A stretch of DNA of 64,000 nucleotides from contig JBAYIY010000007.1 in NCBI GenBank assembly GCA_041665365.1, positions 11,103-75,102 of the forward strand, given 5' to 3'. This DNA is from Patescibacteria group bacterium. GTDB lineage: Bacteria > Patescibacteriota > Patescibacteriia > UBA9570. A model generated the notes under the pieces. The model was not told the origin of the DNA and did not search any database. It saw nothing but the letters and a program-made list of their open reading frames with translations. Shown here in pieces: positions 1 through 64,000 of the stretch (within the stretch, counting starts at the first letter, position 1; every line of letters begins with the position of its first letter). The position numbers and the translations under genes were made by a program.

Positions 1-15
1 GGGGTCAGTGTTTGG

Positions 16-1548
16 ATGCTTTATTTCAGAAATCCTGACACCATCACTAATGACAATAATATATTTCAAAGTAATGCTCAAGGTTTACAAGTAACGGCTG
101 AAGTTGATCCCGCTGGAGTTACTCAAGATATTTCTTCAGCCGGAGGCGAAATACAACTAGATTCATCAACTGATGCGGCCGCGACCCTAAACTTACCCGA
201 GCAAGCCTTAGCGGGTACAGAATCAATTAGTCTTAATAACATTAACACCTTAACCAATCTACCGTCCGGTATGGAGTTTGTCTTAGGTGTAGTGGTTGGC
301 CCAGATGGAACATTATTGGATAAACCCGCTACCTTAACATTGCCCGTACCGGCCGAGCAAAGCGCTAAAAATTTAGTCGGTTTTTCTTATTCCGGTGACG
401 GTAAAGATTTTCAGTTGTATCCTATAAGTCAAGACAATAATGTAGCCACACTGCAGTTAACTGGCTTTAGCGGTTATGGTATTTTGGTACTGCCAGATAA
501 CACGACCACACCACCGGCGCCGACCACGATTGAAAGGCAAGCCAAACAATATATTGCCAGCATTGTTTTATCATCCGGAAAAAAGACCGGCGGAGTAGAC
601 AGTGATCATTTGGGCAAAATCAAGAATATTTTAACCGGTTGGTTCAATGCTTCCGTTAAACCAAATTTAACCGCCGCCGTGACGGATGATAGCAAGCTTG
701 ATGCAGCCGTGCATGAATTTATTTCTTGGCAAGCTACGGTGCAGTGGTTTGGTTTAGATAGTTCATTTCAGACCGAAATTGATAAATCCCTCAATGATAT
801 TGCCACCGCTATCAATAACGCCAGTGCTAAAGCATCCAAACAGTGCACCACCGACAAAGATCCCACTCAAGCTGTAAAATTATTGCATTATTCCAAAATG
901 GTGCAGTTGTTGGGCTTGGAGGGGAAAGCCGGGGTGAGTAGTGATAAGATCAATCAAATGATTAAGGATTGTGTGAACTTTGAATTAAAGATCACCAGTC
1001 ATATTTCAATGTCGGCCTACGATACTATTTCTGAAATTGAAGCCTCCGGTACGGGGACAATTTCATATCAAGATAATATGAAGCTAGCCGGTAGTGCCGA
1101 AGTAACTGTCACGCGTAATCAAATCGTTACCATGAAACCATGTACGGCTAATGTACCGGAAACTTGGACACTGACAATTCCGGAATTTTCAATAGTCACG
1201 GCCAACACCGGGTCTAAATTTTCCATGCCTTTAGATTTAAGTTTGCCGGTGGATGGCAGTCTGGTCTGGGAATGTGGTGCCAGTTTACGCGATCTTGTGG
1301 CCGATGCCTCTGTGACCGATCCAAATAATGCCTGGGAGTTTGCTTTATTGCATGATGATGAACGTGTCGGTGCGCTGGGGGATCCGACTAGTTATGTTTT
1401 ACCCGATTGGGAAATGATTGGTAAAGGCGGTGTGTTTGCCAAAAAAGTTTATAACCGCACCGTGAATAATCCATTTGGGATTGGTAATGTGACCTATCAA
1501 GAGCAGACTACTTTCGAACTCATTCCAACTCCCAAGACTAGTAAATAA
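16..1548 (+). CDS. hypothetical protein, possibly 5'-truncated at window edge
   Basis: 510-aa ORF. The frame stays open back to base 1. Contains a Thr/Pro linker (PDNTTTPPAPTT). No family recognised. Confidence 0.5.
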   Translation: MLYFRNPDTITNDNNIFQSNAQGLQVTAEVDPAGVTQDISSAGGEIQLDSSTDAAATLNLPEQALAGTESISLNNINTLTNLPSGMEFVLGVVVGPDGTLLDKPATLTLPVPAEQSAKNLVGFSYSGDGKDFQLYPISQDNNVATLQLTGFSGYGILVLPDNTTTPPAPTTIERQAKQYIASIVLSSGKKTGGVDSDHLGKIKNILTGWFNASVKPNLTAAVTDDSKLDAAVHEFISWQATVQWFGLDSSFQTEIDKSLNDIATAINNASAKASKQCTTDKDPTQAVKLLHYSKMVQLLGLEGKAGVSSDKINQMIKDCVNFELKITSHISMSAYDTISEIEASGTGTISYQDNMKLAGSAEVTVTRNQIVTMKPCTANVPETWTLTIPEFSIVTANTGSKFSMPLDLSLPVDGSLVWECGASLRDLVADASVTDPNNAWEFALLHDDERVGALGDPTSYVLPDWEMIGKGGVFAKKVYNRTVNNPFGIGNVTYQEQTTFELIPTPKTSK

Positions 1549-1564
1549 TTGTTATAATTATTTT

Positions 1565-1888
1565 ATGAAATACACACCAAAAACAGCCACCGGTAAATGG
1601 TCTATTGGCCTAATTATTCTTACGCCAATATTATTTTATATGGGCGGTTTATTATCTTCCACCATGTATAGTGGCGTGGCCGCTGGTAATTCGATTTCAG
1701 AAGATATCGCTAATCGACCGGTATTGGCATATTCAATGATGGCCGGAATGATTGCAGGCATCGCCGCTTGCGCTTTTGGCTTGTATGCCATTGTCAAGCA
1801 AAAAGAAACGGCGACGTTGGTTTATATATCCACTACCGCCGGTGCTCTGCTCATGTTATTTCTCATCGGTGAGCTGATTTTTTCATAG
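1565..1888 (+). CDS. small integral membrane protein (about 3 TM)
   Basis: 107-aa ORF with three hydrophobic spans. Tightly spaced after the previous ORF. Confidence 0.5.
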   Translation: MKYTPKTATGKWSIGLIILTPILFYMGGLLSSTMYSGVAAGNSISEDIANRPVLAYSMMAGMIAGIAACAFGLYAIVKQKETATLVYISTTAGALLMLFLIGELIFS

Positions 1889-1890
1889 AC

Positions 1891-2109
1891 ATGATTATAA
1901 ATGTTCACGTCACACCGCGCGCTAAACGCAATGAGGTGAGCGCAGTTGATGCGACTCACTTTAAAATAAAAGTCACCGTGGTGGCCGAGAAAGGTAAGGC
2001 CAATGCCAAAGTGATTACATTCTTGGCCGAGCATTTAGGTGTGGCGAAAAGTTGTCTAGAGATAATAAAAGGGGAGACGAGCCGAGATAAAGTGGTACGT
2101 GTAATCTAA
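1891..2109 (+). CDS. YggU/DUF167 (UPF0235) family protein
   Basis: 72 aa. Pattern V.V.P.AK.N........ K..V.A....GKAN..V..FLA..LGV.KS...I..GETSR.K matches my recollection of DUF167. Confidence 0.8.
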   Translation: MIINVHVTPRAKRNEVSAVDATHFKIKVTVVAEKGKANAKVITFLAEHLGVAKSCLEIIKGETSRDKVVRVI

Positions 2110-2354
2110 TGTTTGATCAATTTTATTATACCCAATAACACTACTGCACCGAGTAAAGCGACCAGGAAACTGTACCAGTTAAAACCAATGACACTACTTT
2201 TACCCAGCCAACTCATTAGCACTCCGCCAATGATTGCTCCAATAATGCCTACTACGATATTCAGTAGTAAGCCCTGTTGAGCGTTTGTACCCATAATCAT
2301 GGAAGCGATCCAGCCCACTAACCCTCCAAAAACGATCCAAAGCAATATACCCAT
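2106..2354 (-). CDS. GlsB/YeaQ/YmgE family transglycosylase-associated membrane protein
   Basis: 82 aa. Gly-rich TM helices GGLVGWIA...GIIGAIIGG typical of the family. Confidence 0.85.
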   Translation of the reverse strand: MGILLWIVFGGLVGWIASMIMGTNAQQGLLLNIVVGIIGAIIGGVLMSWLGKSSVIGFNWYSFLVALLGAVVLLGIIKLIKH

Positions 2355-2453
2355 AGAATTAAAATAAATAATAAGTAGTTTAAGTCTACTCCAATTGATG
2401 TAATAATGCTAGGTTATTCTTAGCTGTTCTATATGATTATTTAGGGCATTCTG

Positions 2454-2909
2454 TTAGTTATATTGTCGCTGTGCGTTGAAAGAACCGCTCCAAGTACAAC
2501 CATCAGAGCTATGGACGTAAGTTCCTTTTATTCTAGTTTGTTTTATCCGACCTTTAATTAATCCATCCAAATAAGTTCCATCAGTAGGATAGATAAAGCG
2601 TACCCGATATTTGTCGTTTTTCTTAAACACTTTTCCCGACATAGCCATACGAGTTTCATCAAATGTCACAGCATTATTTGTTTTCAAGCCGCCCTTTTTC
2701 TTGAGATTAAGAGCCTGAATAATGATAAAACCAGTGTTACCAATATTTTCCGGTCGGCAAGGATCACTCGTAACTTCCCAGGTTCCGTTATAAGAATTTC
2801 CATTAAATCTTTGGCGTATAGACTTGGCTTTTGCCAGCCCTGGTGTTGTCAAAGAAATCGTTAAAGCACCAACAAAAATTGCCAGTAACACATGAGAAAT
2901 ATTTTTCAT
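2454..2909 (-). CDS. secreted hypothetical protein
   Basis: ORF track gives 2454..2951. The internal Met at 2909 begins a classic signal peptide, MKNISHVLLAIFVGALTISLTTPGLAKA. Confidence 0.55.
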   Translation of the reverse strand: MKNISHVLLAIFVGALTISLTTPGLAKAKSIRQRFNGNSYNGTWEVTSDPCRPENIGNTGFIIIQALNLKKKGGLKTNNAVTFDETRMAMSGKVFKKNDKYRVRFIYPTDGTYLDGLIKGRIKQTRIKGTYVHSSDGCTWSGSFNAQRQYN

Positions 2910-3147
2910 AAGTTTATTATTTAAGTAATTATTACTCATATTATAGCACAAACATATATCCTTCTGTACGTGAAGTTAAATATAACCAGTGGCATATTTT
3001 TTTGTCACTAAGCCCAAGCATTTAATGATAGTATTTGGCAGAATGTTGATTCTTGGGTTTATCAATTGCAGGATGCGGATATCAGTGAATTCAGTGATAC
3101 TGAATGTTGAATATATCAAGGCAGCTAAACTCGCTGCATATCTTAAT

Positions 3148-3266
3148 AAAATCACGCAGCAAGAATTTTCTATAATTCCATATCGAGCCGATCCAAATAG
3201 AGAATTAAATACGCATTAATAACCTAGCTGCGTAAGTAACTACTCGAAATGTACTTTTATGCAGGG
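3148..3266. repeat. copy 1 of a 110-120 bp direct repeat (partner at 4603-4713)
   Basis: aaaatcacgcagcaagaattttct[a/g]taattcc[a/g]tatcgagccgatccaaa[t/c]agagaattaaatacg... is shared with copy 2. Copy 1 has a 9-nt insertion (gcgtaagta). Confidence 0.85.
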
Positions 3267-3443
3267 CAATCTTACATAGTTTTTCATTTCACCATGAGGT
3301 AGTTGCTCAGATAAGGCGTTAAAAAATCACGTTTATTGATTAAAGCTGGGGGTGGTTCAGTTGGATTTCCATTTGAGCTCCCTCTATAACATATAAACTA
3401 AGCTCGCCGAAAAAAAGTTGAGTTTTTTAAATATGATTTGATG

Positions 3444-4517
3444 CTAACCCACCGTGACGGTAGTGACGGCACTGGTAATCGTTTTTCCGTTATGACGGTA
3501 TTTTACTTTATACTTGGCAGTTTTCCTAGCTGTATATGTTTGCGTGTAATATCCTATCTCCGCAGTAGTTAAAGTATCAATTTTTGTATAACTAGTTTTT
3601 CCAGACTTTTTTTGCCAGACCGTAACAGTTTGATTCTGTTTCCCATTTTCAAGCCAACCGTATAAGCGGAATTGTTTACCCTTATTTAGTTCCGTCTTGC
3701 TGGCGGCCAAACTAATGGGCAATTGCTCCTGTACTGTTAACGTTTTGGTCACTGTAGTAGCCTTGGCACTTGGAGCAGTGGTTGCAGATTCAGAAAATAT
3801 CACATTGAGCTCAAACACAGCTCCTCCAGTCACTTCGGTAATATCTAAGGAAGCTTGATTGTCGCCGTCAAATACCGCCATGCCAGCCCAGGCTAGCTCT
3901 TGACCACTATATTCACTCAATAAATCCTTAATTCCATCTGGCATGAAAACGGTCATTGAACCAGTCTTACCTACTGGACCAACCAGTGAATAACCAAACG
4001 CCGGAGTGGCTTGATCTGGTGATGGTGGAATCAAGGCCCAATCTTGAACATTGGTGGATAGCCAAAAACCTTTCATTTCTTCCGGTGGACCATCTTCACC
4101 AGCGGCATTATCTGCTACACCAACTAATGCCACCACCGCGATATTCTCTGGACTGGAACTATCGGTAGGTTGCTTCATACCGGATGGCACAAATTGAACA
4201 GTATAGGTACCGGCATCAGCATTGTACACAGGCGGTGTATCCACGGACATAGTTGTGCCTGGTGCAACCACGCCAGCTGGTTCTTCGTCAACGGTAAACA
4301 CAGCGGTATATTCAACACCGTTAGCAATGTCTGCTTCATCAATCAGCCAGCCAGCCAACACCACCCGTTCCGGTGCGCCACCCATCATATCAGTAATATC
4401 CTGCTGTGGTGCTGGGCTGATGCTTTGTAGGTCGGCTGTAAACGCCCAACCCGACAATGGCAGCAACAAACTAACCCCAAGACCTAGAAAATATTGGAAT
4501 GATTTATTCATAAACAT
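3444..4517 (-). CDS. secreted hypothetical protein with C-terminal beta-sandwich-like module
   Basis: 357 aa. Signal peptide MFMNKSFQYFLGLGVSLLLPLSGWA. No catalytic family recognised. Confidence 0.6.
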   Translation of the reverse strand: MFMNKSFQYFLGLGVSLLLPLSGWAFTADLQSISPAPQQDITDMMGGAPERVVLAGWLIDEADIANGVEYTAVFTVDEEPAGVVAPGTTMSVDTPPVYNADAGTYTVQFVPSGMKQPTDSSSPENIAVVALVGVADNAAGEDGPPEEMKGFWLSTNVQDWALIPPSPDQATPAFGYSLVGPVGKTGSMTVFMPDGIKDLLSEYSGQELAWAGMAVFDGDNQASLDITEVTGGAVFELNVIFSESATTAPSAKATTVTKTLTVQEQLPISLAASKTELNKGKQFRLYGWLENGKQNQTVTVWQKKSGKTSYTKIDTLTTAEIGYYTQTYTARKTAKYKVKYRHNGKTITSAVTTVTVG

Positions 4518-4602
4518 TTTTGTGATTATTTTTTTATTAAGTAATTATATCCACAGTGTACTACATCTTATTATTTCTAACAATTTTTCGCTTTGTACGC
4601 TC

Positions 4603-4713
4603 AAAATCACGCAGCAAGAATTTTCTGTAATTCCGTATCGAGCCGATCCAAACAGAGAATTAAATACGTATTAATTACCTAGCTACTATTCGAGATGTAC
4701 TGCTATGCAGGGG
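4603..4713. repeat. copy 2 of the direct repeat, abutting the 3' end of tRNA-Trp
   Basis: Aligned by eye to 3148-3266. Its last bases (tgcaggg) overlap the tRNA acceptor 3' strand. Confidence 0.85.
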
Positions 4714-4778
4714 GTGCAGGAATCGAACCCGCCCTAATGGTTTTGGAGACCACTGTACTACCGATATACGAACCCCCT
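4708..4778 (-). tRNA. trnW: tRNA-Trp (anticodon CCA)
   Basis: The reverse complement folds as a cloverleaf. Acceptor AGGGGGT/ACCCCCT, anticodon stem GTGGT/ACCAT, loop CTCCAAA, T-arm GCGGG-TTCGATT-CCTGC. CCA is not encoded. Confidence 0.85.
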
Positions 4779-4849
4779 AGGTAAAATAATGAGCTAAAAC
4801 ACTATAACTAAAAAGCCCTAGTCTGTAAATCCCTCATTATTTATTACCG

Positions 4850-7105
4850 TTATTCGACGCGCACGGTTACGACGCGGGATAGACCGGCAGCATATTCTTC
4901 GGCTTTTTGGGCAGATGGTGTCCAGCGTACTTTGAATTTGGTTAAAGCGGTGACTGGTTTGTGCCAGCTAACGCGACCAGTGATGGAGGTTCTGGCAGAA
5001 TCAATTAATTTCCAATGGTTGGATGATAGTTTACGATATAATCTGACGCTTTGATGTTTTAACACGCGCCCTGTGGAAGCATCGGATAGTTTAGTGCGTA
5101 ATGTGACACGACTGTCGGTTGGTACGGTCAGGGTGGGCTTTCTGTGTTGATTAGCGCGTAAGGTCATTGCAGGTTTGGATTGCAACAGATAAATACCGCG
5201 ATCATTACCGGCGGTTAAACCATCGAACAATAAAGAGTAATATTGCTCACCGGTTAAACCGGTATAGTATAAGCCCCAGGTAGCACCGGCATCGGTGGAT
5301 TTATAGATTACAGCTTTACTGTTGGAGTCAGAGCCAGCTAAATATAGAGTAGAAGTATTTTGTAGAGTCAAAGCATAGAAGTTACTCAAGTCGAGTGCAG
5401 CGGTCAGTTCTGTCCAAGTGGTGCCACCGTCAGTGGTTTTATAGGCACCAACACTGCCACCACCTAAGGCATACATGATTTGATCGTTAGTTGGGTCAAG
5501 TAATAATTTGCGTATTTCTTCGCTCGGTGCACCGGATAATTGTGTCCAAGTAGCGGCACTGTATTTATAAATACCAACGCCACCGATGGCCGTACCACCA
5601 CTAGCACCAATTCCGGCAAATAAATCACCACTCTGATTCATTATTAAAGTTTGGACAGACAAATCATCTGGCACAACCAGGTCAGTCCAGGTTTCACCTT
5701 GATCGGTGGATTTTAGAACTAAACCGTGTTTATCTCGGTTCGGATTATTATTGGCGACAGCGGCGTAGAGAATAGTGTTATCATTTGGGTCAGCGATAAT
5801 ATCAGATACTTGCTCATCACAAGACACGGTGCCAAATAAAATGTTATCAGACCAGGTTGTACCACCGTCGGTAGTTTTATAGAGGAAACAAATACCACCA
5901 GCTAACACCGTATTCGGGGTTGCCGGATCCAACCAGACAGAGACACCGGCTTCACCGAGCATGGGGAATTGCCAGGTTGGAGCTGAGTCCGTAAAGTTTT
6001 CAGTTTTAGCATAACCATTATATGAGGCTGTCCAGACAATATCTTTATCCGTCGCTTGGACAATATCTGTCACCATTACACCAGTAATACCTAGATTTTT
6101 TGCTGTCCACGTGACACCACGATCAGTACTCTTTAATATACCAACTTGTCCGTCACCATATAAGACATCAATATCAAAGATATCAATCATTAGGTTGTGT
6201 TCCGGTAAACGGAGATGTTCCGTCGGAAAGGCTGTCCAAGTAACACCGGTATCATCGGAGTAATATGAACCAAGATAAGCTCGACCGGTGGTATCGAAGG
6301 TGGTGTTGATGGCATAAATATCGGCAATTTCAGACCAAGTGGCGCCACCATCAAAACTTTGACGTGCTAAATAATCAAAACCGCCGGCTAAAACTAAATG
6401 TAGTGGATTAGTTGGATTCACAGCTAATTCTTCAGACGATGAGGTGTCGGAAATATCGGCAAAAGTATACAACAAACTCCAGGTTGCACCATTGTCGGTT
6501 GAGCGATAGACGATTGGATTAGTTTCATCTGTGTTATTACCCACCACATAAAGAGCCGCATCGGCTGATGAATAAGCCATGTTCCAAGCGGCGAAGTTAT
6601 CGGCGATGTTTACAACATCAAAACTAACACCATTGTCAGTACTGATATTTAAGGTCGCCCCCTCAGTGATTTCGAACAGGCGGTCGTTGGCATATAACAA
6701 TACTCCGGCTGAAGTGTCGGAAATTTTTTGCAAGGTAACACCTTGATCGATGCTGCGATACAGCGCATTCGCGAAAGCCACAAACACAATACCGGTCGCA
6801 GGATCAACTTCAACACTCAAACTAGTACTATAATCTGATCCGGCCGGTACGCCCACCCAATTATCACCGTCATCAGTCGAATAAAAAAAACCATTTGGGG
6901 TATTATTAGCCACCGCGTAGAGAGTATCCGTAATTGGATCTTGCGCCATGTCCCAAACGCTGCCGCCATATAAACCTAAATTAGTGGCGATACTTTGTTG
7001 CTGTTGATCGTCAACAATTAAATCTTCAGCTTGGGCAGTTTTGAGCATACCACTGCCCAACACTACACTAAGCAAACTTACTAAAAATAATATTCGTCTT
7101 TTCAT
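4850..7105 (-). CDS. secreted BNR/Asp-box repeat beta-propeller protein
   Basis: 751 aa with a signal peptide. About 11 Asp-box motifs S/TxDxGxTW, e.g. STDNGATW, SFDGGATW, STDRGVTW, TTDGGTTW, STDQGETW, STDAGATW. Confidence 0.8.
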   Translation of the reverse strand: MKRRILFLVSLLSVVLGSGMLKTAQAEDLIVDDQQQQSIATNLGLYGGSVWDMAQDPITDTLYAVANNTPNGFFYSTDDGDNWVGVPAGSDYSTSLSVEVDPATGIVFVAFANALYRSIDQGVTLQKISDTSAGVLLYANDRLFEITEGATLNISTDNGVSFDVVNIADNFAAWNMAYSSADAALYVVGNNTDETNPIVYRSTDNGATWSLLYTFADISDTSSSEELAVNPTNPLHLVLAGGFDYLARQSFDGGATWSEIADIYAINTTFDTTGRAYLGSYYSDDTGVTWTAFPTEHLRLPEHNLMIDIFDIDVLYGDGQVGILKSTDRGVTWTAKNLGITGVMVTDIVQATDKDIVWTASYNGYAKTENFTDSAPTWQFPMLGEAGVSVWLDPATPNTVLAGGICFLYKTTDGGTTWSDNILFGTVSCDEQVSDIIADPNDNTILYAAVANNNPNRDKHGLVLKSTDQGETWTDLVVPDDLSVQTLIMNQSGDLFAGIGASGGTAIGGVGIYKYSAATWTQLSGAPSEEIRKLLLDPTNDQIMYALGGGSVGAYKTTDGGTTWTELTAALDLSNFYALTLQNTSTLYLAGSDSNSKAVIYKSTDAGATWGLYYTGLTGEQYYSLLFDGLTAGNDRGIYLLQSKPAMTLRANQHRKPTLTVPTDSRVTLRTKLSDASTGRVLKHQSVRLYRKLSSNHWKLIDSARTSITGRVSWHKPVTALTKFKVRWTPSAQKAEEYAAGLSRVVTVRVE

Positions 7106-7181
7106 AAAAAATGGTTTTAAGGCTTTTTTAATATTATTAATACATAAAGCATAAATCTGTTCATGAGATTAGTCAATTATT

Positions 7182-7210
7182 TTGCGATTAATGTATAACT
7201 AAGGTATAGT
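7182..7210 (+). promoter_or_regulatory. sigma70-like promoter, leaderless layout
   Basis: TTGCGA (7182), 17 nt spacer, TATAGT (7205), then 6 nt to the ATG at 7217. Confidence 0.5.
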
Positions 7211-7216
7211 CTGGTT

Positions 7217-7816
7217 ATGTTAGATGTCATCATTATTTTAGGGAAAGGCTTAACGGCTGATGGCACATTACCAGAGATTGTGCAGCATGAGATTGATTAT
7301 GCTTTAAACCTTGCTAAACCAATTATATTTAGTGGTGATTATTGGGGATTGTGTCCAAATCCAGCTCGTACCACTGAGGCTGAAGCCATGAAAAAGTATG
7401 CTCAAGGCAAAATGCTAACACCAGTACAGTTATATTGTGAAAATAAATCAAAAGACACCATCGGTAATATTATTTTCAGTAAAAAGATTATTGATCAAAA
7501 TAATTTTAAGAATATACTGATATTATCAAGTTTTGATCATATCAAAAGGGTACAATATATTTGTGCACAGGTGTTTAAGAACGATTATGATATTAAATAT
7601 CATGGTCATCAGCACACTTACACCGTTTGGCAATACTTTCATACTAAACGTTACGAACAAATTGCATATTATTATGCTCAGTATTTTTTCTGGAAACTAA
7701 AACGATATCAACCCCAAAATTTGGTGCAGTATGTTTGGCAGCATCATTTTATGTATCGTAATAGCCTTGTGAAAAGGATACTAACTAGTTTAGCGAAACG
7801 ACCGCTACACAGATAA
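7217..7816 (+). CDS. DUF218/YdcF family protein
   Basis: Pattern IIILG.GL..DG......  ....FSG......TEAEAM..Y.......ENKS.DT.GN..FS......ILSSFDH..R matches DUF218. Confidence 0.7.
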   Translation: MLDVIIILGKGLTADGTLPEIVQHEIDYALNLAKPIIFSGDYWGLCPNPARTTEAEAMKKYAQGKMLTPVQLYCENKSKDTIGNIIFSKKIIDQNNFKNILILSSFDHIKRVQYICAQVFKNDYDIKYHGHQHTYTVWQYFHTKRYEQIAYYYAQYFFWKLKRYQPQNLVQYVWQHHFMYRNSLVKRILTSLAKRPLHR

Positions 7817-7817
7817 A

Positions 7818-7951
7818 GAAACACCTCCCCAACCCTCCTATCGTAGGAGGGAGTTAAGAAATTATCTTAATATTTATCCTACCCTTCCTACAATAGGAAG
7901 GGTGCCCGAGTCATCGAGGGCGGGATGGTGTTTTCCTGATTGGAGGTGTTC
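7818..7951. repeat. nested G/C-tract palindromic element (family 1), probable bidirectional terminator
   Basis: Fills the convergent gap 7817-7952. Outer arms gaaacacctcc/ggaggtgttc. Inner hairpins ccctcctatcgtaggaggg and cccttcctacaataggaaggg flank an AT-rich core. Confidence 0.8.
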
Positions 7952-7952
7952 T

Positions 7953-9764
7953 TTACTCAATCCCTAACTCTTTGCGGCGTTGGGCACTTTTATCTAAAGT
8001 CATTTTGCGCATGCGAATATTTTTTGGGGTTACTTCCACCAGTTCATCATCACCAATATATTCGAGTGAAGCATCTAAATCCATGATACGAGGGGCTTTG
8101 AAATGTTCATCAGTCCCATCACCTTTAGACCGCATGTTGGATAGCTGTTTGGCTTTGCAGATATTTACACTTAAATCAGCGGATCGGGCGTGTTGACCAA
8201 CCACTTGGCCTTTATAGACCTCAATGCCGGGACCAATAAACATAACACCACGATCTTGCACATTGCGTAAACCATACAAATTACTCTGGCCGGTTTCGTG
8301 TGCTACCAGTGAACCTTGATCGCGTTCTTTCCAGGCACCCGGGTCAGGCATGTATTTATAAAACATCGTATTCATAATACCCAAACCGCGCGTATCGGTT
8401 AAAAACTCATTGCGGTAGCCGAACAAACCGCGAGTGGGAATAATAAATTCTATGTAAACAATACCGTTATCAGACGTCATGTTTTGCATCTCACCATGGC
8501 GGCTGCCTAATTTTTGAATGACCGCACCCGAGTAGGCTTCAGGCACTTCGATAAAGATTTGATCATACGGCACCATTTTTTTACCGTCTATTTCTTTCAC
8601 AATTACTTGAGGGCGAGACACTTGTAATTCATAACCCTCGCGGCGTAAACGTTCGATCAAGATAGCTAAATGCAATTCACCACGACCACATACAACCCAA
8701 TTACTTTGCGGTCCATCGGTCACACGTAAGGCAGTATCAGTTTCCAATTCTTTAAAAAGCCTTTCCCGAATTTGGCGCGAGGTAGTAAAGTCACCTTCTT
8801 TACCAGCGAAAGGGGAATCATTCACCGAAAAAGTCATCTTCACAGTTGGCTCTTCGATTGTTAAGAGGGGAAGAGCAATCGGATTTTCCGGATCAGCAAT
8901 TGTTTCACCGATATTGGCTTCAGGTACACCGGCCAGAGCTACAATATCACCCGCGGTGGCTGTTTCAACTTCCGTGCGTCCTAAACCGGAGAAGGCCATA
9001 ATAGAAGTGAGCTTCAAAGTTTTTTGCACTCCTTTACGGTCGATATGAACCACATTTTGGCCGGCGGTTAATTTACCATTATAGATGCGACCAGTGGCGA
9101 TTCTACCTTTAAAACTATCGGCGGTTAAGGTAGTGACTAACAATTGTAATGGTTTAGCTGGATCACCAGTTGGTTCAGGAATATATTTTATAATCGCATC
9201 AAATATTGGGGTGATATCGGTCATGTCTTCCAACTTTGGTTCTAAACCCGCTTTGCCCATTTTAGCGGCCGCATACAAAATCGGGAAATCAGCCGTGGCA
9301 TCATCGGCGCCTAATTCTATAAACAAATCAAAGGTGCGGTTGAGTACTTCATTTATACGCGCATCTGGCTTATCAATTTTATTGATCACCACAATCACTT
9401 TTAGCTTCATTTCTAAGGCTTTACGCAACACAAACCGAGTTTGCGGCATGGGGCCTTCTTTAGCATCGATCAACAACAAACAGCCATTGGCCATTTGTAA
9501 GACGCGTTCGACTTCACCACCAAAATCTGAGTGGCCGGGGGTATCAATAATGTTGATTTTAGTATCATTATACTGAACCGAAGCGTTTTTGGAGAAAATC
9601 GTAATACCTCGTTCCTTTTCGAGATCATTACTATCCATGATTAACTCGGCGCCGGTTTGTTCCTTATTTAGGAAAGTTTTAGATTGGCGCAATAAAGCAT
9701 CGACCAAAGTAGTTTTACCATGGTCAACGTGAGCAATAATAGCAACGTTTCGTAGATTTGACAT
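7953..9764 (-). CDS. typA: translational GTPase TypA/BipA
   Basis: 603 aa. AHVDHGKTT, DTPGH, NKID G-motifs, and full-length similarity to BipA by recollection. Confidence 0.95.
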   Translation of the reverse strand: MSNLRNVAIIAHVDHGKTTLVDALLRQSKTFLNKEQTGAELIMDSNDLEKERGITIFSKNASVQYNDTKINIIDTPGHSDFGGEVERVLQMANGCLLLIDAKEGPMPQTRFVLRKALEMKLKVIVVINKIDKPDARINEVLNRTFDLFIELGADDATADFPILYAAAKMGKAGLEPKLEDMTDITPIFDAIIKYIPEPTGDPAKPLQLLVTTLTADSFKGRIATGRIYNGKLTAGQNVVHIDRKGVQKTLKLTSIMAFSGLGRTEVETATAGDIVALAGVPEANIGETIADPENPIALPLLTIEEPTVKMTFSVNDSPFAGKEGDFTTSRQIRERLFKELETDTALRVTDGPQSNWVVCGRGELHLAILIERLRREGYELQVSRPQVIVKEIDGKKMVPYDQIFIEVPEAYSGAVIQKLGSRHGEMQNMTSDNGIVYIEFIIPTRGLFGYRNEFLTDTRGLGIMNTMFYKYMPDPGAWKERDQGSLVAHETGQSNLYGLRNVQDRGVMFIGPGIEVYKGQVVGQHARSADLSVNICKAKQLSNMRSKGDGTDEHFKAPRIMDLDASLEYIGDDELVEVTPKNIRMRKMTLDKSAQRRKELGIE

Positions 9765-9772
9765 AAGGCAAG

Positions 9773-9801
9773 AGTATAATAGGTTACCTTAATGTCGTCA
9801 A
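9773..9801 (-). promoter_or_regulatory. sigma70-like promoter of typA, leaderless layout
   Basis: Minus strand: TTGACG, 17 nt spacer, TATACT, then 8 nt to the ATG at 9764. Confidence 0.55.
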
Positions 9802-9823
9802 GTTTTTGACAGTTTTTGTTCTG

Positions 9824-12800
9824 TTATTGTTGTCCCATCAATGCACCCATATCTACTCCAGAGATTCTGACTAGTAATGGTAGTAGTTTTTGCAACTCAG
9901 GTATGCGATAAATGTCTTCAGGTTTTTCGGTAACTAAGGCCGCCATTACTTGTCTTTGTAAACGTTGTTGTAAGGCTTCAAAATTACCACCACTTGAGGC
10001 TAGGGCTTTGATTAAATAGTGAAAGTTTTTATCTGGTGTGCTATGTGGTACGCGCATAATACTGCCCACGAGATCTTTAAATAAATCAGCCGTCGTGGCA
10101 TTATCTCGTAATGCCTTATCAATTACTTCTTGCCAAGTTGCAATAGAACTTCTTTGGCCGGTATATTCATGTACAATTCTTGCCACAGGTTCAGTTTCAC
10201 TGCGCAGGCCTTGTTTAATTAAAATTAATTGTACTGTGAATTCAAGAAAATCTTGCTTCATTTTAGTTGTTTCGCACCGTCCGACACTGCCAGCGTCAAT
10301 TAAACCATAACGTTCATGACCCGGACGCAGATCAACAATACTATTGCCGGCATGAGGGTCGGCATGAAAAATTCCATCATCAGCCACTTGATACAACCAA
10401 TCAATGGCGGCACCGGCTTGAGCCGCTTCAACATCAAAAGTCATATATGGTTCAAGTTCTTTATCAGTTGTACCGGCTGTTTGCAGGCGAATAATCTCAG
10501 CCATAGATAAACCTTCATAAAATTCCTCAACAATCAACTGAATGCGTTGAGCCTCACCCTCACCGCGTTCACGTAAATACAATACCTGCGGCACGGACAC
10601 TGGTAAAGCTAACTTACCGACCTGAATTGTGGCACCACGTTTACGTATTTGCTGACCCAAATCACGGGCGGCGGATGCTTCTTTACCGAAATCAAGCTCA
10701 TCGGTCACTAGTTGGCGTATTTCCGGTACAAACCAATCTGGAATGTTATAACCTTCATGCTGTAAGGCAATAACAACACCATCCAGTACAGTCATATCTT
10801 CCGTAAAATTGCGCGCTGTGTTTGGTCGTTCCACTTTAAAAGCCACCGGTTCACCTTTAGCTGTGGTAGCCTTATGCACTTGTTTAATTGAAGCACTGCC
10901 TCTGCATTCACCAATTTCAGTTAGTTGCACACCGTCAGGACGCGCTTGAAATAACTGAGCGGTTCGAGCATAAGCAAAGACACCTCTTTTATTAAACGGT
11001 GCGCATTTATCTCGTAAGTTTCCTAAATCGGTGCGGATGGTTTCATCGCTAATCAAATCAGGCCGTTCTGATAACACCTGACCAACTTTTACACCCACCA
11101 CGCCTAAACCCTGCAGCACCATACGCAAAGCTTCACCGGGGCGTAACTTTGTTTCACGAATTTTTACTTCGCGTAATTCTTCCAAAAGGTTAACCAAGAA
11201 TTCTACGCGGCGCGCTGGTGAATAACCGGACATGACTTCCTGAAAAATAATTTTACCAATGGTTTGCAGTGGGGGATTATCGGCTAAAGCTTCCATGAAG
11301 ACTAATTCAAAAGTATCTTGAGAAAATTTTTGTAGAGCTTCTTTATCTGGTGTGTGGTTATGACCAACATAAATTGAAAAGGGAGCCACTTCACAGATGC
11401 CACCTTCACCCAATAACGCTGAATAAAAAATGGTACGGCGTTCTTCGGAACTTAACGCCCAAAAGGCGGTGACTTTATCTTGCTCATTAATGTTAAAAGT
11501 TTTACTGGCTAAATAGCGATCATCTGGTAGATCACCACCTAACAACCATAATAAAACCTCAGCCCGTTTGCTTCGATCACTGAACATGGCTAAATAATGT
11601 TTCATTGTTTCGGTAGCGGCAAAAGTCGGTGGTTCACCCGGTGGAAAATCTCCTGGATGATTAGCTTGATAGCGATAGGTTAAACGTTCTAACTCACTAC
11701 ATTGCACTTCGGTGGTGGCTAAGTCTGTCATGAGCGCAAACAAGATTGAATCACGATGATGAGTAGCCTTAGGGAAGCGTATTAATACGTGATCCAATAC
11801 AGCATGAAAGGCTTTATCATTCGCGGCCGCCACCATGGCAGGTAACGGTTCAGCTACATTGCCAAGTGTGGCGACACTGGCTTGGTGGTAATCAACGCGT
11901 AAATGATCAATTTCTAAATCAACGGCTTGACGTTCATACATTTCGCGCAAACCTCCCGTCAGAGACACCGCTGTATCCGTTAAGAAATCCGCGATGATTT
12001 TTTTTTGCGGCACGGAAATAAGATCACCCAAGCGTACTAAACCACTCACTTGAACGCTGGGGTATTTATCCATGTACGCATCTTCAACTATATTGGCACC
12101 AGCTACAACAAAATGATCACGCAAACTAATTGTGCGAGACGCTAAACGAATATTCGCTTTGGCCAGTTGATCCGGCGAACAAAACTTATTAACCACTTGC
12201 CACAATTCATGTTGGGCCAACACATGTAAAAAATAATCGCGAAACATACTTGGTTCGGGCATTAATTCCAGCACGTGAGCTCGAGCAGCCTTAAGTGTGT
12301 CTGGTGCTGACTCCACTCGTTCTAGTTCTGGCAGTAATACTCGTGCTGCATATTTAGCTTTATACATCGGGTCAAGCATAGTTTCGCCCTTATCAGTGCG
12401 TTCAACCGTATCGGAAAACAACAGTAACTCCGCACTGGTTGGGTAAGCCTCCGCGGCAACTTTTTGTTCTTGTTTAAGTTCCCTATGACGCTGTGTCCAA
12501 ACTTTATCACTTACGCTACGGTATTCATATGGATGAGAAGAAGTGTCCCAAGTATGTTTACGTACATTTTCAGCTTCATCCTCCGTTATTTTACCACGAT
12601 CTAATAACCATTTCAGTTTCCAGGCAATACCCGCTGCTGTACCTTCGAAATAGTTGGTTTTAACATACCCATTCACCACATCAGCTGAGCGGTTTACTTC
12701 GGCACCATCACCCAGCTCGGCTTTCATTAAAGCCATGAGTTGTTCAAGTTCAGCTGGTGTGCTGCCGAGACGATCAGCTCTTAACGCCAAACAAAAGTTA

Positions 12801-14179
12801 CGGTAAAAACCTGGCTTGAGTTGTTGCATTTTTTCTAAAGCATCTGGTTCTTGAACAACGGCTTCTAGAATGTGCTTCAGTCTTAATACACGGTTTTTCC
12901 AAAACCACTCTTTGGCCTGTTCTACGACATGTTCAAATGCGGGAGGCGGTGGAAGGTTATTTGGAATATCTTCAATACCATGTTTGTTGATATGTATGTT
13001 TTTAGCAATGGCGCGAGAAGTGATATATCCTTTTGGTGCATCTCGTATTATATCTACCGGATTATCTGGAATATATGGAAAAGCTTCTTTTACACTGACC
13101 GCTAAATCTGCTACGGCCGCTACATCAAAATCACCGCTGGCAACATAGAGCCTAATTAGCGTATCATCATTTATTCCAGCCTCAGCATATTGGGCTTTTA
13201 ATCGATCAGGCGTGAAACATAGTTTATGTAATAATAAAGGCCAAGATAAACGTTTATCTTGATTTTGAGCATCATCAGTAGTGACTAAACTAGTCGGTAA
13301 CAGGTGCAAAATATCTTCCTGGCAAACTCTAGCGTGTTCACTTAACAATGGATTAGCGATTAACCATTGTAGTTCGGCATAATGTTTTGTAAGAACCCGT
13401 AAGTGTTCTGGTGCTTCGGTTTGCCACCGTTTACCCCGTACACCAATAGCTGCTTCCATTAATGGCATCAGCGCAATTAACTCTTCACGACAAGTGTCAG
13501 GATTTTTTGTGTACTCATTGATCAAACCAAGTACATATGGTAAGGCTCCATCTGCTAACTGTAACGCGGCCGTTTCTTGACGAGTTGGTTTCATAGCAAA
13601 CTCGTTATTACGTTCCATTTGCTGAAAACGTTCAACTATAGTAGTGGTGTGTGGTGAACGTTCTTTTTGCAAGGTGCGGACAGTTTCTTTAATATTATGT
13701 TTAGAGAAATATGCCCTAAATAAGGTAATCGTATAACCAAGCTCGGGCGGTGTAGCGGCAATAAAACGTAACATTGGTAGCTCGGGATGCTCTGTGGCGT
13801 GAGTTTGACACCAGTTCTGTAAATGAAGATAGCCATTACCCATTTCTATAAAATCATTACTTTGTAATTGGGTAGTTAACTTTTGATAATTAGCTGGTGG
13901 CCAAACGTGTATTAAATCACGTATGGCATATTCAACTAAACGTTGCCACTGGGCTAATTCAATATCTCTGTTAGCATATCTTCTAGATTCATAAAAACCG
14001 TTCAGGCGACTATCAAAATTATAATCAGTGTATTCACGTTCATCGCTGGTCGTTAAATAGGCTGTTGTGTTATCTCCATAATAACGAGAAGGTATGGGTA
14101 GATCTTGTCCGAATACAACTCGAGCCGAGTGTAATCTATCATGATCGGTTGTATTAATACTATTACCTAGCTTCGTCAT
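9824..14179 (-). CDS. giant protein with C-terminal ABC1/UbiB-type atypical kinase domain
   Basis: 1451 aa. The last ~450 aa carry VKVGQVLSERPDL, ASIKQVHKA, VAFKVERPN, ELDFGKEA and FHADPHAGN..V.....GLIDAG. The N-terminal ~1000 aa are unrecognised. Confidence 0.8.
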   Translation of the reverse strand: MTKLGNSINTTDHDRLHSARVVFGQDLPIPSRYYGDNTTAYLTTSDEREYTDYNFDSRLNGFYESRRYANRDIELAQWQRLVEYAIRDLIHVWPPANYQKLTTQLQSNDFIEMGNGYLHLQNWCQTHATEHPELPMLRFIAATPPELGYTITLFRAYFSKHNIKETVRTLQKERSPHTTTIVERFQQMERNNEFAMKPTRQETAALQLADGALPYVLGLINEYTKNPDTCREELIALMPLMEAAIGVRGKRWQTEAPEHLRVLTKHYAELQWLIANPLLSEHARVCQEDILHLLPTSLVTTDDAQNQDKRLSWPLLLHKLCFTPDRLKAQYAEAGINDDTLIRLYVASGDFDVAAVADLAVSVKEAFPYIPDNPVDIIRDAPKGYITSRAIAKNIHINKHGIEDIPNNLPPPPAFEHVVEQAKEWFWKNRVLRLKHILEAVVQEPDALEKMQQLKPGFYRNFCLALRADRLGSTPAELEQLMALMKAELGDGAEVNRSADVVNGYVKTNYFEGTAAGIAWKLKWLLDRGKITEDEAENVRKHTWDTSSHPYEYRSVSDKVWTQRHRELKQEQKVAAEAYPTSAELLLFSDTVERTDKGETMLDPMYKAKYAARVLLPELERVESAPDTLKAARAHVLELMPEPSMFRDYFLHVLAQHELWQVVNKFCSPDQLAKANIRLASRTISLRDHFVVAGANIVEDAYMDKYPSVQVSGLVRLGDLISVPQKKIIADFLTDTAVSLTGGLREMYERQAVDLEIDHLRVDYHQASVATLGNVAEPLPAMVAAANDKAFHAVLDHVLIRFPKATHHRDSILFALMTDLATTEVQCSELERLTYRYQANHPGDFPPGEPPTFAATETMKHYLAMFSDRSKRAEVLLWLLGGDLPDDRYLASKTFNINEQDKVTAFWALSSEERRTIFYSALLGEGGICEVAPFSIYVGHNHTPDKEALQKFSQDTFELVFMEALADNPPLQTIGKIIFQEVMSGYSPARRVEFLVNLLEELREVKIRETKLRPGEALRMVLQGLGVVGVKVGQVLSERPDLISDETIRTDLGNLRDKCAPFNKRGVFAYARTAQLFQARPDGVQLTEIGECRGSASIKQVHKATTAKGEPVAFKVERPNTARNFTEDMTVLDGVVIALQHEGYNIPDWFVPEIRQLVTDELDFGKEASAARDLGQQIRKRGATIQVGKLALPVSVPQVLYLRERGEGEAQRIQLIVEEFYEGLSMAEIIRLQTAGTTDKELEPYMTFDVEAAQAGAAIDWLYQVADDGIFHADPHAGNSIVDLRPGHERYGLIDAGSVGRCETTKMKQDFLEFTVQLILIKQGLRSETEPVARIVHEYTGQRSSIATWQEVIDKALRDNATTADLFKDLVGSIMRVPHSTPDKNFHYLIKALASSGGNFEALQQRLQRQVMAALVTEKPEDIYRIPELQKLLPLLVRISGVDMGALMGQQ

Positions 14180-16292
14180 AGAAATTTATTTCGATGGGTC
14201 GACCACTGGCATCAGTAAACAAATCTCTCAATTCAGTTGCATCTTCGGCCACACCGGCGGCATACAATTCAGTCGCCAGACGATTCAATGGTCTTTGTAA
14301 TTCAGTCTCGTCAATGGTTGTTAAGTTTGATGGTTTTTTAAAAAAACGCGACATCAACCCAGCCAACCCGGTTGGCTTGTCCAACTCAACCAGAAAGTAA
14401 TTTTCGGGCAAACCAAGTTGCTCAGCCTTGTCTCTTAAAATGTTTACTATTTCTTGCAACCAGGCCGGCCGATTTGGTTCACTAAGGTTAATGCGTAAAC
14501 CTTCTTCCAACCACCGTTTAAACAAAACCCGTTTGATGTCTTTTTGATGAAAAAACGGTGGTTTATATACTGTTCCGGCCACAGTAGCCATGTGGGTTGA
14601 AGGTTTTTCTGGAATACCCCGAGCTAATTGCTGAATATAGGGGTGGTTCTGTAAAGTTTGTACAGTGCGCATGGCTGCCCCAATTTTACCGTGGTCTTGC
14701 GCGTGAATATTCAAACCTAGCGCACCGGTCATTACTTCAAGTAATGGTTTATGTAAATTATTAAAACGATCTACATAATCAAGGCGATCCCCTCGTGTAA
14801 AAGGTAGGTCACTTTGGGCATGTGTATAATCATACACCGGTAAAGTACGCATGACTGTTGGTACAACTTTCCACTGCTGCAAATCTTTTAAATCATCGAA
14901 TAGAATAACATCATGGGCAAATTTTGGATAAATAGTATCATGGGTGGCGCGGCGAAATAGCTCATCTTTAACGGTTTGTGTAACTGTAGTAACTCGTTCA
15001 CCTGTGACGTGTTCAATATGGTCTGGTGTAATAACCGCATCAAAATGATGTCGTAATAATTTTTGTAAACGTTGGTAAATTTTACCAAATCTGGTTTTGG
15101 ATAATCTTGTACCAGAACCAATCATGGCAGCATGTTGAAAAGGCTGAAAAGTTGATTCAAAAGAACGCGTCGGTGGTAATTGATACCCAGTGTTTATTGT
15201 AGCTGGTAGAGCTACTTGTTTTTCAGAGCGTGATAATCGCGCTTGTACAGTAGTGGCGAGTTCGGCTAACGATGATGGTATAGTTGGTAAGGCACTAGTC
15301 GTGATTGAATCAGTGGAAGTTTTGGGTGGTAACTCCTCGAGTAATTTTAAAGCGGCGTTTTTAAGGTCGATAGATTCTTGTCCGGTAAGTGTGTAGTGAA
15401 ATTCAAAACCGCGTAACCAGCGCTGGGCTAAATTAGCTATAAATGTGTCTTTATGTTGTTTAATCTTCGCTTTTTTATCAAAATGTGATTCTATTTTCCA
15501 GTATTTTAATGCGGCTGGATTAGTGTGATCAAATAGATCTTCCAATTTTGTAAATGGCTCAGTGGGTGGGAGTTCTGGAGGTACTAAAACAGCATGTTGA
15601 CGATGGAATTTAATCGCATCTGTCATTATAGTGCGATTAATACTGTCGGGATCATGCAATGTAGTATCTTCTGAAGTTGGGTTTTGGACTAAATCTTCTA
15701 AAACTTTACCGCGATAATCATTATCTGGTGAACGAGGTTGGGAAAACATTCTTGACTCAATGGCTAGTGGATTAATCAATGAACAATATAGACTTTCGCC
15801 CGATAAGGCTAAATTCGCTTCGTAAAGAATAGCGTTGTGATAACCGAATCGGTCATGTTCTAGTGCATCATACACGGCTGCCAGAGCAGTGCGCATATCA
15901 AGCTGTAATCGAAATACTTCTAAAGCCATTAAACCATCTCGAAAAGTGGCGCGAGGATTATTTTCTATATCATCGAGTATATTATTCCAATCTTCAGCAG
16001 TGCGAGCTACTTGTAATTGTTGTAACAGTTTTTCTCGAGCTAAATCTTTGGCGTCTTCTAGTGCCGCATCACTAAACAGTTGCTGCGGTTGATCGGCATT
16101 ATACACAATGCGTTCTGGGCGATGATACTCTTCTTCCAGTGCGGTTAAACGGTTCTGTGTGATGGGGTGAGTTTTTGTAAAATAATGTTCAATCACTTGT
16201 TTCCAGTTTGGGCGACCAGTGGCTTGCAGTAAGACACGTTGTAACTCAATGGCGGCTTGTGGATTATAGCCGGCTAAATCGGCGCCTTCCAT
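14163..16292 (-). CDS. large uncharacterised protein; N-terminus is the distal half of an M48-like peptidase domain
   Basis: 709-aa ORF. It begins MEGADLAGYNPQAAIELQRVL, which resembles the ExxAD...AGYDP third-ligand region of M48. It lies in frame with 16404..17069 across a single TAA. Confidence 0.6.
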   Translation of the reverse strand: MEGADLAGYNPQAAIELQRVLLQATGRPNWKQVIEHYFTKTHPITQNRLTALEEEYHRPERIVYNADQPQQLFSDAALEDAKDLAREKLLQQLQVARTAEDWNNILDDIENNPRATFRDGLMALEVFRLQLDMRTALAAVYDALEHDRFGYHNAILYEANLALSGESLYCSLINPLAIESRMFSQPRSPDNDYRGKVLEDLVQNPTSEDTTLHDPDSINRTIMTDAIKFHRQHAVLVPPELPPTEPFTKLEDLFDHTNPAALKYWKIESHFDKKAKIKQHKDTFIANLAQRWLRGFEFHYTLTGQESIDLKNAALKLLEELPPKTSTDSITTSALPTIPSSLAELATTVQARLSRSEKQVALPATINTGYQLPPTRSFESTFQPFQHAAMIGSGTRLSKTRFGKIYQRLQKLLRHHFDAVITPDHIEHVTGERVTTVTQTVKDELFRRATHDTIYPKFAHDVILFDDLKDLQQWKVVPTVMRTLPVYDYTHAQSDLPFTRGDRLDYVDRFNNLHKPLLEVMTGALGLNIHAQDHGKIGAAMRTVQTLQNHPYIQQLARGIPEKPSTHMATVAGTVYKPPFFHQKDIKRVLFKRWLEEGLRINLSEPNRPAWLQEIVNILRDKAEQLGLPENYFLVELDKPTGLAGLMSRFFKKPSNLTTIDETELQRPLNRLATELYAAGVAEDATELRDLFTDASGRPIEINFYDEAR

Positions 16293-16403
16293 GCCGGCTA
16301 AATCGGCATCATATTCAAAACGGACACTTTCATCAGTTGGTCTATCTGGTTTATCAGGTTGATATTTTTTTTGTTGGAGATGACGTAACTCATGTCCAAT
16401 AAT

Positions 16404-17069
16404 TTAAGCCAAATGATCTTTGGTAAAGACCTTTTTTTGTTCGACAAACATTTTATGCAACTGTGTAATGAACCCAATATTAACAAACACGTGCACTGGT
16501 TCGGTTGAAGGAACGGTGTAATCTTCATCTAATTTTTCAGTACGTAAAACATAAGCATTCATGTCTGTACTACGCGTTAACTCCAATAAAACTGGGCGCC
16601 GAAAACCCATCGCCTCAGACACATTGGCGACAATCTCACCAACTTCTTGATATATGACAGATTCACGTTGTTCAGCTTCTGTTAAAGTTTCAGTGGTCGT
16701 ACGTTTATATTCAAGTTGTAATCGTGTCCGCAAACGGCGGGTGGCTTCTTGTACAGGACGACGGCGTTCTAAAAACTCCTGGCGTTCCGGAACGGATTCA
16801 TCGCCATAATTAAGACGTTCACGATCAATCTCATAACGTAAGGCTCTAATCCACTCCACTGAGTGCGTGGGGTCTTTAAATTCTATTGTAGTTGAATCAC
16901 TTGTAGATTGTGTAAGTTGTTCCAGTGCGACACCGGCTAATTCACTAGTACGGGTATCAGACATCATCAGTCTGGTTAATATCAACAACGTGCGATCATC
17001 ACGCGAGAGCTCTAAAGTTAGTTCAGTACTCTCGCGTTGCTCGCCTCGTTTAGGTTTTATTTCAGGCAT
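16404..17069 (-). CDS. N-terminal fragment of the interrupted M48-like giant gene
   Basis: 221 aa ending ...TKDHLA-TAA. The next in-frame codons read IIGHELRH (HExxH). Confidence 0.55.
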   Translation of the reverse strand: MPEIKPKRGEQRESTELTLELSRDDRTLLILTRLMMSDTRTSELAGVALEQLTQSTSDSTTIEFKDPTHSVEWIRALRYEIDRERLNYGDESVPERQEFLERRRPVQEATRRLRTRLQLEYKRTTTETLTEAEQRESVIYQEVGEIVANVSEAMGFRRPVLLELTRSTDMNAYVLRTEKLDEDYTVPSTEPVHVFVNIGFITQLHKMFVEQKKVFTKDHLA

Positions 17070-17075
17070 GTGATG

Positions 17076-17609
17076 TTATACCAGATGCAACTTGTGTTCG
17101 ATTACCGTCACACGTTGATTGAGCTCGGTCACCTCAAACCGGTAAGCCACGTTGTCTTGGCGTAATTTAAGTTCATCCTGACCTTGTTCAAGATTAGATA
17201 ATCTATAATCAACTCGATCGAAGCGTTCATCGACCGAATCAAAACCCAGTTTAGTGGCCATGGCTAAATCATCTACCGTAGTAGTTAAATTATCCATTCT
17301 TGTGGATAAGCTATCTACTTTACCATCAACATGATCCACTTTAGTAGATAAACTATCAACCTTTGTATCTAAAATATCTGTTTTCGTCGATAAACCATCA
17401 ACTTTGGTATCTAAACTATCCATCCGTGTGGATAGAGTGTCAACTTTAGTGGTTAATTTATCCGTTCTCGTGGATAAACTATCTACAGTTTTAGTTAATC
17501 CATCCGTTTTTGTGGATGAAATACCAACTATATTAACTAAACTACTGACGATTGCTGTCAAACCGTCCATTTTGTCTGCTAGATTGTCTAGCGTGATTGT
17601 TTTCTTCAT
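17076..17609 (-). CDS. heptad-repeat coiled-coil protein
   Basis: ORF track gives 17076..17651; the Met at 17609 (MKKTITLDNL) is more plausible. At least 11 consecutive heptads of the form [VTM]D.L.TK. Confidence 0.6.
   Translation of the reverse strand: MKKTITLDNLADKMDGLTAIVSSLVNIVGISSTKTDGLTKTVDSLSTRTDKLTTKVDTLSTRMDSLDTKVDGLSTKTDILDTKVDSLSTKVDHVDGKVDSLSTRMDNLTTTVDDLAMATKLGFDSVDERFDRVDYRLSNLEQGQDELKLRQDNVAYRFEVTELNQRVTVIEHKLHLV
17265..17513. repeat. 21-bp (heptad-encoding) tandem periodicity inside the coiled-coil gene
   Basis: Repeating gtggataaactatc/tttagt... units are visible on the + strand. Confidence 0.7.
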
Positions 17610-17655
17610 AAAGTGTTTCCCAATACTTTGGCGGCGCTTTTGTAAACACACTAGC

Positions 17656-18477
17656 CTATTTTTTTGGCTTCGTCAACAGTGCATAACTCATTGGATCAAA
17701 CAATATTTCATCAGGTTTAATGCGTTCCTGCAGTAATAATTGCGCTTCCGGATGTCGCTTCTGAAAATCCAGAATGACACCTTCATTCTCGGCTTCATTC
17801 AAGGCACAAGTGGCATAAACTAATCTACCACCGGGTTTTAAAGCTAGCCACAAACCGTTGATTAGCGCGATTTGTTGTTGCTTTAATCTTTTTATACGCG
17901 ATGGTGTCCAAGCGGCTAAATATTTCTCACTGTGCCAGACATGTTTTTCTGAACTACACGGTGCATCCAATAAAATACCAACAAAAAAATCCGGATATTT
18001 TTTAAATAAAATTTCTGATTTTCCCAACTTTATATGAATATTGTTATAACCTGAATTTTGAAAAGTATCTCGTAAACGGTTTATTCTTTTATTGGAATTA
18101 TCATAACAATATAATTTACCGGTATTATTTAATTGGTGAGCCAGCAACGTGGCTTTACCGCCCGGTGCGGCACAAGCATCTAAAATAATTTCACTTGATT
18201 GAACGTTCAAAGCCAACACTGGTTTGAGTGAAGATGCATTCATGATATAGAACCAATTCAGTTCATAACCTGGTAAGGGTATACCAATATCTATACCATC
18301 CGGCCACAACCAAGCCGATTTATACCAATCTAATGGTTTAATACTCAAACCAGCTTTTTCCCATAAGTTAGTTAATTCTGTCAGGTATTTTGGATGAGGC
18401 AGAATGATCGGTTTTGGAGAAAAATTTAACAACTCAATCTGTTTCCCGTAATATTCAATAAATTGTGCTTTAGACAT
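17656..18477 (-). CDS. NOL1/NOP2/Sun-family RNA m5C methyltransferase (RsmB/RsmF-like)
   Basis: DACAAPGGKAT (SAM site), LLDAPCSSEK and YATCAL catalytic Cys motifs. Start moved to the Met at 18477 (MSKAQF). Confidence 0.8.
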   Translation of the reverse strand: MSKAQFIEYYGKQIELLNFSPKPIILPHPKYLTELTNLWEKAGLSIKPLDWYKSAWLWPDGIDIGIPLPGYELNWFYIMNASSLKPVLALNVQSSEIILDACAAPGGKATLLAHQLNNTGKLYCYDNSNKRINRLRDTFQNSGYNNIHIKLGKSEILFKKYPDFFVGILLDAPCSSEKHVWHSEKYLAAWTPSRIKRLKQQQIALINGLWLALKPGGRLVYATCALNEAENEGVILDFQKRHPEAQLLLQERIKPDEILFDPMSYALLTKPKK

Positions 18478-18501
18478 ATTTAGGTATACTATTACCACGA
18501 T

Positions 18502-18912
18502 ATGAAAAAAATTGCGATTCTCACAACTGAGATTAATCCAGAAACAATCACTGCCATGGTAGAGGCCGCTACCATTGAGGCGACTCGGCACGAGGCCACA
18601 ATTGTGACTATAACCAAAACATTGGGGTGTTTGGATATGCCGGTGATAGCAAAACGCTTATTACAACGCAAAGAGGTTGACGGGGTAGTGATATTAGGAG
18701 CCGTAGCACAAGGTGAAACAAAACACGATGAGTTGGTGGTGAACACGATGACGCAGGCCATTGTGCATTTATCTTTGCAGTATCAAAAACCAGTCGGGTT
18801 TGGCGTGATTGGACCCGGTGCGACACGCGAGCAATTCAACCACCGCGAGAGCGAATATGCGACCCGCGCGGTTCAAGCGGTGATGATAAACATCAAATTG
18901 TTACACGAATAA
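18502..18912 (+). CDS. ribH: 6,7-dimethyl-8-ribityllumazine synthase-like protein
   Basis: 136 aa. DGVVILGAVAQGETKHDELV and KPVGFGVIGPG resemble the DMRL synthase motifs (ALG.VIRG.T.H; PV.FGVLT). Confidence 0.6.
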   Translation: MKKIAILTTEINPETITAMVEAATIEATRHEATIVTITKTLGCLDMPVIAKRLLQRKEVDGVVILGAVAQGETKHDELVVNTMTQAIVHLSLQYQKPVGFGVIGPGATREQFNHRESEYATRAVQAVMINIKLLHE

Positions 18913-18947
18913 TTGAAGTGGACGAATATTATTCGTCCACTTCAATT
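18911..18947. terminator. bidirectional hairpin terminator between ribH-like and rpmB
   Basis: Perfect 37-nt palindrome: aattgaagtggacgaata-t-tattcgtccacttcaatt. Confidence 0.6.
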
Positions 18948-18962
18948 ATTTCACACAGGCGG

Positions 18963-19205
18963 TTACTGTTTTGATTTCGCCAACATTTTGCGCAGATCGT
19001 ATTTACGACCGGCTTTGTCCCACTTGGCCAAGGTGCGTAAACCGGAGGCTGTAATAGTGACAGTGATATGTTTACCTGTCGCCGGATTGAGCAAACGACG
19101 CTTTTGCAAATTGGCATAAACGCGGCGTTTGGTGCGGCGTTTAGAGTGGCTGACATTATAGCCAACCGATGAACTGCGTTTTGTTACTATACATTTCTTT
19201 GACAT
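18963..19205 (-). CDS. rpmB: 50S ribosomal protein L28
   Basis: 80 aa. MSKKCIVTKRSSSVGYNVSHSKRRTKRRVYANLQKRR fits the L28 consensus. Confidence 0.9.
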   Translation of the reverse strand: MSKKCIVTKRSSSVGYNVSHSKRRTKRRVYANLQKRRLLNPATGKHITVTITASGLRTLAKWDKAGRKYDLRKMLAKSKQ

Positions 19206-19213
19206 ACCGGAAA

Positions 19214-19242
19214 ACTATACAGTATTATGTAAAACAAGACAA
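19214..19242 (-). promoter_or_regulatory. sigma70-like promoter of rpmB, leaderless layout
   Basis: Minus strand: TTGTCT, 17 nt spacer, TATAGT, then 8 nt to the ATG at 19205. Confidence 0.5.
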
Positions 19243-19269
19243 GTCTAAATCAAATAACCAAAAAACTCT

Positions 19270-20028
19270 ATGGATTCTGGCCTAAATAATGCATTAATAC
19301 GTTTCACCTATATAACTGCGGCTATTATGTTGTTGGTGGGTGTTTATGTTGGCACCAAAACATATATTGAATTTAATCCACAACCAAAAGACCAGCCAAG
19401 CCTCATGGTTAGTGGCACCGGTAAAGCCGTTGGTATACCCGATATTGCCACGATGAGTTTTTCGGTCGTTGAACAAGGCGATACCGTAGCCGCCGTCACA
19501 GCTGCGACTAATACGAGCATGAACAATATTGTCGCCACCATGAAAGGAGCCGGGATAAAAGATGCTGACATAAAAACTACTTCATATAATTTAAACCCAC
19601 GCTATGATTACACTAGAAAAAGTAGTGGCGAAATTATCGGTTATGAACTCACTCAGGGTGTGACAGTAAAAGTACGCAATTTGGATGGCGTTGGAGAAAT
19701 AGTTGATGCTGCTACTCAAGCTGGTGCGAATAATGTGTCTTCGCCGGTTTTTGCCATTGATGATCCTGAAACAGTCAAAACTGAAGCGCGCGCTGAGGCC
19801 TTCGCTAAAGCCAAAACCCGAGCGGAAGATTTAGCCAAAGCCGCTGGTGTCACTTTGGGTGATATTGTGACTTTTTCTGAAAATGACGGTGAAGTGGCGC
19901 CACAACCTTATTATAATGCATATTTATCAGCCGATAGCATGGCAGAAAAATCAGTCGGTGCCGCCATTGCGCCTGGTAGTCAGGAAGTTAATGTGACGGT
20001 TAATGTTACGTACGCGATTCATAATTAA
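19270..20028 (+). CDS. SIMPL/DUF541 family periplasmic-type protein
   Basis: 252 aa with an N-terminal TM anchor. The pattern GTGKAVGIPDIA..SFSV...G and the overall layout are typical of DUF541. Confidence 0.75.
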   Translation: MDSGLNNALIRFTYITAAIMLLVGVYVGTKTYIEFNPQPKDQPSLMVSGTGKAVGIPDIATMSFSVVEQGDTVAAVTAATNTSMNNIVATMKGAGIKDADIKTTSYNLNPRYDYTRKSSGEIIGYELTQGVTVKVRNLDGVGEIVDAATQAGANNVSSPVFAIDDPETVKTEARAEAFAKAKTRAEDLAKAAGVTLGDIVTFSENDGEVAPQPYYNAYLSADSMAEKSVGAAIAPGSQEVNVTVNVTYAIHN

Positions 20029-20033
20029 TTTTT

Positions 20034-20825
20034 ATGCCTGATTTGATTATACAAAATCTACACGCCAGTGTTGATAATAAACCCGTTTTGCAAGGGGTGA
20101 ATTTGACTGTACGGCAAGGGGAGATTCATGCTTTGATGGGTCCGAATGGGTCAGGCAAAACCACTCTTTCACAAGTGATTATGGGTCATCCAAAATATCA
20201 GGTAACAGCTGGCAGTATTGAGTTTAACGGACAGGATATTTTAAAACTAACTCCGGATAAGCGAGCATTATTGGGAATGTTTTTAGCATTTCAATATCCC
20301 AAAGAAATACCCGGTATAAAATTATTCACATTTTTGCGCACGATTTATAACACTAAAACCAAACAGCGTTTAACGATTAAACAATTCCAACAAGTCTTAG
20401 ATGAAAAATTAAATTTGGTGCGGTTAGAAAAAAGTTTTTTGGAACGTTATCTAAACGCTGGTTTTTCTGGTGGCGAAAAGAAAAAAGTTGAGATGCTGCA
20501 GTTAGCTTTACTGCAACCCGATTTAGCCGTGTTAGATGAAACTGATTCCGGTTTAGATATTGATGCTTTACGGACAGTTTGTTCCAGTTTAAAAACAATC
20601 AAAGCCACCCATAATTTAGGTGTGTTATTAATCACTCATTATAACCGCATCTTAGATTATATTGTACCGGATTATGTGCATGTGATGATCGACGGGAAAA
20701 TTGTTCAATCCGGCGATAAAAATTTTGCCAAAGAAGTTGAGGAAAAAGGTTACGATTGGTTGAGAGACCTCACCCCCAACCCCTCTCCTTCTGAAGGAGA
20801 GGGGAGTAAGGGGAGAGGTCAATAA
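20034..20825 (+). CDS. sufC: Fe-S cluster assembly ATPase SufC, with a repeat-derived C-terminal tail
   Basis: Walker A GPNGSGKTT and signature FSGGEKKK. The canonical end ...GYDWL is followed by 18 aa encoded by palindromic element 20765-20820. Confidence 0.9.
   Translation: MPDLIIQNLHASVDNKPVLQGVNLTVRQGEIHALMGPNGSGKTTLSQVIMGHPKYQVTAGSIEFNGQDILKLTPDKRALLGMFLAFQYPKEIPGIKLFTFLRTIYNTKTKQRLTIKQFQQVLDEKLNLVRLEKSFLERYLNAGFSGGEKKKVEMLQLALLQPDLAVLDETDSGLDIDALRTVCSSLKTIKATHNLGVLLITHYNRILDYIVPDYVHVMIDGKIVQSGDKNFAKEVEEKGYDWLRDLTPNPSPSEGEGSKGRGQ
20765..20820. repeat. family-1 palindromic element (short form) inside the sufC 3' end
   Basis: Arms gacctcaccccc ... ggggagaggtc enclose the hairpin cccctctccttctgaaggagagggg. 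Confidence 0.75.
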
Positions 20826-20827
20826 TT

Positions 20828-22264
20828 ATGTCTACTATTCCTCAAACTACCAGGCAGACAACAGACAAAATATTTGCTGGGCTAAATCGTGATACTTTCG
20901 ATCATAAAAATCAATCAAGTTACACCAAACACGCCAGTCGTGGTGTATCGGAAGAACTTGTGCGAAAGATTTCCACACTTAAACATGAGCCAGCTTGGAT
21001 GTTACAAAAACGGCTGGACGGTTTGAAATTATTTTTTGAGAAACCGTTACCAAAATTTGGTCCAGATTTATCGGCTTTGAATTTTGACGAAATTATTTTT
21101 TATGCTTCACCAGATGAAAAAATACCCAGTAAATCTTGGGAGACAGTTTCACCGGATATAAAGAAAACCTTTGAGCGGTTAGGTATTCCTGAGGCTGAAA
21201 AAAAGCTGCTGGCCGGAGTCGGTGCACAATATGAATCGGCGACAGTGTATCATCGTTTAAAAGAGCGTTGGGAAAAACTAGGTGTGATTTTTGAAGATAT
21301 GGATGTAGCTGTCCAAAAATATCCTGACCTGGTGCAAAAATATTTCATGACACGGTGTGTTCCGATTCAAGATCACAAGTTTTCAGCCCTGCATGCCGCC
21401 GTCTGGAGTGGGGGAACATTTTTGTATGTGCCTAAAGGAGTAAAAGTAGATGCACCAATGCAAGCTTATTTTCGGATGAATGCTCAAAACATGGGTCAGT
21501 TTGAGCATACTTTGATAATTATCGAAGCAGAAGCAGAAGCCCATTATATCGAGGGTTGTTCCGCACCGAAATATAATTCAAATTCTTTACATGTGGGCTG
21601 TGTGGAAATATTTGTTGGCAAAAATGCACATTTTCGTTATTCGAGTGTCGAAAACTGGAGCCGCGATACATATAATTTGAATACGAAACGGGCTTTGGTG
21701 GGCGAAGCGGGGAGAATGGAATGGGTGGGTGGTAACATGGGCAGTTGTGTAACGATGTTGTATCCGTGCAGTATTTTGCAAGGGGAACGGGCGCATGCCG
21801 AACATTTAGGTATCGCGTTTGCTGGAGCCGGTCAGATTCAAGATACCGGGGCTAAAGTGATTCACAGTGCGCCTAATACTACGTCTAGTGTAATTATGAA
21901 AAGTCTGAGTAAGGATGGTGGGAAATCAGTCTATCGAGGTTTGCTCACTATTAGTCCTCGAGCCACCGGGTCTGTCTCAAAAATTAAATGTGATGCTTTG
22001 ATTCTAGATGATCATTCTATCTCAGAAACCATTCCGGATATGAACGTGCATACCAGTGATGCTACCATTGGTCATGAGGCCACCGTTGGGCAAATTGGTG
22101 TCGAAGAAGTGTTTTATTTAATGTCGCGCGGTTTATCTGAACAAGAAGCACATGGTATGGTGGTGAATGGTTTCATTGAACCAATCGTAAAAGCCTTGCC
22201 GTTAGAGTATGCCGTGGAAATGAATCGTTTAATTGAATTAGAAATGGAAGGGTCAGTGGGATAA
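20828..22264 (+). CDS. sufB: Fe-S cluster assembly scaffold SufB
   Basis: 478 aa. Full-length SufB-like sequence by recollection, located between sufC and sufD. Confidence 0.9.
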   Translation: MSTIPQTTRQTTDKIFAGLNRDTFDHKNQSSYTKHASRGVSEELVRKISTLKHEPAWMLQKRLDGLKLFFEKPLPKFGPDLSALNFDEIIFYASPDEKIPSKSWETVSPDIKKTFERLGIPEAEKKLLAGVGAQYESATVYHRLKERWEKLGVIFEDMDVAVQKYPDLVQKYFMTRCVPIQDHKFSALHAAVWSGGTFLYVPKGVKVDAPMQAYFRMNAQNMGQFEHTLIIIEAEAEAHYIEGCSAPKYNSNSLHVGCVEIFVGKNAHFRYSSVENWSRDTYNLNTKRALVGEAGRMEWVGGNMGSCVTMLYPCSILQGERAHAEHLGIAFAGAGQIQDTGAKVIHSAPNTTSSVIMKSLSKDGGKSVYRGLLTISPRATGSVSKIKCDALILDDHSISETIPDMNVHTSDATIGHEATVGQIGVEEVFYLMSRGLSEQEAHGMVVNGFIEPIVKALPLEYAVEMNRLIELEMEGSVG

Positions 22265-22266
22265 TT

Positions 22267-22926
22267 ATGATCATTATCGATGGTTCACAATCTATCAATA
22301 AATTAGCCGTTAAACCAAACGAGCAGTTAGAAGTTTTACTATTATTAAAAAAAGCTTGCGCTATTACTTGTTCAATTATATTAGAAGTTGATAGCTCAGT
22401 AAAATTTTATAGTGCTATTTTAGGTGGTAATGTTCAGTGTGAAGTAAATATTAATCATGTGGGTGCCGGTAGCACCAGTGAGCATACCGGAATATTTTTT
22501 GGCACCAAACATGATCAGTTTAAATTAAATTATTGGAACAATCATACTGCTCAACACACGTCTGGTAAAATAAACATTCATGGTGTGTTGTTTGATAGTG
22601 CCTACTGTGATTTTAAAGGGAATATTAAGATTCAACAAACTGCTTTAGATACCAAAGCGTCACTGGATGAACACACCTTATTGTTAGGTGATAAAGCCAG
22701 AAGTGATGCTGTGCCACAATTGGATATTCACACTAATGCTGTGCAAGCGTCGCATAGTTCCGGTATAACCAAGTTAGATGATGAGATCTTGTATTATTGT
22801 GCTAGTCGTGGTTTAACTCCAGAAACAGCTAAGCAATTAATTGTGCGCGGCTGGTTGGCAGAATGTATTACCTCACCAGAGGTGCAAAATTTAGTTGATA
22901 AACAATTAGGTTATGTTGAAGCATGA
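22267..22926 (+). CDS. sufD: SufD-like Fe-S assembly protein (short form)
   Basis: 219 aa. C-terminal beta-helix region similar to SufB/D (LLLGDKARSD..P.L.I....V.ASHS). Operon position supports the call. Confidence 0.7.
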   Translation: MIIIDGSQSINKLAVKPNEQLEVLLLLKKACAITCSIILEVDSSVKFYSAILGGNVQCEVNINHVGAGSTSEHTGIFFGTKHDQFKLNYWNNHTAQHTSGKINIHGVLFDSAYCDFKGNIKIQQTALDTKASLDEHTLLLGDKARSDAVPQLDIHTNAVQASHSSGITKLDDEILYYCASRGLTPETAKQLIVRGWLAECITSPEVQNLVDKQLGYVEA

Positions 22927-24076
22927 TTTCCCAATTTTAAATAATAAGCTGGTTTATCTGGATAATGCCGCTACCAGTCAAAAGCCGGAAGCTGTATGGC
23001 AGGCCATGGATCAGTTTTATCGTACCACTAATGCCAATGTACATAGAGGTTTATACCGTATTGCCGAGCAAGCTACTACACAATATGAAGCGGTGAGAGA
23101 TACGGTAAAAAATTTTATTGGTGCAAACTCACGTGAAGAAATTATTTTCACCAGTGGCACAACGGCTAGTATCAATTTATTAGCTTATTCATTAAGTAAT
23201 TTATTATTACAACCCGGTGATGTAATATTGTTATCTAAAGTTGAACATCATAGTAATTTAGTGCCATGGCAATTAGCTGCGCAGAGACATCAAGCAAAAC
23301 TGGAATTTTTCGATCCAGCCAATTTACCCAACCAATTACCGGAGCGTACTAAAATTGTCTCTATGGCACATATTGCCAATAGTAGTGGTTTAATTTTACC
23401 AATAGAAAAAATTATAGCCTTAGCTCATGTCAATAATATTCCAGTGATTATTGACGCTGCCCAGAGTGTGCCGCATTTAGCAATTGACGTGCAAAAAATA
23501 AACTGTGATTTTATGGCTTTCTCCGCTCATAAAATGTGTGGGCCTACGGGTATTGGTGTGTTGTATGGTAAAAAAAACTGGCTGGAAAAATTAGAGCCGG
23601 TTAATAGTGGGGGAGACATGATTCGAACTGTATCGCTACAAGAAGCCACTTGGAATGATTTACCCTATAAATTTGAAGCCGGCACACCGAATATTGCCGG
23701 GGTAATCGGTTTGGGTGCAGCCATTAAGTATCTTCAGAATATTGGTCTGGAGAAAATACAACAAACTACTAATGATGTTTATCAATATTTATTAGAACAA
23801 ATCCAGCAATTAGATTTTGTCACTACTTATGGGCTTACTAAACATGCCAGCAGTATAGTGTCATTTAATGTTAAAGGCGTTCATGCCCATGATGTGGCCA
23901 GTATCTTAGATCAATCTAATGTGGCGGTGCGCGCTGGCCATCATTGTGCTCAACCAGTGATGGAACAGTGGGGCGTACCAGCTACCGTTCGCGCCAGTGT
24001 GTATTTTTATAATGATAAAGCAGATATTGATAAATTAATTGTGGGGTTAAAAAAAGTGTATGAGAGATTTAAATAG
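22913..24076 (+). CDS. sufS: cysteine desulfurase SufS (class V aminotransferase)
   Basis: YLDNAATSQKP, the PLP-Lys region SAHKMCGPTG, and RAGHHCAQP containing the active-site Cys. Confidence 0.9.
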   Translation: MLKHDFPILNNKLVYLDNAATSQKPEAVWQAMDQFYRTTNANVHRGLYRIAEQATTQYEAVRDTVKNFIGANSREEIIFTSGTTASINLLAYSLSNLLLQPGDVILLSKVEHHSNLVPWQLAAQRHQAKLEFFDPANLPNQLPERTKIVSMAHIANSSGLILPIEKIIALAHVNNIPVIIDAAQSVPHLAIDVQKINCDFMAFSAHKMCGPTGIGVLYGKKNWLEKLEPVNSGGDMIRTVSLQEATWNDLPYKFEAGTPNIAGVIGLGAAIKYLQNIGLEKIQQTTNDVYQYLLEQIQQLDFVTTYGLTKHASSIVSFNVKGVHAHDVASILDQSNVAVRAGHHCAQPVMEQWGVPATVRASVYFYNDKADIDKLIVGLKKVYERFK

Positions 24077-24081
24077 ATAGT

Positions 24082-24441
24082 ATGGATCCCTATCAACAAC
24101 AAATTCTCGAACACTATAAAAACCCACTCAATTTTGGTTTGTTAACCAACCCTTCATATACACGTGTAGAAAACAATCCCACTTGTGGGGATAGTTTTAC
24201 TGTTAGCATCCATGTGAATGACGTTGGTGTGATTGATGCGGTAGGGTTTGCAGGAGTTGGTTGTGCCATTAGTACTGCGGCGGCTTCGATGTTGACTGAA
24301 ACAATTAAAGGCAAACAATTATCTGAGGTGCTCGCTTTAAAACCCCAATCTGTGCTAGATTTACTTGGTATTGAATTAGGTCCAACCAGATTAAAATGCG
24401 CTTTATTACCACTGCAAGCTATTACCAGACTTACCTTATAG
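24082..24441 (+). CDS. sufU: SufU/IscU-like Fe-S scaffold or sulfur acceptor
   Basis: 119 aa. NP.CGD, GCAIS and C-terminal Cys motifs. Confidence 0.8.
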   Translation: MDPYQQQILEHYKNPLNFGLLTNPSYTRVENNPTCGDSFTVSIHVNDVGVIDAVGFAGVGCAISTAAASMLTETIKGKQLSEVLALKPQSVLDLLGIELGPTRLKCALLPLQAITRLTL

Positions 24442-25934
24442 GTTTGCTGATAAGTTTCATCTTACCCAGTACGGTTTTAGCGTACACCGCAACGGGTGAT
24501 GGTTGCTTTGAGCGCGAGCCAGGTGTTATGCGTTTAACTAAACCCAGTTGTAGTTTTATTGTAACACCCACTCAAACTGATGAGTTTGTACAGTTTAGTT
24601 TGGAAAATGTCGATCCAGATACAGTGATTGTAACGCCGGGCTTAACCGGTATACTAAATGAACCAACTACCTTTACAGTGGAACCTTGGTATCAAGTACA
24701 AGACGATCTGTGGTTTGTAGCGTTATCTGATAATCAAGCGCGTGGCACAATTGAAGCTAATCCGGTGTTTGAAGATATCGTACCGCTAGTTGATGCTATC
24801 AACCCACCATTCATGACTAACTCAGGTGATTTAATACAGGGGAGTACCGACCCTGCCATATTGCCGGATATGTTTCAGTCGGTCTTGGATACACTGACTG
24901 ATACTACTGTGCCGATGTATCCAGTGCCAGGTAATCATGATTATGATGAAAATTTAGTGACCTACTCAAGCTATTTTGGTTCACCGGATTATGGTTTTGA
25001 TATTGGACCGGCACGCTTGGTGGCTTTATCAACCGCTGGCAGCACTAGCCGTGGTAGGGTGACTACTGAACAAATCAATTGGTTAGATAATATGTTGGCT
25101 AGCACGTCACTGCAAACCATCGTCTATTTTCATCATCCAATTATTACTCCAGCGTGGGGCAAAACAGCTTGTTGTTTTGAAAATAATACTGAACGAGATC
25201 ATTTAGCAACGGCGCTTAGTACCTATTCCGCCGATCTGGTAATAAACGGCCATTCACAAGGGTATGACTATCAATTATTATCAGCTGGTTTATATCAAAT
25301 CATTACTGGTGGGGCCGGTGGTCGCATTGCGCAGCCGGATGGTGAACAGCACTTTGTTTTGGTGCATGTCACTCCAACTGAGGTTTCCCATATTATGTTT
25401 CCATTGGCTGATACCGCTCTAGCGTTTGATCAAACCAATAACTCTGGCCAGTACACTCAGGCAAAGATAACTAGTGAATATACCGGGTTAACCGATTTAC
25501 CCTATTTACGTTTGAAATTCAAATTACAATATCAACCCGATGCTACCTATGTGGTTTATGATGATCAGGGCAATATTTTGCCATACCAAAGCCAGGTGTA
25601 TGATGATGAGATTATTTTACTAGCCCAAACGCAACAGATAAAAAACACTACCGTAATTTATACGGCGCAAGCATTATTTCAAGTTACACCAAGTAACCTA
25701 ACAACTCAAATTCATCGGGTTAAACCAGTAACCTCCGGGTATAGTTGGGTCGAACGTCCCTTTGATAAAACTGTTGATACCACTTATCAATTAAATCATT
25801 TATCTGGTAAACAGGAAGTTAAGGTGTATGTGAATGGACACCTGCGCCGAAACATACCGGTAAAACAAGGGCAAGCTACTTTCACATTATTCAGTAACGT
25901 TAGGCGCCGCCATGTGATTGTGATATACTCATAA
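24396..25934 (+). CDS. secreted calcineurin-like metallophosphoesterase
   Basis: N-terminal hydrophobic signal. GDLIQG, GNHDYDEN, FHHP and NGHSQGYD motifs. Confidence 0.7.
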   Translation: MRFITTASYYQTYLIGLLISFILPSTVLAYTATGDGCFEREPGVMRLTKPSCSFIVTPTQTDEFVQFSLENVDPDTVIVTPGLTGILNEPTTFTVEPWYQVQDDLWFVALSDNQARGTIEANPVFEDIVPLVDAINPPFMTNSGDLIQGSTDPAILPDMFQSVLDTLTDTTVPMYPVPGNHDYDENLVTYSSYFGSPDYGFDIGPARLVALSTAGSTSRGRVTTEQINWLDNMLASTSLQTIVYFHHPIITPAWGKTACCFENNTERDHLATALSTYSADLVINGHSQGYDYQLLSAGLYQIITGGAGGRIAQPDGEQHFVLVHVTPTEVSHIMFPLADTALAFDQTNNSGQYTQAKITSEYTGLTDLPYLRLKFKLQYQPDATYVVYDDQGNILPYQSQVYDDEIILLAQTQQIKNTTVIYTAQALFQVTPSNLTTQIHRVKPVTSGYSWVERPFDKTVDTTYQLNHLSGKQEVKVYVNGHLRRNIPVKQGQATFTLFSNVRRRHVIVIYS

Positions 25935-25941
25935 ATATAAT

Positions 25942-26301
25942 ATGCGCAGACATCTAAATACATTTATCTTGACGGCCGTTGGTATATTAATCATCGCGCT
26001 CGGTTTATTAATTTACCCCTATATTGTACCTTTTAAAAAAGCTGTACCCATTAACACTAATACCACCGAGAACATAGTATCAGATCGAAACGAGCTGTTA
26101 GTGTTGCATATTGGGCAACTGGTTACGTCCAGTAAAACCGGTTTAGAATTGACTCTTACTAAACAAAACTCTATTCACACATCAGTTGGTGATATAGAAT
26201 TTACCGTTGCTGGTGAGACAAAAACAGTTGGTCAGTATAATATTCGTCTCGTCAGCTCTACCGCTACGGCGGCGCAAGTGTTAGTTATGGCTGTCGAATA
26301 G
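25942..26301 (+). CDS. membrane-anchored hypothetical protein
   Basis: 119 aa with a single N-terminal TM. Confidence 0.45.
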   Translation: MRRHLNTFILTAVGILIIALGLLIYPYIVPFKKAVPINTNTTENIVSDRNELLVLHIGQLVTSSKTGLELTLTKQNSIHTSVGDIEFTVAGETKTVGQYNIRLVSSTATAAQVLVMAVE

Positions 26302-27541
26302 CCCCGGCACTGTTGACTAACCATTTGTAAGTAGTCAAAGCCACTAAACCCATCGGTCCGCGGGCATGGAGTTTTTGGGTAGAGATACCAATTTCAGCAC
26401 CTAAACCAAACTCAGCCCCATCGGTAAACGCCGTAGATGTATTCACATAGACAGCGGCAGCATCAACTTTTTCCTGAAACTGTTTAGCTTTAATTTTATT
26501 TTGTGTGATAAGCGCTTCTGAGTGGCCGGAAGTGTATTTTTGGATAAAATCAAAGCCAGTCTGAAAAGATGGGACGGTTTTTATAGATAATGTGAGAGCT
26601 AAAAATTCTTTACCGTAATCACTGTTATCTGATAATTCTAATAAATTTTTCGGATAAATCTTTTTTAAGATATTAAAACTAAATTGATCAGCTTTAATAA
26701 GAACCTGATGTTGAATTAATTTAGGTAATAAAACAGCATAGAGTTTTTTAGAGATAACTTGTTCGACTACTAAACAATCTAAAGTATTACACACGCTTGG
26801 TCGTCTGGTTTTTGCATTCACAATCACTCGGCTGGCTATTTTAATATCGGCTGATCGTTCCACAAAAGTATGACACACACCAGCTCCAGTTTCTATCACT
26901 GGTATTGTTGCCGTAGCACGGACATATTGTATTAAGCGATTACTACCGCGTGGTATAATCACATCAACTAAACTATGGGCTTGTAATAGTTGAGTGGTGA
27001 GAGATCGATCTGAAGAATCAAGCATTAGTGCACAACTAGGTGAAATTTTTTCGGATTTTAAAATTTTATGAATTATTCTAATCAGTGTTTGATTGGTATA
27101 AAAAGCATCGTGACCACCTTTGAGAATAACGGCATTGCCAGTTTTGAAACAGAGACTAAATACCTCAATGGTGACGTTCGGTCGTGCTTCATAAATTACC
27201 GCCACGACGCCCAGCGGCACTCGTTGTCGTTTGATATATATTCTCGAGGGCATGGTTCGTGTTTCCAATATTTCACCAATGGGGTCGGGCAATTTAATCA
27301 CATTAATTAAACCATCAGCCATAGACTTAATTCTAGATTCGGTTAATGTCAGCCGATCCAGCATGGTGTAACCCACAGGCAAATTACTAATATCTTTTTT
27401 ATTGGCGCGCAATATTAGGGTGGTATTTTGAACAAGTACTAAACTTAGTTTTTTTAAGACCAGATTTTTTTGTTGCGTTGTTAAACCAGCTATTATCCGG
27501 CTGGCTTGTTTGGTTTTAACTAATTGTTTTGTAAGATTCAT
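26285..27541 (-). CDS. proA: gamma-glutamyl phosphate reductase
   Basis: 418 aa. Aldehyde dehydrogenase-like, with the CNTLDCLVV catalytic Cys region. Operon with proB/proC. Confidence 0.9.
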   Translation of the reverse strand: MNLTKQLVKTKQASRIIAGLTTQQKNLVLKKLSLVLVQNTTLILRANKKDISNLPVGYTMLDRLTLTESRIKSMADGLINVIKLPDPIGEILETRTMPSRIYIKRQRVPLGVVAVIYEARPNVTIEVFSLCFKTGNAVILKGGHDAFYTNQTLIRIIHKILKSEKISPSCALMLDSSDRSLTTQLLQAHSLVDVIIPRGSNRLIQYVRATATIPVIETGAGVCHTFVERSADIKIASRVIVNAKTRRPSVCNTLDCLVVEQVISKKLYAVLLPKLIQHQVLIKADQFSFNILKKIYPKNLLELSDNSDYGKEFLALTLSIKTVPSFQTGFDFIQKYTSGHSEALITQNKIKAKQFQEKVDAAAVYVNTSTAFTDGAEFGLGAEIGISTQKLHARGPMGLVALTTYKWLVNSAGAIRQP

Positions 27542-28269
27542 GAGTGTGATAAATCTTTGGCACGTTGATAAGCCACTTGAATAGCCTCACGCCAAATACC
27601 AGATAAATTGTTTTTTTCAAACACTTTTAAAGCTTCTTCTGTTATACCACCCTTGGTGGCTAATCTATTTTTTAAAGTTTCAATATCTTCTTGATTATTT
27701 TCAATTAATGCTAGTGTACCTTTATAAGTTTGTTCCACTAATAGTTTACTTTGCTCAGGAGTAAAACCTAAGTCTTGTGCAGCAGACATATAAATTTGTA
27801 GAATAGTTAAGAGATAAGCCGGTCCACAACCACTAATAGCGGTACTTTTATCAATCCAATCATCATTTTCTACCTGTAATAATTTAGTTTTTTTTGTTAA
27901 TAACTTTGTGAACCAATTGGTTTGATCTGGTGTCACCTGGTTTGTTTGGCACCACACAGTCATACCAACACCAACTTGAATGGTAGTGTTTGGCATACAT
28001 CTTATAATTTGATTACTGCCAGTGATGGTATTAATCTGACCAGTTGTGATGCTAGCCATCACTGAGATGATTAATTTACTTGCAAACGGCAGGGGAGATA
28101 AAGTTTTAAAATCTTGGGGTTTAATGGCAAACACAATACAGTTATATTGATCCCACAAAGTGGTTAAGAAAGTTTGACGAGTAATGATAATACTATCGGG
28201 TATTAATTCATGAATAATAGAACCCATGTTGCCACCACCAATAATGGCTACCTTAAACACATTAGACAT
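27538..28269 (-). CDS. proC: pyrroline-5-carboxylate reductase
   Basis: VAIIGGGNMG Rossmann motif and C-terminal TKGGITEEAL. Confidence 0.85.
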   Translation of the reverse strand: MSNVFKVAIIGGGNMGSIIHELIPDSIIITRQTFLTTLWDQYNCIVFAIKPQDFKTLSPLPFASKLIISVMASITTGQINTITGSNQIIRCMPNTTIQVGVGMTVWCQTNQVTPDQTNWFTKLLTKKTKLLQVENDDWIDKSTAISGCGPAYLLTILQIYMSAAQDLGFTPEQSKLLVEQTYKGTLALIENNQEDIETLKNRLATKGGITEEALKVFEKNNLSGIWREAIQVAYQRAKDLSHS

Positions 28270-29338
28270 AAAGTAATTTCAATTTATCAGCATGAATTAA
28301 TGGTTTTTCTAAAGGACGTTTTTTCTTAACAGTATCGGCATCGTAAGCCACTAAACCGCAGGCGATAATTTGCCCGGCTTGATTTTCGATCGATATAATA
28401 TCTCCATTTTTAAAATCACCTTTTACCTCGGTAATGCCAACCGCGAGTAAACTCTTGCGTTGTTTAATGGCATCTTCGGCACCGACATCTATCACCACAC
28501 TGCCAAAATTATTCCGGGACGATAAAAACCAGCGAATCTTAGCTTGTTCAGAGCGGCTCGGTACGGCCTGTGGAGTGAAGACAGTGCCGGGTGGGTCATT
28601 ATCGGCCAGTAAAGTGTAGGTAGTAAGATTCATACCATTAGCAATCACAGTTTGAATGCCGGCATACCACGCTAAGCGCGCTGCTTCCACTTTGGCATAC
28701 ATGCCGCCAGTACCAACATCGGAAGTTTCGGTACTCAACATGCGTAAAAGCACATCGGGCTGTTTAACCGAATGAAATTTTTTCGCAGTCTTATCGGCAA
28801 AAGGGTTTTTGTCATATACGCCGTCAGTGTTAGTGAGCAGAACTAACCGATCAGCGTCTAAAGCAATGGCGATAACAGCAGCTAAACCGTCGTTACCACC
28901 GGAGGATAATTCAAGTGTGGTAACTACATCGTTACCATTCACGATTGGTACTATACCTTCTTCTAACATGTGTTTAAAAACAGCTGTGGTGTTGTAATAG
29001 CGATTCAATTCAGAAAAAGTATTACGGGTGAGTAAAGCTTGCGCCACTGTGATATTTACCTGATTAAAGGCTTCAATTAAAGCATGAATCAAATACGGCT
29101 GACCAACAGCAGCGTAAAGTTGGCGTCGTGCCATGGTGGTGTATTTACTCTTTTCTTCTGGGGTTAGTTGGACGTGTTGTTTACCAATACTAGCGGCACC
29201 AGAACACACAATCACTAGTTCATGGCCGGCTTGTTTTAAAGCCGCACACTGCTCGGCCACTTGGTTTAACCAACCTTGATTTAATTGTGGCTCACCATGC
29301 AGTAAGACGTTCGAACCAAGCTTAATAATAAGCCGCAT
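28262..29338 (-). CDS. proB: glutamate 5-kinase with PUA domain
   Basis: Start moved to MRLIIKLGSNVL (29338). Amino-acid kinase fold motifs VCSGA, GNDGLAA and TDGVY. C-terminal PUA-like region. Confidence 0.9.
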   Translation of the reverse strand: MRLIIKLGSNVLLHGEPQLNQGWLNQVAEQCAALKQAGHELVIVCSGAASIGKQHVQLTPEEKSKYTTMARRQLYAAVGQPYLIHALIEAFNQVNITVAQALLTRNTFSELNRYYNTTAVFKHMLEEGIVPIVNGNDVVTTLELSSGGNDGLAAVIAIALDADRLVLLTNTDGVYDKNPFADKTAKKFHSVKQPDVLLRMLSTETSDVGTGGMYAKVEAARLAWYAGIQTVIANGMNLTTYTLLADNDPPGTVFTPQAVPSRSEQAKIRWFLSSRNNFGSVVIDVGAEDAIKQRKSLLAVGITEVKGDFKNGDIISIENQAGQIIACGLVAYDADTVKKKRPLEKPLIHADKLKLLYV

Positions 29339-29747
29339 ATTGAAGCAAAGTAAAAACCACTCCACATAAACTGCCTACGGCAATTTGCCAGGGAGTATGC
29401 CCTAAGCGCGTCACAATCAAATCATGTGGAATACTATGATGATGATCTTTGGCATGTTCAGTTAATAAATCTCCTAACATTTTGCCTTGTTTACCCAGTT
29501 GTTGGCGAATACCAGCCGCGTCACGAATAATCACTAAATAGAAAAAGAAACTGAGCGCAAACAAAAAAGAATCGAACCCTTGGGTGAGACCAGCTAAAGT
29601 GGTTAAGGATGCAAATAAAGCTGAATGGCCAGAGGGCATACCACCATAAGTATTCAAAGAGGTTGGCCGATGATAGTAAAAGGTATCAATAGCCATTTTT
29701 ATCAGCTGTGTTATAATCAGGCTAACAAACGGTATGATTAGCAACAT
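29322..29747 (-). CDS. divergent PAP2 (DUF212/YuiD-like) membrane protein
   Basis: GGMPSGHSALF ... RDAAGIRQQLGKQG ... GHTP.Q...G motifs. Confidence 0.75.
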   Translation of the reverse strand: MLLIIPFVSLIITQLIKMAIDTFYYHRPTSLNTYGGMPSGHSALFASLTTLAGLTQGFDSFLFALSFFFYLVIIRDAAGIRQQLGKQGKMLGDLLTEHAKDHHHSIPHDLIVTRLGHTPWQIAVGSLCGVVFTLLQYAAYY

Positions 29748-30516
29748 AGATTTTTATTATGCAGCCATTCTCGGCTTTATACAAGGGGTAACGGAGTTTT
29801 TACCAATCTCCTCGTCGGGTCATTTATTGTTATTGCATGAGTTATTTAACTTTGAGGCGGGTGACGCCTTAACTTTTGACATCGCTCTGCATGTTGGTAC
29901 TTTACTAACAATTTGTTTATATTTTGGTAAAGATATAATTAATTATGCCAAGACTCAACCAAAATTATTGTACATGGCTGCCATTAGTTCTATCCCAGCC
30001 GGTATTATCGGTGCGTTATTTGGGGATTTAATTGATCAAACGTTTCGATTTGATTGGGTAGTGGTTATTATGTTGGTAGTAGTGGCGATTATATTCTTAT
30101 TAGTTGAAAAATTTTCTAAACAAGCTACTAATTTAGAACAATTAACCTGGAAACAAGCCATGATAATGGGTTGTGTACAAGCTTTAGCCTTAATACCCGG
30201 TACATCGCGCTCTGGTATTACTATGTCTTTTGGTATGTTATTTGGTTTAAAGAGGGTAGCGGCCGCTCGGTTCTCTTTTATTATGGTGATTCCATTATTA
30301 TTGGGTTTAACTGTGAAGAAGGGGTATGATTTAAGCCAAGCATCATTATCTAATCATGATCTTTTAGTGATGTTGTTAGGTGCTAGTGTAGCAGCGGTAG
30401 TTGGTTTATTTTGTATTCGCTTTTTATTAGTGTATTTTCAACGCTACACCTTAAAACCCTTCGCCTATTATCGCATTATTTTGGCGGTGGTTGTCAGCCT
30501 AGTGCTTTTCCTTTAG
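29734..30516 (+). CDS. uppP: undecaprenyl-diphosphate phosphatase
   Basis: GFIQGVTEFLPISSSGHL and PGTSRSG motifs. About 8 TM. Confidence 0.9.
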   Translation: MISNIDFYYAAILGFIQGVTEFLPISSSGHLLLLHELFNFEAGDALTFDIALHVGTLLTICLYFGKDIINYAKTQPKLLYMAAISSIPAGIIGALFGDLIDQTFRFDWVVVIMLVVVAIIFLLVEKFSKQATNLEQLTWKQAMIMGCVQALALIPGTSRSGITMSFGMLFGLKRVAAARFSFIMVIPLLLGLTVKKGYDLSQASLSNHDLLVMLLGASVAAVVGLFCIRFLLVYFQRYTLKPFAYYRIILAVVVSLVLFL

Positions 30517-30526
30517 ACTGGGGTAT

Positions 30527-31573
30527 ATGTATGTAGTCATTAGAGCCGGTGGCGTTGGAACACGATTATGGCCGATTTCGCGTAACCGTAAACCAAAACA
30601 ATTACACGCCCTAACGAGCAGCAAAACCATGTTACAAGAGGCGATTGAACGCGTGTTAGATGTTGTACCTTTGGAGCATATTTATGTGTCGTGCAATTCC
30701 GCCACTGAACCGGTGGTGCGAACGGAGTTGGGTGCTGTCCTTGAGCATAACTTGATTATAGAACCGGCGTTACGCGATACCGCTGCGGCGGTCGGTTTAG
30801 AAACCATCATGATCGCGAAAGATCATCCTGAAGCCATTATTGCCAGTTTGGGCTCTGATCACAGCATAAAAGATAACCTTGAGTTTCAAAGAATTTTGCA
30901 GGTAGCCGAGCAAGCTATTATTGCACATCCGGATCATATTTTGTGTATTGGCATTCCACCCACTCATGCCGACACCGGCTTTGGTTATATTGAATTAGAC
31001 GATCTAATTACACCGGAGGTTTACAATGTAATGTCGTTCAAAGAAAAACCTACTGAAGTCAAAGCTAGAGAGTTTGTGCGCGCTGGAAATTATTTATGGA
31101 ATGCTAATATGTTTGTGTGGCGCGCTGATACCCTTTTAAAATTATATGAGCAGTATTTACCGGATATGTATGAGTTACTTGTTCAGATACAAGAGCACCC
31201 TGATCAGTTAAATACAATATATCCCAAATTAAAGAAGATCGCGATTGATTATGCCATTATTGAGAAAACCAATAAGATATTAGCTGTCCCGGGAAAATTT
31301 GGTTGGAACGATATCGGTGATTGGGCAAGGCTAAAAGATGAATTAGTGCCAACTGAGATTCAAAATTATAGTAAGGGTAATCACACTGATATTGGTAGTC
31401 AAAACACGCTGGTGTTTTCTGAAACTGACCGGTTAATTGCTACTATCGACACCCACGATTTAGTTATTGTTGATACACCAGATGCTTTGCTCGTTTGTAA
31501 TAAATATTCTAGCCAAAAAGTAAAAGATCTAGTTGAACAGCTCAAGACTAATAAACAGGATCACTTATTATGA
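30527..31573 (+). CDS. mannose-1-phosphate guanylyltransferase-like nucleotidyltransferase
   Basis: RAGGVGTRLWP...KPKQ N-terminal motif and GYIE. 348 aa. Confidence 0.8.
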   Translation: MYVVIRAGGVGTRLWPISRNRKPKQLHALTSSKTMLQEAIERVLDVVPLEHIYVSCNSATEPVVRTELGAVLEHNLIIEPALRDTAAAVGLETIMIAKDHPEAIIASLGSDHSIKDNLEFQRILQVAEQAIIAHPDHILCIGIPPTHADTGFGYIELDDLITPEVYNVMSFKEKPTEVKAREFVRAGNYLWNANMFVWRADTLLKLYEQYLPDMYELLVQIQEHPDQLNTIYPKLKKIAIDYAIIEKTNKILAVPGKFGWNDIGDWARLKDELVPTEIQNYSKGNHTDIGSQNTLVFSETDRLIATIDTHDLVIVDTPDALLVCNKYSSQKVKDLVEQLKTNKQDHLL

Positions 31574-32535
31574 AGGCAATAACCAAATGGTTGTTGGCCT
31601 TTACCCTAGCTACTTGTCTCCTAGCTACTATTTTATTCACCTGGTACATCGTGCGTGTTAATCAAGTGATTACCTTAACAGAACCGGTTAATATTGAAAT
31701 TCCAGCTGGTGGCACTGAAGCAACGGCTAGAGCCCTACAAGAAGCTGGTATCATTAACTCACCTTGGGCCTTTATTATTCACGCTACTTTAACCGGACAA
31801 CGGGCTGAATTAAAAGCTGGCACCTATCATATATCTGGCCATGTAAATATCCCGGCTGTGATTAATATTATTTCTCAACAAACTGCTTTGCAAAACGAAG
31901 TAGTAATAACTTTATTAGAAGGCTGGAGTACCGAACAAATGGGTGATGAATTGGCCAAACAGTTACCGTTTACTAGTGCACAATATGTCCAAGCGGCTAA
32001 AGCGAAACAAGCTGAGGGTAGGCTTTTTCCGGATACATATAGATTTTTTATTGATGCCACACCAGAACAAGTTGTAGAAACACAATTAGATAATTTTAAA
32101 ACAAAATATACCGCTGAGATGAAAGCGGCCGCTAAACTCAATGATCGCACGGTTGATCAAATTGTGATATTAGCCAGTATTGTCGAAAAAGAAGCGCGCA
32201 CTTTAACAGATAAAGGTTTGGTAGCGGGGGTTTTTTGGAAAAGAATTGATGCCGGTAAGCGGTTAGAATCTGATGTGACATTAAATTATATTACCGGTAA
32301 AAACTCAACCTTTGTGCCATTATCCGATACAGAAATAGATTCGCCGTATAATACCTATCGTAATGCCGGTTTACCACCTGGGCCAATTAGTAATCCTGGC
32401 TATGATGCGTTATACGCAGCGACCTATCCAACCGAATCTAATTACTGGTATTTCTTAGCCACCCCAGACGGCGAGATGAAATACGCCGAAACCTATGAAC
32501 AACATTTAGTTTATAAAAATCAATACTACCCATGA
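31570..32535 (+). CDS. mltG: endolytic murein transglycosylase MltG (YceG-like)
   Basis: N-terminal TM. LASIVEKEA catalytic region, LPPGPI.NPG, YFLA...G...Y. Confidence 0.85.
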   Translation: MKAITKWLLAFTLATCLLATILFTWYIVRVNQVITLTEPVNIEIPAGGTEATARALQEAGIINSPWAFIIHATLTGQRAELKAGTYHISGHVNIPAVINIISQQTALQNEVVITLLEGWSTEQMGDELAKQLPFTSAQYVQAAKAKQAEGRLFPDTYRFFIDATPEQVVETQLDNFKTKYTAEMKAAAKLNDRTVDQIVILASIVEKEARTLTDKGLVAGVFWKRIDAGKRLESDVTLNYITGKNSTFVPLSDTEIDSPYNTYRNAGLPPGPISNPGYDALYAATYPTESNYWYFLATPDGEMKYAETYEQHLVYKNQYYP

Positions 32536-33197
32536 ACACAATTATTATTTCCCTTGGTGGATCACTTATATTTAATGAAGTCACAAAACAACCGTCGGTT
32601 GAACGAATTAGAATCTACAGTAAATGGTTAAAACGTTTAAGTGCACACCAGCGCGTTATTGTAGTGGTGGGTGGTGGTATTCCGGCGCGACAATATATCA
32701 CAGCCGGTAAGACATTCACAAAAAGTTCAGCTCAACTTGATGAATTAGGTATTGCTGTGTCTCGGATTAATGCACACTTATTACAGTTGGCGTGTGGTCA
32801 GTCGGCGGATAAAAAAATAATTAGTGATCCAAGAGTAATCTTACCAAAGCAAAAAAAGATTTTCATTGGGGCTGGTTGGAAGCCAGGTCGATCGACCGAT
32901 TATGATGCCGTGATGTTAGCGGTGAAAAATAAAGTTGATACAGTATATAATTTATCTAACATCACTTATCTTTACAATAAAGATCCTAAAAAATATAGTG
33001 CTGCCGTAAAAATTACTGATATCACCTGGCCAGATTTACAACTTATCATTGGTAAAACCTGGCAGCCCGGTTTGAATGTACCATTCGATCCAATTGCTGC
33101 GCAGCTGGCCGCCAAACATAAGTTGACCGTTAAAATCATGAATGGCCAAAAGGTGGGGGATTTGAAACACTTTGTTGGGACAGTGATACATTCCTGA
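32532..33197 (+). CDS. pyrH: UMP kinase, archaeal-type amino-acid kinase fold
   Basis: IIISLGGSL, VVVGGGIPAR.YI, GAGWKPGRSTDYDAV.LA. Confidence 0.65.
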   Translation: MNTIIISLGGSLIFNEVTKQPSVERIRIYSKWLKRLSAHQRVIVVVGGGIPARQYITAGKTFTKSSAQLDELGIAVSRINAHLLQLACGQSADKKIISDPRVILPKQKKIFIGAGWKPGRSTDYDAVMLAVKNKVDTVYNLSNITYLYNKDPKKYSAAVKITDITWPDLQLIIGKTWQPGLNVPFDPIAAQLAAKHKLTVKIMNGQKVGDLKHFVGTVIHS

Positions 33198-33208
33198 ATT
33201 TACCCCCA

Positions 33209-33303
33209 CGTATAGACATGCAATCATGTAGAGACGTGCCATCATGTAGAGACGTGCCATCATGTAGAGACGTGCCGGCGGCACGTCTCTACATGATGGC
33301 ACG
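33209..33303. repeat. family-2 palindromic repeat cluster (GTAGAGACGTGCC type)
   Basis: About 3.5 tandem 18-bp units catgtagagacgtgccat run into a 21-bp-arm palindrome, gccatcatgtagagacgtgcc-ggc-ggcacgtctctacatgatggc. Confidence 0.85.
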
Positions 33304-33322
33304 TATTTATCCACAAAGGTAT

Positions 33323-33352
33323 TTGACGGACAACAGCGTAATAGAGTATCAT
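33323..33352 (+). promoter_or_regulatory. candidate promoter of the rplJL operon
   Basis: TTGACG (33323), 18 nt spacer, TATCAT (33347). Confidence 0.4.
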
Positions 33353-33359
33353 CCGGTTG

Positions 33360-33435
33360 TATCCACAGACCATAGGCTCAATCGGTAAGACCTATGTAGG
33401 AAAAATGGTCTGCTGGGTATGTAGACCTTTTTAAT
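33360..33435 (+). promoter_or_regulatory. putative L10 (rplJ) leader with terminator/antiterminator alternatives
   Basis: cagaccat (33366) pairs with atggtctg (33405). Alternatively, ggtct pairs with agacc (33423), followed by TTTTT. Confidence 0.4.
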
Positions 33436-33450
33436 TTATAAAGAACGCCT

Positions 33451-33966
33451 ATGCCAAAAAATCGAGCGCAAAAAGCGCAATTGCTTGAGGCAATAACGGG
33501 CGCACTCAATCATAAAGGGGTCGTGTTTTTTTCCCATACTGGGTTAAAAGTCACAGATCTAGAAGCTTTGCGCAAAGACATGCGCAAAGAAAACAGTACT
33601 GTGATGGTGGCTAAACGCAACTTATTATTACTCGCTTTAAAACAGCAAGGCATAGCAGTTGACGCAGCACAGTTGGATGGAGCCGTCGCCGTCGCCGTGG
33701 GTGATGACGAAATCACTCCAGCCAAAGTGGTAGCCACATTCAAGAAGAAACACGAAGCAGTAGCTTTCTTCGGAGGGTTAATGGAACATCGTTTCATGAC
33801 CGCCGCTGAAGTGCAACAGCTTTCCACCTTACCAGGTAAGCAAGAGTTATTAGCCAAATTAGTTGGTTCACTCCAGTCGCCCATGACTGGTATGGTCAAC
33901 GTCTTGGTCGGTAATGTCCGCGGCCTGGTTACAGCATTGGATGCGATTCGTGCCCAAAAAGTGTAG
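33451..33966 (+). CDS. rplJ: 50S ribosomal protein L10
   Basis: 171 aa. L10-like sequence immediately upstream of L7/L12. Confidence 0.9.
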   Translation: MPKNRAQKAQLLEAITGALNHKGVVFFSHTGLKVTDLEALRKDMRKENSTVMVAKRNLLLLALKQQGIAVDAAQLDGAVAVAVGDDEITPAKVVATFKKKHEAVAFFGGLMEHRFMTAAEVQQLSTLPGKQELLAKLVGSLQSPMTGMVNVLVGNVRGLVTALDAIRAQKV

Positions 33967-34016
33967 AGACATGCCATGGCATGACTCAACAAATTATTAA
34001 ATAATCATATATCTTT

Positions 34017-34430
34017 ATGTCAGACGAAGTAAAAAAGGATGAAGTAGTAGAAGTGCCGGCCAAATTTAAAGACTTGGTCGAACAAATTGAAAAAATGTCC
34101 GTGTTGGATTTGGCTGACTTAGTCAAAATTCTAGAGAAAAAATTTGGTGTCTCAGCCGCTGCGCCTATGGCTATGATGGCTATGCCCGGAGCTGGTGCCG
34201 CTGCTCCCGTGGAAGAGAAAGATTCTTTCAATGTTGAATTAACTGAAGTTGGTGCCAATAAAATCGCCGTGATTAAAGTCGTGCGTGAGGTGACAGCGTT
34301 AGGGTTAAAAGAAGCTAAAGACCTAGTCGACGGTGCTCCAAAAGTCGTTAAAGAAGACGTCAAGAAAGAGGAGGCCGAAGCCATGAAAAAGAAAATCGAA
34401 GAATCCGGTGCCAAGGTAACGTTGAAATAG
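34017..34430 (+). CDS. rplL: 50S ribosomal protein L7/L12
   Basis: Ala-rich hinge [19 protein letters not shown]-terminal [28 protein letters not shown]. Confidence 0.95.
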
Positions 34431-34450
34431 ACAACAAAGCCTGTCATAAA

Positions 34451-34485
34451 AAATACCCGGTTGATTATATCGGGTATTTTTTTTA
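34451..34485 (+). terminator. rho-independent terminator after rplL
   Basis: aaatacccgg-ttgattatat-cgggtattt followed by a T-run. Confidence 0.7.
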
Positions 34486-34501
34486 CCACTAAATTGTTGT
34501 C

Positions 34502-34591
34502 TTTACCCCCAACCCCCTTGCAGGGGGCTAAGAAAAGATTTTTCTAAATTTTCTTTCTTATCCCCCTGCAAGGGGGACAGAGGGGGTAAAA
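34502..34591. repeat. family-1 nested palindromic element (canonical copy)
   Basis: tttaccccc-aa-cccccttgcaggggg-ctaagaaaag...ctttcttat-ccccctgcaaggggg-acaga-gggggtaaa. Confidence 0.85.
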
Positions 34592-34603
34592 TCCGAGATG
34601 TTC

Positions 34604-36784
34604 TTACAACCCCACCGAATACACCTTATTGTCTGACACTACGTAAATGATTTTATTAGCCGCATCGTAGGCCACATCTTTGGCATTACTAAAGGCCGGT
34701 GATTTATATTGCGCTTGTAATTTGCCATCAGCTGATAATACCACAACCCGCTGAGTGCTTGGATTCAGAATAATAAACGGATCATCAGCATTATTTTTCA
34801 CCAGTTTTACACTGCCAGCTAAACTGGGGCTAAACTCTGGCAGTTTGAAATTACTAGACGTGCCACCATCATATTGTTTAACATTACCATCACTAAACAA
34901 TATATAGATGGACGAATCAATATCAAAGGAGATGGCATCTTGCAAACTTTCTGAATCACTCAACCAATTAGTTGGTGTGGCATAACTATTACCGCTTTTC
35001 GTTAATTTCACAATTCTATTCTGATCAGCTGCCATAACGTATAAACGATCAGCAAAAATATCAATATCAGTAATAGCAACTTGATCGTCTTTTAAGCCCA
35101 CCGTGACAGCACTGGTTTTTTCTAACACTGGGTTAAACTGAACAAAGTCTTTATCATTTACTACCGCTAGGGTAGTAGCCGCGGTATCATTTTCGACGGA
35201 TTTGAAACCAGTGGTATCTGTGCCTGATTCAATCACACTGGTCACTTCTTGTTTATCAATGTTGACACGCCACACTCCAGTTGAGCTGCCGGAAAACACA
35301 AAGACATTTTTTCCAATTAAACTGAGTTTTAAATTTTGCGCGTCACCCACTTTATCCGATAAATCACCCACTAAGGTTGGGGAGTCTAGAACAGTGACTT
35401 TGTTTAAGGCCGTATCAAGATTATTTATTTTTGTGCTGCGGTCACCCAGTTTATCAGCCGAAACTGTGCTGATTAATGCTTCCGCCTGCGCTAAGGCTGC
35501 TCTGGCTCCAACTTCATCTTTAACTAGTTGTTTTGATTCCGCTTCACTGATAAACTGATCAATCTCCTGCAAAGAAGCAGCCTGGGTATCAGTCTGCTGT
35601 GAATTATTGTTCGAGCGGCTCTTGATAAACAAACTTATTAAAATTACCAACAGAGTTAAAACCAGCAAACCGGCAAAGATTTTTTGGGGTAAACTGATAT
35701 TCCAGCGGGATCGTCCGACCGAGCGCGACATTGAATTACTGCGTTTAAACAACATTTGCCCGAGCTGTACGCTGATTTTAAATAACCACACCAAGCCGAG
35801 CATGATTTGATGGGCTACATTGACAATGAATTGCCAAATAATCAACAGCACATTCACAAATGCATTTTGCGATTTGGCATAATTATCTTCAACCGCGCGG
35901 CGCTGTTCGGTTTTTCCAGCCGATTGATTACCCACGTACTGTAGCCGTTTCTTAATGGTTGGCCAAATCGACGGTGTTAAAAGATCACCGGTGGTGCGTT
36001 CTTGATCGATCAACTTTGACATGGAATCATTCGTTTCTTTGTCCCGGTCAGCCTCAGTAGTTGTAATATCTATTTTAGTCAGTGATTCAATTGTTTCATC
36101 AGATATATCATTTTGGACATCTTCAAATTTGATAAGCAAAGCCGCAATATTAGTGAGCGTATCTTGATCCGATAGCACTGTATTTAAATACTCCACGCCA
36201 TCAGCTGAAGTATGATCAAGGACGGTGCGGCGTAATTTCTCTAACGATAAATAATTTAGTAAGTTATTAGTACAAAATAACAAACCACCGCGTTCAGGGC
36301 ATTTACCAGATACTAATGTATTAAATAACTTGAGCGGCTGAATTGTATTGGTCGGGGAATACTGCACTATATCAATGATCTCATCACCCTGAATTAAGTA
36401 GCCATCAATTTTACCGACCGTACTAAAATAGGCAGTGGTGCCGTGTAAGACACCGACTATGCCATGACAATGATATGTCCAACCCTCACCATGTTGGTTG
36501 ATTTGATCTTGAATGGCCGTATTGACCTTTTGCAAAGCCCGTTCAAAAGCCGCTTCAATTTCAAAATCACTGGCTCGATAATAGGCAGAAGTGAACATTT
36601 CGTCGATGGCTTGGACAATCGTTTCAGTATATGTTTCGACACTATCAAATTCTAACAATACAAAAATACGCCCCAGGTTTTTATCCTCCAGTGGCGATGG
36701 TTGAGAGACATAGAGATGAATGGCATTCCTCCCCTCGGCTCGATCTAAGAACAACTCACCGAACACAGGCTTATTCATAGGCAT
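34604..36784 (-). CDS. large membrane-spanning hypothetical protein
   Basis: 726 aa. Cytoplasmic N-domain, TM segments near residues 300-390, and a C-terminal repeat/propeller-like extracytoplasmic region. No family recognised. Confidence 0.55.
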   Translation of the reverse strand: MPMNKPVFGELFLDRAEGRNAIHLYVSQPSPLEDKNLGRIFVLLEFDSVETYTETIVQAIDEMFTSAYYRASDFEIEAAFERALQKVNTAIQDQINQHGEGWTYHCHGIVGVLHGTTAYFSTVGKIDGYLIQGDEIIDIVQYSPTNTIQPLKLFNTLVSGKCPERGGLLFCTNNLLNYLSLEKLRRTVLDHTSADGVEYLNTVLSDQDTLTNIAALLIKFEDVQNDISDETIESLTKIDITTTEADRDKETNDSMSKLIDQERTTGDLLTPSIWPTIKKRLQYVGNQSAGKTEQRRAVEDNYAKSQNAFVNVLLIIWQFIVNVAHQIMLGLVWLFKISVQLGQMLFKRSNSMSRSVGRSRWNISLPQKIFAGLLVLTLLVILISLFIKSRSNNNSQQTDTQAASLQEIDQFISEAESKQLVKDEVGARAALAQAEALISTVSADKLGDRSTKINNLDTALNKVTVLDSPTLVGDLSDKVGDAQNLKLSLIGKNVFVFSGSSTGVWRVNIDKQEVTSVIESGTDTTGFKSVENDTAATTLAVVNDKDFVQFNPVLEKTSAVTVGLKDDQVAITDIDIFADRLYVMAADQNRIVKLTKSGNSYATPTNWLSDSESLQDAISFDIDSSIYILFSDGNVKQYDGGTSSNFKLPEFSPSLAGSVKLVKNNADDPFIILNPSTQRVVVLSADGKLQAQYKSPAFSNAKDVAYDAANKIIYVVSDNKVYSVGL

Positions 36785-36814
36785 AGTATACGAAATTGTG
36801 TTATACTTGTCTAT

Positions 36815-37375
36815 ATGTTGGAATCATTATTCGGCTCCCGGACTCGGGTAAAGTTATTACGTCTATTTTTAAGCCACTCTGAGCAACGCTGGTTTGTCCG
36901 TGAATTAACGCGCGTGGTGCAAGAACAAATCAACTCGGTTAGGCGGGAGCTGGGTCATTTAGAGCAGTTAGGTTTAATTACCTCAGCTCAAGAACAACGT
37001 AAAAAATATTATCGCGTGAACACGAATTTTACACTCTATCCGGAATTAAAAGCCTTATTCATTAAAGCGCGCGTCACTTTAGAAAAAGATGTGATTGAGA
37101 AATTATGTCGCGCGGCCAAAGTACGCTATGTCAGTTTACACGGTTATTTTGTGGATGACACTGATAGTGTGGTTGATTTGTTCGTCATTGGTGATATGAC
37201 CGAACGTCAGTTGCAACAACTGTTGGATGATTTCAAACAACAGTTTGGCCGTGAGTTACGCTATACACACATGACCCTGGCCGAATACAAATATCGGCAT
37301 GATGTGACTGACAAGTTTTTGTTTAACATCCTACATAGTAAGCACATTGTCTTGTTTGACCAACTAACAAAGTAA
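36815..37375 (+). CDS. winged-helix (ArsR/MarR-like) DNA-binding protein with C-terminal nucleotidyltransferase-like region
   Basis: N-terminal FGSRTRVKLLRLFL....... FVRELTR......NSVRRELGHLEQLGLI. TGtTATACT extended -10 lies 7 nt before the ATG. Confidence 0.5.
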   Translation: MLESLFGSRTRVKLLRLFLSHSEQRWFVRELTRVVQEQINSVRRELGHLEQLGLITSAQEQRKKYYRVNTNFTLYPELKALFIKARVTLEKDVIEKLCRAAKVRYVSLHGYFVDDTDSVVDLFVIGDMTERQLQQLLDDFKQQFGRELRYTHMTLAEYKYRHDVTDKFLFNILHSKHIVLFDQLTK

Positions 37376-37392
37376 GGGATATACTTTTTCCT

Positions 37393-37482
37393 ATGATTAA
37401 GTTAATCGCAAAAATCAATAATGTGTTAGCGGTGTTTGTGTTATTGCTGGCCGCTACCATAATTTATCTTTATTTTAGATAA
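37393..37482 (+). CDS. 29-aa single-TM small protein (not in ORF track)
   Basis: MIKLIAKINNVLAVFVLLLAATIIYLYFR. Preceded by TTGACC, 18 nt, TATACT, 7 nt, ATG. Its TAA abuts the ATG at 37483. Confidence 0.45.
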   Translation: MIKLIAKINNVLAVFVLLLAATIIYLYFR

Positions 37483-38250
37483 ATGTTAATCTTCCAACGT
37501 TTTACTCCATATTGGACCACCGGTGTGGTAATGCTATGTCTGGCTCTCTTAGTAAAATACCCACAAGGGTGGTTAGCTTACTTGGTGATAGTGATATTAG
37601 TACCGATTAGTGCGATCATGATCATGCGCCAACCGCGTTGGCGGTTTGAGTATATTGGTTTATCAGTTCCGATGATATTGCTGGTAGTTGGTGGGTATAC
37701 CTTTTTACTAATTCAATCGACCCTGTGGTTACAAGTGGCGGCGGTGTTGTGTACCGGTATCTTTTTTTTCCTATTTGAGAAAAACCTCGCGGTCTGGTTA
37801 TTTCAACCGAACAAATATATTCCATTTTCCATGGAGCATATTAGTATTTATTGCAACGTTGTAGCATCATTTTATACTTATGTCAGTCTGTTCATGTTTT
37901 CAATTTTACGCTTAACTCAGCTGCGCTATATTTTTATTGCCACTTTATTAGTAACAACGGCGCTGGTGGGGCAAACATTTTGGATTCAGAAGATACCCTG
38001 GGTGAAAGCCAAGTGGTTTGTGTTAGTGATAACTGTTGTTATGACGCAATTAGTAGTAGTGCTCTATTATTGGCCAGTGAGTTTTTTTGTGACCGGTATT
38101 ATTATGACATTACTACTCTATGTCTTATTGCACTTAAGCCGGCATCATCTGACAGAAACCTTAACTAAACAATTGGTCTGGCGGTATTTATTGACCTGTG
38201 GTTTAGGATTAATTTTATTATTAGCCACAGCGCAGTGGTTATATGTATGA
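37483..38250 (+). CDS. polytopic membrane protein (about 7-8 TM), unknown function
   Basis: 255 aa, highly hydrophobic. Confidence 0.55.
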   Translation: MLIFQRFTPYWTTGVVMLCLALLVKYPQGWLAYLVIVILVPISAIMIMRQPRWRFEYIGLSVPMILLVVGGYTFLLIQSTLWLQVAAVLCTGIFFFLFEKNLAVWLFQPNKYIPFSMEHISIYCNVVASFYTYVSLFMFSILRLTQLRYIFIATLLVTTALVGQTFWIQKIPWVKAKWFVLVITVVMTQLVVVLYYWPVSFFVTGIIMTLLLYVLLHLSRHHLTETLTKQLVWRYLLTCGLGLILLLATAQWLYV

Positions 38251-38957
38251 AGAGACTACCGGTACCGACAGCGCCAAGTGAAAGAGCTAAATGGCAAACG
38301 GCTGAACCCGGTCGGTCGGCTTGGTTAATTTTAACACTGCTGTTAAGTTTGATAGCGGGTTTTACCGGTAGTTTAATGGCTGATGTTTATGAATTGGATT
38401 TAACACCAACCGCCCCGAATGTGATTGTAGTGCCGGATAATACTTCGTCGGCGTCGGCTAGTTTAGTAGCCGCTCTACAAAATGATCAGGCCGATGCCTT
38501 AGTGCTGATTCGTGATGAAAATACCATTTTAGGTAATGGGATAGTACAGAGTGGTGATGGTTGGATCGTGGCTGTGTCCGAAATATTTACCGATCAAACA
38601 ACCGTGACCATAGAAACTAATGCCGGTAAAAAATATACCAGTGATCAAATGCGCCTTGATGCAACGACCGGTTTAGCCTACATCCATGTAAATACGACCG
38701 GTTTAAGAATTGCCCAGTTTAGAGATAAGCCAGTTGAGTTAGGGGAAAGCTTAATTGTATATGGCCGTAATCCTGTCACCACGGTGGCATATGCATCAGT
38801 GTCTGGTCTTAATGATAAAGATATTATATTAGATCGCACGGTAGAAAAAAGTTTAGTAGGCGCACCGATTTATGATTTGACCAATGCCATGGTTGGTTTT
38901 GCTACGAATTCAACCAAGATAATCCCGATTGAGTTGGTGGCAGAGCCAGGGTTATAA
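38235..38957 (+). CDS. membrane-anchored trypsin-fold-like protein, probably catalytically degenerate
   Basis: N-terminal TM. Layout resembles S1C/HtrA protease cores, but SLVGAP replaces the GNSGGP serine motif. Confidence 0.4.
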   Translation: MVICMKRLPVPTAPSERAKWQTAEPGRSAWLILTLLLSLIAGFTGSLMADVYELDLTPTAPNVIVVPDNTSSASASLVAALQNDQADALVLIRDENTILGNGIVQSGDGWIVAVSEIFTDQTTVTIETNAGKKYTSDQMRLDATTGLAYIHVNTTGLRIAQFRDKPVELGESLIVYGRNPVTTVAYASVSGLNDKDIILDRTVEKSLVGAPIYDLTNAMVGFATNSTKIIPIELVAEPGL

Positions 38958-38960
38958 AAC

Positions 38961-39035
38961 TTTACCCCCAACCCCCTTGCAGGGGGCTAAGAAAAAATGT
39001 TTTTAAAAAACTTCTTTGGGGGACTAAGGGGGTAC
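38961..39035. repeat. family-1 palindromic element (degenerate right half)
   Basis: tttaccccc-aa-cccccttgcaggggg-ctaagaaaaa...cttctt-tgggggactaa-gggggtac. Confidence 0.8.
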
Positions 39036-39050
39036 ATTCCAGTAAGCCTT

Positions 39051-39079
39051 TTGCGAGTTTTATTTTTTTCTGTTATAAT
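39051..39079 (+). promoter_or_regulatory. sigma70-like promoter of the Wzz-like gene, leaderless layout
   Basis: TTGCGA, 17 nt spacer, TATAAT, then 8 nt to the ATG at 39088. Confidence 0.55.
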
Positions 39080-39087
39080 TTTAACCA

Positions 39088-39951
39088 ATGAATTATCTTC
39101 GCATTGTCTTTGCCCATTGGATTGCCATATTGTTCATCACCACTGCGGCCGCGGCGCTTACGGTCGGGTTATCTTTTATTCCTACCCAGATGTATTCATC
39201 GGAGGTGTCTTTATTGATTGTGCAGAAACAAGCGCAGTATGTTGACCCTTACACATCACAGAAAGCTGCCGAAAAGTTGGGGCAAAATTTAGTGAATGTG
39301 ATCGACTCATTTGATTTTTTAAACCGCGTTTTGGCCACCGGCACAGTCTCACCCGATTTATTTAGTGCTTCCACTGATGCCCGTAAAAAACAATGGGAAG
39401 CCATGACTGATGCGGAAATGTTTAGTAACACTGGTGTGTTGCATATCACCGCTTATGCCCCCACCGCCGGTGCCGCTGAAGATGTGGTGATGGCCATGAG
39501 TACAGTGCTCACTACTAATTCATCAGATTATCATGGTGGGGGAGATACCGTTGAGATTAAGCTCATCGATGGGCCGGTCACATCGGATAGTCCGGTAAAA
39601 CCAAACATTCCATTAAATGGTGCGATTGCGGCTGTGTTAGGCCTAATCGCCTCGGCGGCTGTATTTATTGTTTATGAAGAAACCAAACGGTTACAAGATG
39701 AACAAGCCAAGGTGAGGTATGTGCAAACCGTCACGCCTGGTAGAGACGTGCCGCCGGCACGTCTCTACGATGATCGGATTGAAAAATCTGATCAAATCAT
39801 AGAGCCCCAATATAAGGTATTAGATGAATACCCCAAACAGCCATATGTGTATGGTGCGGAATTGAAGGATGAAGAACCTCGCCAAGGGGCGGGTGAACCT
39901 CGCCAAGGGGCGGGTGAACCGGTGTCGATGCAGGATCATTTGAAAAAATAG
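39088..39951 (+). CDS. Wzz-like polysaccharide chain-length determinant with repeat-derived C-terminal tail
   Basis: TM1 at the N-terminus followed by Y.SEV.LLI, and TM2 (GAIAAVLGLIASAAVFIV) near residue 190. The tail contains a family-2 palindrome and a 21-bp tandem. Confidence 0.55.
   Translation: MNYLRIVFAHWIAILFITTAAAALTVGLSFIPTQMYSSEVSLLIVQKQAQYVDPYTSQKAAEKLGQNLVNVIDSFDFLNRVLATGTVSPDLFSASTDARKKQWEAMTDAEMFSNTGVLHITAYAPTAGAAEDVVMAMSTVLTTNSSDYHGGGDTVEIKLIDGPVTSDSPVKPNIPLNGAIAAVLGLIASAAVFIVYEETKRLQDEQAKVRYVQTVTPGRDVPPARLYDDRIEKSDQIIEPQYKVLDEYPKQPYVYGAELKDEEPRQGAGEPRQGAGEPVSMQDHLKK
39740..39768. repeat. family-2 palindrome inside the coding sequence
   Basis: gtagagacgtgcc-gcc-ggcacgtctctac, translated as GRDVPPARLY. 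Confidence 0.85.
39874..39920. repeat. 21-bp tandem repeat (2.2 copies)
   Basis: gaacctcgccaaggggcgggt x2 plus gaacc, translated as EPRQGAG EPRQGAG EP. Confidence 0.9.
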
Positions 39952-39978
39952 GGGTTTTCCCCAGTAATTTAGGTAAAA

Positions 39979-40008
39979 AAACGAGTTCAAATAAATGGAC
40001 TCGTTTTA
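39979..40008 (+). terminator. hairpin terminator after the Wzz-like gene
   Basis: Stem acgagt/actcgt with a 12-nt loop, followed by TTTTAGTATT. Confidence 0.45.
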
Positions 40009-40011
40009 GTA

Positions 40012-40040
40012 TTGACAAAAAGTAGAAATAATGCTAAATT
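40012..40040 (+). promoter_or_regulatory. sigma70-like promoter opening the high-GC cassette array
   Basis: TTGACA (40012), 17 nt spacer, TAAATT (40035). Confidence 0.5.
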
Positions 40041-40064
40041 GTTCAGTTATTTTTGGGGACATAT

Positions 40065-40213
40065 GTACCCCCTAGCCCCCTTGCAGGGGGTAAAAGATAA
40101 CAATAAACTTATGCACCTTTTCACTATGAACAGTTAGTACGAACGGGGATACCATGAGTGTACCCCCAACCCTCATCTCTTATCCCCTTGAAAGGGGGAC
40201 AGAGGGGGTAAAT
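40065..40213. repeat. family-1 palindromic element, split/expanded copy
   Basis: gtaccccc-tag-cccccttgcaggggg ... about 70 nt insert ... gtaccccc-aac...ccccttgaaaggggg-acaga-gggggtaaa. Confidence 0.75.
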
Positions 40214-40760
40214 TCCGGAGTGGGTAAACACCAGTTAGTCTCACACGAATCAGATGAGAACACCATCAAAGTGAAGGTGTTGCCATGTGGTTCGTCTGTA
40301 TAGCCGGTGATCAGCAATGATCGCTGGCTGTCATGAATCACTCAACCCGAAAGGGTTAAGCACATTTACAATCTACTTTCCTACTTCGACTCGTTTCACT
40401 CGCTCAGTATAAATTTATTGAGCATGTAAGCTTGTCGAATGATCATCGGTAGCGATATACAGACCTCATCAATATACATACTTCTTTGAGTACACCACCC
40501 TAGCCCTCCTATTCTAGGAGGGAATAAGAATAAATTTTCTTACTCCCTTCCTACAATAGGAAGGGCCGGGGATGGTGTATTCCGGAGAGGGATACGTATC
40601 CGGAGAGGTCTCCATATCGCTACCGATGAAACCAACAATATCGGAGCTCGGTTCCCCAACGGGGAGACATTCGTCGCGGCAATTTCGCCGTGATGTATGT
40701 CCACCCGGACGTGAACCGGGACCGATCGACTTCACTCGACTACATGGAGCTACGAAAACA
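40204..40760 (+). promoter_or_regulatory. conserved structured 5' leader, copy A
   Basis: A 91-nt block (40204-40294) is identical to 42545-42635. Block 40443-40625 is near-identical to 42712-42917. Long-range stem cggtagcgatatacagacctc / gaggtctccatatcgctaccg. Confidence 0.6.
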
Positions 40761-42236
40761 ATGACGTTCAAGAACATCCTCGCGATCTTCACGTTCATCT
40801 TCGCCATTCTCGCCCCGGCGACCGTCGCCCAGGCCCAGGAGAAGTGGGAGGATCCAAAAGTGGGTCCGTTCACTCTCGGGTACTGGTCGAAGCTCGATGC
40901 CGGCGCGACCAGTGTCGACGCCGCGGCGGCCGGGATCATGAAGAACTTCAAGGAGTGTGAGAGCAAGTACGGCCAGGGTGGGTGCTACATCCAGTTCGAA
41001 TCATCTACTGACATCAACCGCTGGGACAACACCAAGAATGGCAAGGACGACGCATTGCACGGTGGGCTCGGAGAGGGACGCACCGCGGTCCTCAAGGACG
41101 CGGTGTTTTCTCGATCCGCAAGGATCAAGGAATACTCGGTCACCGACTACCCCCACCACGGTGCGAAAGATGGATGGCGGTACTCCTGGGCGACGATCAT
41201 GCCCAAGGAAGGTGCCTCCGCGATGCCGAAGGTGTCGGCCGACCCCAACAAGAGGTGGAGCTTCCTCACGGAAGTGCTCCTCCGCCAGACCGATAACCTC
41301 TGTCCCACGATGGTGCGGGCGGACGCGGTCACGCGAACCTACACCCTGCAGGGTCAAACCTGCGGGTGCAGCACGTTCGATGCAGTGCCCAGCACCCGCC
41401 AGTTGGAGGTCAGGAACGACCTCACCTGGTTGGGAAAGGTCGTCGCGGACCGCTCGAAGTGGTCCGACGCGAAGACTTTGACCTGGACGGAAGTCCGGGC
41501 CGCTCTCGAGGAGGGCACCGAGTCCCGCGTCATCGAAGTCGACGCGCTCGGCGATCCGTCCTCCACGCCCGACGGTCTGTCCGTTGAGTTCGTGGAGTCG
41601 GAGACCCTGCTCCGGGTGCAGTTCCCGGACAGGTGCTCGCCGATCCTCGACGCCGCGAAGGCAGAGGCCGACGCCAAGGCGCAAGCCAAGGCTCAGGCCG
41701 ACGCCGACGCCCGCGAGTCCGCAAGGCTCGCGGCGTACAACACCGACTTCATGGTCGGTGGGTCGGTCGCGGGTACGGGGACGTTCATCCCCAAGTACAG
41801 CCCCTTCAACCCGGGCAGGGGTTTCGACCTCGCCGGGCACGTCGAGGGCGGTGCGGTGATCGGCGGCGGGTACGGCGCGTGGGCTTTCGGGCTCGGCGTC
41901 GGCCCGTCGTGGGACCCGAACTGCCTGACCCCCGGCCAGGTTGACCTCGAGGCCTTCACCGGCCCGTGGCTCAACAGGCAGGGGAAGGTCGGGTTCTCCG
42001 CCTTCCTGAACGGATCTGCGGGCTTCACCATGTACAACGGTGAAGTCCTCACCCCGCGGTACCGCCTGGGTCTCAACCTGGGCGTGCCCGTGCAGGTGGA
42101 GCGTGAGCTCTACCTGGTTCCCCAGATCGGCCCCGTGGTCGACTGGGTGAGCGGGCAGGTGCAGGCGACCGGCGGCTTCGCGATCACCGAGCGAGTCGGG
42201 ATCGCGGGTGGTCTGCGGATCATCAAGACGTTCTGA
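40761..42236 (+). CDS. high-GC exported protein with C-terminal beta-barrel-like domain (foreign-type)
   Basis: ORF track gives 40572..42236. The true start is likely the ATG at 40761, after GGAG, because it begins the signal peptide MTFKNILAIFTFIFAILAPATVAQA. Strong GC3 bias. Gly/aromatic-rich last ~170 aa, ending in Phe. Confidence 0.7.
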   Translation: MTFKNILAIFTFIFAILAPATVAQAQEKWEDPKVGPFTLGYWSKLDAGATSVDAAAAGIMKNFKECESKYGQGGCYIQFESSTDINRWDNTKNGKDDALHGGLGEGRTAVLKDAVFSRSARIKEYSVTDYPHHGAKDGWRYSWATIMPKEGASAMPKVSADPNKRWSFLTEVLLRQTDNLCPTMVRADAVTRTYTLQGQTCGCSTFDAVPSTRQLEVRNDLTWLGKVVADRSKWSDAKTLTWTEVRAALEEGTESRVIEVDALGDPSSTPDGLSVEFVESETLLRVQFPDRCSPILDAAKAEADAKAQAKAQADADARESARLAAYNTDFMVGGSVAGTGTFIPKYSPFNPGRGFDLAGHVEGGAVIGGGYGAWAFGLGVGPSWDPNCLTPGQVDLEAFTGPWLNRQGKVGFSAFLNGSAGFTMYNGEVLTPRYRLGLNLGVPVQVERELYLVPQIGPVVDWVSGQVQATGGFAITERVGIAGGLRIIKTF

Positions 42237-42429
42237 TCTGAGTAGGAAAGTAGGTTAGGGTGAGGGGGTATAGGTTGTGTCGCAAGTCTGCGAACAATCT
42301 GTACCTCCTCCCCACCTACACAAATATGAATAAGGGATAATGTCTCTCGAGGTAGTGACCTCGGTAAACATGGTTCCTGATTCAACTGAATAAGGAATCG
42401 GTCTTTAAAAATAATCTATGGTTAAAACC

Positions 42430-42553
42430 TTTACCCCCTCTGTCCCCCTCTCGCCTCTGCGAAGCCGCTACGGCGGAGCACGGTGCAGGGGGATAAGAAA
42501 AGAAGTTTTAAAAATATCTTCTCATAGCCCCCTGCAAGGGGGTTGGGGGTAAA
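42430..42553. repeat. family-1 palindromic element (inverted orientation) with a GC-rich insert in one hairpin loop
   Basis: tttaccccc-tctgt-ccccct[38-nt insert]caggggg-ataagaaaag...-ccccctgcaaggggg-tt-gggggtaaa. Confidence 0.8.
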
Positions 42554-43053
42554 TTCCGGAGTGGGTAAACACCAGTTAGTCTCACACGAATCAGATGAGA
42601 ACACCATCAAAGTGAAGGTGTTGCCATGTGGTTCGAAGAGTCATAGTCGATCAGCAATGATCGCTTGTGACCACGAAACACAATTTGTTCTTTAAAATCT
42701 TCTGCTAAGAATCATCGGTAGCGATATACAGACCTCATCAAGCATACACACTTCTTTGAGTACACCACCCTAGCCCCCCGCCTTGCCGGCGTGGCAGGTC
42801 CTATTCTAGGAGGGAATAAGAATAAATTTTCTTACTCCCTTCCTACAATAGGAAGGGCCGGGGATGGTGTATTCCGGAGAGGGATACGTATCCGGAGAGG
42901 TCTCCATATCGCTACCGGTGAAAACAATACCGGCGTGCTCGGTTCCCAGAATGGGAAAGATGCGGTTGTGGGAATGTTCCCATGACATGTGTTCTACCCT
43001 GTTCAAAAGAACCGGGACCGATCGACTACACAATTTCGACTGGAGCTACGACA
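42545..43053 (+). promoter_or_regulatory. conserved structured 5' leader, copy B
   Basis: See copy A. Same block order, with the middle segment shortened and a 22-nt GC-rich insert at about 42786. Confidence 0.6.
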
Positions 43054-43839
43054 ATGACGCTCAAAAACATCGTGATCTCGCTCGCGCTCGTCGTCGGTTG
43101 CAAGATGGGCCCGGTGCAGGAATGTGACTCGGACTCGGACTGCTTCGAAACCAACACCAACTCCGATACCGACACCGACGCGGACACGGACACGGACGCC
43201 GACGCTGATACGGACACGGACTCCGACACCGATACCACCGAAACCGACGTGGACAACGACGGCGACGGGTACACCGTGGACGGCGGGGACTGCAACGACG
43301 CCAACGCCAGCGTCCACCCGGGCGCGACCGAGTACTGCAACGGCGTCGACGACGACTGCAACGGGTCGATCGACGACAATGACACCGACGGGGACGGGTA
43401 CGTCTCCGACGACTGCACGTCATATGACGGAGTCGCCGGCCTCCCCGGTGGTGATTGCGCGGATTCGATCGGGACGACGGCGTCCTGGTCGAACAGCGAT
43501 ATCCACCCGGGGCAGTTGGAAATGTACGACTGGATCGACACTAACTGCGACGGCACCGCCGACGATGGATGTAGTATGTTGTGCGACACCGACGGCGACG
43601 GATACGAGAATTTCGAACAGGGCAGCGGGCCCGAGTTCGAGTGCGTGGACGCGTCGTTCGTGGCGGATCAGTCCGCCTCGAGCAGCCCGTTCGATACGAC
43701 GATCTCGTGGACGTATGCCTCCAGCGGAGTGGTTTACTCCGGTGTGAACGCAACGTGCGAAATGACGGCGGCCCAGCAGGTCGATCCGTCAACCTGGAGG
43801 ACGATCACGTCCATCCAGGCCGAGATGGCCACCCGCTAA
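43054..43839 (+). CDS. high-GC lipoprotein with (D-T)n tract and MopE-type Cys-rich motifs (foreign-type)
   Basis: Start at the ATG at 43054 after GGAG. Lipobox LALVVGC. DTDTDADTDTDADADTDTDSDTDT tract. DGDGYTVDGGDCNDANASVHPGATEYCNGVDDDCNGSIDD. Confidence 0.7.
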   Translation: MTLKNIVISLALVVGCKMGPVQECDSDSDCFETNTNSDTDTDADTDTDADADTDTDSDTDTTETDVDNDGDGYTVDGGDCNDANASVHPGATEYCNGVDDDCNGSIDDNDTDGDGYVSDDCTSYDGVAGLPGGDCADSIGTTASWSNSDIHPGQLEMYDWIDTNCDGTADDGCSMLCDTDGDGYENFEQGSGPEFECVDASFVADQSASSSPFDTTISWTYASSGVVYSGVNATCEMTAAQQVDPSTWRTITSIQAEMATR

Positions 43840-44107
43840 AGGTGGTTATCTCAACCGGAGATTGGTAGTTCTCCGGGCACAGACATAAGTGCAAACAAAA
43901 AACCAAAATCTTCTAGCAGAAGATAGATCAGCTCGGGAGGTGGCATGAGTAGAGCACACAAACGCTCCTCGCCACCTCCCACCTTCGCTCTAAGAAGAGC
44001 TTCGGCGGGCAAGCCCACCTAATAATGTATCCAGAATCAAATAGTATTATGGATAGATTAATGGGAAATAGTAATTAACAAATAGGAGTTAGGAAATAAA
44101 TAGGGGG

Positions 44108-44134
44108 TTGACGTGACCTTTTTTTTGATATAAT
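44108..44134 (+). promoter_or_regulatory. promoter with extended -10, leaderless layout
   Basis: TTGACG, 15 nt spacer containing TGa, TATAAT (44129), then 8 nt to the ATG at 44143. Confidence 0.45.
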
Positions 44135-44142
44135 ATCGATTT

Positions 44143-44391
44143 ATGACTACGGCTAAATTAGTAAAAACAGTAAATTCATGTCCAAAGACAAGTTTGAATG
44201 ACAAACCGGTTGTTATGATACCCATGGAACTATGGGAAACGCTTCAGGTACAATTACTAACAAGACCAGTCCCGACTTATTATTTGCAAGGAAAAGAGGC
44301 AAAACAATTAGATCATCTTGTTCAACAAGGTATAAACGCAGCTCGATCGAGAAAAACTAGAGTAATAACTTCACTTGCAGAGTTAGATTAG
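44143..44391 (+). CDS. putative type II antitoxin (Phd/YefM- or RelB-like)
   Basis: 82 aa. KPVVMIPMELWETLQ resembles the antitoxin N-domain. A toxin-like remnant follows 4 nt downstream. Confidence 0.4.
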   Translation: MTTAKLVKTVNSCPKTSLNDKPVVMIPMELWETLQVQLLTRPVPTYYLQGKEAKQLDHLVQQGINAARSRKTRVITSLAELD

Positions 44392-44394
44392 CCC

Positions 44395-44460
44395 ATGAAC
44401 ATACAGGTCACAGATCGTTTCGTTAAGCAATATAAAAAATTTATCGATGAGGTTAGATGA
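44395..44460 (+). pseudogene. truncated RelE/ParE-like toxin remnant (21 codons)
   Basis: MNIQVTDRFVKQYKKFIDEVR-stop resembles the N-terminus of RelE/ParE toxins (..I.ft.rF.K.lKKl). Confidence 0.35.
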
Positions 44461-44506
44461 TGATTATGGAAAAATAAAAATACGAAGTCACACTGAAAAA
44501 GATATT

Positions 44507-44532
44507 AAAATGTGCTACCAGCACATTTTTTT
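44507..44532. terminator. hairpin terminator, possibly bidirectional
   Basis: aaaatgtgc-tacca-gcacatttt followed by a T-run. Lies between the TA remnant and the 3' end of the ligase gene. Confidence 0.6.
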
Positions 44533-44562
44533 GTATTCAGCGTTATCAGTTCTTTCAGCGCC

Positions 44563-45966
44563 TCAGCGATCCATTTGGCCGTGTGGCCTTGTCTCCACAA
44601 CAATCATGGCTAGCACTGTCATATATGTCCACATCACGGCGGTACCTTGGAGTAGATTATCACTGACACTAATTGTTAGCGCGGCAATAATTAAGGCCAT
44701 ACCAAACAGAGCATAGTGTTTTTGCCAGCTGTCTTCATGGTGGCTAACATAATTCCAGAATAGTGTTACTAACAAACCTAGCCAGAAACCAAGATACAGA
44801 GCCAAACCAACGAAGCCGGTTTCAATGGCTAAACGGAGATAATCATTATGGGCTTCAGGGTCATCAAACAAACCGATATCGCCCTGTTGTCTTAAAGTCA
44901 CAAAGTTGCCTAAACCGTAACCGAGAAGGGGAGAATTGAGGGTTTGCGGTGCCATAGTTTGAAACACCTGTAAGCGCCAATCAATCGAATCGGCTTCCTC
45001 ATCACGACTGGTTAGGCGATGTAAGAGGTTTATTTTATTTAGATCATAATTAAAAGTATTGATGGTAACAGTGTTGATTACTTGCCACAACAAAAATGCA
45101 CCGACTAAGACAGTAGCAATAGTGAGTAATTGTTTACGATAATATTTTAGGCCAATTAATATTTGAATGACGACAAAACCAATCCAGGCACCTCGAGTAT
45201 AGGTGAATAATAACATCACCAACCCCAAGCCGATTAGCCATGGATATATTAAAGACCGTTGTTCAGGTTTTTTAGTCAGTTGGGTGATTAATAATAAATT
45301 TATGATACATACCAAATAAAACCCAAACACATTCGGGTGACCAAAGGTGCCATAGACGCGGTTATCTAAACCACCAAATGATAGCCCGGTGGCGGTAATA
45401 AGCTGCACCAAGCCAGCGGCTAATGGTATCACCAGAGCCACGGCTAGTACCGGTGTTAGCCGCGTGATACTGTGTGGTTGTGTGGTAGCCACGTGGTAGG
45501 CAATTATAAAAATAATCACAATCGAACTGAGGCGGAGCCATTCACTCAATGAGATAAATGTATCCAAGCTGACACCCAAGGTGGCGGCTCCCCAGATTAA
45601 AACTCCAATCAGCCAGCCCAATTGGGTAGTGGCACTAAGTTCAACCCGTTCTCTAAGTAGAATTACTAAGAACCACACAATCACCAATATTGCCACCATG
45701 GAAGTTAAATTTATAGTGACTGATCGAATGGTTAAAAGGCCATAGCCAGAAAATATATCAATGATCGGGCGAAAGATGAGTAGGGCATATAAACCATACT
45801 CGGTTTTTAATAAAAAAATTGGGGCGATAATTACAATGGCCGCTAAGCCAATGGCGGATGTAGCAGAAATATCTCCAAATACTATCCAGCCTAATACACT
45901 TAACACTGTTAGGCTGTATATAATTAAAAGTATGGTGTTGAATTTTGAAAGTGGGGAGAAAGACAT
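44563..45966 (-). CDS. O-antigen ligase-like (Wzy_C/RfaL family) membrane protein
   Basis: 467 aa, about 11 TM. YTRGAWIGF and EAHNDYLRLAIETGFVG motifs. Confidence 0.75.
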   Translation of the reverse strand: MSFSPLSKFNTILLIIYSLTVLSVLGWIVFGDISATSAIGLAAIVIIAPIFLLKTEYGLYALLIFRPIIDIFSGYGLLTIRSVTINLTSMVAILVIVWFLVILLRERVELSATTQLGWLIGVLIWGAATLGVSLDTFISLSEWLRLSSIVIIFIIAYHVATTQPHSITRLTPVLAVALVIPLAAGLVQLITATGLSFGGLDNRVYGTFGHPNVFGFYLVCIINLLLITQLTKKPEQRSLIYPWLIGLGLVMLLFTYTRGAWIGFVVIQILIGLKYYRKQLLTIATVLVGAFLLWQVINTVTINTFNYDLNKINLLHRLTSRDEEADSIDWRLQVFQTMAPQTLNSPLLGYGLGNFVTLRQQGDIGLFDDPEAHNDYLRLAIETGFVGLALYLGFWLGLLVTLFWNYVSHHEDSWQKHYALFGMALIIAALTISVSDNLLQGTAVMWTYMTVLAMIVVETRPHGQMDR

Positions 45967-45987
45967 TGAGATTATTATAACACATCA

Positions 45988-46025
45988 ATCCAGTAGAGAC
46001 ATGCCATGGCATGTCTCTACTGGAT
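45988..46025. repeat. perfect 38-bp palindrome (family 2 variant)
   Basis: atccagtagagacatgcca|tggcatgtctctactggat. Confidence 0.9.
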
Positions 46026-46029
46026 TGAT

Positions 46030-46092
46030 AAAAAAAAGAGGCCCCGGGAGATTGTCATGTACATGCGTAGTACAGACAACCTCAACCGGGGC
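46030..46092 (-). terminator. long-hairpin rho-independent terminator of the third high-GC gene
   Basis: Minus strand: gccccgg...gttgtc-tgtac...gtaca-tgacaat...ccggggc followed by T8. Confidence 0.6.
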
Positions 46093-46103
46093 GTCCAAAT
46101 TCT

Positions 46104-47159
46104 TTACTTGACGGCGACCGTAGGGTTCGCCACCACGAGGATACTCCCCATGATGGTCTCCACGTCGCCGGCGTAATTCCCGCCGGCATTGTGGAGGTCG
46201 ATCCCCTCGGCCTTCACCACCTCTTCCCGGACGCCGTCAGCGACCGGGAAAGCCACCTCGCCCTCGCCGTACGAATCGTCGACGACGAAGAAGAAATGAT
46301 CCCGGGCGACTTCACAAAGTCGTTTGCCCGGGAGAGTGGTCAGACTCGAACACTTGAACCCCTCCGGCAGCACGAGGATGCTGCCCATCGTGAGTTCCGG
46401 AATCGTTCCGGTGTACTCACTCAGGGCGTAGCTATCCCCGGAGCCGGCGAGGGGCCCGGTGAAGCAATCGTAGCCCGACGAGGCGCCATCGCCGCAAGAG
46501 AGGTGGGTATGATCCACCTCAATGGGCAACGGCCGCCCGATCGGGCCAGTCTGAGTCAATTCTCCCACACGCACCGCCTGGGTCGCGGTCGTGTGGGAGC
46601 CACCGTGAGCCCCAACCCAGCGGGTGGAGTCATATCCCTTCTCACACGCGCTGAACGGCGCGGAGTCGGGGAGGACCCACCCGGACGAGCCGTCGAAGTA
46701 GCTGATTTCAACAACGGTACCGTCAGGCTGCAGGGCCGTGACGATCCCATTGTTGTACAGATCATCCGACGTGTCCCTCATGGCGAAGGAATCGGGGAGG
46801 TAAACCTCCCTCGTTCTCCTGCCATCGGGGGCTGTCACGGTCACCGGTGACGAGTCTTTCGACCCGTCGAGGACAAAAACCGGGTCGATGTCGACCCAGT
46901 CAAGTCCTCCGTCCCAGTCCGTCTCGACCGTCCGGGCGATCTTGCGATCAACCTGGAGGTCACGGATCTGGAACGGCACCGAGGCCCAGCACTCGGCCGG
47001 GGTCTCGGTGTCGGTGTCCGCGTCAGTGTCAGAGTCGGTGTCCGTCTCCGCTTCGGGGCAGGTCGCCCCGGGCAGAGACGGATCACAATTGAGCTCTCCA
47101 CACCCCGCCACCAAAATGGTGACCAGGACGAGGAGCAGCTCGATGATGTAGCGCAACAT
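46104..47159 (-). CDS. high-GC lipoprotein with (D-T/S)n tract (foreign-type)
   Basis: 351 aa. Lipobox LVAGC. ETDTDSDTDADTDTE tract. Strong GC3 bias. AAGGAG lies 6 nt before the ATG. Confidence 0.7.
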   Translation of the reverse strand: MLRYIIELLLVLVTILVAGCGELNCDPSLPGATCPEAETDTDSDTDADTDTETPAECWASVPFQIRDLQVDRKIARTVETDWDGGLDWVDIDPVFVLDGSKDSSPVTVTAPDGRRTREVYLPDSFAMRDTSDDLYNNGIVTALQPDGTVVEISYFDGSSGWVLPDSAPFSACEKGYDSTRWVGAHGGSHTTATQAVRVGELTQTGPIGRPLPIEVDHTHLSCGDGASSGYDCFTGPLAGSGDSYALSEYTGTIPELTMGSILVLPEGFKCSSLTTLPGKRLCEVARDHFFFVVDDSYGEGEVAFPVADGVREEVVKAEGIDLHNAGGNYAGDVETIMGSILVVANPTVAVK

Positions 47160-47272
47160 GACTGCTCCTTACCCCTGGTCGGGGTGGGGGGACTGTTTGT
47201 TCGTCAAGTAATATGAATTTGGAAAGAACTAGTGTCGCTTACAGACAAAATTTGCCCATAAACGAACCGCAC

Positions 47273-47301
47273 AATATACCCTATTTTTGACGTTTTGTCA
47301 A
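47273..47301 (-). promoter_or_regulatory. near-consensus sigma70 promoter driving the third high-GC gene
   Basis: Minus strand: TTGACA, 17 nt spacer, TATATT, then a leader of about 110 nt. Confidence 0.55.
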
Positions 47302-47322
47302 GGGTTCTGCTACAATAAGCCC

Positions 47323-48543
47323 GTGAATATTCTGCAAATCAATAAATTCTTCTATCGGCGGCGGGGGGCAGAAACATACTTATTTGATCTCTCTGAATTA
47401 TTAAGAAGTAAAGGTCATAATGTCGCCGAGTTTGCTATGGTTCATCCAGACAACGAACCATCACCGTGGAGTGAGTATTTTGTGTCCGAAGTTGATTATA
47501 GCCAAAAAACTTTAGCGGGAAATATTAAAGCGGCAGCGAGAATGTTTTGGAGTACAGAAGCGCAAAGAAAACTGGATGCGTTGTTGGATGTGTTTAAACC
47601 AGATGTGGCACACATTCATAATATCTATCATCAAATTAGTCCATCTATTTTAGTCACCTTAAAGAAACGGGGGATACCGATAGTATTAACCCTGCATGAT
47701 TACAAATTAATTTGTCCGAATTACGAAATGTTTACGGGCAACCAAGTGTGCATGCGCTGTAAAGGGCGTAAATATTATAATGCGGTGTTGCATAAATGTA
47801 TTAAAGGTTCCGTGGGTATGAGTGCACTGGTTATGTTTGAAATGTATCTGCATAAAATGATGCAAGTGTATGAACATGAGGTTGATTGTTTTATATCACC
47901 ATCACAGTTTTTAAAAAAACAAATGTTGGATTGGGGTGAGCAAGTGAAGCGCATCGAGGTTATACCAAATTTTGTGCGTGCACCCATCACGGACGGTGTG
48001 ATGGACGGGTCGGATGCATCCCGTGTAAACGATGTCTTATACGCAGGTGCTCTTTCCCGCATCAAAGGGGTCGATTTAATCCTTGACAATTTCCGGAAAA
48101 ATCGGTACTCTGGCCGGTTACTATTAGCTGGGTCTGGGCCAATGGAGGCCGAAATAAAAGCTGAGAGTAACGAAAATATTGTGTATTTAGGACAGCTTAG
48201 TAAACAGGAATTAGCCAATCGGGTTAAAGAATGCCGGGCGGTGATTGTGCCATCGCGGTATCATGACAACTTTCCCTATGCAGTGCTTGAAGCTTTTGCA
48301 GCCGGGAAACCGGTGATTGCCAGTCACCGGGGTGGTATGCCAGAATTGGTGCAGCCGCGTCACACTGGCTGGTTATTTGAACCAACTAAACCAGACAGTT
48401 TAACAGCGGCTTTAACCGAAATGTTTAAACGAGACGATTTAGTAAAACAGTTTGGTGAGGCGGCCTGTCAAGTAGCCAAAACACACAACCCAGAAAAACA
48501 CTATGAAACGATTATTTCTCTTTATCAGTCTCTGCTTAGCTAG
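47323..48543 (+). CDS. GT4-family glycosyltransferase
   Basis: ORF track starts at the TTG at 47287. The GTG at 47323 gives the typical N-terminus (V)NILQINKFFY..GGAE. C-terminal EAFAAGKPVIAS..GG.PELV. Confidence 0.8.
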   Translation: MNILQINKFFYRRRGAETYLFDLSELLRSKGHNVAEFAMVHPDNEPSPWSEYFVSEVDYSQKTLAGNIKAAARMFWSTEAQRKLDALLDVFKPDVAHIHNIYHQISPSILVTLKKRGIPIVLTLHDYKLICPNYEMFTGNQVCMRCKGRKYYNAVLHKCIKGSVGMSALVMFEMYLHKMMQVYEHEVDCFISPSQFLKKQMLDWGEQVKRIEVIPNFVRAPITDGVMDGSDASRVNDVLYAGALSRIKGVDLILDNFRKNRYSGRLLLAGSGPMEAEIKAESNENIVYLGQLSKQELANRVKECRAVIVPSRYHDNFPYAVLEAFAAGKPVIASHRGGMPELVQPRHTGWLFEPTKPDSLTAALTEMFKRDDLVKQFGEAACQVAKTHNPEKHYETIISLYQSLLS

Positions 48544-50479
48544 CTTATTGCCGCTAGCTACTAAAGCAGTCACATTACCAGACGAATTTCCTCGCATCGG
48601 TAATTATTTTTTGGATCCAAATATTTCTGATAGTGAAGCCACTCAATTAGCGCAGTGGGATATTGTCATTGTTGGTTTTGAAACCCATTACACCAGCCCG
48701 AATGCGTTCACTATCATGAAAAACCTGAACCCGGATATTATTATTTTGGCTTATGTCACCAGTGAAGAAGTACCGGAAAAACATCTATTAGAAACCGATG
48801 TCAATAGCCCAATCTACCAACTGTATCATCAACTAAACGAGCATGATGATTGGTATTTAAAAAATTCCAGTGGGGCGTATGTAAATTTTTGGCCGGACAC
48901 AAGAATGCTAGATGTTACTGGTCAATGGAGCACTGTTTTGCCCAACTATATGGCAACTAATATAGTGAATACAAATCAAAATCACTGGGATGGAATTTTT
49001 TATGATAATTGTTTTAATGATGTGTCTTGGGTGGATAGTACAATTACCGTCAGTGACAGTCAGTGGAAAGACCGCATGACAACCATCATGCAAAATACGC
49101 GAGAGCAGTTACCTAAGAAAATTATTTTGTGTAATAGTAATGGTAAATTTTATTCATATATCAACGGCCGGTTAATTGAGGCGTTTCCATCAGATAATGA
49201 TGGTGGCTGGGCTGGCGCTATGAGTAAGTATTTCAGTGTTCTAGCCGAGGGGAAACCACCTAGCATCGTAATTGTGAACTCAGTGCAAGATGCTAACGAT
49301 AATAATATTTATCAGCAAATGCGCTATAACCTCACGTCTACATTATTAGGCGATGGTTTTGCTAGTTTTGATCAATCAGTTAGCCAGCATAGTTCTCTAT
49401 CTTGGTATGATGAATACAGCGTGGCTTTAGGTAAACCGTTAGGTGACCCGTATAATGTGGCTACCAACCAAGGGCCTAATCCGGCGCAATGGTCCAAGGG
49501 AGTGTGGCGGCGTAACTTTGAACGGGGGATTGTGTTAATAAATTCGGCCGACACCGAACAGCGGGTTGTTTTGGAAAATGGTTTCGAAAAGATCTTGGGT
49601 AAACAAGATCCAATTGTGAACGACGGTAGTGTCGTGGGGAGTGTTAAAATACCGGCGCATGATGGCATTATATTACAAGGCCGCATTGCGCAAGTAGTGG
49701 ATGATCCGTATGTGAATGGTACTTTTGCAAAAGTGTTTTCAGCGCGGGGCAAGAAAAAACGGAATAGTTTTTTTACTTACAATTCGGCTTATGCCGGCAG
49801 TGATGTTGTGGTTAGTGTGTCAGATATAAATACCGTGTTTGTCGCCGGACAGACTAATGTAACTGTTTATAAGAATGATGTTCAAGTAGCCCAGTTTGCA
49901 CCGTATGGCACAAATTTTCACGGTGGTGTTAACATAACTGTAGAACGGTTAGATGGGCCAAAAAAACCTTATCGGATTATTACCGGTACACAATCTGGTG
50001 GCGCCCAAGTGCGCATATTTTCAACACGCGGTAAATTAATTAACCCGGGTTGTTTTCCGTATGGGACAGGGTTTCATGGTGGCATCAACGTTGCCGTGGC
50101 CAATGTTTTACCAAAATCAGCCAAAAAAGAAATTGTCGTCGGAGCCGGCCAGGGCGGTGGGCCCCAAGTAATTGTGCTAAATAATCGTTGCCAAACAACT
50201 GGACGAAGTTGGTTTGCCTATGAGCAAAGTAGTCGAAGTGGAGTATGGGTCGCAGCCGGTGATGTGAACAATGATGGTAAAGATGATATAGTAACCATAC
50301 CAGGCCAGGGTGCCGCACCACTAATAAAAACCTTTACCGGTCGAGGTAAAAAACTAGCTAAAAGTTTTTATGCTTTTACGCAAACTAATCATAGCGGCGC
50401 TCAGGTAGCCATTAGCGATATTGATGGAGATAGTCTAAATGAATTAATTGCCATGTCTTTTTCCATCTTCAACCAATGA
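48503..50479 (+). CDS. secreted protein: N-terminal glycoside-hydrolase-like region (tentative) plus C-terminal FG-GAP/VCBS-like repeats
   Basis: Signal peptide MKRLFLFISLCLASLLPLATKA. GDVNNDGKDDIVT and SDIDGDSLNELIA repeats. Confidence 0.5.
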   Translation: MKRLFLFISLCLASLLPLATKAVTLPDEFPRIGNYFLDPNISDSEATQLAQWDIVIVGFETHYTSPNAFTIMKNLNPDIIILAYVTSEEVPEKHLLETDVNSPIYQLYHQLNEHDDWYLKNSSGAYVNFWPDTRMLDVTGQWSTVLPNYMATNIVNTNQNHWDGIFYDNCFNDVSWVDSTITVSDSQWKDRMTTIMQNTREQLPKKIILCNSNGKFYSYINGRLIEAFPSDNDGGWAGAMSKYFSVLAEGKPPSIVIVNSVQDANDNNIYQQMRYNLTSTLLGDGFASFDQSVSQHSSLSWYDEYSVALGKPLGDPYNVATNQGPNPAQWSKGVWRRNFERGIVLINSADTEQRVVLENGFEKILGKQDPIVNDGSVVGSVKIPAHDGIILQGRIAQVVDDPYVNGTFAKVFSARGKKKRNSFFTYNSAYAGSDVVVSVSDINTVFVAGQTNVTVYKNDVQVAQFAPYGTNFHGGVNITVERLDGPKKPYRIITGTQSGGAQVRIFSTRGKLINPGCFPYGTGFHGGINVAVANVLPKSAKKEIVVGAGQGGGPQVIVLNNRCQTTGRSWFAYEQSSRSGVWVAAGDVNNDGKDDIVTIPGQGAAPLIKTFTGRGKKLAKSFYAFTQTNHSGAQVAISDIDGDSLNELIAMSFSIFNQ

Positions 50480-50492
50480 GTATGACTTTATT

Positions 50493-52097
50493 ATGAACCC
50501 GCTAAAACTTTTTTTTCCATATCTCTGGCACTACTTCACGGATGATTATAAAGATCGCTTGCATCATTTAGTAGTTGATACGATATTATCGTTCCTGATG
50601 TTGCTGTTAATGGGCGGAAATATTTTACTAGCCGGCTGGTTGTATTTATATTCCATTACACCAGCTGTAACAACCAGTGTCACTGCATCAGACATGGTGA
50701 TTAGCGGCGAAACCATGACCTTTAATGGTTCATTAGTGCCCACCAACAAAACCATCAATAAGGTTGATCTAAAATTTGTTTTACCTACTTCATTTACGAC
50801 GAATGATCCGCTCTCATATCACTATGATCTGTTAAAAAAAGGTGATGAAAAAAAGTTAGCTGTGTCTGGCAGATTTGTTGGTGCAGTCAAAAAAACTTAT
50901 CGCGGTATTTTGTTATATTCTTATCAATATTATGGTCAAACTTACTCCGGTAACACTACAACCGATTTTAAAGTAGATACGACTAGTTTGGAAATTACTA
51001 CAGACATGCCTGATCATATCTTAAACGACGAAACCTTTACTTGGAAAATTGATTATCATAATAGTTCTCAAGTTGAACGCCAGGATACTTGTATCAGGCT
51101 GGATATTCCGGAGTCATTTAAAGTTGAAAGCACCAGTCAACCCATGACCGATAATAAAATCATGTTTACATCAATACCAGCGCAAAGTGGGGGATCAGTT
51201 GATGTGATTGGTTCATTTAGTAATGCTCAAGGTGAAGGAAGCCATGTCCTGGGTATCTTAGGAATGGATGATTGTGCCACTGGTGGTTTTGAACAAGTGG
51301 CTCTACAGCAACCAGTTGATGTTATCGCACCACGGTTAACACTTACTACTTATGGTTCGGCCATGGCTAATATTGGTGACACTGTCACATATTATGTGGT
51401 GTATCATAATGTCGGTGATACGGCTTTAGAAAATATTGTGACAACAGTTGATCTGTCCAATGGCACAACCAAACAATGGACAGATGGTAGTCTAGCCGCA
51501 GGAGATACACGCACGAAAGCTTTTACCATGTCTGTTTCATCTGGCACCAGAACAAAAAATCTTACTCAGAGTTACAGTGTGTCAGCGACCGGCACGATAG
51601 CTGGGGTAAATATACCAATTTATACAAAATCACTTAGTTATCAAACTAAATATAATTCGACTCTGAATTTTAGCCAGGTAGCTCGTTACGATTTAGGTTA
51701 TGGCCCACATCCGATGAGAGCATGGGACGTGTCGGCAGTACGAGTTTTTTGGCAAGTGGAAGATTTTACCAATGATTTGTCTAACGTGACAATTCAAACA
51801 ACCTTACCCACCCAAGTGGAGTGGACTGGATTGTCTGCTGTAACCGAAGGTGGTGCCATGGCCTATAATCCGGCGACCAGAGTAGTCACTTGGCATACCA
51901 GTAGTATCCCCAGTTTTGCCCATGCCCAGGGTTGTAGTTTTGAAGTGAGAGTAATTCCAAACAGCGCTCAGGTTGGTAAAAATATTAATATCACCAATGA
52001 AGTTAAATTCACCGCCCGAGATGGGTTTACAGATGCAGTCTTAACGCGAGTGTTAGGTGCCTTGCGTACCGATCAGCCTATTCAAGCCGCCCGATGA
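50493..52097 (+). CDS. membrane-anchored DUF11-like repeat protein
   Basis: Start moved to MNPLKLFF. N-terminal TM. GDTVTYYVVYHNVGDTALENIVTTVDL resembles the DUF11 conserved repeat. Confidence 0.5.
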   Translation: MNPLKLFFPYLWHYFTDDYKDRLHHLVVDTILSFLMLLLMGGNILLAGWLYLYSITPAVTTSVTASDMVISGETMTFNGSLVPTNKTINKVDLKFVLPTSFTTNDPLSYHYDLLKKGDEKKLAVSGRFVGAVKKTYRGILLYSYQYYGQTYSGNTTTDFKVDTTSLEITTDMPDHILNDETFTWKIDYHNSSQVERQDTCIRLDIPESFKVESTSQPMTDNKIMFTSIPAQSGGSVDVIGSFSNAQGEGSHVLGILGMDDCATGGFEQVALQQPVDVIAPRLTLTTYGSAMANIGDTVTYYVVYHNVGDTALENIVTTVDLSNGTTKQWTDGSLAAGDTRTKAFTMSVSSGTRTKNLTQSYSVSATGTIAGVNIPIYTKSLSYQTKYNSTLNFSQVARYDLGYGPHPMRAWDVSAVRVFWQVEDFTNDLSNVTIQTTLPTQVEWTGLSAVTEGGAMAYNPATRVVTWHTSSIPSFAHAQGCSFEVRVIPNSAQVGKNINITNEVKFTARDGFTDAVLTRVLGALRTDQPIQAAR

Positions 52098-52990
52098 AAC
52101 TAGTTTGTGTCATCGTTACCAAGGATCGTCCGGAAGATTTACGCCGGTGTTTAGCTAGTATTGTTTCAGCTGATCAAATTATTATTGTTGATGGGAGTAT
52201 TACAGCCAAAACAGTGGCTAAAGAATTTCAGTGTGCTTATTATCAATCTAAACCTGGTATTACCAGACAACGTAATCTGGCTAGACAACATATACCTTCA
52301 GACACCGACATTGTGGTGTATTGTGATGATGATACTGAATTATCACCCAACACTTTAATTAAAGTTAGAGAAATTTTTGCAGCTCAACCTGAAGTAGTTG
52401 GCCTAACTGGTAATTTAGATCAAACAGTTAAACACAATTTTTTCAAGAGACTGTTTGGGCGGTTAAGTCTAACATACACAAAACAACCCTACGGTTTTAC
52501 GACGGGTATATTTAATATCATAAATTCAGTAACTCAACCTACTAAAGTTGATTGGCTACCCGGTGCGTTTATGTGTTATCGCTGGTCAGTTGTGCAGGAT
52601 ATAATATTTGATGAATGGTTTACAGAGTACGGTTTAGGAGAAGACTTTGATTTCAGTTATCGCGTGGGTACATTAGGAATTTTGCTCGCTGACCCAAGTA
52701 TTGTTGTAGCCCATCATCATTCTCAAGTGAATCGAAATTGGAAGAAATTTGGCTATATGCGCCTGGTTAATCGCAACTATCTAAGAGTGAAATTATGGCC
52801 AAAACAAGGCCTTTATTGGCTTGGAATGTGGTGGTCTAATATGTGGTTATTGGCCATGCCGTATCGACCGGAGTGGATAGGGGAAATGCAGGGGCTCTTG
52901 ACAATTCTGTTAAAACGCGCTATATTTCCACGTTATGAAAATAACCTTTATAGGACAAAAGGGTATCCCAGCACTGGCCGGCGGCGTTGA
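52094..52990 (+). CDS. GT2-family glycosyltransferase
   Basis: MKLVCVIVTKDRPEDL and DDD motif (YCDDDTE). Confidence 0.7.
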   Translation: MKLVCVIVTKDRPEDLRRCLASIVSADQIIIVDGSITAKTVAKEFQCAYYQSKPGITRQRNLARQHIPSDTDIVVYCDDDTELSPNTLIKVREIFAAQPEVVGLTGNLDQTVKHNFFKRLFGRLSLTYTKQPYGFTTGIFNIINSVTQPTKVDWLPGAFMCYRWSVVQDIIFDEWFTEYGLGEDFDFSYRVGTLGILLADPSIVVAHHHSQVNRNWKKFGYMRLVNRNYLRVKLWPKQGLYWLGMWWSNMWLLAMPYRPEWIGEMQGLLTILLKRAIFPRYENNLYRTKGYPSTGRRR

Positions 52991-54077
52991 ACGGCACGTT
53001 GAGGAATTGGCTGTGCGGCTGGCTAAAATACCCAATACTGAGGTGGTGGCCTACACCCGTCCGTGGTATTCAGCTAAGGCTGTAACGAGCTACGATGGTG
53101 TTAGATTGGTTAGTTTGCCCTCAGTTCATACCAAAAACTTTGATGCCATTACGCATACTTTTTTAGCTATCATTCATGCTGCTCTTATCGAGCGGGCTGA
53201 TATTATTCATATTCAAGCCGTGGGGCCAGCCATTTTAGCGCCTTTGGCCAGATTATTACGCCCTAAAGCTAAAGTGATTGTTACGTTTCATTGTATTGAT
53301 CGCCAACACCAAAAATGGGGTCGATTTGCCAAACTTATGCTGTGGTTAGGTGAGTTTATGACCATGAAATTTGCTCATGAGGTTATTGCCGTGTCTCGTA
53401 CCATTCAGCACTATTCTTATGAATCATATGGTCGCATGGTGAAATATATTCCCAATGGTGCCACGCTTCATGCCATTGTGCCGGCCGATAAAATTACTGA
53501 GCAGTTTGGTTTAAAAAGTAAAGACTATGTTTTGACAGTGGCTCGATTAGTACAACATAAGGGTATTCATTATTTAATTAAGGCTTTCAAAAAACTCGAG
53601 ACAGATAAGAAACTAGTGATTGTTGGCGCCTCAACATTTACCGATGATTATGTACAGGAAATAATCACCTTAGCGGCTGATGATGCACGTATAATTTTCA
53701 CAGGTTTGCAAACTGGTCCGGTTTTACAGGAATTATATTCTAATGCTTATTGTTTTGCCTTACCGTCAGAATCTGAAGGGTTATCGATTGCATTATTAGA
53801 AGCCGGTAGTTATGGATTACCGATAGTGGCCAGCGATATTCCAGCTAACCGAGAAGTGTTAGATGGTAACGGTTTGATTGTTCCGGTCGGTAATATAGAA
53901 GCTTTACGGGCTGCGCTTGCACAATTATTATCTGACAAAAAATTAGCCGAAGGTTTTGGCGAACAAGCCAACCGCATGGTATTAGAGCACTATCAATGGG
54001 ATAGTATTGTAGCCGAAACGTTCGAATGCTACACTACTGGAAGTGCGCTTACCTATCAACCTGCACCAATTCATTAA
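52935..54077 (+). CDS. GT4-family glycosyltransferase
   Basis: MKITFIGQKGIPALAGGVERHVEEL and PSESEGLSIALLEAGSYGLPIVASDI. Confidence 0.8.
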   Translation: MKITFIGQKGIPALAGGVERHVEELAVRLAKIPNTEVVAYTRPWYSAKAVTSYDGVRLVSLPSVHTKNFDAITHTFLAIIHAALIERADIIHIQAVGPAILAPLARLLRPKAKVIVTFHCIDRQHQKWGRFAKLMLWLGEFMTMKFAHEVIAVSRTIQHYSYESYGRMVKYIPNGATLHAIVPADKITEQFGLKSKDYVLTVARLVQHKGIHYLIKAFKKLETDKKLVIVGASTFTDDYVQEIITLAADDARIIFTGLQTGPVLQELYSNAYCFALPSESEGLSIALLEAGSYGLPIVASDIPANREVLDGNGLIVPVGNIEALRAALAQLLSDKKLAEGFGEQANRMVLEHYQWDSIVAETFECYTTGSALTYQPAPIH

Positions 54078-54441
54078 ATTCTGTGTTGTCAGTGGTTTTA
54101 ACACGGTTGTTGACTTGGGTTCGTATTGGATTTTAACGAGATATTTTTCGTGGTGGGCACATCATCTAGTATTGGCTCATATTGTGTCTTTGATTATCAC
54201 CATGGTACATAGTTATGCGTGGAATTCTCTATGGGTTTTTGCCAAAGAGCATACCAACGATATCGTGTCCTTTATCAAGTTTGTGATTGTATCGATGTCT
54301 GGTTTGGTAATGAGTAGTGTTTTGTTTTGGGTAATGCTAGAAATTCACATTAATGATTGGGTTGTAAAGTTAAGTATGATGTTCTTTTTATTTGTGTGGA
54401 ATTTTGCCGGAGATAAGTGGTGGGTGTATACTAAAAAATAA
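54043..54441 (+). CDS. GtrA-like membrane protein
   Basis: 132 aa, 4 TM. FIKFCVVSGFNTVVDLG N-terminal motif. Confidence 0.7.
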   Translation: MRLPINLHQFIKFCVVSGFNTVVDLGSYWILTRYFSWWAHHLVLAHIVSLIITMVHSYAWNSLWVFAKEHTNDIVSFIKFVIVSMSGLVMSSVLFWVMLEIHINDWVVKLSMMFFLFVWNFAGDKWWVYTKK

Positions 54442-54442
54442 T

Positions 54443-55471
54443 ATGGTTAAACACGCAATTTTCGATAAAAAAAATATCTTAGTAGTCGGTGGGGCTGGGT
54501 TTATTGGTTCACATCTGTGTGACGAGTTGGTGAAACAAAATAAAGTCATCTGTGTGGATAATTTCGTCACTGGCCACGTGGAAAACATTGAGCATTTATT
54601 AGGTAATGCCAACTTTATTTTTATTAAGCATGATATTAATGAACCGTTAGATTTAACCAAGTTTCCTGAATTAGAAAAATTTCAAGTACAATTTCAAGGT
54701 GTTCAGGAAATATTTAATTTAGCCGTACCGACTAATAAACATACTTTTGAAGAGAATATTTTTAATACTTTATTGGCTAATTCTTATGCCGTCAGAAATA
54801 CTTTGGAAATAGCGAAACAGTTTCAGGCCAAATATTTATTCGCGTCATCGTCGTCAGTGTACGGTGATCCAATTGATGGACAAGATCTGTTTTCCGAGGA
54901 CTATTGGGGGTTTGTTGATCCAACTGGTCCACGCAGTTGTTATAATGAAGGCAAACGGTTTGGCGAGAGTTTTGTGACTAGTTTTGGTAAGCAATTTGGG
55001 ATTGATGTGAAAATCGGTCGCATCTTTAATACCTATGGTCCACGCATGGCGCTTAATTCTGGTCGCATGATACCTGATTTTGTGACTGAAGCGGCGGCGG
55101 GACACGATGTCTTAATTTATGGCCACGGAGCCGAAACTGATACCTATTGTTTCGTGAATGATATTATTGATGGCTTGTTAAAATTAATGAGCTACAAAGT
55201 AGCCGGACCAATCAATTTAGGTAGCCCAGAACGTTATACGATGTTGGATATTGCCAAAAAGATTATTACGTTTACAGAGTCAAAAGCGCAGATTAAATTT
55301 ACTGATGCGCTACCATTTTTAACAACACCTGGCGTGGCTGATATTAGTAAAGCCAAACAACAGTTGGGTTGGTTTCCGGTAGTGGCTTTAGATGAAGGTT
55401 TACGTCAAACTGTAGCGGATATGTTAGGTAGTCGAGTTTTAACTTATGCTCGAGTCGGTGGATTGACATAG
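54443..55471 (+). CDS. UDP-glucuronate decarboxylase / NAD-dependent sugar epimerase-dehydratase
   Basis: Start moved to MVKHAIF. VVGGAGFIGSHL, SSSSVYG and YNEGKRFGE (YxxxK). Confidence 0.8.
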   Translation: MVKHAIFDKKNILVVGGAGFIGSHLCDELVKQNKVICVDNFVTGHVENIEHLLGNANFIFIKHDINEPLDLTKFPELEKFQVQFQGVQEIFNLAVPTNKHTFEENIFNTLLANSYAVRNTLEIAKQFQAKYLFASSSSVYGDPIDGQDLFSEDYWGFVDPTGPRSCYNEGKRFGESFVTSFGKQFGIDVKIGRIFNTYGPRMALNSGRMIPDFVTEAAAGHDVLIYGHGAETDTYCFVNDIIDGLLKLMSYKVAGPINLGSPERYTMLDIAKKIITFTESKAQIKFTDALPFLTTPGVADISKAKQQLGWFPVVALDEGLRQTVADMLGSRVLTYARVGGLT

Positions 55472-55498
55472 ACGAGATTATTTTGTATAGTTTGCCCC

Positions 55499-56785
55499 AT
55501 GAATATTAGTGTTATCGGTACCGGTTATGTTGGTTTGGTCACAGGAGCCTGTTTAGCTGAGGCTGGCCATCAAGTAACTTGTCTGGATATAAATCAGGAA
55601 AAAATCAGTGGTTTACAACGTGGTATTATTCCTATTTTTGAACCTGGTCTTGAAGCAGTTGTACAAAGCAATGTGCAATTAGAACGCTTAAAATTTACGA
55701 CTGATTTAGCTGACGCCATACCGCAAAGTGAAGTTGTCATCATTGCCGTTGGTACGCCATCTGCCCCTGACGGTACAGCTGATTTGCAGTATGTATTTGC
55801 GGCGGCTGAGGGCATTGCCAAGAAAATGCAACGTTACACAGTGATAGTCACAAAATCAACTGTGCCAGTTGGAACGGGCAAAAAAGTTGAAGCGATAATA
55901 AAACAACATTATACCGGAGATTTTGCCTATGCCTCTTGTCCGGAATTTTTGCGCGAAGGCTGCGCCGTGGATGATTTTTTCTCTCCGGATCGAGTAGTAA
56001 TTGGAGTACGTAATGATCAGGCCAGTGCTGTCATGCTCGATATGTTTAAGCCAATTCGCGGGCAGAAAGTTGTTACCACGGTGGAGTCGGCCGAATTGAT
56101 TAAATATGCTTCAAATGCTTTTTTAGCCACGAAGATTTCTTTTATCAACGAAATTGCTCAGGTGTGTGAGCGCATGGGAGCAGACATTGAGGAGGTGGCT
56201 TATGGGGTTGGGTTAGATCACCGGATTGGTCCTAAATTCTTAAAAGCCGGTATTGGTTGGGGTGGGTCATGTTTTCCAAAGGATGTGTCGGCGCTCGGAC
56301 AAATGGCTGGTGCCTCAGGCTATGATTTTAGGTTATTGCAATCGGTTATTGAAGTGAATCATAATCAACGCAAGCATTTTATTGCTCGGGTGCGTGAACA
56401 TATTGGCGAAATAGATCATAAAAAAATTGGTGTATTGGGGTTGGCTTTTAAAGACAATACCGATGATATTCGAGAGTCAGCCGCGATCGATGTGATTCAA
56501 CAGTTAGTAGCCGCCGGTGTTACCGTAACCGCCTTTGATTATCAAGCCACCGAAGCCGCCCGGCGTGTTTTACCTGATACGGTCAAGTTTGCGAGTGACC
56601 CATATGAGGTGGCTGCTCAAGCCGATGCGGTTTTGGTATTAACAGAATGGAAAGAGTTCAAAGAGCTTGATTGGGTAAAGATAAAAGATAGTATGATTCA
56701 ACCGGTGGTGTTTGATGGCCGAAATTTACTCAAACCGAAAACGATGATTGAATTGGGTTTCCATTATTATTCCATTGGTCGATGA
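55499..56785 (+). CDS. ugd: UDP-glucose 6-dehydrogenase
   Basis: VIGTGYVGLV, GGSCFPKD catalytic Cys, GLAFK.NTDD.RES. Confidence 0.9.
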   Translation: MNISVIGTGYVGLVTGACLAEAGHQVTCLDINQEKISGLQRGIIPIFEPGLEAVVQSNVQLERLKFTTDLADAIPQSEVVIIAVGTPSAPDGTADLQYVFAAAEGIAKKMQRYTVIVTKSTVPVGTGKKVEAIIKQHYTGDFAYASCPEFLREGCAVDDFFSPDRVVIGVRNDQASAVMLDMFKPIRGQKVVTTVESAELIKYASNAFLATKISFINEIAQVCERMGADIEEVAYGVGLDHRIGPKFLKAGIGWGGSCFPKDVSALGQMAGASGYDFRLLQSVIEVNHNQRKHFIARVREHIGEIDHKKIGVLGLAFKDNTDDIRESAAIDVIQQLVAAGVTVTAFDYQATEAARRVLPDTVKFASDPYEVAAQADAVLVLTEWKEFKELDWVKIKDSMIQPVVFDGRNLLKPKTMIELGFHYYSIGR

Positions 56786-57723
56786 AACTCATTGTTACGA
56801 TTCCATGTTATAACGAAGCCGAAAATATTGCGGCTGTTATTCGTGAAATCCCACACTCTATAACTGGTATCGATCAAGTTAATGTTCTTGTGATTGACGA
56901 CGGTTCGAGTGACGGAACGGCCGGAATTGCACGAGCGGCGGGAGCTGAAGTAATTGTAAATACTAAGAATTTGGGTTTAGCGAGAAGTTTTCAGCGGGCG
57001 TTATGGGAAGCAGTTAAAAGAGAGGCGGATATTGTTGTGAATACAGACGGCGATAATCATTATGATCAGTCTAAAATTGGCGATTTAATAGCACCCATTA
57101 TAGCCGGTCAAGCTGATATCGTGATTGGTTCACGCAAATTACTACAAACTAAAAATAAGTTCTTAAACAAAGTGGGCAGTTTGGTTATGACAAAATGGGC
57201 CGGTTTACCAAAATACGATGTATCGACCGGTTTTCGCGCTTATAGTAAAGATGCGGCTCTACGGTTAGGCGTTTATTCCACTCACACTTATGTTCATACT
57301 ACTTTACTCTCTGCCCAAGATCAGGGCTTAACCATGTTAGAGATACCAATTGCCGATCGCATAGTAAAACGTCCGTCACGCTTAATAAAAAGTGTCCCCC
57401 GTCATATTTGGATGGCCGGTTGGAATATAGTACGCAACATTGTCATTTTTAGACCCCTCAGATTTTTTGGCTTAATTGGACTGATTTTGACTATCATTGG
57501 CGCCGTGCCATTGCTGCGCTTTTTTTATCTATATTTAATAAATAAGGGAGATGGGCATTTACAATCAGTGGTGATTGGTACCATGTTTATTTTATTGGGC
57601 TACATTAATGTGGTGTTAGGCTTATTAGGATCATCAATTGGCTGGCATCGAAAAATCACCGAAGAAGTGTTGTACCGTTTGAAAAAAATCGAACTGGATG
57701 ACCATACTCTTCATCACTCGTAA
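56782..57723 (+). CDS. GT2 glycosyltransferase, polyprenol-phosphate sugar synthase-like with C-terminal TM segments
   Basis: VTIPCYNEAENI, DDGSSDGT, DGDNHYD. Two C-terminal TM helices. Confidence 0.75.
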   Translation: MKLIVTIPCYNEAENIAAVIREIPHSITGIDQVNVLVIDDGSSDGTAGIARAAGAEVIVNTKNLGLARSFQRALWEAVKREADIVVNTDGDNHYDQSKIGDLIAPIIAGQADIVIGSRKLLQTKNKFLNKVGSLVMTKWAGLPKYDVSTGFRAYSKDAALRLGVYSTHTYVHTTLLSAQDQGLTMLEIPIADRIVKRPSRLIKSVPRHIWMAGWNIVRNIVIFRPLRFFGLIGLILTIIGAVPLLRFFYLYLINKGDGHLQSVVIGTMFILLGYINVVLGLLGSSIGWHRKITEEVLYRLKKIELDDHTLHHS

Positions 57724-58651
57724 ATATCCACCGTCGATCGGAGGCATGCAGACTTTTAGTGCCGGTTTTGTAGCGGCTTTTAAAACTGACTGTACTTTGG
57801 TTTATAAAAAATTCTGGCGCTCCTTTTGGTTATATAAAAATCATGATGTTATTCATTTAGGTGATGGCGTGTTAGCGGGTTTGGGAGTTATCTTAAAATG
57901 GTATACAAAAAAACCTGTCACGATTACGGTGCATGGTCTAGATGTGACTTATCGCAAGTGGTTTTATCAAGCATATATTAAATACTGTCTACCAAAATTA
58001 GATGGCATTATGGCTGTTAGTCCGGCCACGAAACAAGCGGTTCAAACTATTTTTCCCAAATGTCAGGTAACAGTGATACCGAACGGTTTAAATATGGCAG
58101 ACTGGCCAAGGGGTGATGCACCAAGAAATAATCATTTATTATTTGTGGGCAGATTAGTGCCTCGAAAAGGCTGTGCCTGGTTTGTACAAAATGTGTTCCC
58201 GAAATTACCGGATAATATTATTTTAGATGTAATCGGGGACGGAGAAGAATATGAAAAATTGGTAAACATTGATCGTGTAAAATTACACGGACAGGTAAAT
58301 GATGAAACTTTAAAAAAGTTTTATAGAGAATCGGCCATGTTGCTAATGCCTAATTTGGTGGTACCGGGAAACATGGAGGGTTTTGGGATAGTGGCCATTG
58401 AAGCCGGAGTTTGTGGATTACCTGTGCTGGCTGCCAAACTGGAAGGAATGGAGTCAATTATTATTGACGGAACCACTGGTTTTTTGGTAGACTCGGGTGA
58501 CGTGGCAGCGTGGCTAGAAAAAATAAAGGCTTTACAACAAAAGCCTTTAACTAGTGTGGTGATTCAAAATGAAATAGTAAAAAGATATAATTGGGATAAT
58601 GTTAAGCAACAATATTTAAAGATATTTTATGGCCTCAATACAAATAAATGA
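57698..58651 (+). CDS. GT4-family glycosyltransferase
   Basis: MTILFITRKYPPSIGGMQTF and MEGFGIVAIEAGVCGLPVLA. Confidence 0.75.
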   Translation: MTILFITRKYPPSIGGMQTFSAGFVAAFKTDCTLVYKKFWRSFWLYKNHDVIHLGDGVLAGLGVILKWYTKKPVTITVHGLDVTYRKWFYQAYIKYCLPKLDGIMAVSPATKQAVQTIFPKCQVTVIPNGLNMADWPRGDAPRNNHLLFVGRLVPRKGCAWFVQNVFPKLPDNIILDVIGDGEEYEKLVNIDRVKLHGQVNDETLKKFYRESAMLLMPNLVVPGNMEGFGIVAIEAGVCGLPVLAAKLEGMESIIIDGTTGFLVDSGDVAAWLEKIKALQQKPLTSVVIQNEIVKRYNWDNVKQQYLKIFYGLNTNK

Positions 58652-58853
58652 TCAGTTACTGGCTGACTTACAAAAGATTGTGTCCGCTAGCCAAGAATTC
58701 AAAAGTGTTGATGAATATGTTGGTTATATTTTAGGGCAAGTAGTTGAGAAAAAATCCCGTCAAGCCAGTAGTACAGCTCCTGTGACACAATATTCAAAAG
58801 CCGATGAGGATAAAATTAGAGAGCGCTTAAAGAATTTGGGTTACCTCGACTAG
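58629..58853 (+). CDS. small hypothetical protein
   Basis: 74-aa ORF overlapping the previous stop. No family recognised. Confidence 0.35.
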   Translation: MASIQINDQLLADLQKIVSASQEFKSVDEYVGYILGQVVEKKSRQASSTAPVTQYSKADEDKIRERLKNLGYLD

Positions 58854-58867
58854 CTCGGTATAAATAT

Positions 58868-59878
58868 ATGGATATTTTTGGGGATATTGGTGGACGCACA
58901 AACGGGGTGGTGATCCATCATTGGGATACTGATGGTTTAGTATCGGCCGCTCTATTGCGCAATTACTTTCAACAACACTATCCAGAAAAAAAACTGGCTT
59001 TGTTCACGCCGATTATCACAAACTATTATTTAACGAGCGATCAATACGATTATTTGCAACAACAGGGCTATGAATTTATTATCACCTGTGATTTGAATTT
59101 CCCCAGTACGACAGTGCAAAATTTAGCGCAGCGTTGGCCGGGGCAAGTGTATTTTTTTGATCATCATCACCATCCGGCACCACATGATAATGTACATTAT
59201 TATAACGCCGAACATCCGGCGTGTGCATCGCATATCGCCGAGCGTTTACACTTACCGTACGATATTTTGCCGGTTATTGCCATGGTGGGTGATCGGGAAG
59301 ATGGCATTCAGCAAGATAAGTTATATTACCCTTATGTGCAGGCGGTGCTGGGCGAATATAATTTAACGTTTGGTCAATTACTGGAGGCCAGACGATTAAT
59401 TGATTCTAATTACATCGCCGATGATTATACGGGTATTACTGAGACGGTTCAATTATTGCAAGATGATCCGATGTCGATTTTTAGCGATCTTAGATTAAAG
59501 GATAATTTAACCAAAATTGATGAAGAGATGACTCGCCTTATAGTATTATCCGGGCAAGAATTATCTGCCGGTGTTATGTATTGGGAAATTAATACGCATT
59601 TTAATTTGTTGTCACATATTACTCGGGCTTTATCCCGCCAGTACCCTGATAAAATTATTGTCACTAGACAACTAAAAAATAATCAGCATAATTGTTATGT
59701 GCGGAGTCGCTTAAATAACTTTGACGCTCGTCCATTAATTGCTTTAGCTCATGAATTGGGCTTAAATAGCGGCGGTAAACCGGAAGTAGCTGGGATTATT
59801 ATACCACCAGAGCAATTAGATACTGTCTTTCCAAAAATACAAAGCTACCTGGTCTCAACTTATGGCCAGCCACATTAA
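58868..59878 (+). CDS. DHH-family phosphoesterase (NrnA-like)
   Basis: [12 protein letters not shown] (DxD) and FFDHHHH (DHH) motifs. Overlaps cysC by 17 nt. Confidence 0.55.
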
Positions 59879-60419
59879 ATGGCACGGCGGTACAGTGCAG
59901 CGTTCACATGGCCGTATTATTTGGTTAACCGGATTATCTGGCTCAGGGAAATCCACATTGGCGGTTGCTCTGGAACAACATTTATTTGATCAGGGCAAAC
60001 TAGTTTATCGTTTAGACGGTGATAATATCAGACACGGTTTAAATAAAGATTTGGGTTTTAGTGCAGCTGACCGTGTAGAAAATATTCGGAGAATAGGTGA
60101 AGTGAGTAAATTATTTGTCGCTGCCGGAGTAACAGTTATTACAGCCTTTATTTCACCCTATCAGGCTGACCGTGACTTAGTAAGGCAACTAGTAAAGCCT
60201 GGAGAGTTTATTGAAGTATTTGTGAATTGCCCATTAGAAATTTGTGAACAACGTGATGTGAAGGGTTTATATGCCCAAGCCAGGGCCGGTGAAATTAAAG
60301 ATTTTACCGGTGTGAATGCACCTTATGAGGTGCCAACTCACCCTGAAGTAGTTATCAATACTGAAAAACAATCCATCGATCAAGCTCTCCAGCAACTCGT
60401 GCTATGTTTAAATATATAG
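59862..60419 (+). CDS. cysC: adenylyl-sulfate (APS) kinase
   Basis: [37 protein letters not shown] and FISPY. Confidence 0.9.
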
Positions 60420-62053
60420 ACGCTATTATTATTTTAGGGTTGTTAGTTATAAGTGGTCTTTGGTTTGGCTGGCATCATGCTTATGGAGCCTATGGTGATG
60501 ACGCACCGGGTTATATATATTTAGCTCATGACATGCTCACTGGTGGAGATTTAGTTAAACAGGATCCGCTAGTTAAACAAGCCTTAGATTGGTTCGGTGC
60601 TGAACCATTGGCTCGGTTTGTGGCGCCAGCTCATTATGAAATAATTTCACCAATTGGCTGGACTGCATCTCGTTATCCGATTGGATTGAGTTTGTTGATG
60701 GCGGGAGCGGCACTAATAACAGGAAATGTTTTGGCGATGTATTGGGTAGTACCGCTTTCGGCCATGAGTGTAGTAATACTAACTTACTTAATCAGTTTGA
60801 AACTGTTCAACTTATCTGAGCCATGGAAAAGATTAGTTGGTTTAGGTAGTGCCGTAGTTGTTTTGGGTTGCGGCCTATTTGCCCAATATGCGGCGGCGCA
60901 ACCCATGCGTGAGATACCCTCGATGGTCTTTTTTATGTTAGCCTTTTACTTAATATTATTATCAAAAAAATGGTACGTTGTTTTGTTGGCCGGTCTGAGT
61001 ATGGCTCTAAGTTTAGGGATTAGGGAGACAAGTATTATATTGTTAATCCCTCTGGTTCTAACAGTATTTATGTTTAATAAAAAGAACTGGAAAGTAGTAG
61101 GAGTTTGTTTAATGGGAATAATATTAGGGTATAGTATTTTTTTAGTGCAAGCGGTTGATATTACACTGCATAAAGAAAAATTTCGTGATAAAGATGTTAC
61201 CCGAATTGCCATCACTTCAAATATTGATCATATTCAATCATTGGCTATTCATAATTTATGGAACAATCAGGGTAAATTTAAACCGGGGGTAGGTGGCCTA
61301 AAACAATATTGGGAAGTAACGCAACAGTTTAGCGCTTGGCCATTATTTATAATCTTTATTATCGTTGGGGCGGTTTATCTATGGAAGAAACAGCGGGCAG
61401 AATTTTGGGTGCTGCTTAGTTGGGTGAGTGGGATAATATTATTATTCGGCATGTGGATAAACCCATATCCGAGATATATCCTGCCGATTCTGCCGGTGTT
61501 GGGTTGGCTTAGTCTAGTTGGATTATTTTACAGTCATGAATTATTTGTTAAACTATTAAAAATACAGAAGACTATTAGTGTTTTTATTCTGGTTTTATTG
61601 GGATTATCTTTTGTTTTATCATATCAACCGATCTATGCTGCTCAACAAACACGCCTACAAACCGGTGCGCCGCTTGACCGCGAGTTAACCTATGATGATT
61701 TGATAAATATTCAAACGGCTATAACAACAGTGCAGACTGATGCTGGCACAACTGGTAAGACACCATTATTATTAATGTTGGGTGCAACCAAAGGCGGTCT
61801 ATCCGAAACGATTATGAGCCATACCACCATTAAGGTGATTCGTTTTCCGAGTAAAGATAAAGAGCAACCCCCATTAGAGCAACTCACATCCTTTATTAGT
61901 CAGTTACAAGAGACATATACGATCTATTTATGGTATGATGCCAGTGTTAGTGCACAGGAACAAAGGTTTTATAATCAATATGTGGTGCGTCCTGTAACAA
62001 CCACTACTACTTCATTTCAACCAAATATTAGTATCTATGCCATTACCGAATAA
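60404..62053 (+). CDS. polytopic GT-C-like membrane glycosyltransferase (ArnT/PMT-like, tentative)
   Basis: 549 aa. About 11 TM followed by a soluble C-terminal domain. Early acidic motif YGDDAPGY. Confidence 0.45.
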
Positions 62054-62714
62054 AATTAGTGATATTAATGCTTATCAACAACCACATGATAGTATTTTTA
62101 GTCGTTTAATCTATCGCAAGATTTCAAAGGTTTTAACCTTTTACATGGTGCGTTATATTCCTGGTATTGCGGCACCGGATGTGACGATCATTTCATTTAT
62201 CTTCGGTTTGATTGGAGCCGTTGGCTTAATGTATCCTGCGTGGTGGGCGCGTATTTTAGCTTTTATCTGTATACAATTATCATTTTCTTTTGATTGTTCA
62301 GATGGGGAAGTGGCGCGTATGTTGGGACGGGGCAGTAAGTTCGGCATTTGGTTTGATAGTATATCTGACCGCACTAAAGAAATTTTATGGTTTTTTGCTA
62401 TCGCGTGGCAATACCAACATGCTTACCCCCAGGTGTGGTACTTAGCCGGTGGTGCGGCGATTGGTAATTTACTAGTGGGGTATTTACGGGAAGCCAAAAA
62501 GAGTATTTTCTTGGAACAACGCAAACCAGAAATAATATTAAAATCCGGTCTGCATATTGGTACGGTTGATGTTATCACTGTATTGCTCTCCTGGGGCGCA
62601 ATTTTTGGTCTGAGTTATTATGTATTATGGATTGTATTATTACCTACGCCCTTATTGTTGCTTAAGCAAATAGTGAGCACCTATCGGCAATCGCCGAAGC
62701 CAAACCGTCAATAA
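62037..62714 (+). CDS. CDP-alcohol phosphatidyltransferase family protein
   Basis: DCSDGEVARMLGRGSKFGIWFDSISDR matches D(x)2DG(x)2AR...G(x)3D(x)3D. Confidence 0.8.
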   Translation: MPLPNKISDINAYQQPHDSIFSRLIYRKISKVLTFYMVRYIPGIAAPDVTIISFIFGLIGAVGLMYPAWWARILAFICIQLSFSFDCSDGEVARMLGRGSKFGIWFDSISDRTKEILWFFAIAWQYQHAYPQVWYLAGGAAIGNLLVGYLREAKKSIFLEQRKPEIILKSGLHIGTVDVITVLLSWGAIFGLSYYVLWIVLLPTPLLLLKQIVSTYRQSPKPNRQ

Positions 62715-63986
62715 CGCGCCATAACACAGGAGCCCCAGGCTTGATACTGCCACACAAGTGATCAGAGTCATTGGTTTGGTGGTGGAAAAACCAATCCACC
62801 AGGGTTTACTGAACCATAAAGTTAAACCAACTAAACCACCACTGATGATAGATGGTACGACAGGTTTAAAACTCGCCCAGAGTGGTGCTTGAATGATGCG
62901 ACGGGAAATAACAAAAAATATACCCTGGGAAAATAATTCAATGATAAAACTCGCGATCGCTCCACCCAGAAAACTAAACCACGGCATCAAAATTAAATCC
63001 AAAACAACATTACCAACTACGGCTACACCTTCTTGTTTAGTTCTGAGTGGCTGATTTTCAGTCGTTGCAAAAATTTGGCTGGATGTTATGCCGATAAACC
63101 GGACAATAAAAAAAGCCCCAAATAACATCAAAGCTGGAATGGCATTCCAGAAGGCCGGTTTGTACAAAATGTGCATGATCAAATCAGCTTGAGTAATTAT
63201 TAACACACCGATAATAATACCAGCTGAACTCATATATTCAGTGGAGCGGCTAACAATTTTACGGTATTTGTCTAATTGATCAGGGTAGGCCGCGTATAAA
63301 TAAGGTGTGATCACTTGCAAGCCAATGCGATGAAACACAAGAAAAAAAACGACGATGCGCGATGAGGCACCGTAGCGGGCAATGTCACCATCGGCGATAT
63401 TGGCCCAGCCGGTAATTTGGAAAACCCGCAGCACCCATTTATCAACCTCAAAATATACTGTCATTATTAAAGCCTGCATGGCAAACCACACGCCCTCTCG
63501 AATCATGGGTTTAGCCAGAGCCCAATCTAGGGTTGGGCGTACTAAATGGAATGAGTTGAGTAAATAAATCACCATGAAAAATATGGTGGTGAGGGTATAC
63601 CAGCCGGCTATAATGTATGCGCCCAAGGTAATGTCAGTAATCAGGTATGTAATTAATACAATCCCCAAAAGTTTACTTAAACCATCGAGCACTTCAAGGT
63701 AGGTAATTTTTTCGTGGCTATGTTTACTGCGAAAAATTGACCGAATCGGCACACGATATTGAATGGCGGCTTGGTTAAGACCCAGTATCGCCATTAGCCA
63801 AAACAACACGGTTAAACCATTAAACAAAGCATATCCACCCAATATCACCACAAAGATTAACATCCAAGCTATAGTTTCTATAGTGAGGGCAGTACCATAG
63901 TGGCGTTCACTGGTGTGTTTCATTAGCACCATGCTCATACCTACCTCACTGGCGATCATCACGATACTAACAATGGAGCTGGCCAA
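62652..63986 (-). CDS. polysaccharide flippase-like (MOP/Wzx) membrane protein, possibly extending past the window
   Basis: 444 aa, 12 or more TM. Located in the glycan locus. The N-terminus lies within 14 nt of the window end. Confidence 0.5.
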   Translation of the reverse strand: MASSIVSIVMIASEVGMSMVLMKHTSERHYGTALTIETIAWMLIFVVILGGYALFNGLTVLFWLMAILGLNQAAIQYRVPIRSIFRSKHSHEKITYLEVLDGLSKLLGIVLITYLITDITLGAYIIAGWYTLTTIFFMVIYLLNSFHLVRPTLDWALAKPMIREGVWFAMQALIMTVYFEVDKWVLRVFQITGWANIADGDIARYGASSRIVVFFLVFHRIGLQVITPYLYAAYPDQLDKYRKIVSRSTEYMSSAGIIIGVLIITQADLIMHILYKPAFWNAIPALMLFGAFFIVRFIGITSSQIFATTENQPLRTKQEGVAVVGNVVLDLILMPWFSFLGGAIASFIIELFSQGIFFVISRRIIQAPLWASFKPVVPSIISGGLVGLTLWFSKPWWIGFSTTKPMTLITCVAVSSLGLLCYGALLTVWLRRLPIGAHYLLKQQ

Positions 63987-64000
63987 ATCAAACGAATCGG

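Follow-up and report, generated by a model that had tools for sequence, protein, structure and literature searches.

Start-abutting sigma-70-type promoters and scarce Shine-Dalgarno motifs point to leaderless transcription in a Patescibacteria genome

The locus and its start-proximal promoters

The window, by which is meant the whole stretch of 64,000 nucleotides subjected to analysis, contains genes in which a -10 hexamer is positioned only 6-8 nt before the start codon. Listed in Table 1 are the coordinates of these sites, together with those of three high-GC genes and of a REP-like repeat. Eight promoter strings of this type had been quoted in a preliminary description of the DNA, and all are present verbatim at the positions claimed, with those of typA and rpmB reading on the minus strand. 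Additional examples precede a 107-aa ORF, a Wzy_C gene, a second GT4 glycosyltransferase gene and the gene for UDP-glucose dehydrogenase, as well as a 726-aa gene if its second ATG is used, and a weaker one precedes an RsmB-like methyltransferase gene. The start codons are in accord with the Pfam domain boundaries of L28, DUF218 and Wzz and with the N-termini of TypA orthologues.

The typA product contains the Pfam domains GTP_EFTU and BipA_C, and its N-terminus matches those of its orthologues. Its promoter ranks among the top three between positions 1 and 20000 according to an independent promoter scanner, which also located the rpmB and DUF218 promoters there. It begins just 22 nt past the stop codon of the upstream gene, which encodes 1451 residues, and no terminator separates the two. 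The closest relatives of this TypA, with identities of 60-83%, belong to Microgenomates, Curtissbacteria, Doudnabacteria, Patescibacteria MAGs and a Rifle aquifer contig. The best hits, at 60-72% identity, carry CPR labels except for a few that fall on mislabelled or unlabelled MAGs, and the non-CPR bacteria reach at most 55% identity. Judged by sequence, the source genome is that of a CPR/Patescibacteria member, Microgenomates-like in character.

Table 1 Positions of the start-proximal promoters, the high-GC gene starts and the REP-like sites
Feature	Position	Strand	Elements and remarks
typA/BipA promoter	9762..9801	-	-35 TTGACG 9796-9801, 17 nt, -10 TATACT 9773-9778, 8 nt, ATG 9762-9764
rpmB (L28)	19203..19242	-	TTGTCT-17-TATAGT-8-ATG; Pfam Ribosomal_L28 alignment begins at residue 3
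DUF218 gene	7182..7219	+	TTGCGA-17-TATAGT-6-ATG; Pfam DUF218 alignment begins at residue 3
ArsR-like wHTH gene	36778..36817	+	TAGGCA-18-TGtTATACT-7-ATG; faces a divergent promoter within a 30-nt intergenic gap
Divergent 726-aa gene	36776..36813	-	TAGACA-17-TATACT-6-ATG, with the second ATG (36778) taken as start
29-aa hydrophobic small ORF (37393-37482)	37356..37395	+	TTGACC-18-TATACT-7-ATG
Wzz-like gene	39051..39090	+	TTGCGA-17-TGtTATAAT-8-ATG; Pfam Wzz alignment begins at residue 3
82-aa gene (44143-44391)	44108..44145	+	TTGACG-15-TGaTATAAT-8-ATG
GT4 glycosyltransferase (406 aa)	47287..47325	+	TTGACG-18-TGcTACAAT-6-GTG
107-aa ORF	1550..1567 (ATG 1565)	+	TGtTATAAT-6-ATG; 16 nt past the upstream gene
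Wzy_C (O-antigen polymerase-like) gene	45964..45982 (start 45966)	-	TGtTATAAT-7-ATG
GT4 (380 aa)	52898..52937 (ATG 52935)	+	TTGACA-17-TATATT-8-ATG
UDP-glucose dehydrogenase	55463..55501 (ATG 55499)	+	TTGACA-17-TATAGT-7-ATG
RsmB-like methyltransferase (weaker example)	18475..18491	-	TAGTAT-8-ATG; divergent from ribH, 24-nt gap
High-GC gene 1 (40761-42236)	40746..40763	+	GGAG-11-ATG at the signal-peptide start 40761
High-GC gene 2 (43054-43839), lipoprotein with MopE motifs	43042..43056	+	GGAG-8-ATG at 43054
High-GC gene 3 (46104-47159)	47157..47301	-	TTGACA-17-TATATT (47273-47301), leader of ~107 nt, AAGGAG (47165-47170), 5 nt, ATG
REP-like GTAGAGACRTGCC sites	33228-33292, 33963-33975, 39740-39768, 45993-46020		

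Three pairs of divergent starts, 18477/18502, 29696/29734 and 36784/36815, are separated by gaps of only 24-37 nt, which leave no space for leaders. Within the third of these, the wHTH gene and the 726-aa gene have promoters that overlap physically and interlock (36776-36817). The wHTH label given to the former in the preliminary description is backed by sub-threshold ArsR-like hits. The promoter string itself is exactly as reported. For the 726-aa gene, the called ATG at position 36784 directly adjoins the -10 box, and the second ATG is probably the true start. In the first pair, ribH carries a TATACT box 11 nt 5' of its ATG, for which a leader of ~4 nt is predicted.

The TAA stop codon of the 29-aa ORF, MIKLIAKINNVLAVFVLLLAATIIYLYFR, adjoins the ATG (37483) of a DUF5656 gene. 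The ORF is missing from the public gene calls and is a candidate for a small membrane peptide made from a leaderless mRNA or, alternatively, for a uORF with a coupling function. That it represents a split-off N-terminus of the DUF5656 protein was ruled out, as positions 11-239 of the 242 in the profile are matched without it. As had been written, the 82-aa gene has an extended -10 promoter, in which the TTGACG lies only 15 nt from the -10 box. The label of antitoxin previously attached to this gene is unsupported, given that no matches were found at E<=1 in Pfam or at E<=0.1 in NCBIfam. For the 406-aa glycosyltransferase, the earlier choice of the GTG at 47323 over an upstream TTG is that of the public gene caller as well. 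Its promoter physically overlaps that of high-GC gene 3 on the opposite strand, and the two -35 boxes form the palindrome TTGACGTTTTGTCAA (47273-47316). The promoter of the 380-aa glycosyltransferase gene is situated within the upstream gene, the two genes overlapping by 56 nt.

An internal example of native sigma-70 consensus use is provided by the gene for tRNA-Trp (4707-4778, minus strand), which has a good TTTACA-17-TATAGT promoter (4801-4829), with 22 nt between it and the mature 5' end. No rRNA was detected within the window or the examined flanks. The REP-like palindrome GTAGAGACRTGCC is found in nine copies versus 0.12 expected, mostly as inverted pairs that form long hairpins, and one such pair lies within the Wzz-like ORF. 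The site at 33228-33292 is an 18-nt tandem array, of which the window has one unit more than the ENA contig described below.

Position and promoter character of the -10 boxes

For the spacing analysis, a strict -10 box was defined as having T1, A2 and T6 with at least five of six matches to TATAAT. Gene calls were taken from the near-identical ENA contig ERZ27249449:k141_1147325 (85.6 kb), with 67 genes over 74 kb. A strict box at a spacer of 6-8 nt is observed in 12 of these 67 genes against a background of 2.3% of ATGs (P=3.6e-8). This layout is more common among genes heading a transcription unit (9/32, or 28%) than among operon-internal genes (3/35), and with a looser rule or corrected starts ~40% of the unit-heading genes in the 74 kb sampled display it. 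When the starts were instead defined, blind to the motif, as those of the longest ORFs, the count was 10 of 56 versus ~1.3 expected from all ATGs, with not one strict box at spacers of 1-5 or 9-10 nt; an automated version gave 8 of 52 versus 1.2. At the called starts the boxes with spacers of 6, 7 and 8 nt number three, four and five, respectively, with zero at 1-5 and few at 9-10, and 12 of the 26 matches at spacers of 0-19 nt fall at 6-8 (P=1.6e-4). The upstream regions are AT-rich (30% GC in the parts that were shuffled). Shuffling the last 20, 30 or 40 nt upstream of each gene produced means of 1.9-2.6, and a count of 12 was reached in none of 5000 trials. In approximately ten further genes, among them uppP/bacA with a spacer of 16 nt, the -10 box is located at a distance of 9-16 nt from the start, and for these leaders of 2-10 nt are predicted. 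The enrichment at 6-8 nt first noted by eye holds over the 74 kb and across several definitions of the start.

The abundance of promoters is another matter. Between positions 1 and 20000 there are 59 promoter-like sites, a total not above the 51.8 (sd 8.1) found in shuffles, and for this reason abundance was dropped as evidence. From 36500 to 56000 the corresponding values are 50 and 36.4 (sd 5.6), and 7 of the 12 top hits of the scanner in this region have a start codon 6-8 nt away. The position of the boxes, rather than the abundance of promoters, is the non-random feature.

That the start-proximal boxes belong to promoters is indicated by their surroundings. A TTGnnn hexamer with at least four of six matches is located at a distance of 16-18 nt in 7 of the 12 boxes as compared to 3.2% of the remaining 803 hexamers that resemble a -10 box (P=6e-8), and a TGn extension is present in 7 of the 12. 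By the sigma-70 criteria, namely a -35 box spaced 16-18 nt from the -10 box or, alternatively, a TGn extension of the -10, one feature or the other accompanies 11 of the 12 boxes versus 13.7% of hexamers elsewhere (P=5e-9). This difference argues that the boxes are sigma-70 promoters and not a translation signal in the mRNA. A promoter-anchored test, in which the gene calls were ignored, led to a similar result. Specifically, 14 of 92 full promoters have, at 6-8 nt, an ATG or GTG that opens an ORF of 60 aa or more, when 2.2% would be expected (P=1.4e-8). Eleven of the 14 ORFs correspond to called genes.

Shine-Dalgarno motifs, internal genes and the high-GC genes

Motifs resembling a Shine-Dalgarno (SD) sequence, defined as GGAG, GAGG or AGGA at positions -18 to -4, precede 5 of the 67 called starts (7.5%). 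They occur at 2 of the 35 internal genes and at none of the 29 native genes that head a unit. Some of the rare SD-like matches in front of native genes stem from two G/C-rich segments. The first, cccctctccttctgaaggagaggggagtaaggggagagg, is hairpin-forming and is situated at ~20768-20822, at the 3' end of a sufC-like ABC-ATPase ORF and just 5' of sufB, and a similar one, ccccctgcaagggggttggggg, lies upstream of 34489 on the minus strand. A few genes have longer leaders that are also devoid of an SD, such as the SIMPL gene at 19270 (~35 nt).

Neighboring genes on the same strand are separated by no more than 27 nt in 35 of 50 cases, and 4-nt ATGA overlaps are frequent. Internal genes without an SD are most likely translated by termination-reinitiation at the overlapping or adjoining stop and start codons. 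The region from -20 to -1 has a GC content of 30-32% versus 42% for the genome. The words ATAA and ATAAT are enriched 5' of the internal genes, mostly at spacers of 0-2 nt and including the TAA stop of the upstream gene.

A thymine immediately precedes the start codon in 47 of the 67 genes, as compared to 25% of all ATGs. In the CPR group closest to the window, T takes up position -1 in 64% of cases, as opposed to 34% in CPR members that are more distant and 29% in non-CPR genomes. A U at this position is able to pair with A37 of the initiator tRNA (PMC10018350), and such pairing may carry greater weight where the SD is unused. The possibility that this thymine reflects a pyrimidine/purine rule for transcription start sites (TSSs) was rejected, given that the bias is shared by internal genes (26/35, with A in one) and unit-heading genes (21/32). 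Note that 66 of the 67 called genes start with ATG, an unusually high proportion to which a bias of the gene caller possibly contributes.

Among the 32 unit-heading genes, the SD-like motif is found solely at the three high-GC genes, and the contrast drawn between these and the native genes in the preliminary description is borne out, with three genes in total on one side of it. The GC3 values of these genes are 0.79-0.85 as opposed to 0.39-0.40 for native genes. Apart from Asp/Thr-rich linkers their amino acid composition is ordinary, and thus the difference is one of codon usage. In high-GC gene 3 the GC content rises from 0.36 to 0.63 approximately 40 nt 5' of the ATG, which places the SD within the putative imported segment, and the promoter, which matches the consensus, is located in DNA of native GC content. 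The called start of high-GC gene 1, at 40572, falls in a duplicated element that lies upstream. For both high-GC genes 1 and 2 the called starts are probably too far upstream, with the true ones at the ATGs of the signal peptides. The proposal that the GC islands are foreign is in keeping with the contrasts in SD usage and GC3. It is plausible, as judged from three genes, and the search for a donor found none: a homology search over 5.8 billion proteins with the product of high-GC gene 1 matched only itself (an ORFan), and for that of high-GC gene 2 the Pfam matches are to the MopE motifs alone.

The three genes are embedded in a native cluster for cell-envelope polysaccharides. Their products are secreted or lipoprotein-like with 'DTDTD' linkers rich in Asp and Thr, and the MopE motifs of the second are metal-binding. 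A duplication of ~330 nt is found 5' of high-GC genes 1 and 2 (40309-40635 and 42649-42927), with a 129-nt core that is 98% identical. The element has 25-nt inverted-repeat arms (40443-40467 and 40605-40629) as well as a hairpin around a TACAAT box, and it may represent a shared long structured leader or the boundary of a mobile cassette.

Leaderless transcription and its alternatives

The spacer test, applied blindly to other genomes, demonstrated that the style is not confined to the window. CPR loci with TypA identities of 55-63% gave 13 of 147 versus 1.8 expected (P=6e-8), CPR genome loci 7 of 103 versus 1.3, and CPR loci with TypA identities of at least 67% gave 6 of 116 versus 2.2. In the non-CPR genomes, Firmicutes and Proteobacteria serving as controls, there was no signature (3/314 versus 2.4). 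SD-like motifs have frequencies of 13-18% in CPR, 29% in non-CPR genomes and 45% in the Firmicutes subset. The leaderless-type style is common to several CPR lineages and, among the sets tested, is strongest in the window.

Leaderless transcription in M. tuberculosis has as its published signature a Pribnow box that lies 6-8 nt from the start codon, and dRNA-seq has validated this signature in several species (PMC6028130, PMC3160421). In group C of GeneMarkS-2, which includes Actinobacteria such as M. tuberculosis and Deinococcus-Thermus, the box is found at the first genes of ~25-50% of operons (PMC6028130). Zheng et al. (2011) described TA-led genes in Chloroflexi, Mycoplasma and other groups, where in genomes of mid or low GC content the motif is TAtaaT, often TG-extended (PMC3160421). 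The window resembles both in its sharp box at first genes (28% by the strict definition), in its hexamers TATAAT, TATACT and TATAGT, and in its TGn extensions. It differs from group C, where the remaining genes use SDs, in that such motifs are nearly lacking from its internal and native unit-heading genes. In group B, by contrast, for example Bacteroidetes, the same motif precedes all genes, whereas the box in the window is tied to a -35 or TGn element and favors unit-heading genes. As in archaeal group D, a promoter at a fixed distance would set the beginning of the mRNA at the start codon, but the archaeal TATA box is ~22-26 nt upstream (PMC6028130), whereas in the window there are zero hits at spacers of 17-24 nt and the promoter is of the bacterial sigma-70 type.

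The nearest functional parallel, not one of shared ancestry, is Mycoplasma pneumoniae of the unrelated Mycoplasmatota. In this organism SDs precede 8.1% of genes, ~16% of transcripts are leaderless-like, and translation is efficient regardless of SD or leader (PMC10568206); for the window the values are 7.5% SD-like and 18% leaderless layout, with TSSs that are predicted here and were measured there. M. pneumoniae has no ribosomal protein S1 (PMC10568206), and CPR members retain a shortened bS1 (PMC9297842). In mycobacteria, leaderless short ORFs can be the first gene of a polycistron (bioRxiv 10.1101/834739). The 29-aa ORF, located 7 nt past a strong promoter and ending at the next ATG, resembles these in layout. 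It differs in that its putative peptide is hydrophobic and not Cys-rich.

CPR/Patescibacteria are absent from the lineages named in PMC6028130 and PMC3160421. Tsurumaki et al. (2022) reported that the anti-SD motif has been lost in part of the Parcubacteria, in an article that does not contain the term 'leaderless' (PMC9297842). A full-text literature search found no report of leaderless transcription in Patescibacteria, CPR, Saccharibacteria or Microgenomates, although an earlier group classification of CPR genomes is possible. The leaderless-rich, SD-poor style is therefore an expression mode known elsewhere that was not found reported for a CPR lineage.

On the basis of the published leaderless signature, with which the 6-8 nt spacing coincides, the best explanation for the layout is leaderless transcription from start-abutting sigma-70 promoters, and this is considered likely. 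According to this explanation, promoters of the sigma-70 type, with either -35 and -10 boxes or a TGn-extended -10, would be set such that RNA polymerase begins at the start codon. The TSS would be the A (in one case the G) of the start codon, or lie within 1-2 nt of it, at a distance of 7-9 nt from the T that closes the -10 box. The mRNAs would have no 5' leader and hence no SD, and ribosomes would load directly onto the 5'-terminal AUG with the initiator tRNA, 70S ribosomes being known to initiate on leaderless mRNAs (PMC10568206). Within the 74-kb stretch, roughly one quarter to two fifths of all transcription units would be built in this manner. Downstream genes would be served by termination-reinitiation, possibly aided by the AT-rich context with U at -1. 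The claim of the preliminary description that leaderless or near-leaderless mRNAs without SDs constitute a genome style agrees with all of the sequence-level tests that were run, namely localization, promoter character, scarcity of SDs and recurrence in CPR. With regard to strictly leaderless initiation, spacers of 7-8 nt could yield leaders of 1-2 nt.

A related but unlikely explanation is that compaction of the genome has placed real promoters close to the genes, with TSSs a few nucleotides upstream and leaders of 1-10 nt, in which case streamlining alone would be at work and a 5'-AUG would have no special role. The very short intergenic regions accord with compaction, as does the second class of -10 boxes at 9-16 nt, and the internal genes are evidently translated without an SD, such that a leader would not be needed for ribosome recruitment. 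Crowding would be expected to spread the boxes more widely, however, whereas the sharp peak at 6-8 nt fits the distance from a -10 box to a TSS and is identical to the validated leaderless signature of other phyla (PMC6028130).

Still less probable is that the mRNAs arise mainly from upstream promoters or operon read-through and carry SD-less leaders, the start-proximal boxes being weak or silent secondary promoters. Three of the 12 boxes do lie inside tight operons, promoter-like matches are common in AT-rich DNA (59 versus 51.8 in shuffles), and, given that no terminator stands between typA and the gene upstream, leadered read-through transcripts may coexist with leaderless ones. Read-through leaves unexplained both the positional enrichment, which was reached in 0/5000 shuffles, and the association with -35 and TGn elements. 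Furthermore, the divergent pairs with their gaps of 24-37 nt offer no other place for a promoter, and the consensus is perfect or near-perfect at several sites, among them TTGACA-17-TATAGT and TTGACA-17-TATATT.

It is quite improbable that the box is an AT-rich, non-SD translation signal in the mRNA, comparable to that of GeneMarkS-2 group B or to S1-dependent A/U-rich enhancers. The ATAA and ATAAT words before internal genes and the low GC content from -20 to -1 are in line with such a signal, but the enrichment at internal genes is mainly at spacers of 0-2 nt and includes the preceding TAA stop. Boxes of the 6-8 nt class are, moreover, enriched at unit-heading genes and carry -35 or TGn elements with the proper spacing of 16-18 nt, for which an mRNA signal would have no need. 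An artefact, to which AT-rich upstream regions, examples picked by eye and the preference for GTG over TTG in the GT4 gene might have contributed, was tested and can be dismissed with near certainty in light of the composition-matched shuffles, the three independent start definitions, the Pfam boundaries and the fact that the public caller, too, settled on the GTG at 47323.

Beyond the leaderless transcription of first genes, a wider proposal is put forward more tentatively. In this Microgenomates-like CPR lineage nearly the whole native proteome might be translated without SDs, with leaderless first cistrons, reinitiated downstream cistrons, a lineage-specific pairing of U(-1) with A37, and SDs retained solely by high-GC genes of recent import. 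Should the style prove to be genome-wide and be borne out by TSSs, CPR would join Actinobacteria, Deinococcus-Thermus and Chloroflexi among the leaderless-rich lineages and would be the second genome-reduced group, after Mycoplasma, that is nearly without SD-dependent initiation. The reduced CPR ribosome would then be tied to an SD-independent regime of initiation, a point relevant to the question of whether leaderless initiation represents an ancestral trait or an outcome of streamlining. In practical terms, gene callers that score SDs will misplace starts in such CPR genomes, and those at 36784, 40572 and 29696 indeed look shifted. For expression tools in the newly tractable Patescibacteria, promoter-to-ATG fusions would be preferable to SD cassettes. 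The presence or absence of an SD could, in addition, serve as a simple, composition-independent marker of recently acquired genes in these genomes.

The layout at typA itself is rarely conserved. It is shared by only two of ~45 orthologues, and a conserved typA layout across CPR was accordingly rejected; the signature thus belongs to the style of the genome rather than to a conserved site. Many of the CPR relatives display a different arrangement outside of the window, in which a strong sigma-70 promoter is followed by a short leader with the shared motif ~ttatCCwGCTG and by a GC-rich hairpin with a T-run, terminator-like in appearance, that ends 2-25 nt before the ATG. This arrangement was seen at 12 loci, 40-110 nt upstream of typA, and in one of these the terminator is enclosed by an outer stem. 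In an Rfam search of the window and 12 CPR loci the matches were limited to tRNAs, RNase P and an FMN riboswitch, with nothing at the promoters or the typA leaders and zero family matches for the leader element. The arrangement possibly serves as an attenuator or leader of typA that is conserved in CPR.

Follow-up and report, generated by a model that had tools for sequence, protein, structure and literature searches.

A conserved M48-like and UbiB-like gene pair in Patescibacteria, with an in-frame stop in the protease frame

To our knowledge, plastoglobules and cyanoglobules are the only setting in which the UbiB family and M48 proteases are functionally associated. ABC1Ks and the M48 protease PGM48 (sll1280) co-reside on these droplets (PMC12223511, PMC8956952). 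Members of the UbiB family are ATPases and bind prenyl-phenol lipids; the KxGQ domain keeps protein substrates away from their active site (bioRxiv 10.1101/149823; PMC8956952). Here we describe a locus in a Patescibacteria genome where a UbiB-like gene overlaps an M48-like frame. Joining a zinc protease to a UbiB-type domain is rare, and in related bacteria the two are found in a single 2,400-residue chain.

Gene layout and domains

The window is the whole stretch of DNA analysed, 64,000 nucleotides in length. The locus occupies positions 9824-17651 of its minus strand and has the following features.

17076-17651, minus strand: coiled-coil gene, 191 aa from GTG (177 aa from ATG at 17609)
14163-17069, minus strand: M48-like reading frame, 969 codons; first subunit of the pair, interrupted (intact orthologs elsewhere have 953-992 aa)
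16404-17069, minus strand: N-terminal fragment ORF of the M48-like frame, 221 aa plus stop; without HExxH
16110-16577, minus strand: M48 metallopeptidase core, residues about 165-320, with NAY, HELRH (16380-16394), RFEYDAD and THP..NR
16404-16406, minus strand: in-frame TAA at codon 222, dividing the M48-like frame two codons ahead of HExxH (GHELRH)
14163-16292, minus strand: C-terminal fragment ORF of the M48-like frame, 709 aa from Met260; without HExxH, mostly helical, no known family
14163-14179, minus strand: 17-nt overlap of the M48-like frame end with the UbiB-like start
9824-14179, minus strand: UbiB-like gene, 1451 aa; second subunit of the conserved pair (full-length orthologs 37-64% identical)
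11267-14179, minus strand: N-terminal region of the UbiB-like protein, ~970 residues, predicted mostly alpha-helical and solenoid-like; no known family
11180-11842, minus strand: family-specific conserved module before the UbiB domain, residues 780-1000, with motifs FPKATHHRDSILFALMTDLATTE, NEQDKV.AFWALSSEERR and ARRVEF
9827-11266, minus strand: UbiB/ABC1 atypical kinase-like (ATPase) domain, residues about 972-1451; all motifs intact

The layout agrees with a sequence-only reading of this DNA, which had described the same four minus-strand ORFs (17076-17651, 16404-17069, 14163-16292 and 9824-14179), a spacing of 6 nt between the coiled-coil gene and the next frame (17070-17075) and the 17-nt overlap. 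Overlap of the M48-like stop with the UbiB-like start is consistent with translational coupling.

The C-terminus of the 1451-aa protein had been read as an ABC1/UbiB domain, and Pfam ABC1 bears this out (residues 1094-1319, E=7.7e-26, 91 bits against a cut-off of 22.9). The UbiB profile TIGR01982 aligns to residues 972-1306 with 130 bits against an equivalog cut-off of 487.55 bits, and PRK04750 scores 105 bits against 667. The domain carries K1031-x-G-Q1034, G1094SASIKQVH1102, K1115, E1161, D1274-x-H-x-G-N1279 and D1295-A-G. The kinase Lys and Asp and the KxGQ residues are all present in the ortholog alignment, and the motif residues are unchanged across six orthologs and 14 fused relatives. 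The closest PDB sequences are 5yjz (8.4e-5) and COQ8A (3e-3). As had been pointed out, the protein far exceeds a canonical UbiB in length; the two NCBIfam UbiB profiles have 436 and 529 positions.

No known family had been recognised in the N-terminal ~1,000 residues of this protein. This still stands: remote-homology and fold searches turned up generic alpha-solenoids but no Pfam family, PDB sequence or specific fold. The helical regions of the pair also gave no recognisable lipid-binding domain. Outside the two catalytic domains, the module at residues 780-1000 is the most consistently recovered region in split and fused relatives alike, and an hmmsearch with its sub-profile recovered every split and fused member. 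Its invariant residues in the alignment are D810, W878, P885, E913, R914, G927 and R990. Structure models were weak (pLDDT 66 and 48, the latter for the AF2 model of the M48-like ortholog P0008). The products look soluble, as proposed earlier: no 19-residue segment of the window proteins reaches a Kyte-Doolittle value of 1.6, the mark of a TM-like segment, and such segments are absent throughout the M48/UbiB family.

The M48-like frame is 46-58% identical to intact orthologs in alignments. Pfam Peptidase_M48 (PF01435), with a cut-off of 20.3 bits, scores 24.2 bits on the segment after the stop and 44.5 bits on the L007 ortholog. A profile search also matched the core to the PDB M48 peptidase 3c37 (E=0.012).

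Pairing and fusion in related bacteria

Five related Patescibacteria loci (L003, L004, L005, L007 and L011) have an intact M48-like gene directly upstream of the UbiB-like gene. At a sixth (L006) the upstream M48-like gene is cut by the contig end. Linkage is kept at every related locus, and the genes overlap by 17 nt in L004 and L005 and by 14 nt in L003 and L006. Other flanking genes differ from locus to locus, so the pairing is not mere conserved synteny. The M48-like and UbiB-like identity matrices run parallel across six loci (58/65, 46/53, 48/52, 33/39 and 29/35%). The two genes are co-inherited.

The coiled-coil gene, with about 13 heptads of the form L[ST]TK[VT]Dx, had been counted as a third linked member. 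It adjoins the pair here and is probably co-transcribed with it, but it lies outside the conserved unit: it is not conserved beside the pair at any related locus and is missing upstream in L003, L004 and L005.

When the non-kinase N-terminal 1,000 aa served as the profile in an exhaustive search of 1.84 billion representative proteins, ~30 representatives came up, in two size classes (1,400-1,540 aa and 1,917-2,450 aa). About half are single chains of 1,917-3,362 aa with an N-terminal M48 domain, colinear helical regions and a C-terminal UbiB domain. These fused chains are colinear with both window proteins. Pfam places M48 at ~residues 170-380 and ABC1 at ~1,980-2,300 of one chain in the long class. 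Across 14 fused proteins (20-37% identity), NA, HExxH, ExxAD and HP are invariant on the protease side, as are KxGQ, ASIK, Lys, Glu, HxDxHxGN and DxG on the UbiB side. The predicted order in the family is an M48 zinc metallopeptidase, an alpha-helical scaffold of ~1,600 residues and a UbiB/ABC1-type domain. Judged by domain order, the single chains are a Rosetta-stone fusion; judged by adjacency and fusion, the link between the two genes is very strong.

The in-frame stop

An M48-like giant protein had been described at this locus. The M48 core is present by Pfam, but the frame is not one open gene, and gene callers give two pieces (221 aa and 709 aa). At codon 222 orthologs have Ser, Ala or Gly (AGC, GCC, GCT or GGG), each at least two nucleotide changes from TAA. 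The 36 codons between the stop and Met260, which carry the HExxH, contain no ATG, GTG or TTG start. TAA ends 22 of the 46 long ORFs of the window, including BipA and the UbiB-like gene, and therefore has not been reassigned. Since the in-frame TAA is the commonest ordinary stop of the window, this genome has probably lost the protease activity. That loss was probably a recent one, as the remainder of the frame shows no decay; the UbiB-like subunit is still intact. Only 5 of the 124 columns invariant in other orthologs carry a unique change (4.0%, against 9.2% in the sister L003), and after the stop every M48 motif is intact. With a nonsense codon, ordinary translation could not yield the protease, and the UbiB-like subunit would either work alone or be heading to loss.

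The same conservation, the intact motifs and the retained overlap with the downstream gene would also fit a stop that leaves the protease functional. The TAA would then come from a faulty assembly or consensus or from a minority allele, would be read through, or would separate fragments that are made individually. We consider this unlikely, though the least unlikely of the alternatives discussed here. The TAA at 16404-16406 is identical in the ENA and Logan assemblies and the 709-aa call recurs in JGI and GEM sources, although these copies may share one set of reads. The role of TAA as a genuine stop, the missing start ahead of HExxH and the distance from any observed ortholog codon also argue against it.

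Proposed function and comparison with known systems

The coupling of an M48 gene to the UbiB-like gene had been called meaningful and unexplained. Conserved adjacency and fusion uphold the first point; the second must be softened, as ABC1Ks with PGM48 / sll1280 on lipid droplets are a partial precedent (PMC12223511, PMC8956952). Our main reading, with a probability of roughly 0.55, is that the M48-like frame and the UbiB-like gene are split halves of a giant soluble M48/UbiB protein, a complex with a UbiB-controlled protease. The two products would come together in a complex that corresponds to the fused protein. ATP would be bound and hydrolysed by the UbiB-like domain, which a hydrophobic or polyprenyl ligand may gate, as elsewhere among UbiB proteins, and which would in this way control substrate access to the M48 protease or its activity. 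The helical regions would be a scaffold for substrate binding. The family would offer a quinone-free system in which to study the poorly understood UbiB family.

UbiB/ABC1 models are the top NCBIfam and Pfam matches and the UbiB motifs are complete, which would suit a protein that regulates or assists isoprenoid-quinone biosynthesis and carries an unusual extension. This is very improbable. The TIGR01982 and PRK04750 scores fall far below their cut-offs, the protein has none of the C-terminal TM helices that E. coli UbiB is predicted to have, and pairing or fusion with an M48 protease is obligatory. The sequence-only reading had remarked on the absence of quinone pathway genes, and we likewise found no quinone-pathway Pfam family among the genes called on the contig stretches that span the window. 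The host MAG belongs to Patescibacteria, and NCBI labels the identical protein accordingly (Patescibacteria group bacterium); respiratory quinones are generally absent from this group. We conclude that the 1451-aa protein is not a canonical quinone UbiB, and very probably not a ubiquinone-biosynthesis factor.

Two further readings give the family a different primary job. In one, the ligand that the UbiB-like domain extracts or senses is a polyprenyl or a scavenged membrane lipid, for example undecaprenyl phosphate, and the M48 domain works as Ste24-type M48 enzymes do, its targets being lipid-modified proteins or proteins close to the membrane. The role would be envelope or lipid homeostasis of a lipid-auxotrophic episymbiont and not regulated bulk proteolysis. 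UbiB-family proteins do carry polyprenyl-phenols through purification, and both phenols and membrane-mimicking detergent activate them (10.1101/149823), and prenyl-lipid droplets hold ABC1Ks together with an M48 protease. The fused gene of L014 begins 1 nt past BacA (undecaprenyl-diphosphatase) within a PBP/glycosyltransferase cluster, and a DAG-kinase-like gene adjoins the fused gene in L008. The window itself encodes a BacA, so polyprenyl carriers are present without quinones. However, BacA adjacency is seen at one locus only, ~12 kb separate the window BacA from the nearer end of the pair, and the family has neither TM segments or an obvious membrane anchor nor a recognised lipid-binding domain. 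We regard this reading as improbable.

Slightly less probable again is a role in conflict or anti-phage defence, with a large helical sensor, a UbiB-like nucleotide switch and a protease effector, loosely like STAND or Avs-type systems. The architecture of effector protease, long helical repeat region and NTP-binding domain is compatible with this, as are the rare and patchy distribution (30 representatives in 1.84 billion) and the stop, nonsense-inactivated genes being common among accessory systems. The most divergent member, P0045 (3,362 aa), sits in a mobile or defence-like island amid phage-like genes, a Schlafen/AlbA_2 ATPase, RmuC, an AAA_13/SMC-like gene and a serine recombinase; this setting hints at different biology. 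Nine other loci, in contrast, lie amid housekeeping genes (BipA, EF-P, ribosomal proteins, tRNA synthetases, FtsEX, BacA/PBP), and two loci share BipA synteny. PADLOC models match neither protein nor their orthologs, viral contigs gave no relative, and the two proteins diverge in parallel, which points to vertical inheritance.

Read as a UbiB-controlled protease, the pair resembles FtsH and Lon by analogy only: an ATP-using domain and a metalloprotease would share one chain or complex. Its nucleotide module has a protein-kinase-like fold instead of AAA+.

Soluble and periplasmic M48 peptidases (PF01435; Geobacter 3c37, BepA/YfgC) share NAx, HExxH, ExxAD and HP..R with the window frame. BepA joins M48 to TPR, and the M48-like protein likewise has a helical repeat region after the protease. 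It differs in lacking a signal peptide or TM segment, in the short spacing from HExxH to Glu (~22 residues), in a 160-aa N-terminal extension and ~650 more residues, in its coupling to a UbiB domain and in the stop that breaks the gene.

Among UbiB/ABC1/ADCK proteins (COQ8; PF03109, TIGR01982), the likeness covers the ~480 C-terminal residues that match ABC1 with 91 bits. The shared motifs are KxGQ, a nucleotide loop rich in Ala and Ser (GSASIKQVH), the Lys and Glu of the catalytic site, DxHxGN and DxG. Among solved structures, the M. tuberculosis UbiB-like ATPase 5yjz and human COQ8A come closest. In contrast to these proteins, the window protein is three times longer, with ~970 extra residues in front, has no TM helices, scores far under the UbiB equivalog cut-offs and has DAG in place of DFG. 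In every case an M48 protease accompanies it or is fused to it, and no quinone pathway appears in the window.

In the plastoglobule and cyanoglobule system of ABC1K and PGM48 (Synechocystis sll1280), a UbiB-family protein and an M48 metalloprotease also share a compartment or assembly (PMC12223511, PMC8956952). There the genes are separate and unlinked, and the proteins are bound to prenyl-lipid droplets of photosynthetic organisms. Here, with the M48 part compared at family level, the two are encoded by overlapping genes or joined in a single 2,400-aa chain, with ~1,600 more residues of helical sequence, in non-photosynthetic, quinone-less bacteria.

Locus layout and the in-frame stop codon

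The window lies in an 85.6-kb metagenomic contig. An identical copy of its 1451-aa product is listed at NCBI as 'AarF/UbiB family protein [Patescibacteria group bacterium]'.

Genes around the M48-UbiB pair (window coordinates)
17656-18591 (-): RsmB/F-type methyltransferase gene
17076-17651 (-): coiled-coil gene
16404-17069 (-): 221-aa ORF, N-terminal piece of the M48-like frame
14163-16292 (-): 709-aa ORF, C-terminal piece of the M48-like frame
9824-14179 (-): 1451-aa UbiB-like ORF
7953-9764 (-): BipA

The tight packing described in the sequence-only reading is borne out by these coordinates, with 6 nt after the coiled-coil gene and a 17-nt overlap at 14163-14179. Promoter and terminator scans gave counts no higher than in shuffled sequence. 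The same reading placed the coiled-coil gene in the operon unit, and this part is not conserved. The gene was rejected as a member of the module because it is absent upstream of the pair at the other loci examined and encodes a generic heptad coiled coil with nonspecific hits only; PADLOC likewise returned only nonspecific coiled-coil matches for it. The coiled-coil protein (17076-17651, minus strand) has about 13 near-perfect heptads of the form L[ST]TK[VT]Dx, with DNA periodicities of 21 and 42 nt and a mildly hydrophobic N-terminal segment (Kyte-Doolittle 1.35).

A single TAA at 16404-16406 (...KDHLA*IIGHELRHLQQ...) splits one 969-codon frame into the 221-aa and 709-aa ORFs. What had been read as an M48-like giant protein thus keeps its M48 core but is not a single open gene. 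Pfam Peptidase_M48 (PF01435) scores 24.2 bits on the post-stop segment against a threshold of 20.3; it scores 44.5 bits on the ortholog at L007, a related split-pair locus, and 29-59 bits on relatives in which the M48 and UbiB parts are fused. The core spans frame residues of about 165-320 (NAY, HELRH, RFEYDAD, THP..NR). Its zinc site H226ELRH230 and E252-Y-D-A-D256 (ExxAD) are invariant in orthologs and fused relatives, and the ortholog profile matches PDB 3c37, an M48 peptidase.

The TAA falls two codons ahead of HExxH, where intact orthologs have Ser, Ala or Gly (AGC, GCC, GCT, GGG). Could the stop be non-disruptive? The frame is otherwise without decay, with 5 unique changes among 124 columns invariant in five orthologs (4.0%; 9.2% in the sister lineage). 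Against this, stop-codon reassignment is ruled out by the termination of long conserved ORFs at TAA, TGA and TAG alike. TAA is the commonest stop in the window, ending 22 of 46 long ORFs, including BipA and the UbiB-like gene, and recoding is therefore excluded. The first conventional start past the TAA is Met260, so the HExxH segment is not normally translatable. We read the TAA, from sequence, as a probable recent nonsense mutation, but it may be an artefact or a variant within the population. Over 8.8 kb the ENA assembly matches the Logan assembly at 100% identity, and the 709-aa call is also present in JGI and GEM sources, though all assemblies may come from the same reads. For annotation, the two pieces in this MAG are better entered as one disrupted M48 gene than as two hypothetical proteins.

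Three stretches elsewhere in the window (40800-42400, 43000-44000 and 46000-47200) have 60-71% GC against 40% for the genome. They carry ORFs 40572-42236(+), 42982-43839(+) and 46104-47159(-) for secreted or lipoprotein-like proteins with acidic DTDTD repeats and a Cys-rich 'DGDGY..CND....PGA.E.CNG.DDDC' motif; a near-identical stretch lies just upstream of the likely start in both plus-strand ORFs. These ORFs may be foreign genes or a mis-joined assembly. The sole tRNA in the window, tRNA-Trp (CCA) at 4707-4778(-), adjoins a 751-aa BNR/Asp-box, sortilin-Vps10-like repeat protein at 4850-7105(-).

A noncanonical UbiB-like domain and helical regions

The ABC1/UbiB domain assigned to the 1451-aa protein from sequence holds up: Pfam ABC1 (PF03109) matches residues 1094-1319 with 91.2 bits (gathering threshold 22.9; E=7.7e-26), and residues of about 972-1451 align to positions 5-310 of TIGR01982 (UbiB) with 130 bits. 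The catalytic Lys and Asp residues, whose state had been questioned, are intact. The Ala/Ser-rich loop G1094SASIKQVH, beta3 Lys K1115, alphaC Glu E1161, D1274-P-H-A-G-N (DxHxGN) and D1295-A-G (DxG) are all invariant in six orthologs. The KxGQ motif, K1031-V-G-Q1034, lies N-terminal to the kinase lobes; all 6 orthologs share its K, G and Q, and among 14 fused relatives K and Q are invariant and G nearly so. Among solved structures, the closest by sequence are 5yjz, a UbiB-like ATPase of M. tuberculosis (8.4e-5), and COQ8A (3e-3).

The M48-UbiB module is not canonical UbiB. Its domain misses the equivalog cut-offs (TIGR01982, 130 vs 487.55 bits; PRK04750, 105 vs 667 bits), and the annotation label 'AarF/UbiB family protein' is misleading. 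C-terminal transmembrane (TM) helices are predicted for E. coli UbiB (10.1101/149823). Helices of this type are absent here, since no 19-residue window reaches a Kyte-Doolittle mean of 1.6; the highest, 1.33, falls on the KxGQ helix rather than the C-terminus. The earlier view that the pair products lack TM segments agrees with this, and no TM-like segment was found in any family member. The family proteins are predicted to be soluble.

No family could be assigned to the roughly 970 residues ahead of the UbiB domain or to about 800 residues around the M48 core, as the sequence-only reading had supposed. Pfam searches with 350-400-aa tiles of both regions gave no match, NCBIfam and PADLOC found nothing beyond UbiB in the pair proteins, and PDB profile searches returned nothing for the N-terminal region of the UbiB protein and only M48 for its partner. 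An AF2 model of residues 1-1000 of the UbiB-like protein is almost entirely helical (pLDDT 66). With a pLDDT of 48, the model of an M48 partner ortholog (P0008) is unusable and its Foldseek matches carry no meaning. An internal duplication was considered and rejected, as the two helical regions show no detectable relation (hhalign probability 0.14%).

Split pairs and fused relatives

For the 1451-aa protein, a word-indexed search gave five full-length orthologs with 37-64% identity. The M48/UbiB linkage suggested by the window recurs, with an M48-like gene directly upstream of the UbiB-like gene at every related locus.

M48-like genes at split-pair loci and their spacing to the UbiB-like gene
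L003: 992 aa, 14-nt overlap
L004: 989 aa, 17-nt overlap
L005 (Candidatus Kerfeldbacteria): 978 aa, 17-nt overlap
L006: cut by contig end, 14-nt overlap
L007: 953 aa, 23-nt gap

A scan of GTDB species representatives added L011, a Candidatus Uhrbacteria contig of 64% GC with an intact 963-aa M48-like ORF followed by a 1414-aa UbiB-like ORF. All M48-like orthologs are intact save the one at the L006 contig end. Other neighbours vary by locus, and BipA downstream recurs only in the window and L003. Pairwise identities of the two pair proteins run parallel across loci, the pattern expected of co-inherited partners. At L004, a 389-aa LRR and Ser/Thr protein kinase gene (11846-13015), absent from the window, begins on the final base of the UbiB-like gene.

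We searched all 1.84 billion representative proteins with a profile built from the 1,000 N-terminal residues outside the kinase domain (E 0.001 or better) and obtained only 30 hits. The proteins fall into size classes of about 1,400-1,540 aa and about 1,900-2,450 aa, with a 3,362-aa outlier from a follow-up search. One hit, P0038 (1,940 aa), was rejected as a repeat-driven false positive: it is a bacterial cadherin and Big_9 repeat protein that reached E=2e-5 through seven weak repeat matches, a caution for use of this profile. Scans of viral and JGI metagenome sequence with profile A5 gave no confirmed relatives, and none in viral contigs.

In four tested members of the long class and two other proteins, Pfam finds M48 and ABC1 in one chain, towards its N- and C-terminal ends respectively. 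All 14 long proteins have HExxH near the N-terminus (about residue 150-315) and DxHxGN near the C-terminus, and 13 of them have the strict KxGQ pattern beside the kinase domain. The fused chains are colinear with the split pair: positions of about 100-420 in the M48-partner profile map to fused residues of about 115-545, and positions of about 430-1010 in the N-terminal profile map to about 1,265-1,940. Zinc-site and nucleotide-site residues are invariant among the fused proteins despite 20-37% identity. A sub-profile of the conserved module that immediately precedes the UbiB domain (residues 780-1000 of the window protein) picks up every split and fused member, and an M48 partner, upstream or fused, is present at every locus examined. 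The two genes are one evolutionary unit and almost certainly one functional unit. Residue conservation shows both predicted active sites to be under selection across the family.

Possible roles of the M48-UbiB module

Neighbours of fused genes
L008: ArgRS, ValRS, bactofilin, DAG-kinase-like gene
L009: citryl-CoA or succinyl-CoA synthetase-like genes, Gmk, L19, UvrA
L014: PBP, glycosyltransferases, BacA

These three fused genes sit among housekeeping or envelope genes. At L009, a 1,462-aa ORF without a Pfam match (17357-21745) lies just downstream of the fused gene, and the region is flanked by the citryl-CoA or succinyl-CoA synthetase-like genes and a short citrate-synthase-like gene.

A defence system is one rival explanation. 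The context of L015 is mobile or defence-like, unlike the other loci. This most divergent member (L015:4485-14573; 3,362 aa, M48 at about residue 1,155, ABC1 at about 2,726) has phage-like genes (Phage_CP76, Lin1244_N) on one side and a Schlafen/AlbA_2 ATPase, RmuC, an AAA_13/SMC-like gene and a serine recombinase on the other. No PADLOC-DB 2.0 model, however, matched the UbiB-like protein, the M48 orthologs or distant orthologs. A lipid-handling role draws on the response of UbiB domains to prenyl-phenol lipids and detergents (10.1101/149823; PMC8956952). The 2,450-aa fused gene at L014 (7112-15353) begins 1 nt after BacA (undecaprenyl-diphosphatase) as part of a cluster that also includes glycosyltransferases and a PBP transpeptidase, an adjacency that could hint at polyprenyl-lipid or envelope biology, at one locus only. 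A canonical quinone role is a further rival; beside the missed equivalog cut-offs, no quinone-pathway Pfam families were found among genes called on contig stretches covering the window. The Rosetta-stone fusion names an M48 partner and places the domain in organisms that presumably lack quinones, which would argue that the core activity of the family is not tied to quinones.

The most far-reaching reading, with a probability of roughly 30%, is that these proteins are a new class of giant soluble enzymes, in which a UbiB domain is fused or operon-coupled to an M48 metalloprotease via about 1,600 residues of novel scaffold in bacteria presumed to be quinone-less. UbiB domains are ATPases, and the KxGQ domain acts as a lid that blocks protein substrates (10.1101/149823; PMC8956952). 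Our main reading, put forward as a hypothesis, is that the pair products form a complex: the helical scaffold would carry the M48 protease, and the UbiB-like nucleotide module would gate or power it. About 2,400 codons of conserved, family-less sequence in very small Patescibacteria genomes imply an important function.

COQ8A and COQ8B tie the ancient UbiB/ABC1/ADCK family to human disease, and debate continues over whether its biochemical activity is that of an ATPase, a lipid extractor or a protein kinase. Should the protease be driven or gated directly by the ATPase activity or ligand sensing of the UbiB domain, no earlier UbiB protein would have had a defined enzymatic partner, and the system would offer a tractable way into the long-unresolved biochemical function of the family. 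No paper on UbiB in combination with Patescibacteria came up in full-text literature searches, nor any on ABC1 atypical kinases in the Candidate Phyla Radiation, and co-mentions of M48 and UbiB concern plastoglobules only. Both domain families are known; the split or fused architecture and the presumably quinone-free setting appear to be undescribed. A documented parallel is in lipid droplets, where ABC1K proteins and the M48 protease PGM48/sll1280 share plastoglobules or cyanoglobules (PMC12223511; PMC8956952). The fusion echoes this unexplained co-residence of ABC1K and PGM48, which, if the UbiB domain does drive or gate the protease directly, would reflect an ancient direct partnership.

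What the first reader, a model, noticed from the sequence alone, without database searches (positions are those of the whole stretch)
16290..16410. Single in-frame TAA three codons upstream of the HExxH motif splits an M48-like giant gene
ORF 16404..17069 ends ...TKDHLA-TAA. Continuing in the same frame gives IIGHELRHLQQKKYQPDKPDRPTDESVRFEYDADLAGMEGADLAGYNPQAAIELQ, which runs into ORF 14163..16292. I verified the frame: (16406-16292)=114=38x3. The motifs HELRH and E..AD......AGY.P match the zinc-binding regions of M48 peptidases. As annotated, neither fragment contains the HExxH, because there is no start codon between the stop and the Met at 16292. The intact protein would be about 968 aa. 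Possible explanations are a recent nonsense mutation (for example TTA to TAA), a sequencing error, strain heterogeneity, or stop-codon readthrough.
Basis: partly seen in the sequence, partly recalled or inferred. Interest (0 to 1): 0.6.

Follow-up and report, generated by a model that had tools for sequence, protein, structure and literature searches.

The report
Nonsense-interrupted M48 protease gene
A 968-codon zinc-protease gene in an uncultured Patescibacteria genome is cut by one real TAA stop four codons before its catalytic motif, most likely a young inactivating mutation and so an ordinary event.

Summary
On the minus strand, frame 17069→14163 is 969 codons long and has one internal stop, TAA at 16406..16404. 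It lies four codons before HELRH, inside a Pfam-significant M48 peptidase domain.

- **Relatives:** Seventeen full-length relatives (898-1005 aa) are uninterrupted. The syntenic one has a Ser codon at this site.
- **Genetic code:** TAA is the commonest ordinary terminator in the window (26 of 49 long ORFs), so recoding is unlikely.
- **Reproducibility:** The same TAA occurs in at least four public assemblies, which argues against an assembly error.
- **Age:** All 51 family-invariant residues downstream of the stop are kept, so the lesion is young.
- **Structure:** In a model of the orthologue, the break lies inside the active-site helix. That is a poor place for a functional split.

Best reading: a recent nonsense mutation that inactivates the protease.

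Three other lineages carry independent lesions in this gene. One is a +1 frameshift only three codons away. By my estimate, a pair of lesions that close among four would arise by chance about 5% of the time.

The gene always sits upstream of a ~1450-aa ABC1/UbiB-like gene. Elsewhere the two are fused into single proteins of 1750-2450 aa, so one half of a two-part module is broken here.

Interest is low.

The parts
16404..16406 (-). In-frame TAA, codon 222 of the 969-codon frame. It is the only internal stop.
   Evidence: An identical TAA is in L003, a separate JGI scaffold, and in the NCBI, ENA and Logan assemblies.
16404..17069 (-). N-terminal fragment ORF (221 aa plus stop). It holds the N-terminal helical region and the β-strand half of the M48 domain, and ends ...FTKDHLA.
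   Evidence: It is NCBI MFA6475333.1, 'hypothetical protein WCV88_04005'. It aligns to residues 1-221 of intact relatives.
14163..16403 (-). Open frame downstream of the stop (746 codons plus stop). It holds the HExxH helix, the Glu-ligand helix and about 650 aa of mainly helical C-terminal region.
   Evidence: It is NCBI MFA6475332.1, 'M48 family metalloprotease'. All 51 family-invariant columns in this part are kept.
16401..16403 (-). ATT directly after the TAA. It and the ATT after it are the only near-cognate start codons I saw when reading the codons before the HExxH motif. NCBI annotates this one as the start of the 746-aa product.
   Evidence: P0013 begins MIGHELRH and is 746 aa, which equals window 16403..14166.
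16380..16394 (-). HELRH (codons 226-230): two zinc-binding His residues and the catalytic Glu of the M48 motif.
   Evidence: H226, E227 and H230 are invariant in the family.
16302..16316 (-). EYDAD (codons 252-256): the segment that carries the presumed third zinc ligand, Glu.
   Evidence: Invariant E252, Y253, D254 and D256. It aligns to the EN.AD segment of the solved M48 peptidase 3C37 and to Pfam M48 positions 138-185.
16290..16292 (-). First canonical start (ATG, Met260) after the stop. A product starting here (709 aa) lacks HExxH.
   Evidence: This is what the JGI, ENA and Logan gene calls use (P0001).
16119..16652 (-). Approximate extent of the M48 catalytic domain (codons ~140-317), which the stop bisects.
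   Evidence: In P0004, Pfam M48 profile positions 4-79 match residues 140-234. In the joined window protein, positions 138-185 match residues 250-314. The model of orthologue P0002 has strands 160-197, active-site helix 217-232 and helix 246-267. Foldseek matches BepA 6AIT and M48 3C37.
9824..14179 (-). Partner gene: an intact 1451-aa ABC1/UbiB-like atypical-kinase protein. It overlaps the end of the M48-like frame by 17 nt.
   Evidence: Pfam ABC1, 91.2 bits. It lies directly downstream of the M48-like gene in 8 of 8 related loci that have room for it. The two are fused into one polypeptide in P0033, P0034, P0036 and P0049.

Best explanation
This is a young nonsense mutation in a gene that is normally one ~970-aa cytoplasmic M48-type zinc metalloprotease with a long helical C-terminal region.

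**What is shown**
- The mutation turned codon 222 into TAA. That codon lies inside the active-site helix, four codons before the first zinc-binding His.
- TAA is the genome's most used terminator.

**What is inferred**
- Ribosomes release a 221-aa N-terminal fragment that carries only the β-strand half of the catalytic domain.
- The remaining 746 codons (HExxH, the Glu ligand and the helical region) are then either not translated, or translated weakly from the ATT next to the stop, or translated from Met260. The last of these gives a product without HExxH.
- Either way the protease is lost or severely crippled.
- The ABC1/UbiB-like partner gene overlaps the 3' end of this frame, so its translationally coupled expression is probably reduced too.
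- The lesion is fixed, or at least dominant, in the sampled population. It is too recent for further decay to show.
For: **The lesion**
- There is one stop in 969 codons and no frameshift.

**Relatives are intact**
- Ten relatives from the first search (898-992 aa, 27-58% identity) and seven more full-length representatives (931-1005 aa) are continuous through the site. They have S, A, G, I, V or F at that column.
- The syntenic orthologue P0002 (M48-like → ABC1-like → BipA, the same order as in the window) is intact at 992 aa.
- tblastn against nine GTDB-genome loci gives single continuous matches across the site.

**The stop is a real terminator**
- 26 of 49 long ORFs in the window end in TAA, 14 in TGA and 9 in TAG.

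**The stop is reproducible**
- It is present in an ENA MEGAHIT contig of 85,638 bp, an NCBI MAG contig of 80,614 bp, a JGI scaffold of 6,492 bp and a Logan contig.

**The stop bisects the catalytic domain**
- Pfam M48 rises from 25.1 to 37.9 bits when the two parts are joined.
- In the AlphaFold model of P0002 (pLDDT 76, pTM 0.72), residue 222 lies in helix 217-232, which carries HExxH.
- The model matches BepA and the M48 peptidase 3C37.

**The lesion is young**
- All 51 family-invariant columns downstream of the stop are retained. With 17 intact members as the reference, 37 of 38 invariant columns are retained.

**No recoding signal**
- The 141 nt around and after the stop fold no better than shuffles (z = -1.4).
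- The closest relative has AGC (Ser) at the site.

**The gene is often damaged elsewhere**
- Three other lineages carry independent lesions at codons ~225, ~330 and 544.
- A second assembly of the window's own lineage has an extra 1-nt deletion in the same gene.
Against: - No reads were available, so a minority or consensus artefact, or a polymorphism with an intact allele, cannot be excluded.
- The assemblies that share the TAA may derive from the same or related samples.
- The complete absence of decay downstream fits a still-functional split as well as it fits a very recent lesion.
- A second lineage (L018, L019, L020) is broken only three codons away. Its downstream frame has a TTG directly before GHELAH. 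The window has an ATT directly after its stop. This is what a tolerated two-piece enzyme with coupled re-initiation would look like.
- The genome uses almost no Shine-Dalgarno motifs, so the lack of one before the ATT says nothing.
- The partner ABC1-like gene is fully intact.
Confidence: 0.75

Rival explanations
1. The split is a tolerated gene fission that gives a two-piece enzyme. After terminating at TAA, the ribosome re-initiates at the adjacent ATT. The 221-aa N-fragment and the 746-aa C-fragment, which carries HExxH and the Glu ligand, then assemble without a covalent link into an active or partly active protease.
For: - ATT directly abuts the stop, and NCBI annotates it as the start.
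- All invariant residues on both sides are kept.
- An independent lineage is split three codons away, with a TTG start available just before GHELAH and overlapping the upstream stop.
- A third lineage has TAA followed immediately by ATG at codon 544.
- The family occurs both as separate genes and as fusions, so its gene boundaries are plastic.
Against: - Both breaks lie inside the predicted active-site helix (residues 217-232). They fall between the invariant DHLA and GHELxH residues, not in a loop or linker.
- ATT is a very inefficient initiator in the bacteria that have been studied (general knowledge).
- Seventeen full-length relatives are unsplit.
- The split lineages are each represented only by near-identical contigs, so there is no evidence that a split state has persisted through divergence.
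- With four lesions known in the family, I estimate about a 5% chance that some pair falls within four codons (six pairs, each about 9 in 970). That is suggestive but not compelling.
Confidence: 0.1
2. The TAA is not the true state of the organism's genome. It could be a sequencing or assembly consensus error, or one allele of a mixed population in which an intact allele also exists.
For: - The sequence is a metagenome-assembled contig, and no reads could be inspected.
- Another assembly of the same lineage differs by a 1-nt homopolymer indel and an N gap in this same gene, so the assemblies are not error-free.
- The assemblies that share the TAA may come from the same reads.
Against: - The TAA is identical in four assemblies made by different pipelines (ENA MEGAHIT, NCBI MAG, JGI scaffold, Logan).
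- The change is a base substitution in non-repetitive sequence, not a homopolymer indel.
- Everything else in 6.5 kb is identical between the two assemblies compared.
Confidence: 0.08
3. The stop is programmed or tolerated for readthrough. TAA would be partly decoded as a sense codon, by a suppressor tRNA or by context-dependent readthrough, giving a regulated low level of full-length protease.
For: - Frame continuity is perfect and there is no downstream decay.
- Another family member also carries a single in-frame TAA followed by A.
Against: - TAA ends 26 of 49 long ORFs in the window.
- The stop is absent from all close and distant relatives at this site.
- There is no significant RNA structure downstream.
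- The only tRNA in the window is a normal tRNA-Trp(CCA).
- I know of no case of programmed UAA readthrough in bacteria (general knowledge).
Confidence: 0.03

Closest known systems
E. coli BepA (YfgC), an M48 protease with a C-terminal TPR domain (PDB 6AIT)
   Same: - It is the best structural match to the model of the intact orthologue (Foldseek E = 9e-5).
- Both have an M48 HExxH...E catalytic domain followed by a helical-repeat region in one chain.
   Different: - BepA is about 490 aa and periplasmic, and acts on outer-membrane proteins.
- This family is about 970 aa. Read directly, its charged N-terminus does not look like a signal peptide.
- This family has an extra ~140-aa N-terminal region and about 650 aa of C-terminal helices. 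It is genetically tied to an ABC1-like protein.
- Sequence identity is 12-15%.
- The window copy is interrupted.
Geobacter sulfurreducens M48 peptidase Q74D82 (PDB 3C37); Pfam PF01435 Peptidase_M48
   Same: - The HExxH motif and the downstream E..AD...AGY.P...THP segment align.
- The Pfam score is above the gathering threshold.
- The TM-score normalised to the target is 0.58.
   Different: - The sequence match is weak (E = 0.064 against the PDB sequences).
- 3C37 is a minimal 253-aa single-domain enzyme.
- The window gene's domain is cut in two by a stop.
Ordinary bacterial nonsense pseudogenes (a single premature stop in an otherwise intact ORF)
   Same: - There is a single substitution-type stop, with intact orthologues and no other lesion.
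- The stop codon is used normally elsewhere in the genome.
   Different: - NCBI annotates it as two live genes, one with an ATT start, rather than as a pseudogene.
- A second lineage is broken three codons away.
Plastoglobule and cyanoglobule ABC1K kinases together with the M48 protease PGM48 / sll1280
   Same: ABC1-family atypical kinases and an M48 metalloprotease occur together as components of one compartment (PMC12223511, read). That parallels the M48-ABC1 gene pair and fusions seen here.
   Different: - This is a literature parallel only.
- Those proteins are separate, much smaller and lipid-droplet associated.
- No orthology was tested, and Patescibacteria have no such compartment known to me.

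Membership tests
Peptidase family M48 (Pfam PF01435 / MEROPS M48) | Sequence score above the curated Pfam gathering threshold | tested here: met
   The downstream part alone scores 25.1 bits and the joined protein 37.9 bits, against a cut-off of 20.3. Relatives score 34-50 bits.
Peptidase family M48 (Pfam PF01435 / MEROPS M48) | HExxH zinc-binding and catalytic motif | tested here: met
   HELRH at codons 226-230 (16380..16394), invariant across the family. It lies downstream of the stop.
Peptidase family M48 (Pfam PF01435 / MEROPS M48) | Third zinc ligand (Glu) on a following helix, in the E..AD segment | tested here: met
   The invariant EYDAD at 252-256 aligns with the equivalent segment of 3C37 and with Pfam positions 138-185. 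The ligand role is inferred from the alignment.
Peptidase family M48 (Pfam PF01435 / MEROPS M48) | M48 (gluzincin-type) fold | tested here: met
   Tested on the intact orthologue P0002, not on the window protein. The model has pLDDT 76. Foldseek matches BepA 6AIT at E = 9e-5 and 3C37 at a target-normalised TM-score of 0.58.
Peptidase family M48 (Pfam PF01435 / MEROPS M48) | Catalytic domain encoded as one uninterrupted polypeptide | tested here: not met
   TAA at codon 222 separates the β-strand half from the HExxH helix. The window holds an interrupted copy of an M48-family gene, not an intact member.
Peptidase family M48 (Pfam PF01435 / MEROPS M48) | Zinc-dependent proteolytic activity | not testable with these tools
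   This needs biochemistry on the repaired and the split proteins.
Nonsense pseudogene (recent loss-of-function allele) | Orthologues encode one continuous protein across the site | tested here: met
   Seventeen full-length relatives and nine genome loci are continuous. The syntenic orthologue is intact.
Nonsense pseudogene (recent loss-of-function allele) | The codon is a genuine terminator in this genome | tested here: met
   TAA ends 26 of 49 long ORFs, and TGA and TAG are also used.
Nonsense pseudogene (recent loss-of-function allele) | The lesion is real and not an assembly artefact | tested here: inconclusive
   The same TAA is in four assemblies from different pipelines. Whether the read sets are independent is unknown, and no reads were seen.
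Nonsense pseudogene (recent loss-of-function allele) | Loss of the full-length product or of function | not testable with these tools
   This needs proteomics, ribosome profiling or activity assays.
Programmed stop-codon readthrough or recoding | The stop is conserved at the site among relatives | tested here: not met
   Relatives have S, A, G, I, V or F at this column. The closest has AGC.
Programmed stop-codon readthrough or recoding | A recoding signal (stable downstream RNA structure), or reassignment of the codon | tested here: not met
   The fold z-score is -1.4. TAA is the main terminator.
Functional split gene (gene fission with coupled re-initiation) | A usable start codon for the downstream part that retains the catalytic motif | tested here: inconclusive
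   Only ATT (twice) is available before HExxH, and the first ATG, GTG or TTG is Met260. NCBI uses the ATT. The genome lacks Shine-Dalgarno motifs, so no ribosome-binding-site test is possible.
Functional split gene (gene fission with coupled re-initiation) | The break lies at a domain boundary or loop | tested here: not met
   The break is inside the predicted active-site helix 217-232, between the invariant DHLA and GHELxH residues.
Functional split gene (gene fission with coupled re-initiation) | The split state persists through sequence divergence under purifying selection | tested here: inconclusive
   Only near-identical copies of each split lineage exist: at least 99.6% identity for the window lineage and 99.96-100% for L018, L019 and L020. 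There is no power for a selection test.

The most novel reading that the evidence does not exclude
The two breaks found within four codons of each other, just before HExxH, are not a coincidence. One is the TAA here and the other a +1 frameshift in the L018 lineage. Each has a near-cognate or alternative start codon (ATT, TTG) sitting at the junction. On this reading the M48-ABC1 module tolerates, or even favours, cutting the protease at its active-site helix. That would yield either a two-piece enzyme made by termination and re-initiation, or a protease whose dose is throttled in this way. It would be a recurrent, convergent gene fission inside a catalytic domain.
Probability: 0.08. Interest if true: 0.45.

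Novelty: new member of a known kind. Interest (0 to 1): 0.2.

Why it matters
On its own the finding matters little. It is one more young nonsense allele in a metagenome-assembled genome. Its practical lesson is for annotation. The gene callers behind the JGI, ENA and Logan records produce two 'genes', neither holding the catalytic motif. NCBI rescues the motif with an ATT start instead of flagging a pseudogene.

Two things make it slightly more useful.

- It drew attention to an uncharacterised module that is conserved in Patescibacteria. The module is a ~970-aa M48-like protease always followed by a ~1450-aa ABC1/UbiB-like protein, and the two are fused into single proteins of 1750-2450 aa in other lineages. 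This is a Rosetta-stone link between a protease and an atypical kinase or ATPase, in organisms I would not expect to make ubiquinone (general knowledge, not tested here).
- The protease gene is damaged independently in at least four lineages while the partner gene stays open in the sequence available. That suggests the protease half is dispensable or costly.

If the split were functional, it would be an unusual fission inside an active-site helix.

Tried and rejected
**Recoding of TAA.** Rejected. TAA is the commonest terminator in the window. The only tRNA in the window is tRNA-Trp(CCA), and Rfam finds nothing else.

**Downstream RNA signal.** None found.

**Internal promoter or terminator near the stop.** The scan found no more sites than shuffled sequence gives, 15 against 14.0 ± 3.5.

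**Shine-Dalgarno test for re-initiation.** Uninformative. Almost no gene in the window has such a motif.

**Looking for an intact allele of the same strain.**
- A metagenome-wide scan with a degenerate pattern across the site found only L004 and one chance hit, L005. L004 is a relative at 67.7% amino-acid identity with AGC at the site (identity).
- The collection does not hold the window's own population.

**GTDB genome scan.** It returned no relative closer than 45% identity.

**Second word-indexed protein search, with the alignment as query.** It returned the same 11 proteins and added nothing.

**Low-coverage contig.** P0028 and P0031, which looked like further split fragments, lie on a contig with 1× coverage in which every gene is fragmented (L021). 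They were discarded.

**Selection tests (dN/dS) after the split.** Not possible. Copies of each split lineage are at least 99.6% identical, and the nearest intact relatives are too far away (57-68% amino-acid identity).

**Another split gene in the window.** The same-frame ORF pair 54392..55471 and 55499..56785 turned out to be two distinct complete enzymes.

**Literature.** Searches found no description of the Patescibacteria M48-ABC1 module.
Full report
**1. The observation**

Read on the minus strand, window 16430→16380 is ...ACC AAA GAT CAT TTG GCT TAA ATT ATT GGA CAT GAG TTA CGT CAT..., which is T K D H L A * I I G H E L R H.

Translating 17069→14163 in one frame gives 969 codons. The only internal stop is at codon 222, TAA at 16406..16404.

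- 16404..17069 (221 aa);
- 14163..16292 (709 aa), which starts at the first ATG, GTG or TTG after the stop.

The coordinates, the frame arithmetic and the motifs are all correct.

**2. It is an M48-type gene, and the stop cuts through the catalytic domain**

- The 746 codons after the stop score 25.1 bits against Pfam Peptidase_M48, whose gathering score is 20.3.
- Joining the two parts raises this to 37.9 bits.
- In relative P0004, the Pfam profile's N-terminal half (positions 4-79) matches residues 140-234. So the domain runs from about residue 140 to about 317, with the stop in the middle.
- A search of PDB sequences finds only the M48 peptidase 3C37, weakly (E = 0.064). The alignment runs through the E..AD...AGYNP...THP segment.
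- An AlphaFold model of the intact orthologue P0002 has mean pLDDT 76 and pTM 0.72. It shows strands at 160-165, 172-174 and 192-197, a helix at 198-210, a helix at 217-232 that carries HExxH, and a helix at 246-267 that carries the conserved Glu.
- Foldseek's best PDB matches are E. coli BepA (6AIT, E = 9e-5) and 3C37 (target-normalised TM-score 0.58).
- Residue 222 therefore lies inside the active-site helix, between the invariant D-H-L-A and G-H-E-L-x-H residues.

**3. Relatives are single, uninterrupted proteins**

- The word-indexed search found ten relatives of 898-992 aa (27-58% identity), all covering both parts. It also found the window's own 709-aa fragment.
- An exhaustive HMMER search of 1.84 billion representatives found 24 proteins at E ≤ 1e-30. 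Among its hits are seven more full-length members of 931-1005 aa, each with HE..H at about residue 218-242.
- At the stop column these relatives have S, A, G, I, V or F.
- P0002 lies in the same gene order as the window (M48-like → ABC1-like → BipA) and is intact.
- tblastn against nine loci from GTDB genomes gives continuous matches across the site. These loci are from Kerfeldbacteria, Uhrbacteria, 'Patescibacteria group' and two MAGs labelled Gammaproteobacteria.
- The closest relative found by the DNA scan (L004, 67.7% amino-acid identity) has AGC (Ser) at the site.
- TCA→TAA is the only single-step change from a residue actually observed at this column. The ancestral codon cannot be fixed.

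**4. It is neither recoding nor, probably, an artefact**

- Among 49 non-overlapping long ORFs in the window, 26 end in TAA, 14 in TGA and 9 in TAG. The standard code applies, and TAA is the preferred terminator.
- The RNA around and after the stop folds no better than shuffles (z = -1.4).
- Exact-sequence look-ups show the 221-aa and 709-aa or 746-aa products in four places:
  - an ENA MEGAHIT contig (85,638 bp);
  - an NCBI Patescibacteria MAG contig (80,614 bp; MFA6475333.1 and MFA6475332.1);
  - JGI/GEM records;
  - a Logan contig.
- A separately assembled JGI scaffold (L003, sample 3300037810) aligns to window 17052..10547. It carries the identical ...GCT TAA ATT... sequence.
- The lesion is a substitution in non-repetitive sequence.
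- I could not see reads and do not know how independent the samples are. Error or polymorphism therefore keeps a small probability.

**5. Age and consequence**

- All 51 columns downstream of the stop that are invariant in ten relatives are kept in the window sequence, as are 27 of 28 upstream.
- Against 17 intact members, the window sequence keeps 37 of 38 invariant columns.
- There is no second lesion in the window copy. So the mutation is recent, or the parts are still under selection.
- L003 has an additional 1-nt deletion in an A6 run at window 14339, which shifts the frame of the last ~55 codons. This may be a second real lesion or a homopolymer error.
- Expected consequence (inference): a 221-aa fragment is released, and the HExxH-bearing part is translated little or not at all.
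- The ABC1-like gene overlaps the 3' end of this frame by 17 nt. Its translational coupling would therefore be weakened.

**6. Could the split be functional?**

NCBI annotates the downstream piece from the ATT directly after the TAA (P0013 begins MIGHELRH and is 746 aa).

The exhaustive search also uncovered other damaged family members.
- **L018, L019, L020** (groundwater metagenomes). The sequence reads GTC CTT GGG TCA TGA in frame 0 and TTG GGT CAT GAA CTT GCG CAT (L G H E L A H) in frame +1. This is a 1-nt insertion one codon before the first His. A TTG is available as a start right at the junction.
- **L023, L024.** An in-frame TAA at codon 544 is followed directly by ATG.
- **L022.** A frameshift lies in a T8 run at about codon 330.
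- A 1×-coverage contig (L021) was discarded.

All the split lineages keep the family's invariant residues.

If lesions fell uniformly, two of them would lie within four codons in a 970-codon gene about 1% of the time. With four lesions known there are six pairs, so the chance that some pair is that close is about 5%. That is suggestive but not compelling.

Three points argue against a functional split:
- both breaks lie inside the catalytic helix rather than in a loop;
- ATT is a poor initiator (general knowledge);
- no split state is seen to persist through divergence, because copies within each split lineage are at least 99.6% identical.

The genome has almost no Shine-Dalgarno motifs, so that test is uninformative.

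I put the functional-split reading at about 10%.

**7. Context: one half of a two-part module**

- The gene directly downstream (9824..14179) encodes an intact 1451-aa protein with an ABC1/UbiB atypical-kinase domain near its C-terminus. It scores 91.2 bits in Pfam. Its NCBIfam UbiB score is far below the equivalog cut-off, so it is not UbiB itself.
- This gene follows the M48-like gene in 8 of 8 related loci with enough sequence and in the look-up loci.
- More distant hits of 1750-2450 aa carry the M48 domain at the N-terminus and the ABC1 domain at the C-terminus of one polypeptide. This is a Rosetta-stone fusion, so the two proteins very likely work together.
- I found no paper describing this module.
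- The only parallel is that ABC1K kinases and an M48 protease occur together on plastoglobules and cyanoglobules (PMC12223511). That is a lead, not a test.

**8. Verdict**

- The most likely explanation is an ordinary, recent nonsense mutation that inactivates an M48-like protease in a Patescibacteria population (confidence about 0.75).
- It is a new instance of a well-known kind of event, and of low interest.
- The modestly interesting by-products are the uncharacterised M48-ABC1 module and the recurrent damage to its protease half, including a second break three codons away.

Noticed in passing
window 9824..17069 (-); related loci L006-L012, L014-L017, L022; proteins P0033, P0034, P0036, P0049: The ~970-aa M48-like gene is always followed by a ~1400-1480-aa ABC1/UbiB-like gene (8 of 8 loci with room). 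In other lineages the two are fused into single proteins of 1750-2450 aa, with M48 at the N-terminus and ABC1 at the C-terminus. This is an undescribed protease/atypical-kinase module, seen mainly in Patescibacteria.
   Followed up: partly
L018:1900-1970 (also L019, L020): An independent lineage has a 1-nt insertion (GG→GGG) one codon before the first His of HExxH. This is only three codons from the window's stop. A TTG start is available in the new frame directly before GHELAH.
   Followed up: yes
L023:4990-5010 (also L024); L022:590-640: Two further damaged family members were found. One has an in-frame TAA at codon 544 followed immediately by ATG (543 aa + 427 aa). The other has a frameshift in a T8 run at about codon 330. 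That makes four damaged lineages against 17 intact representatives.
   Followed up: partly
window 14339 (A6 run in ...TTTTTTTAAAAAACC...), compared with L003:2700: Another assembly of the same lineage (JGI 3300037810) lacks one A here, which shifts the frame of the last ~55 codons of the same gene. It is either a second real lesion or a homopolymer error. L003 also has a 10-N scaffold gap at window 16549-16571.
   Followed up: partly
window 40000-44000 and 46000-48000: GC content is 0.53-0.58 here against about 0.40 elsewhere, and there is no rRNA. The ORFs include a 554-aa protein with an internal signal-peptide-like segment and no Pfam match, and a 285-aa protein with Cu-binding_MopE motifs. 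An imperfect 6-24-nt repeat (GACACC...) lies at 43146-43276. Many spurious overlapping ORFs occur on both strands. This may be a foreign island or may simply reflect the composition of secreted-protein genes.
   Followed up: partly
whole window, gene starts: Almost no gene has a Shine-Dalgarno-like motif. Several genes have a TATAAT-like box 7-15 nt upstream of the ATG. Examples are 16404..17069 (ggTATAACatcacATG), 29734, 36815, 39088 and 44563. This suggests leaderless or very short-leader mRNAs.
   Followed up: no
window 54392..55471 and 55499..56785 (+): These two long ORFs are in the same frame, separated by a single TAG. They looked like another split gene. They are two complete, different enzymes: an NAD-dependent epimerase/dehydratase and a UDP-glucose/GDP-mannose dehydrogenase.
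   Followed up: yes
window 17076..17651 (-): A 191-aa coiled-coil protein with no specific family lies directly upstream. By chance it is in the same frame as the M48-like gene, so three consecutive ORFs share one frame. Relatives start at the Met at 17069, so it is a separate gene.
   Followed up: partly
L007 (CAYIMB010000009.1) and L014 (CAYYFM010000042.1): Two MAGs labelled 'uncultured Gammaproteobacteria' carry this otherwise Patescibacteria-type M48-ABC1 pair. This may reflect mis-binning, mislabelling or horizontal transfer.
   Followed up: no
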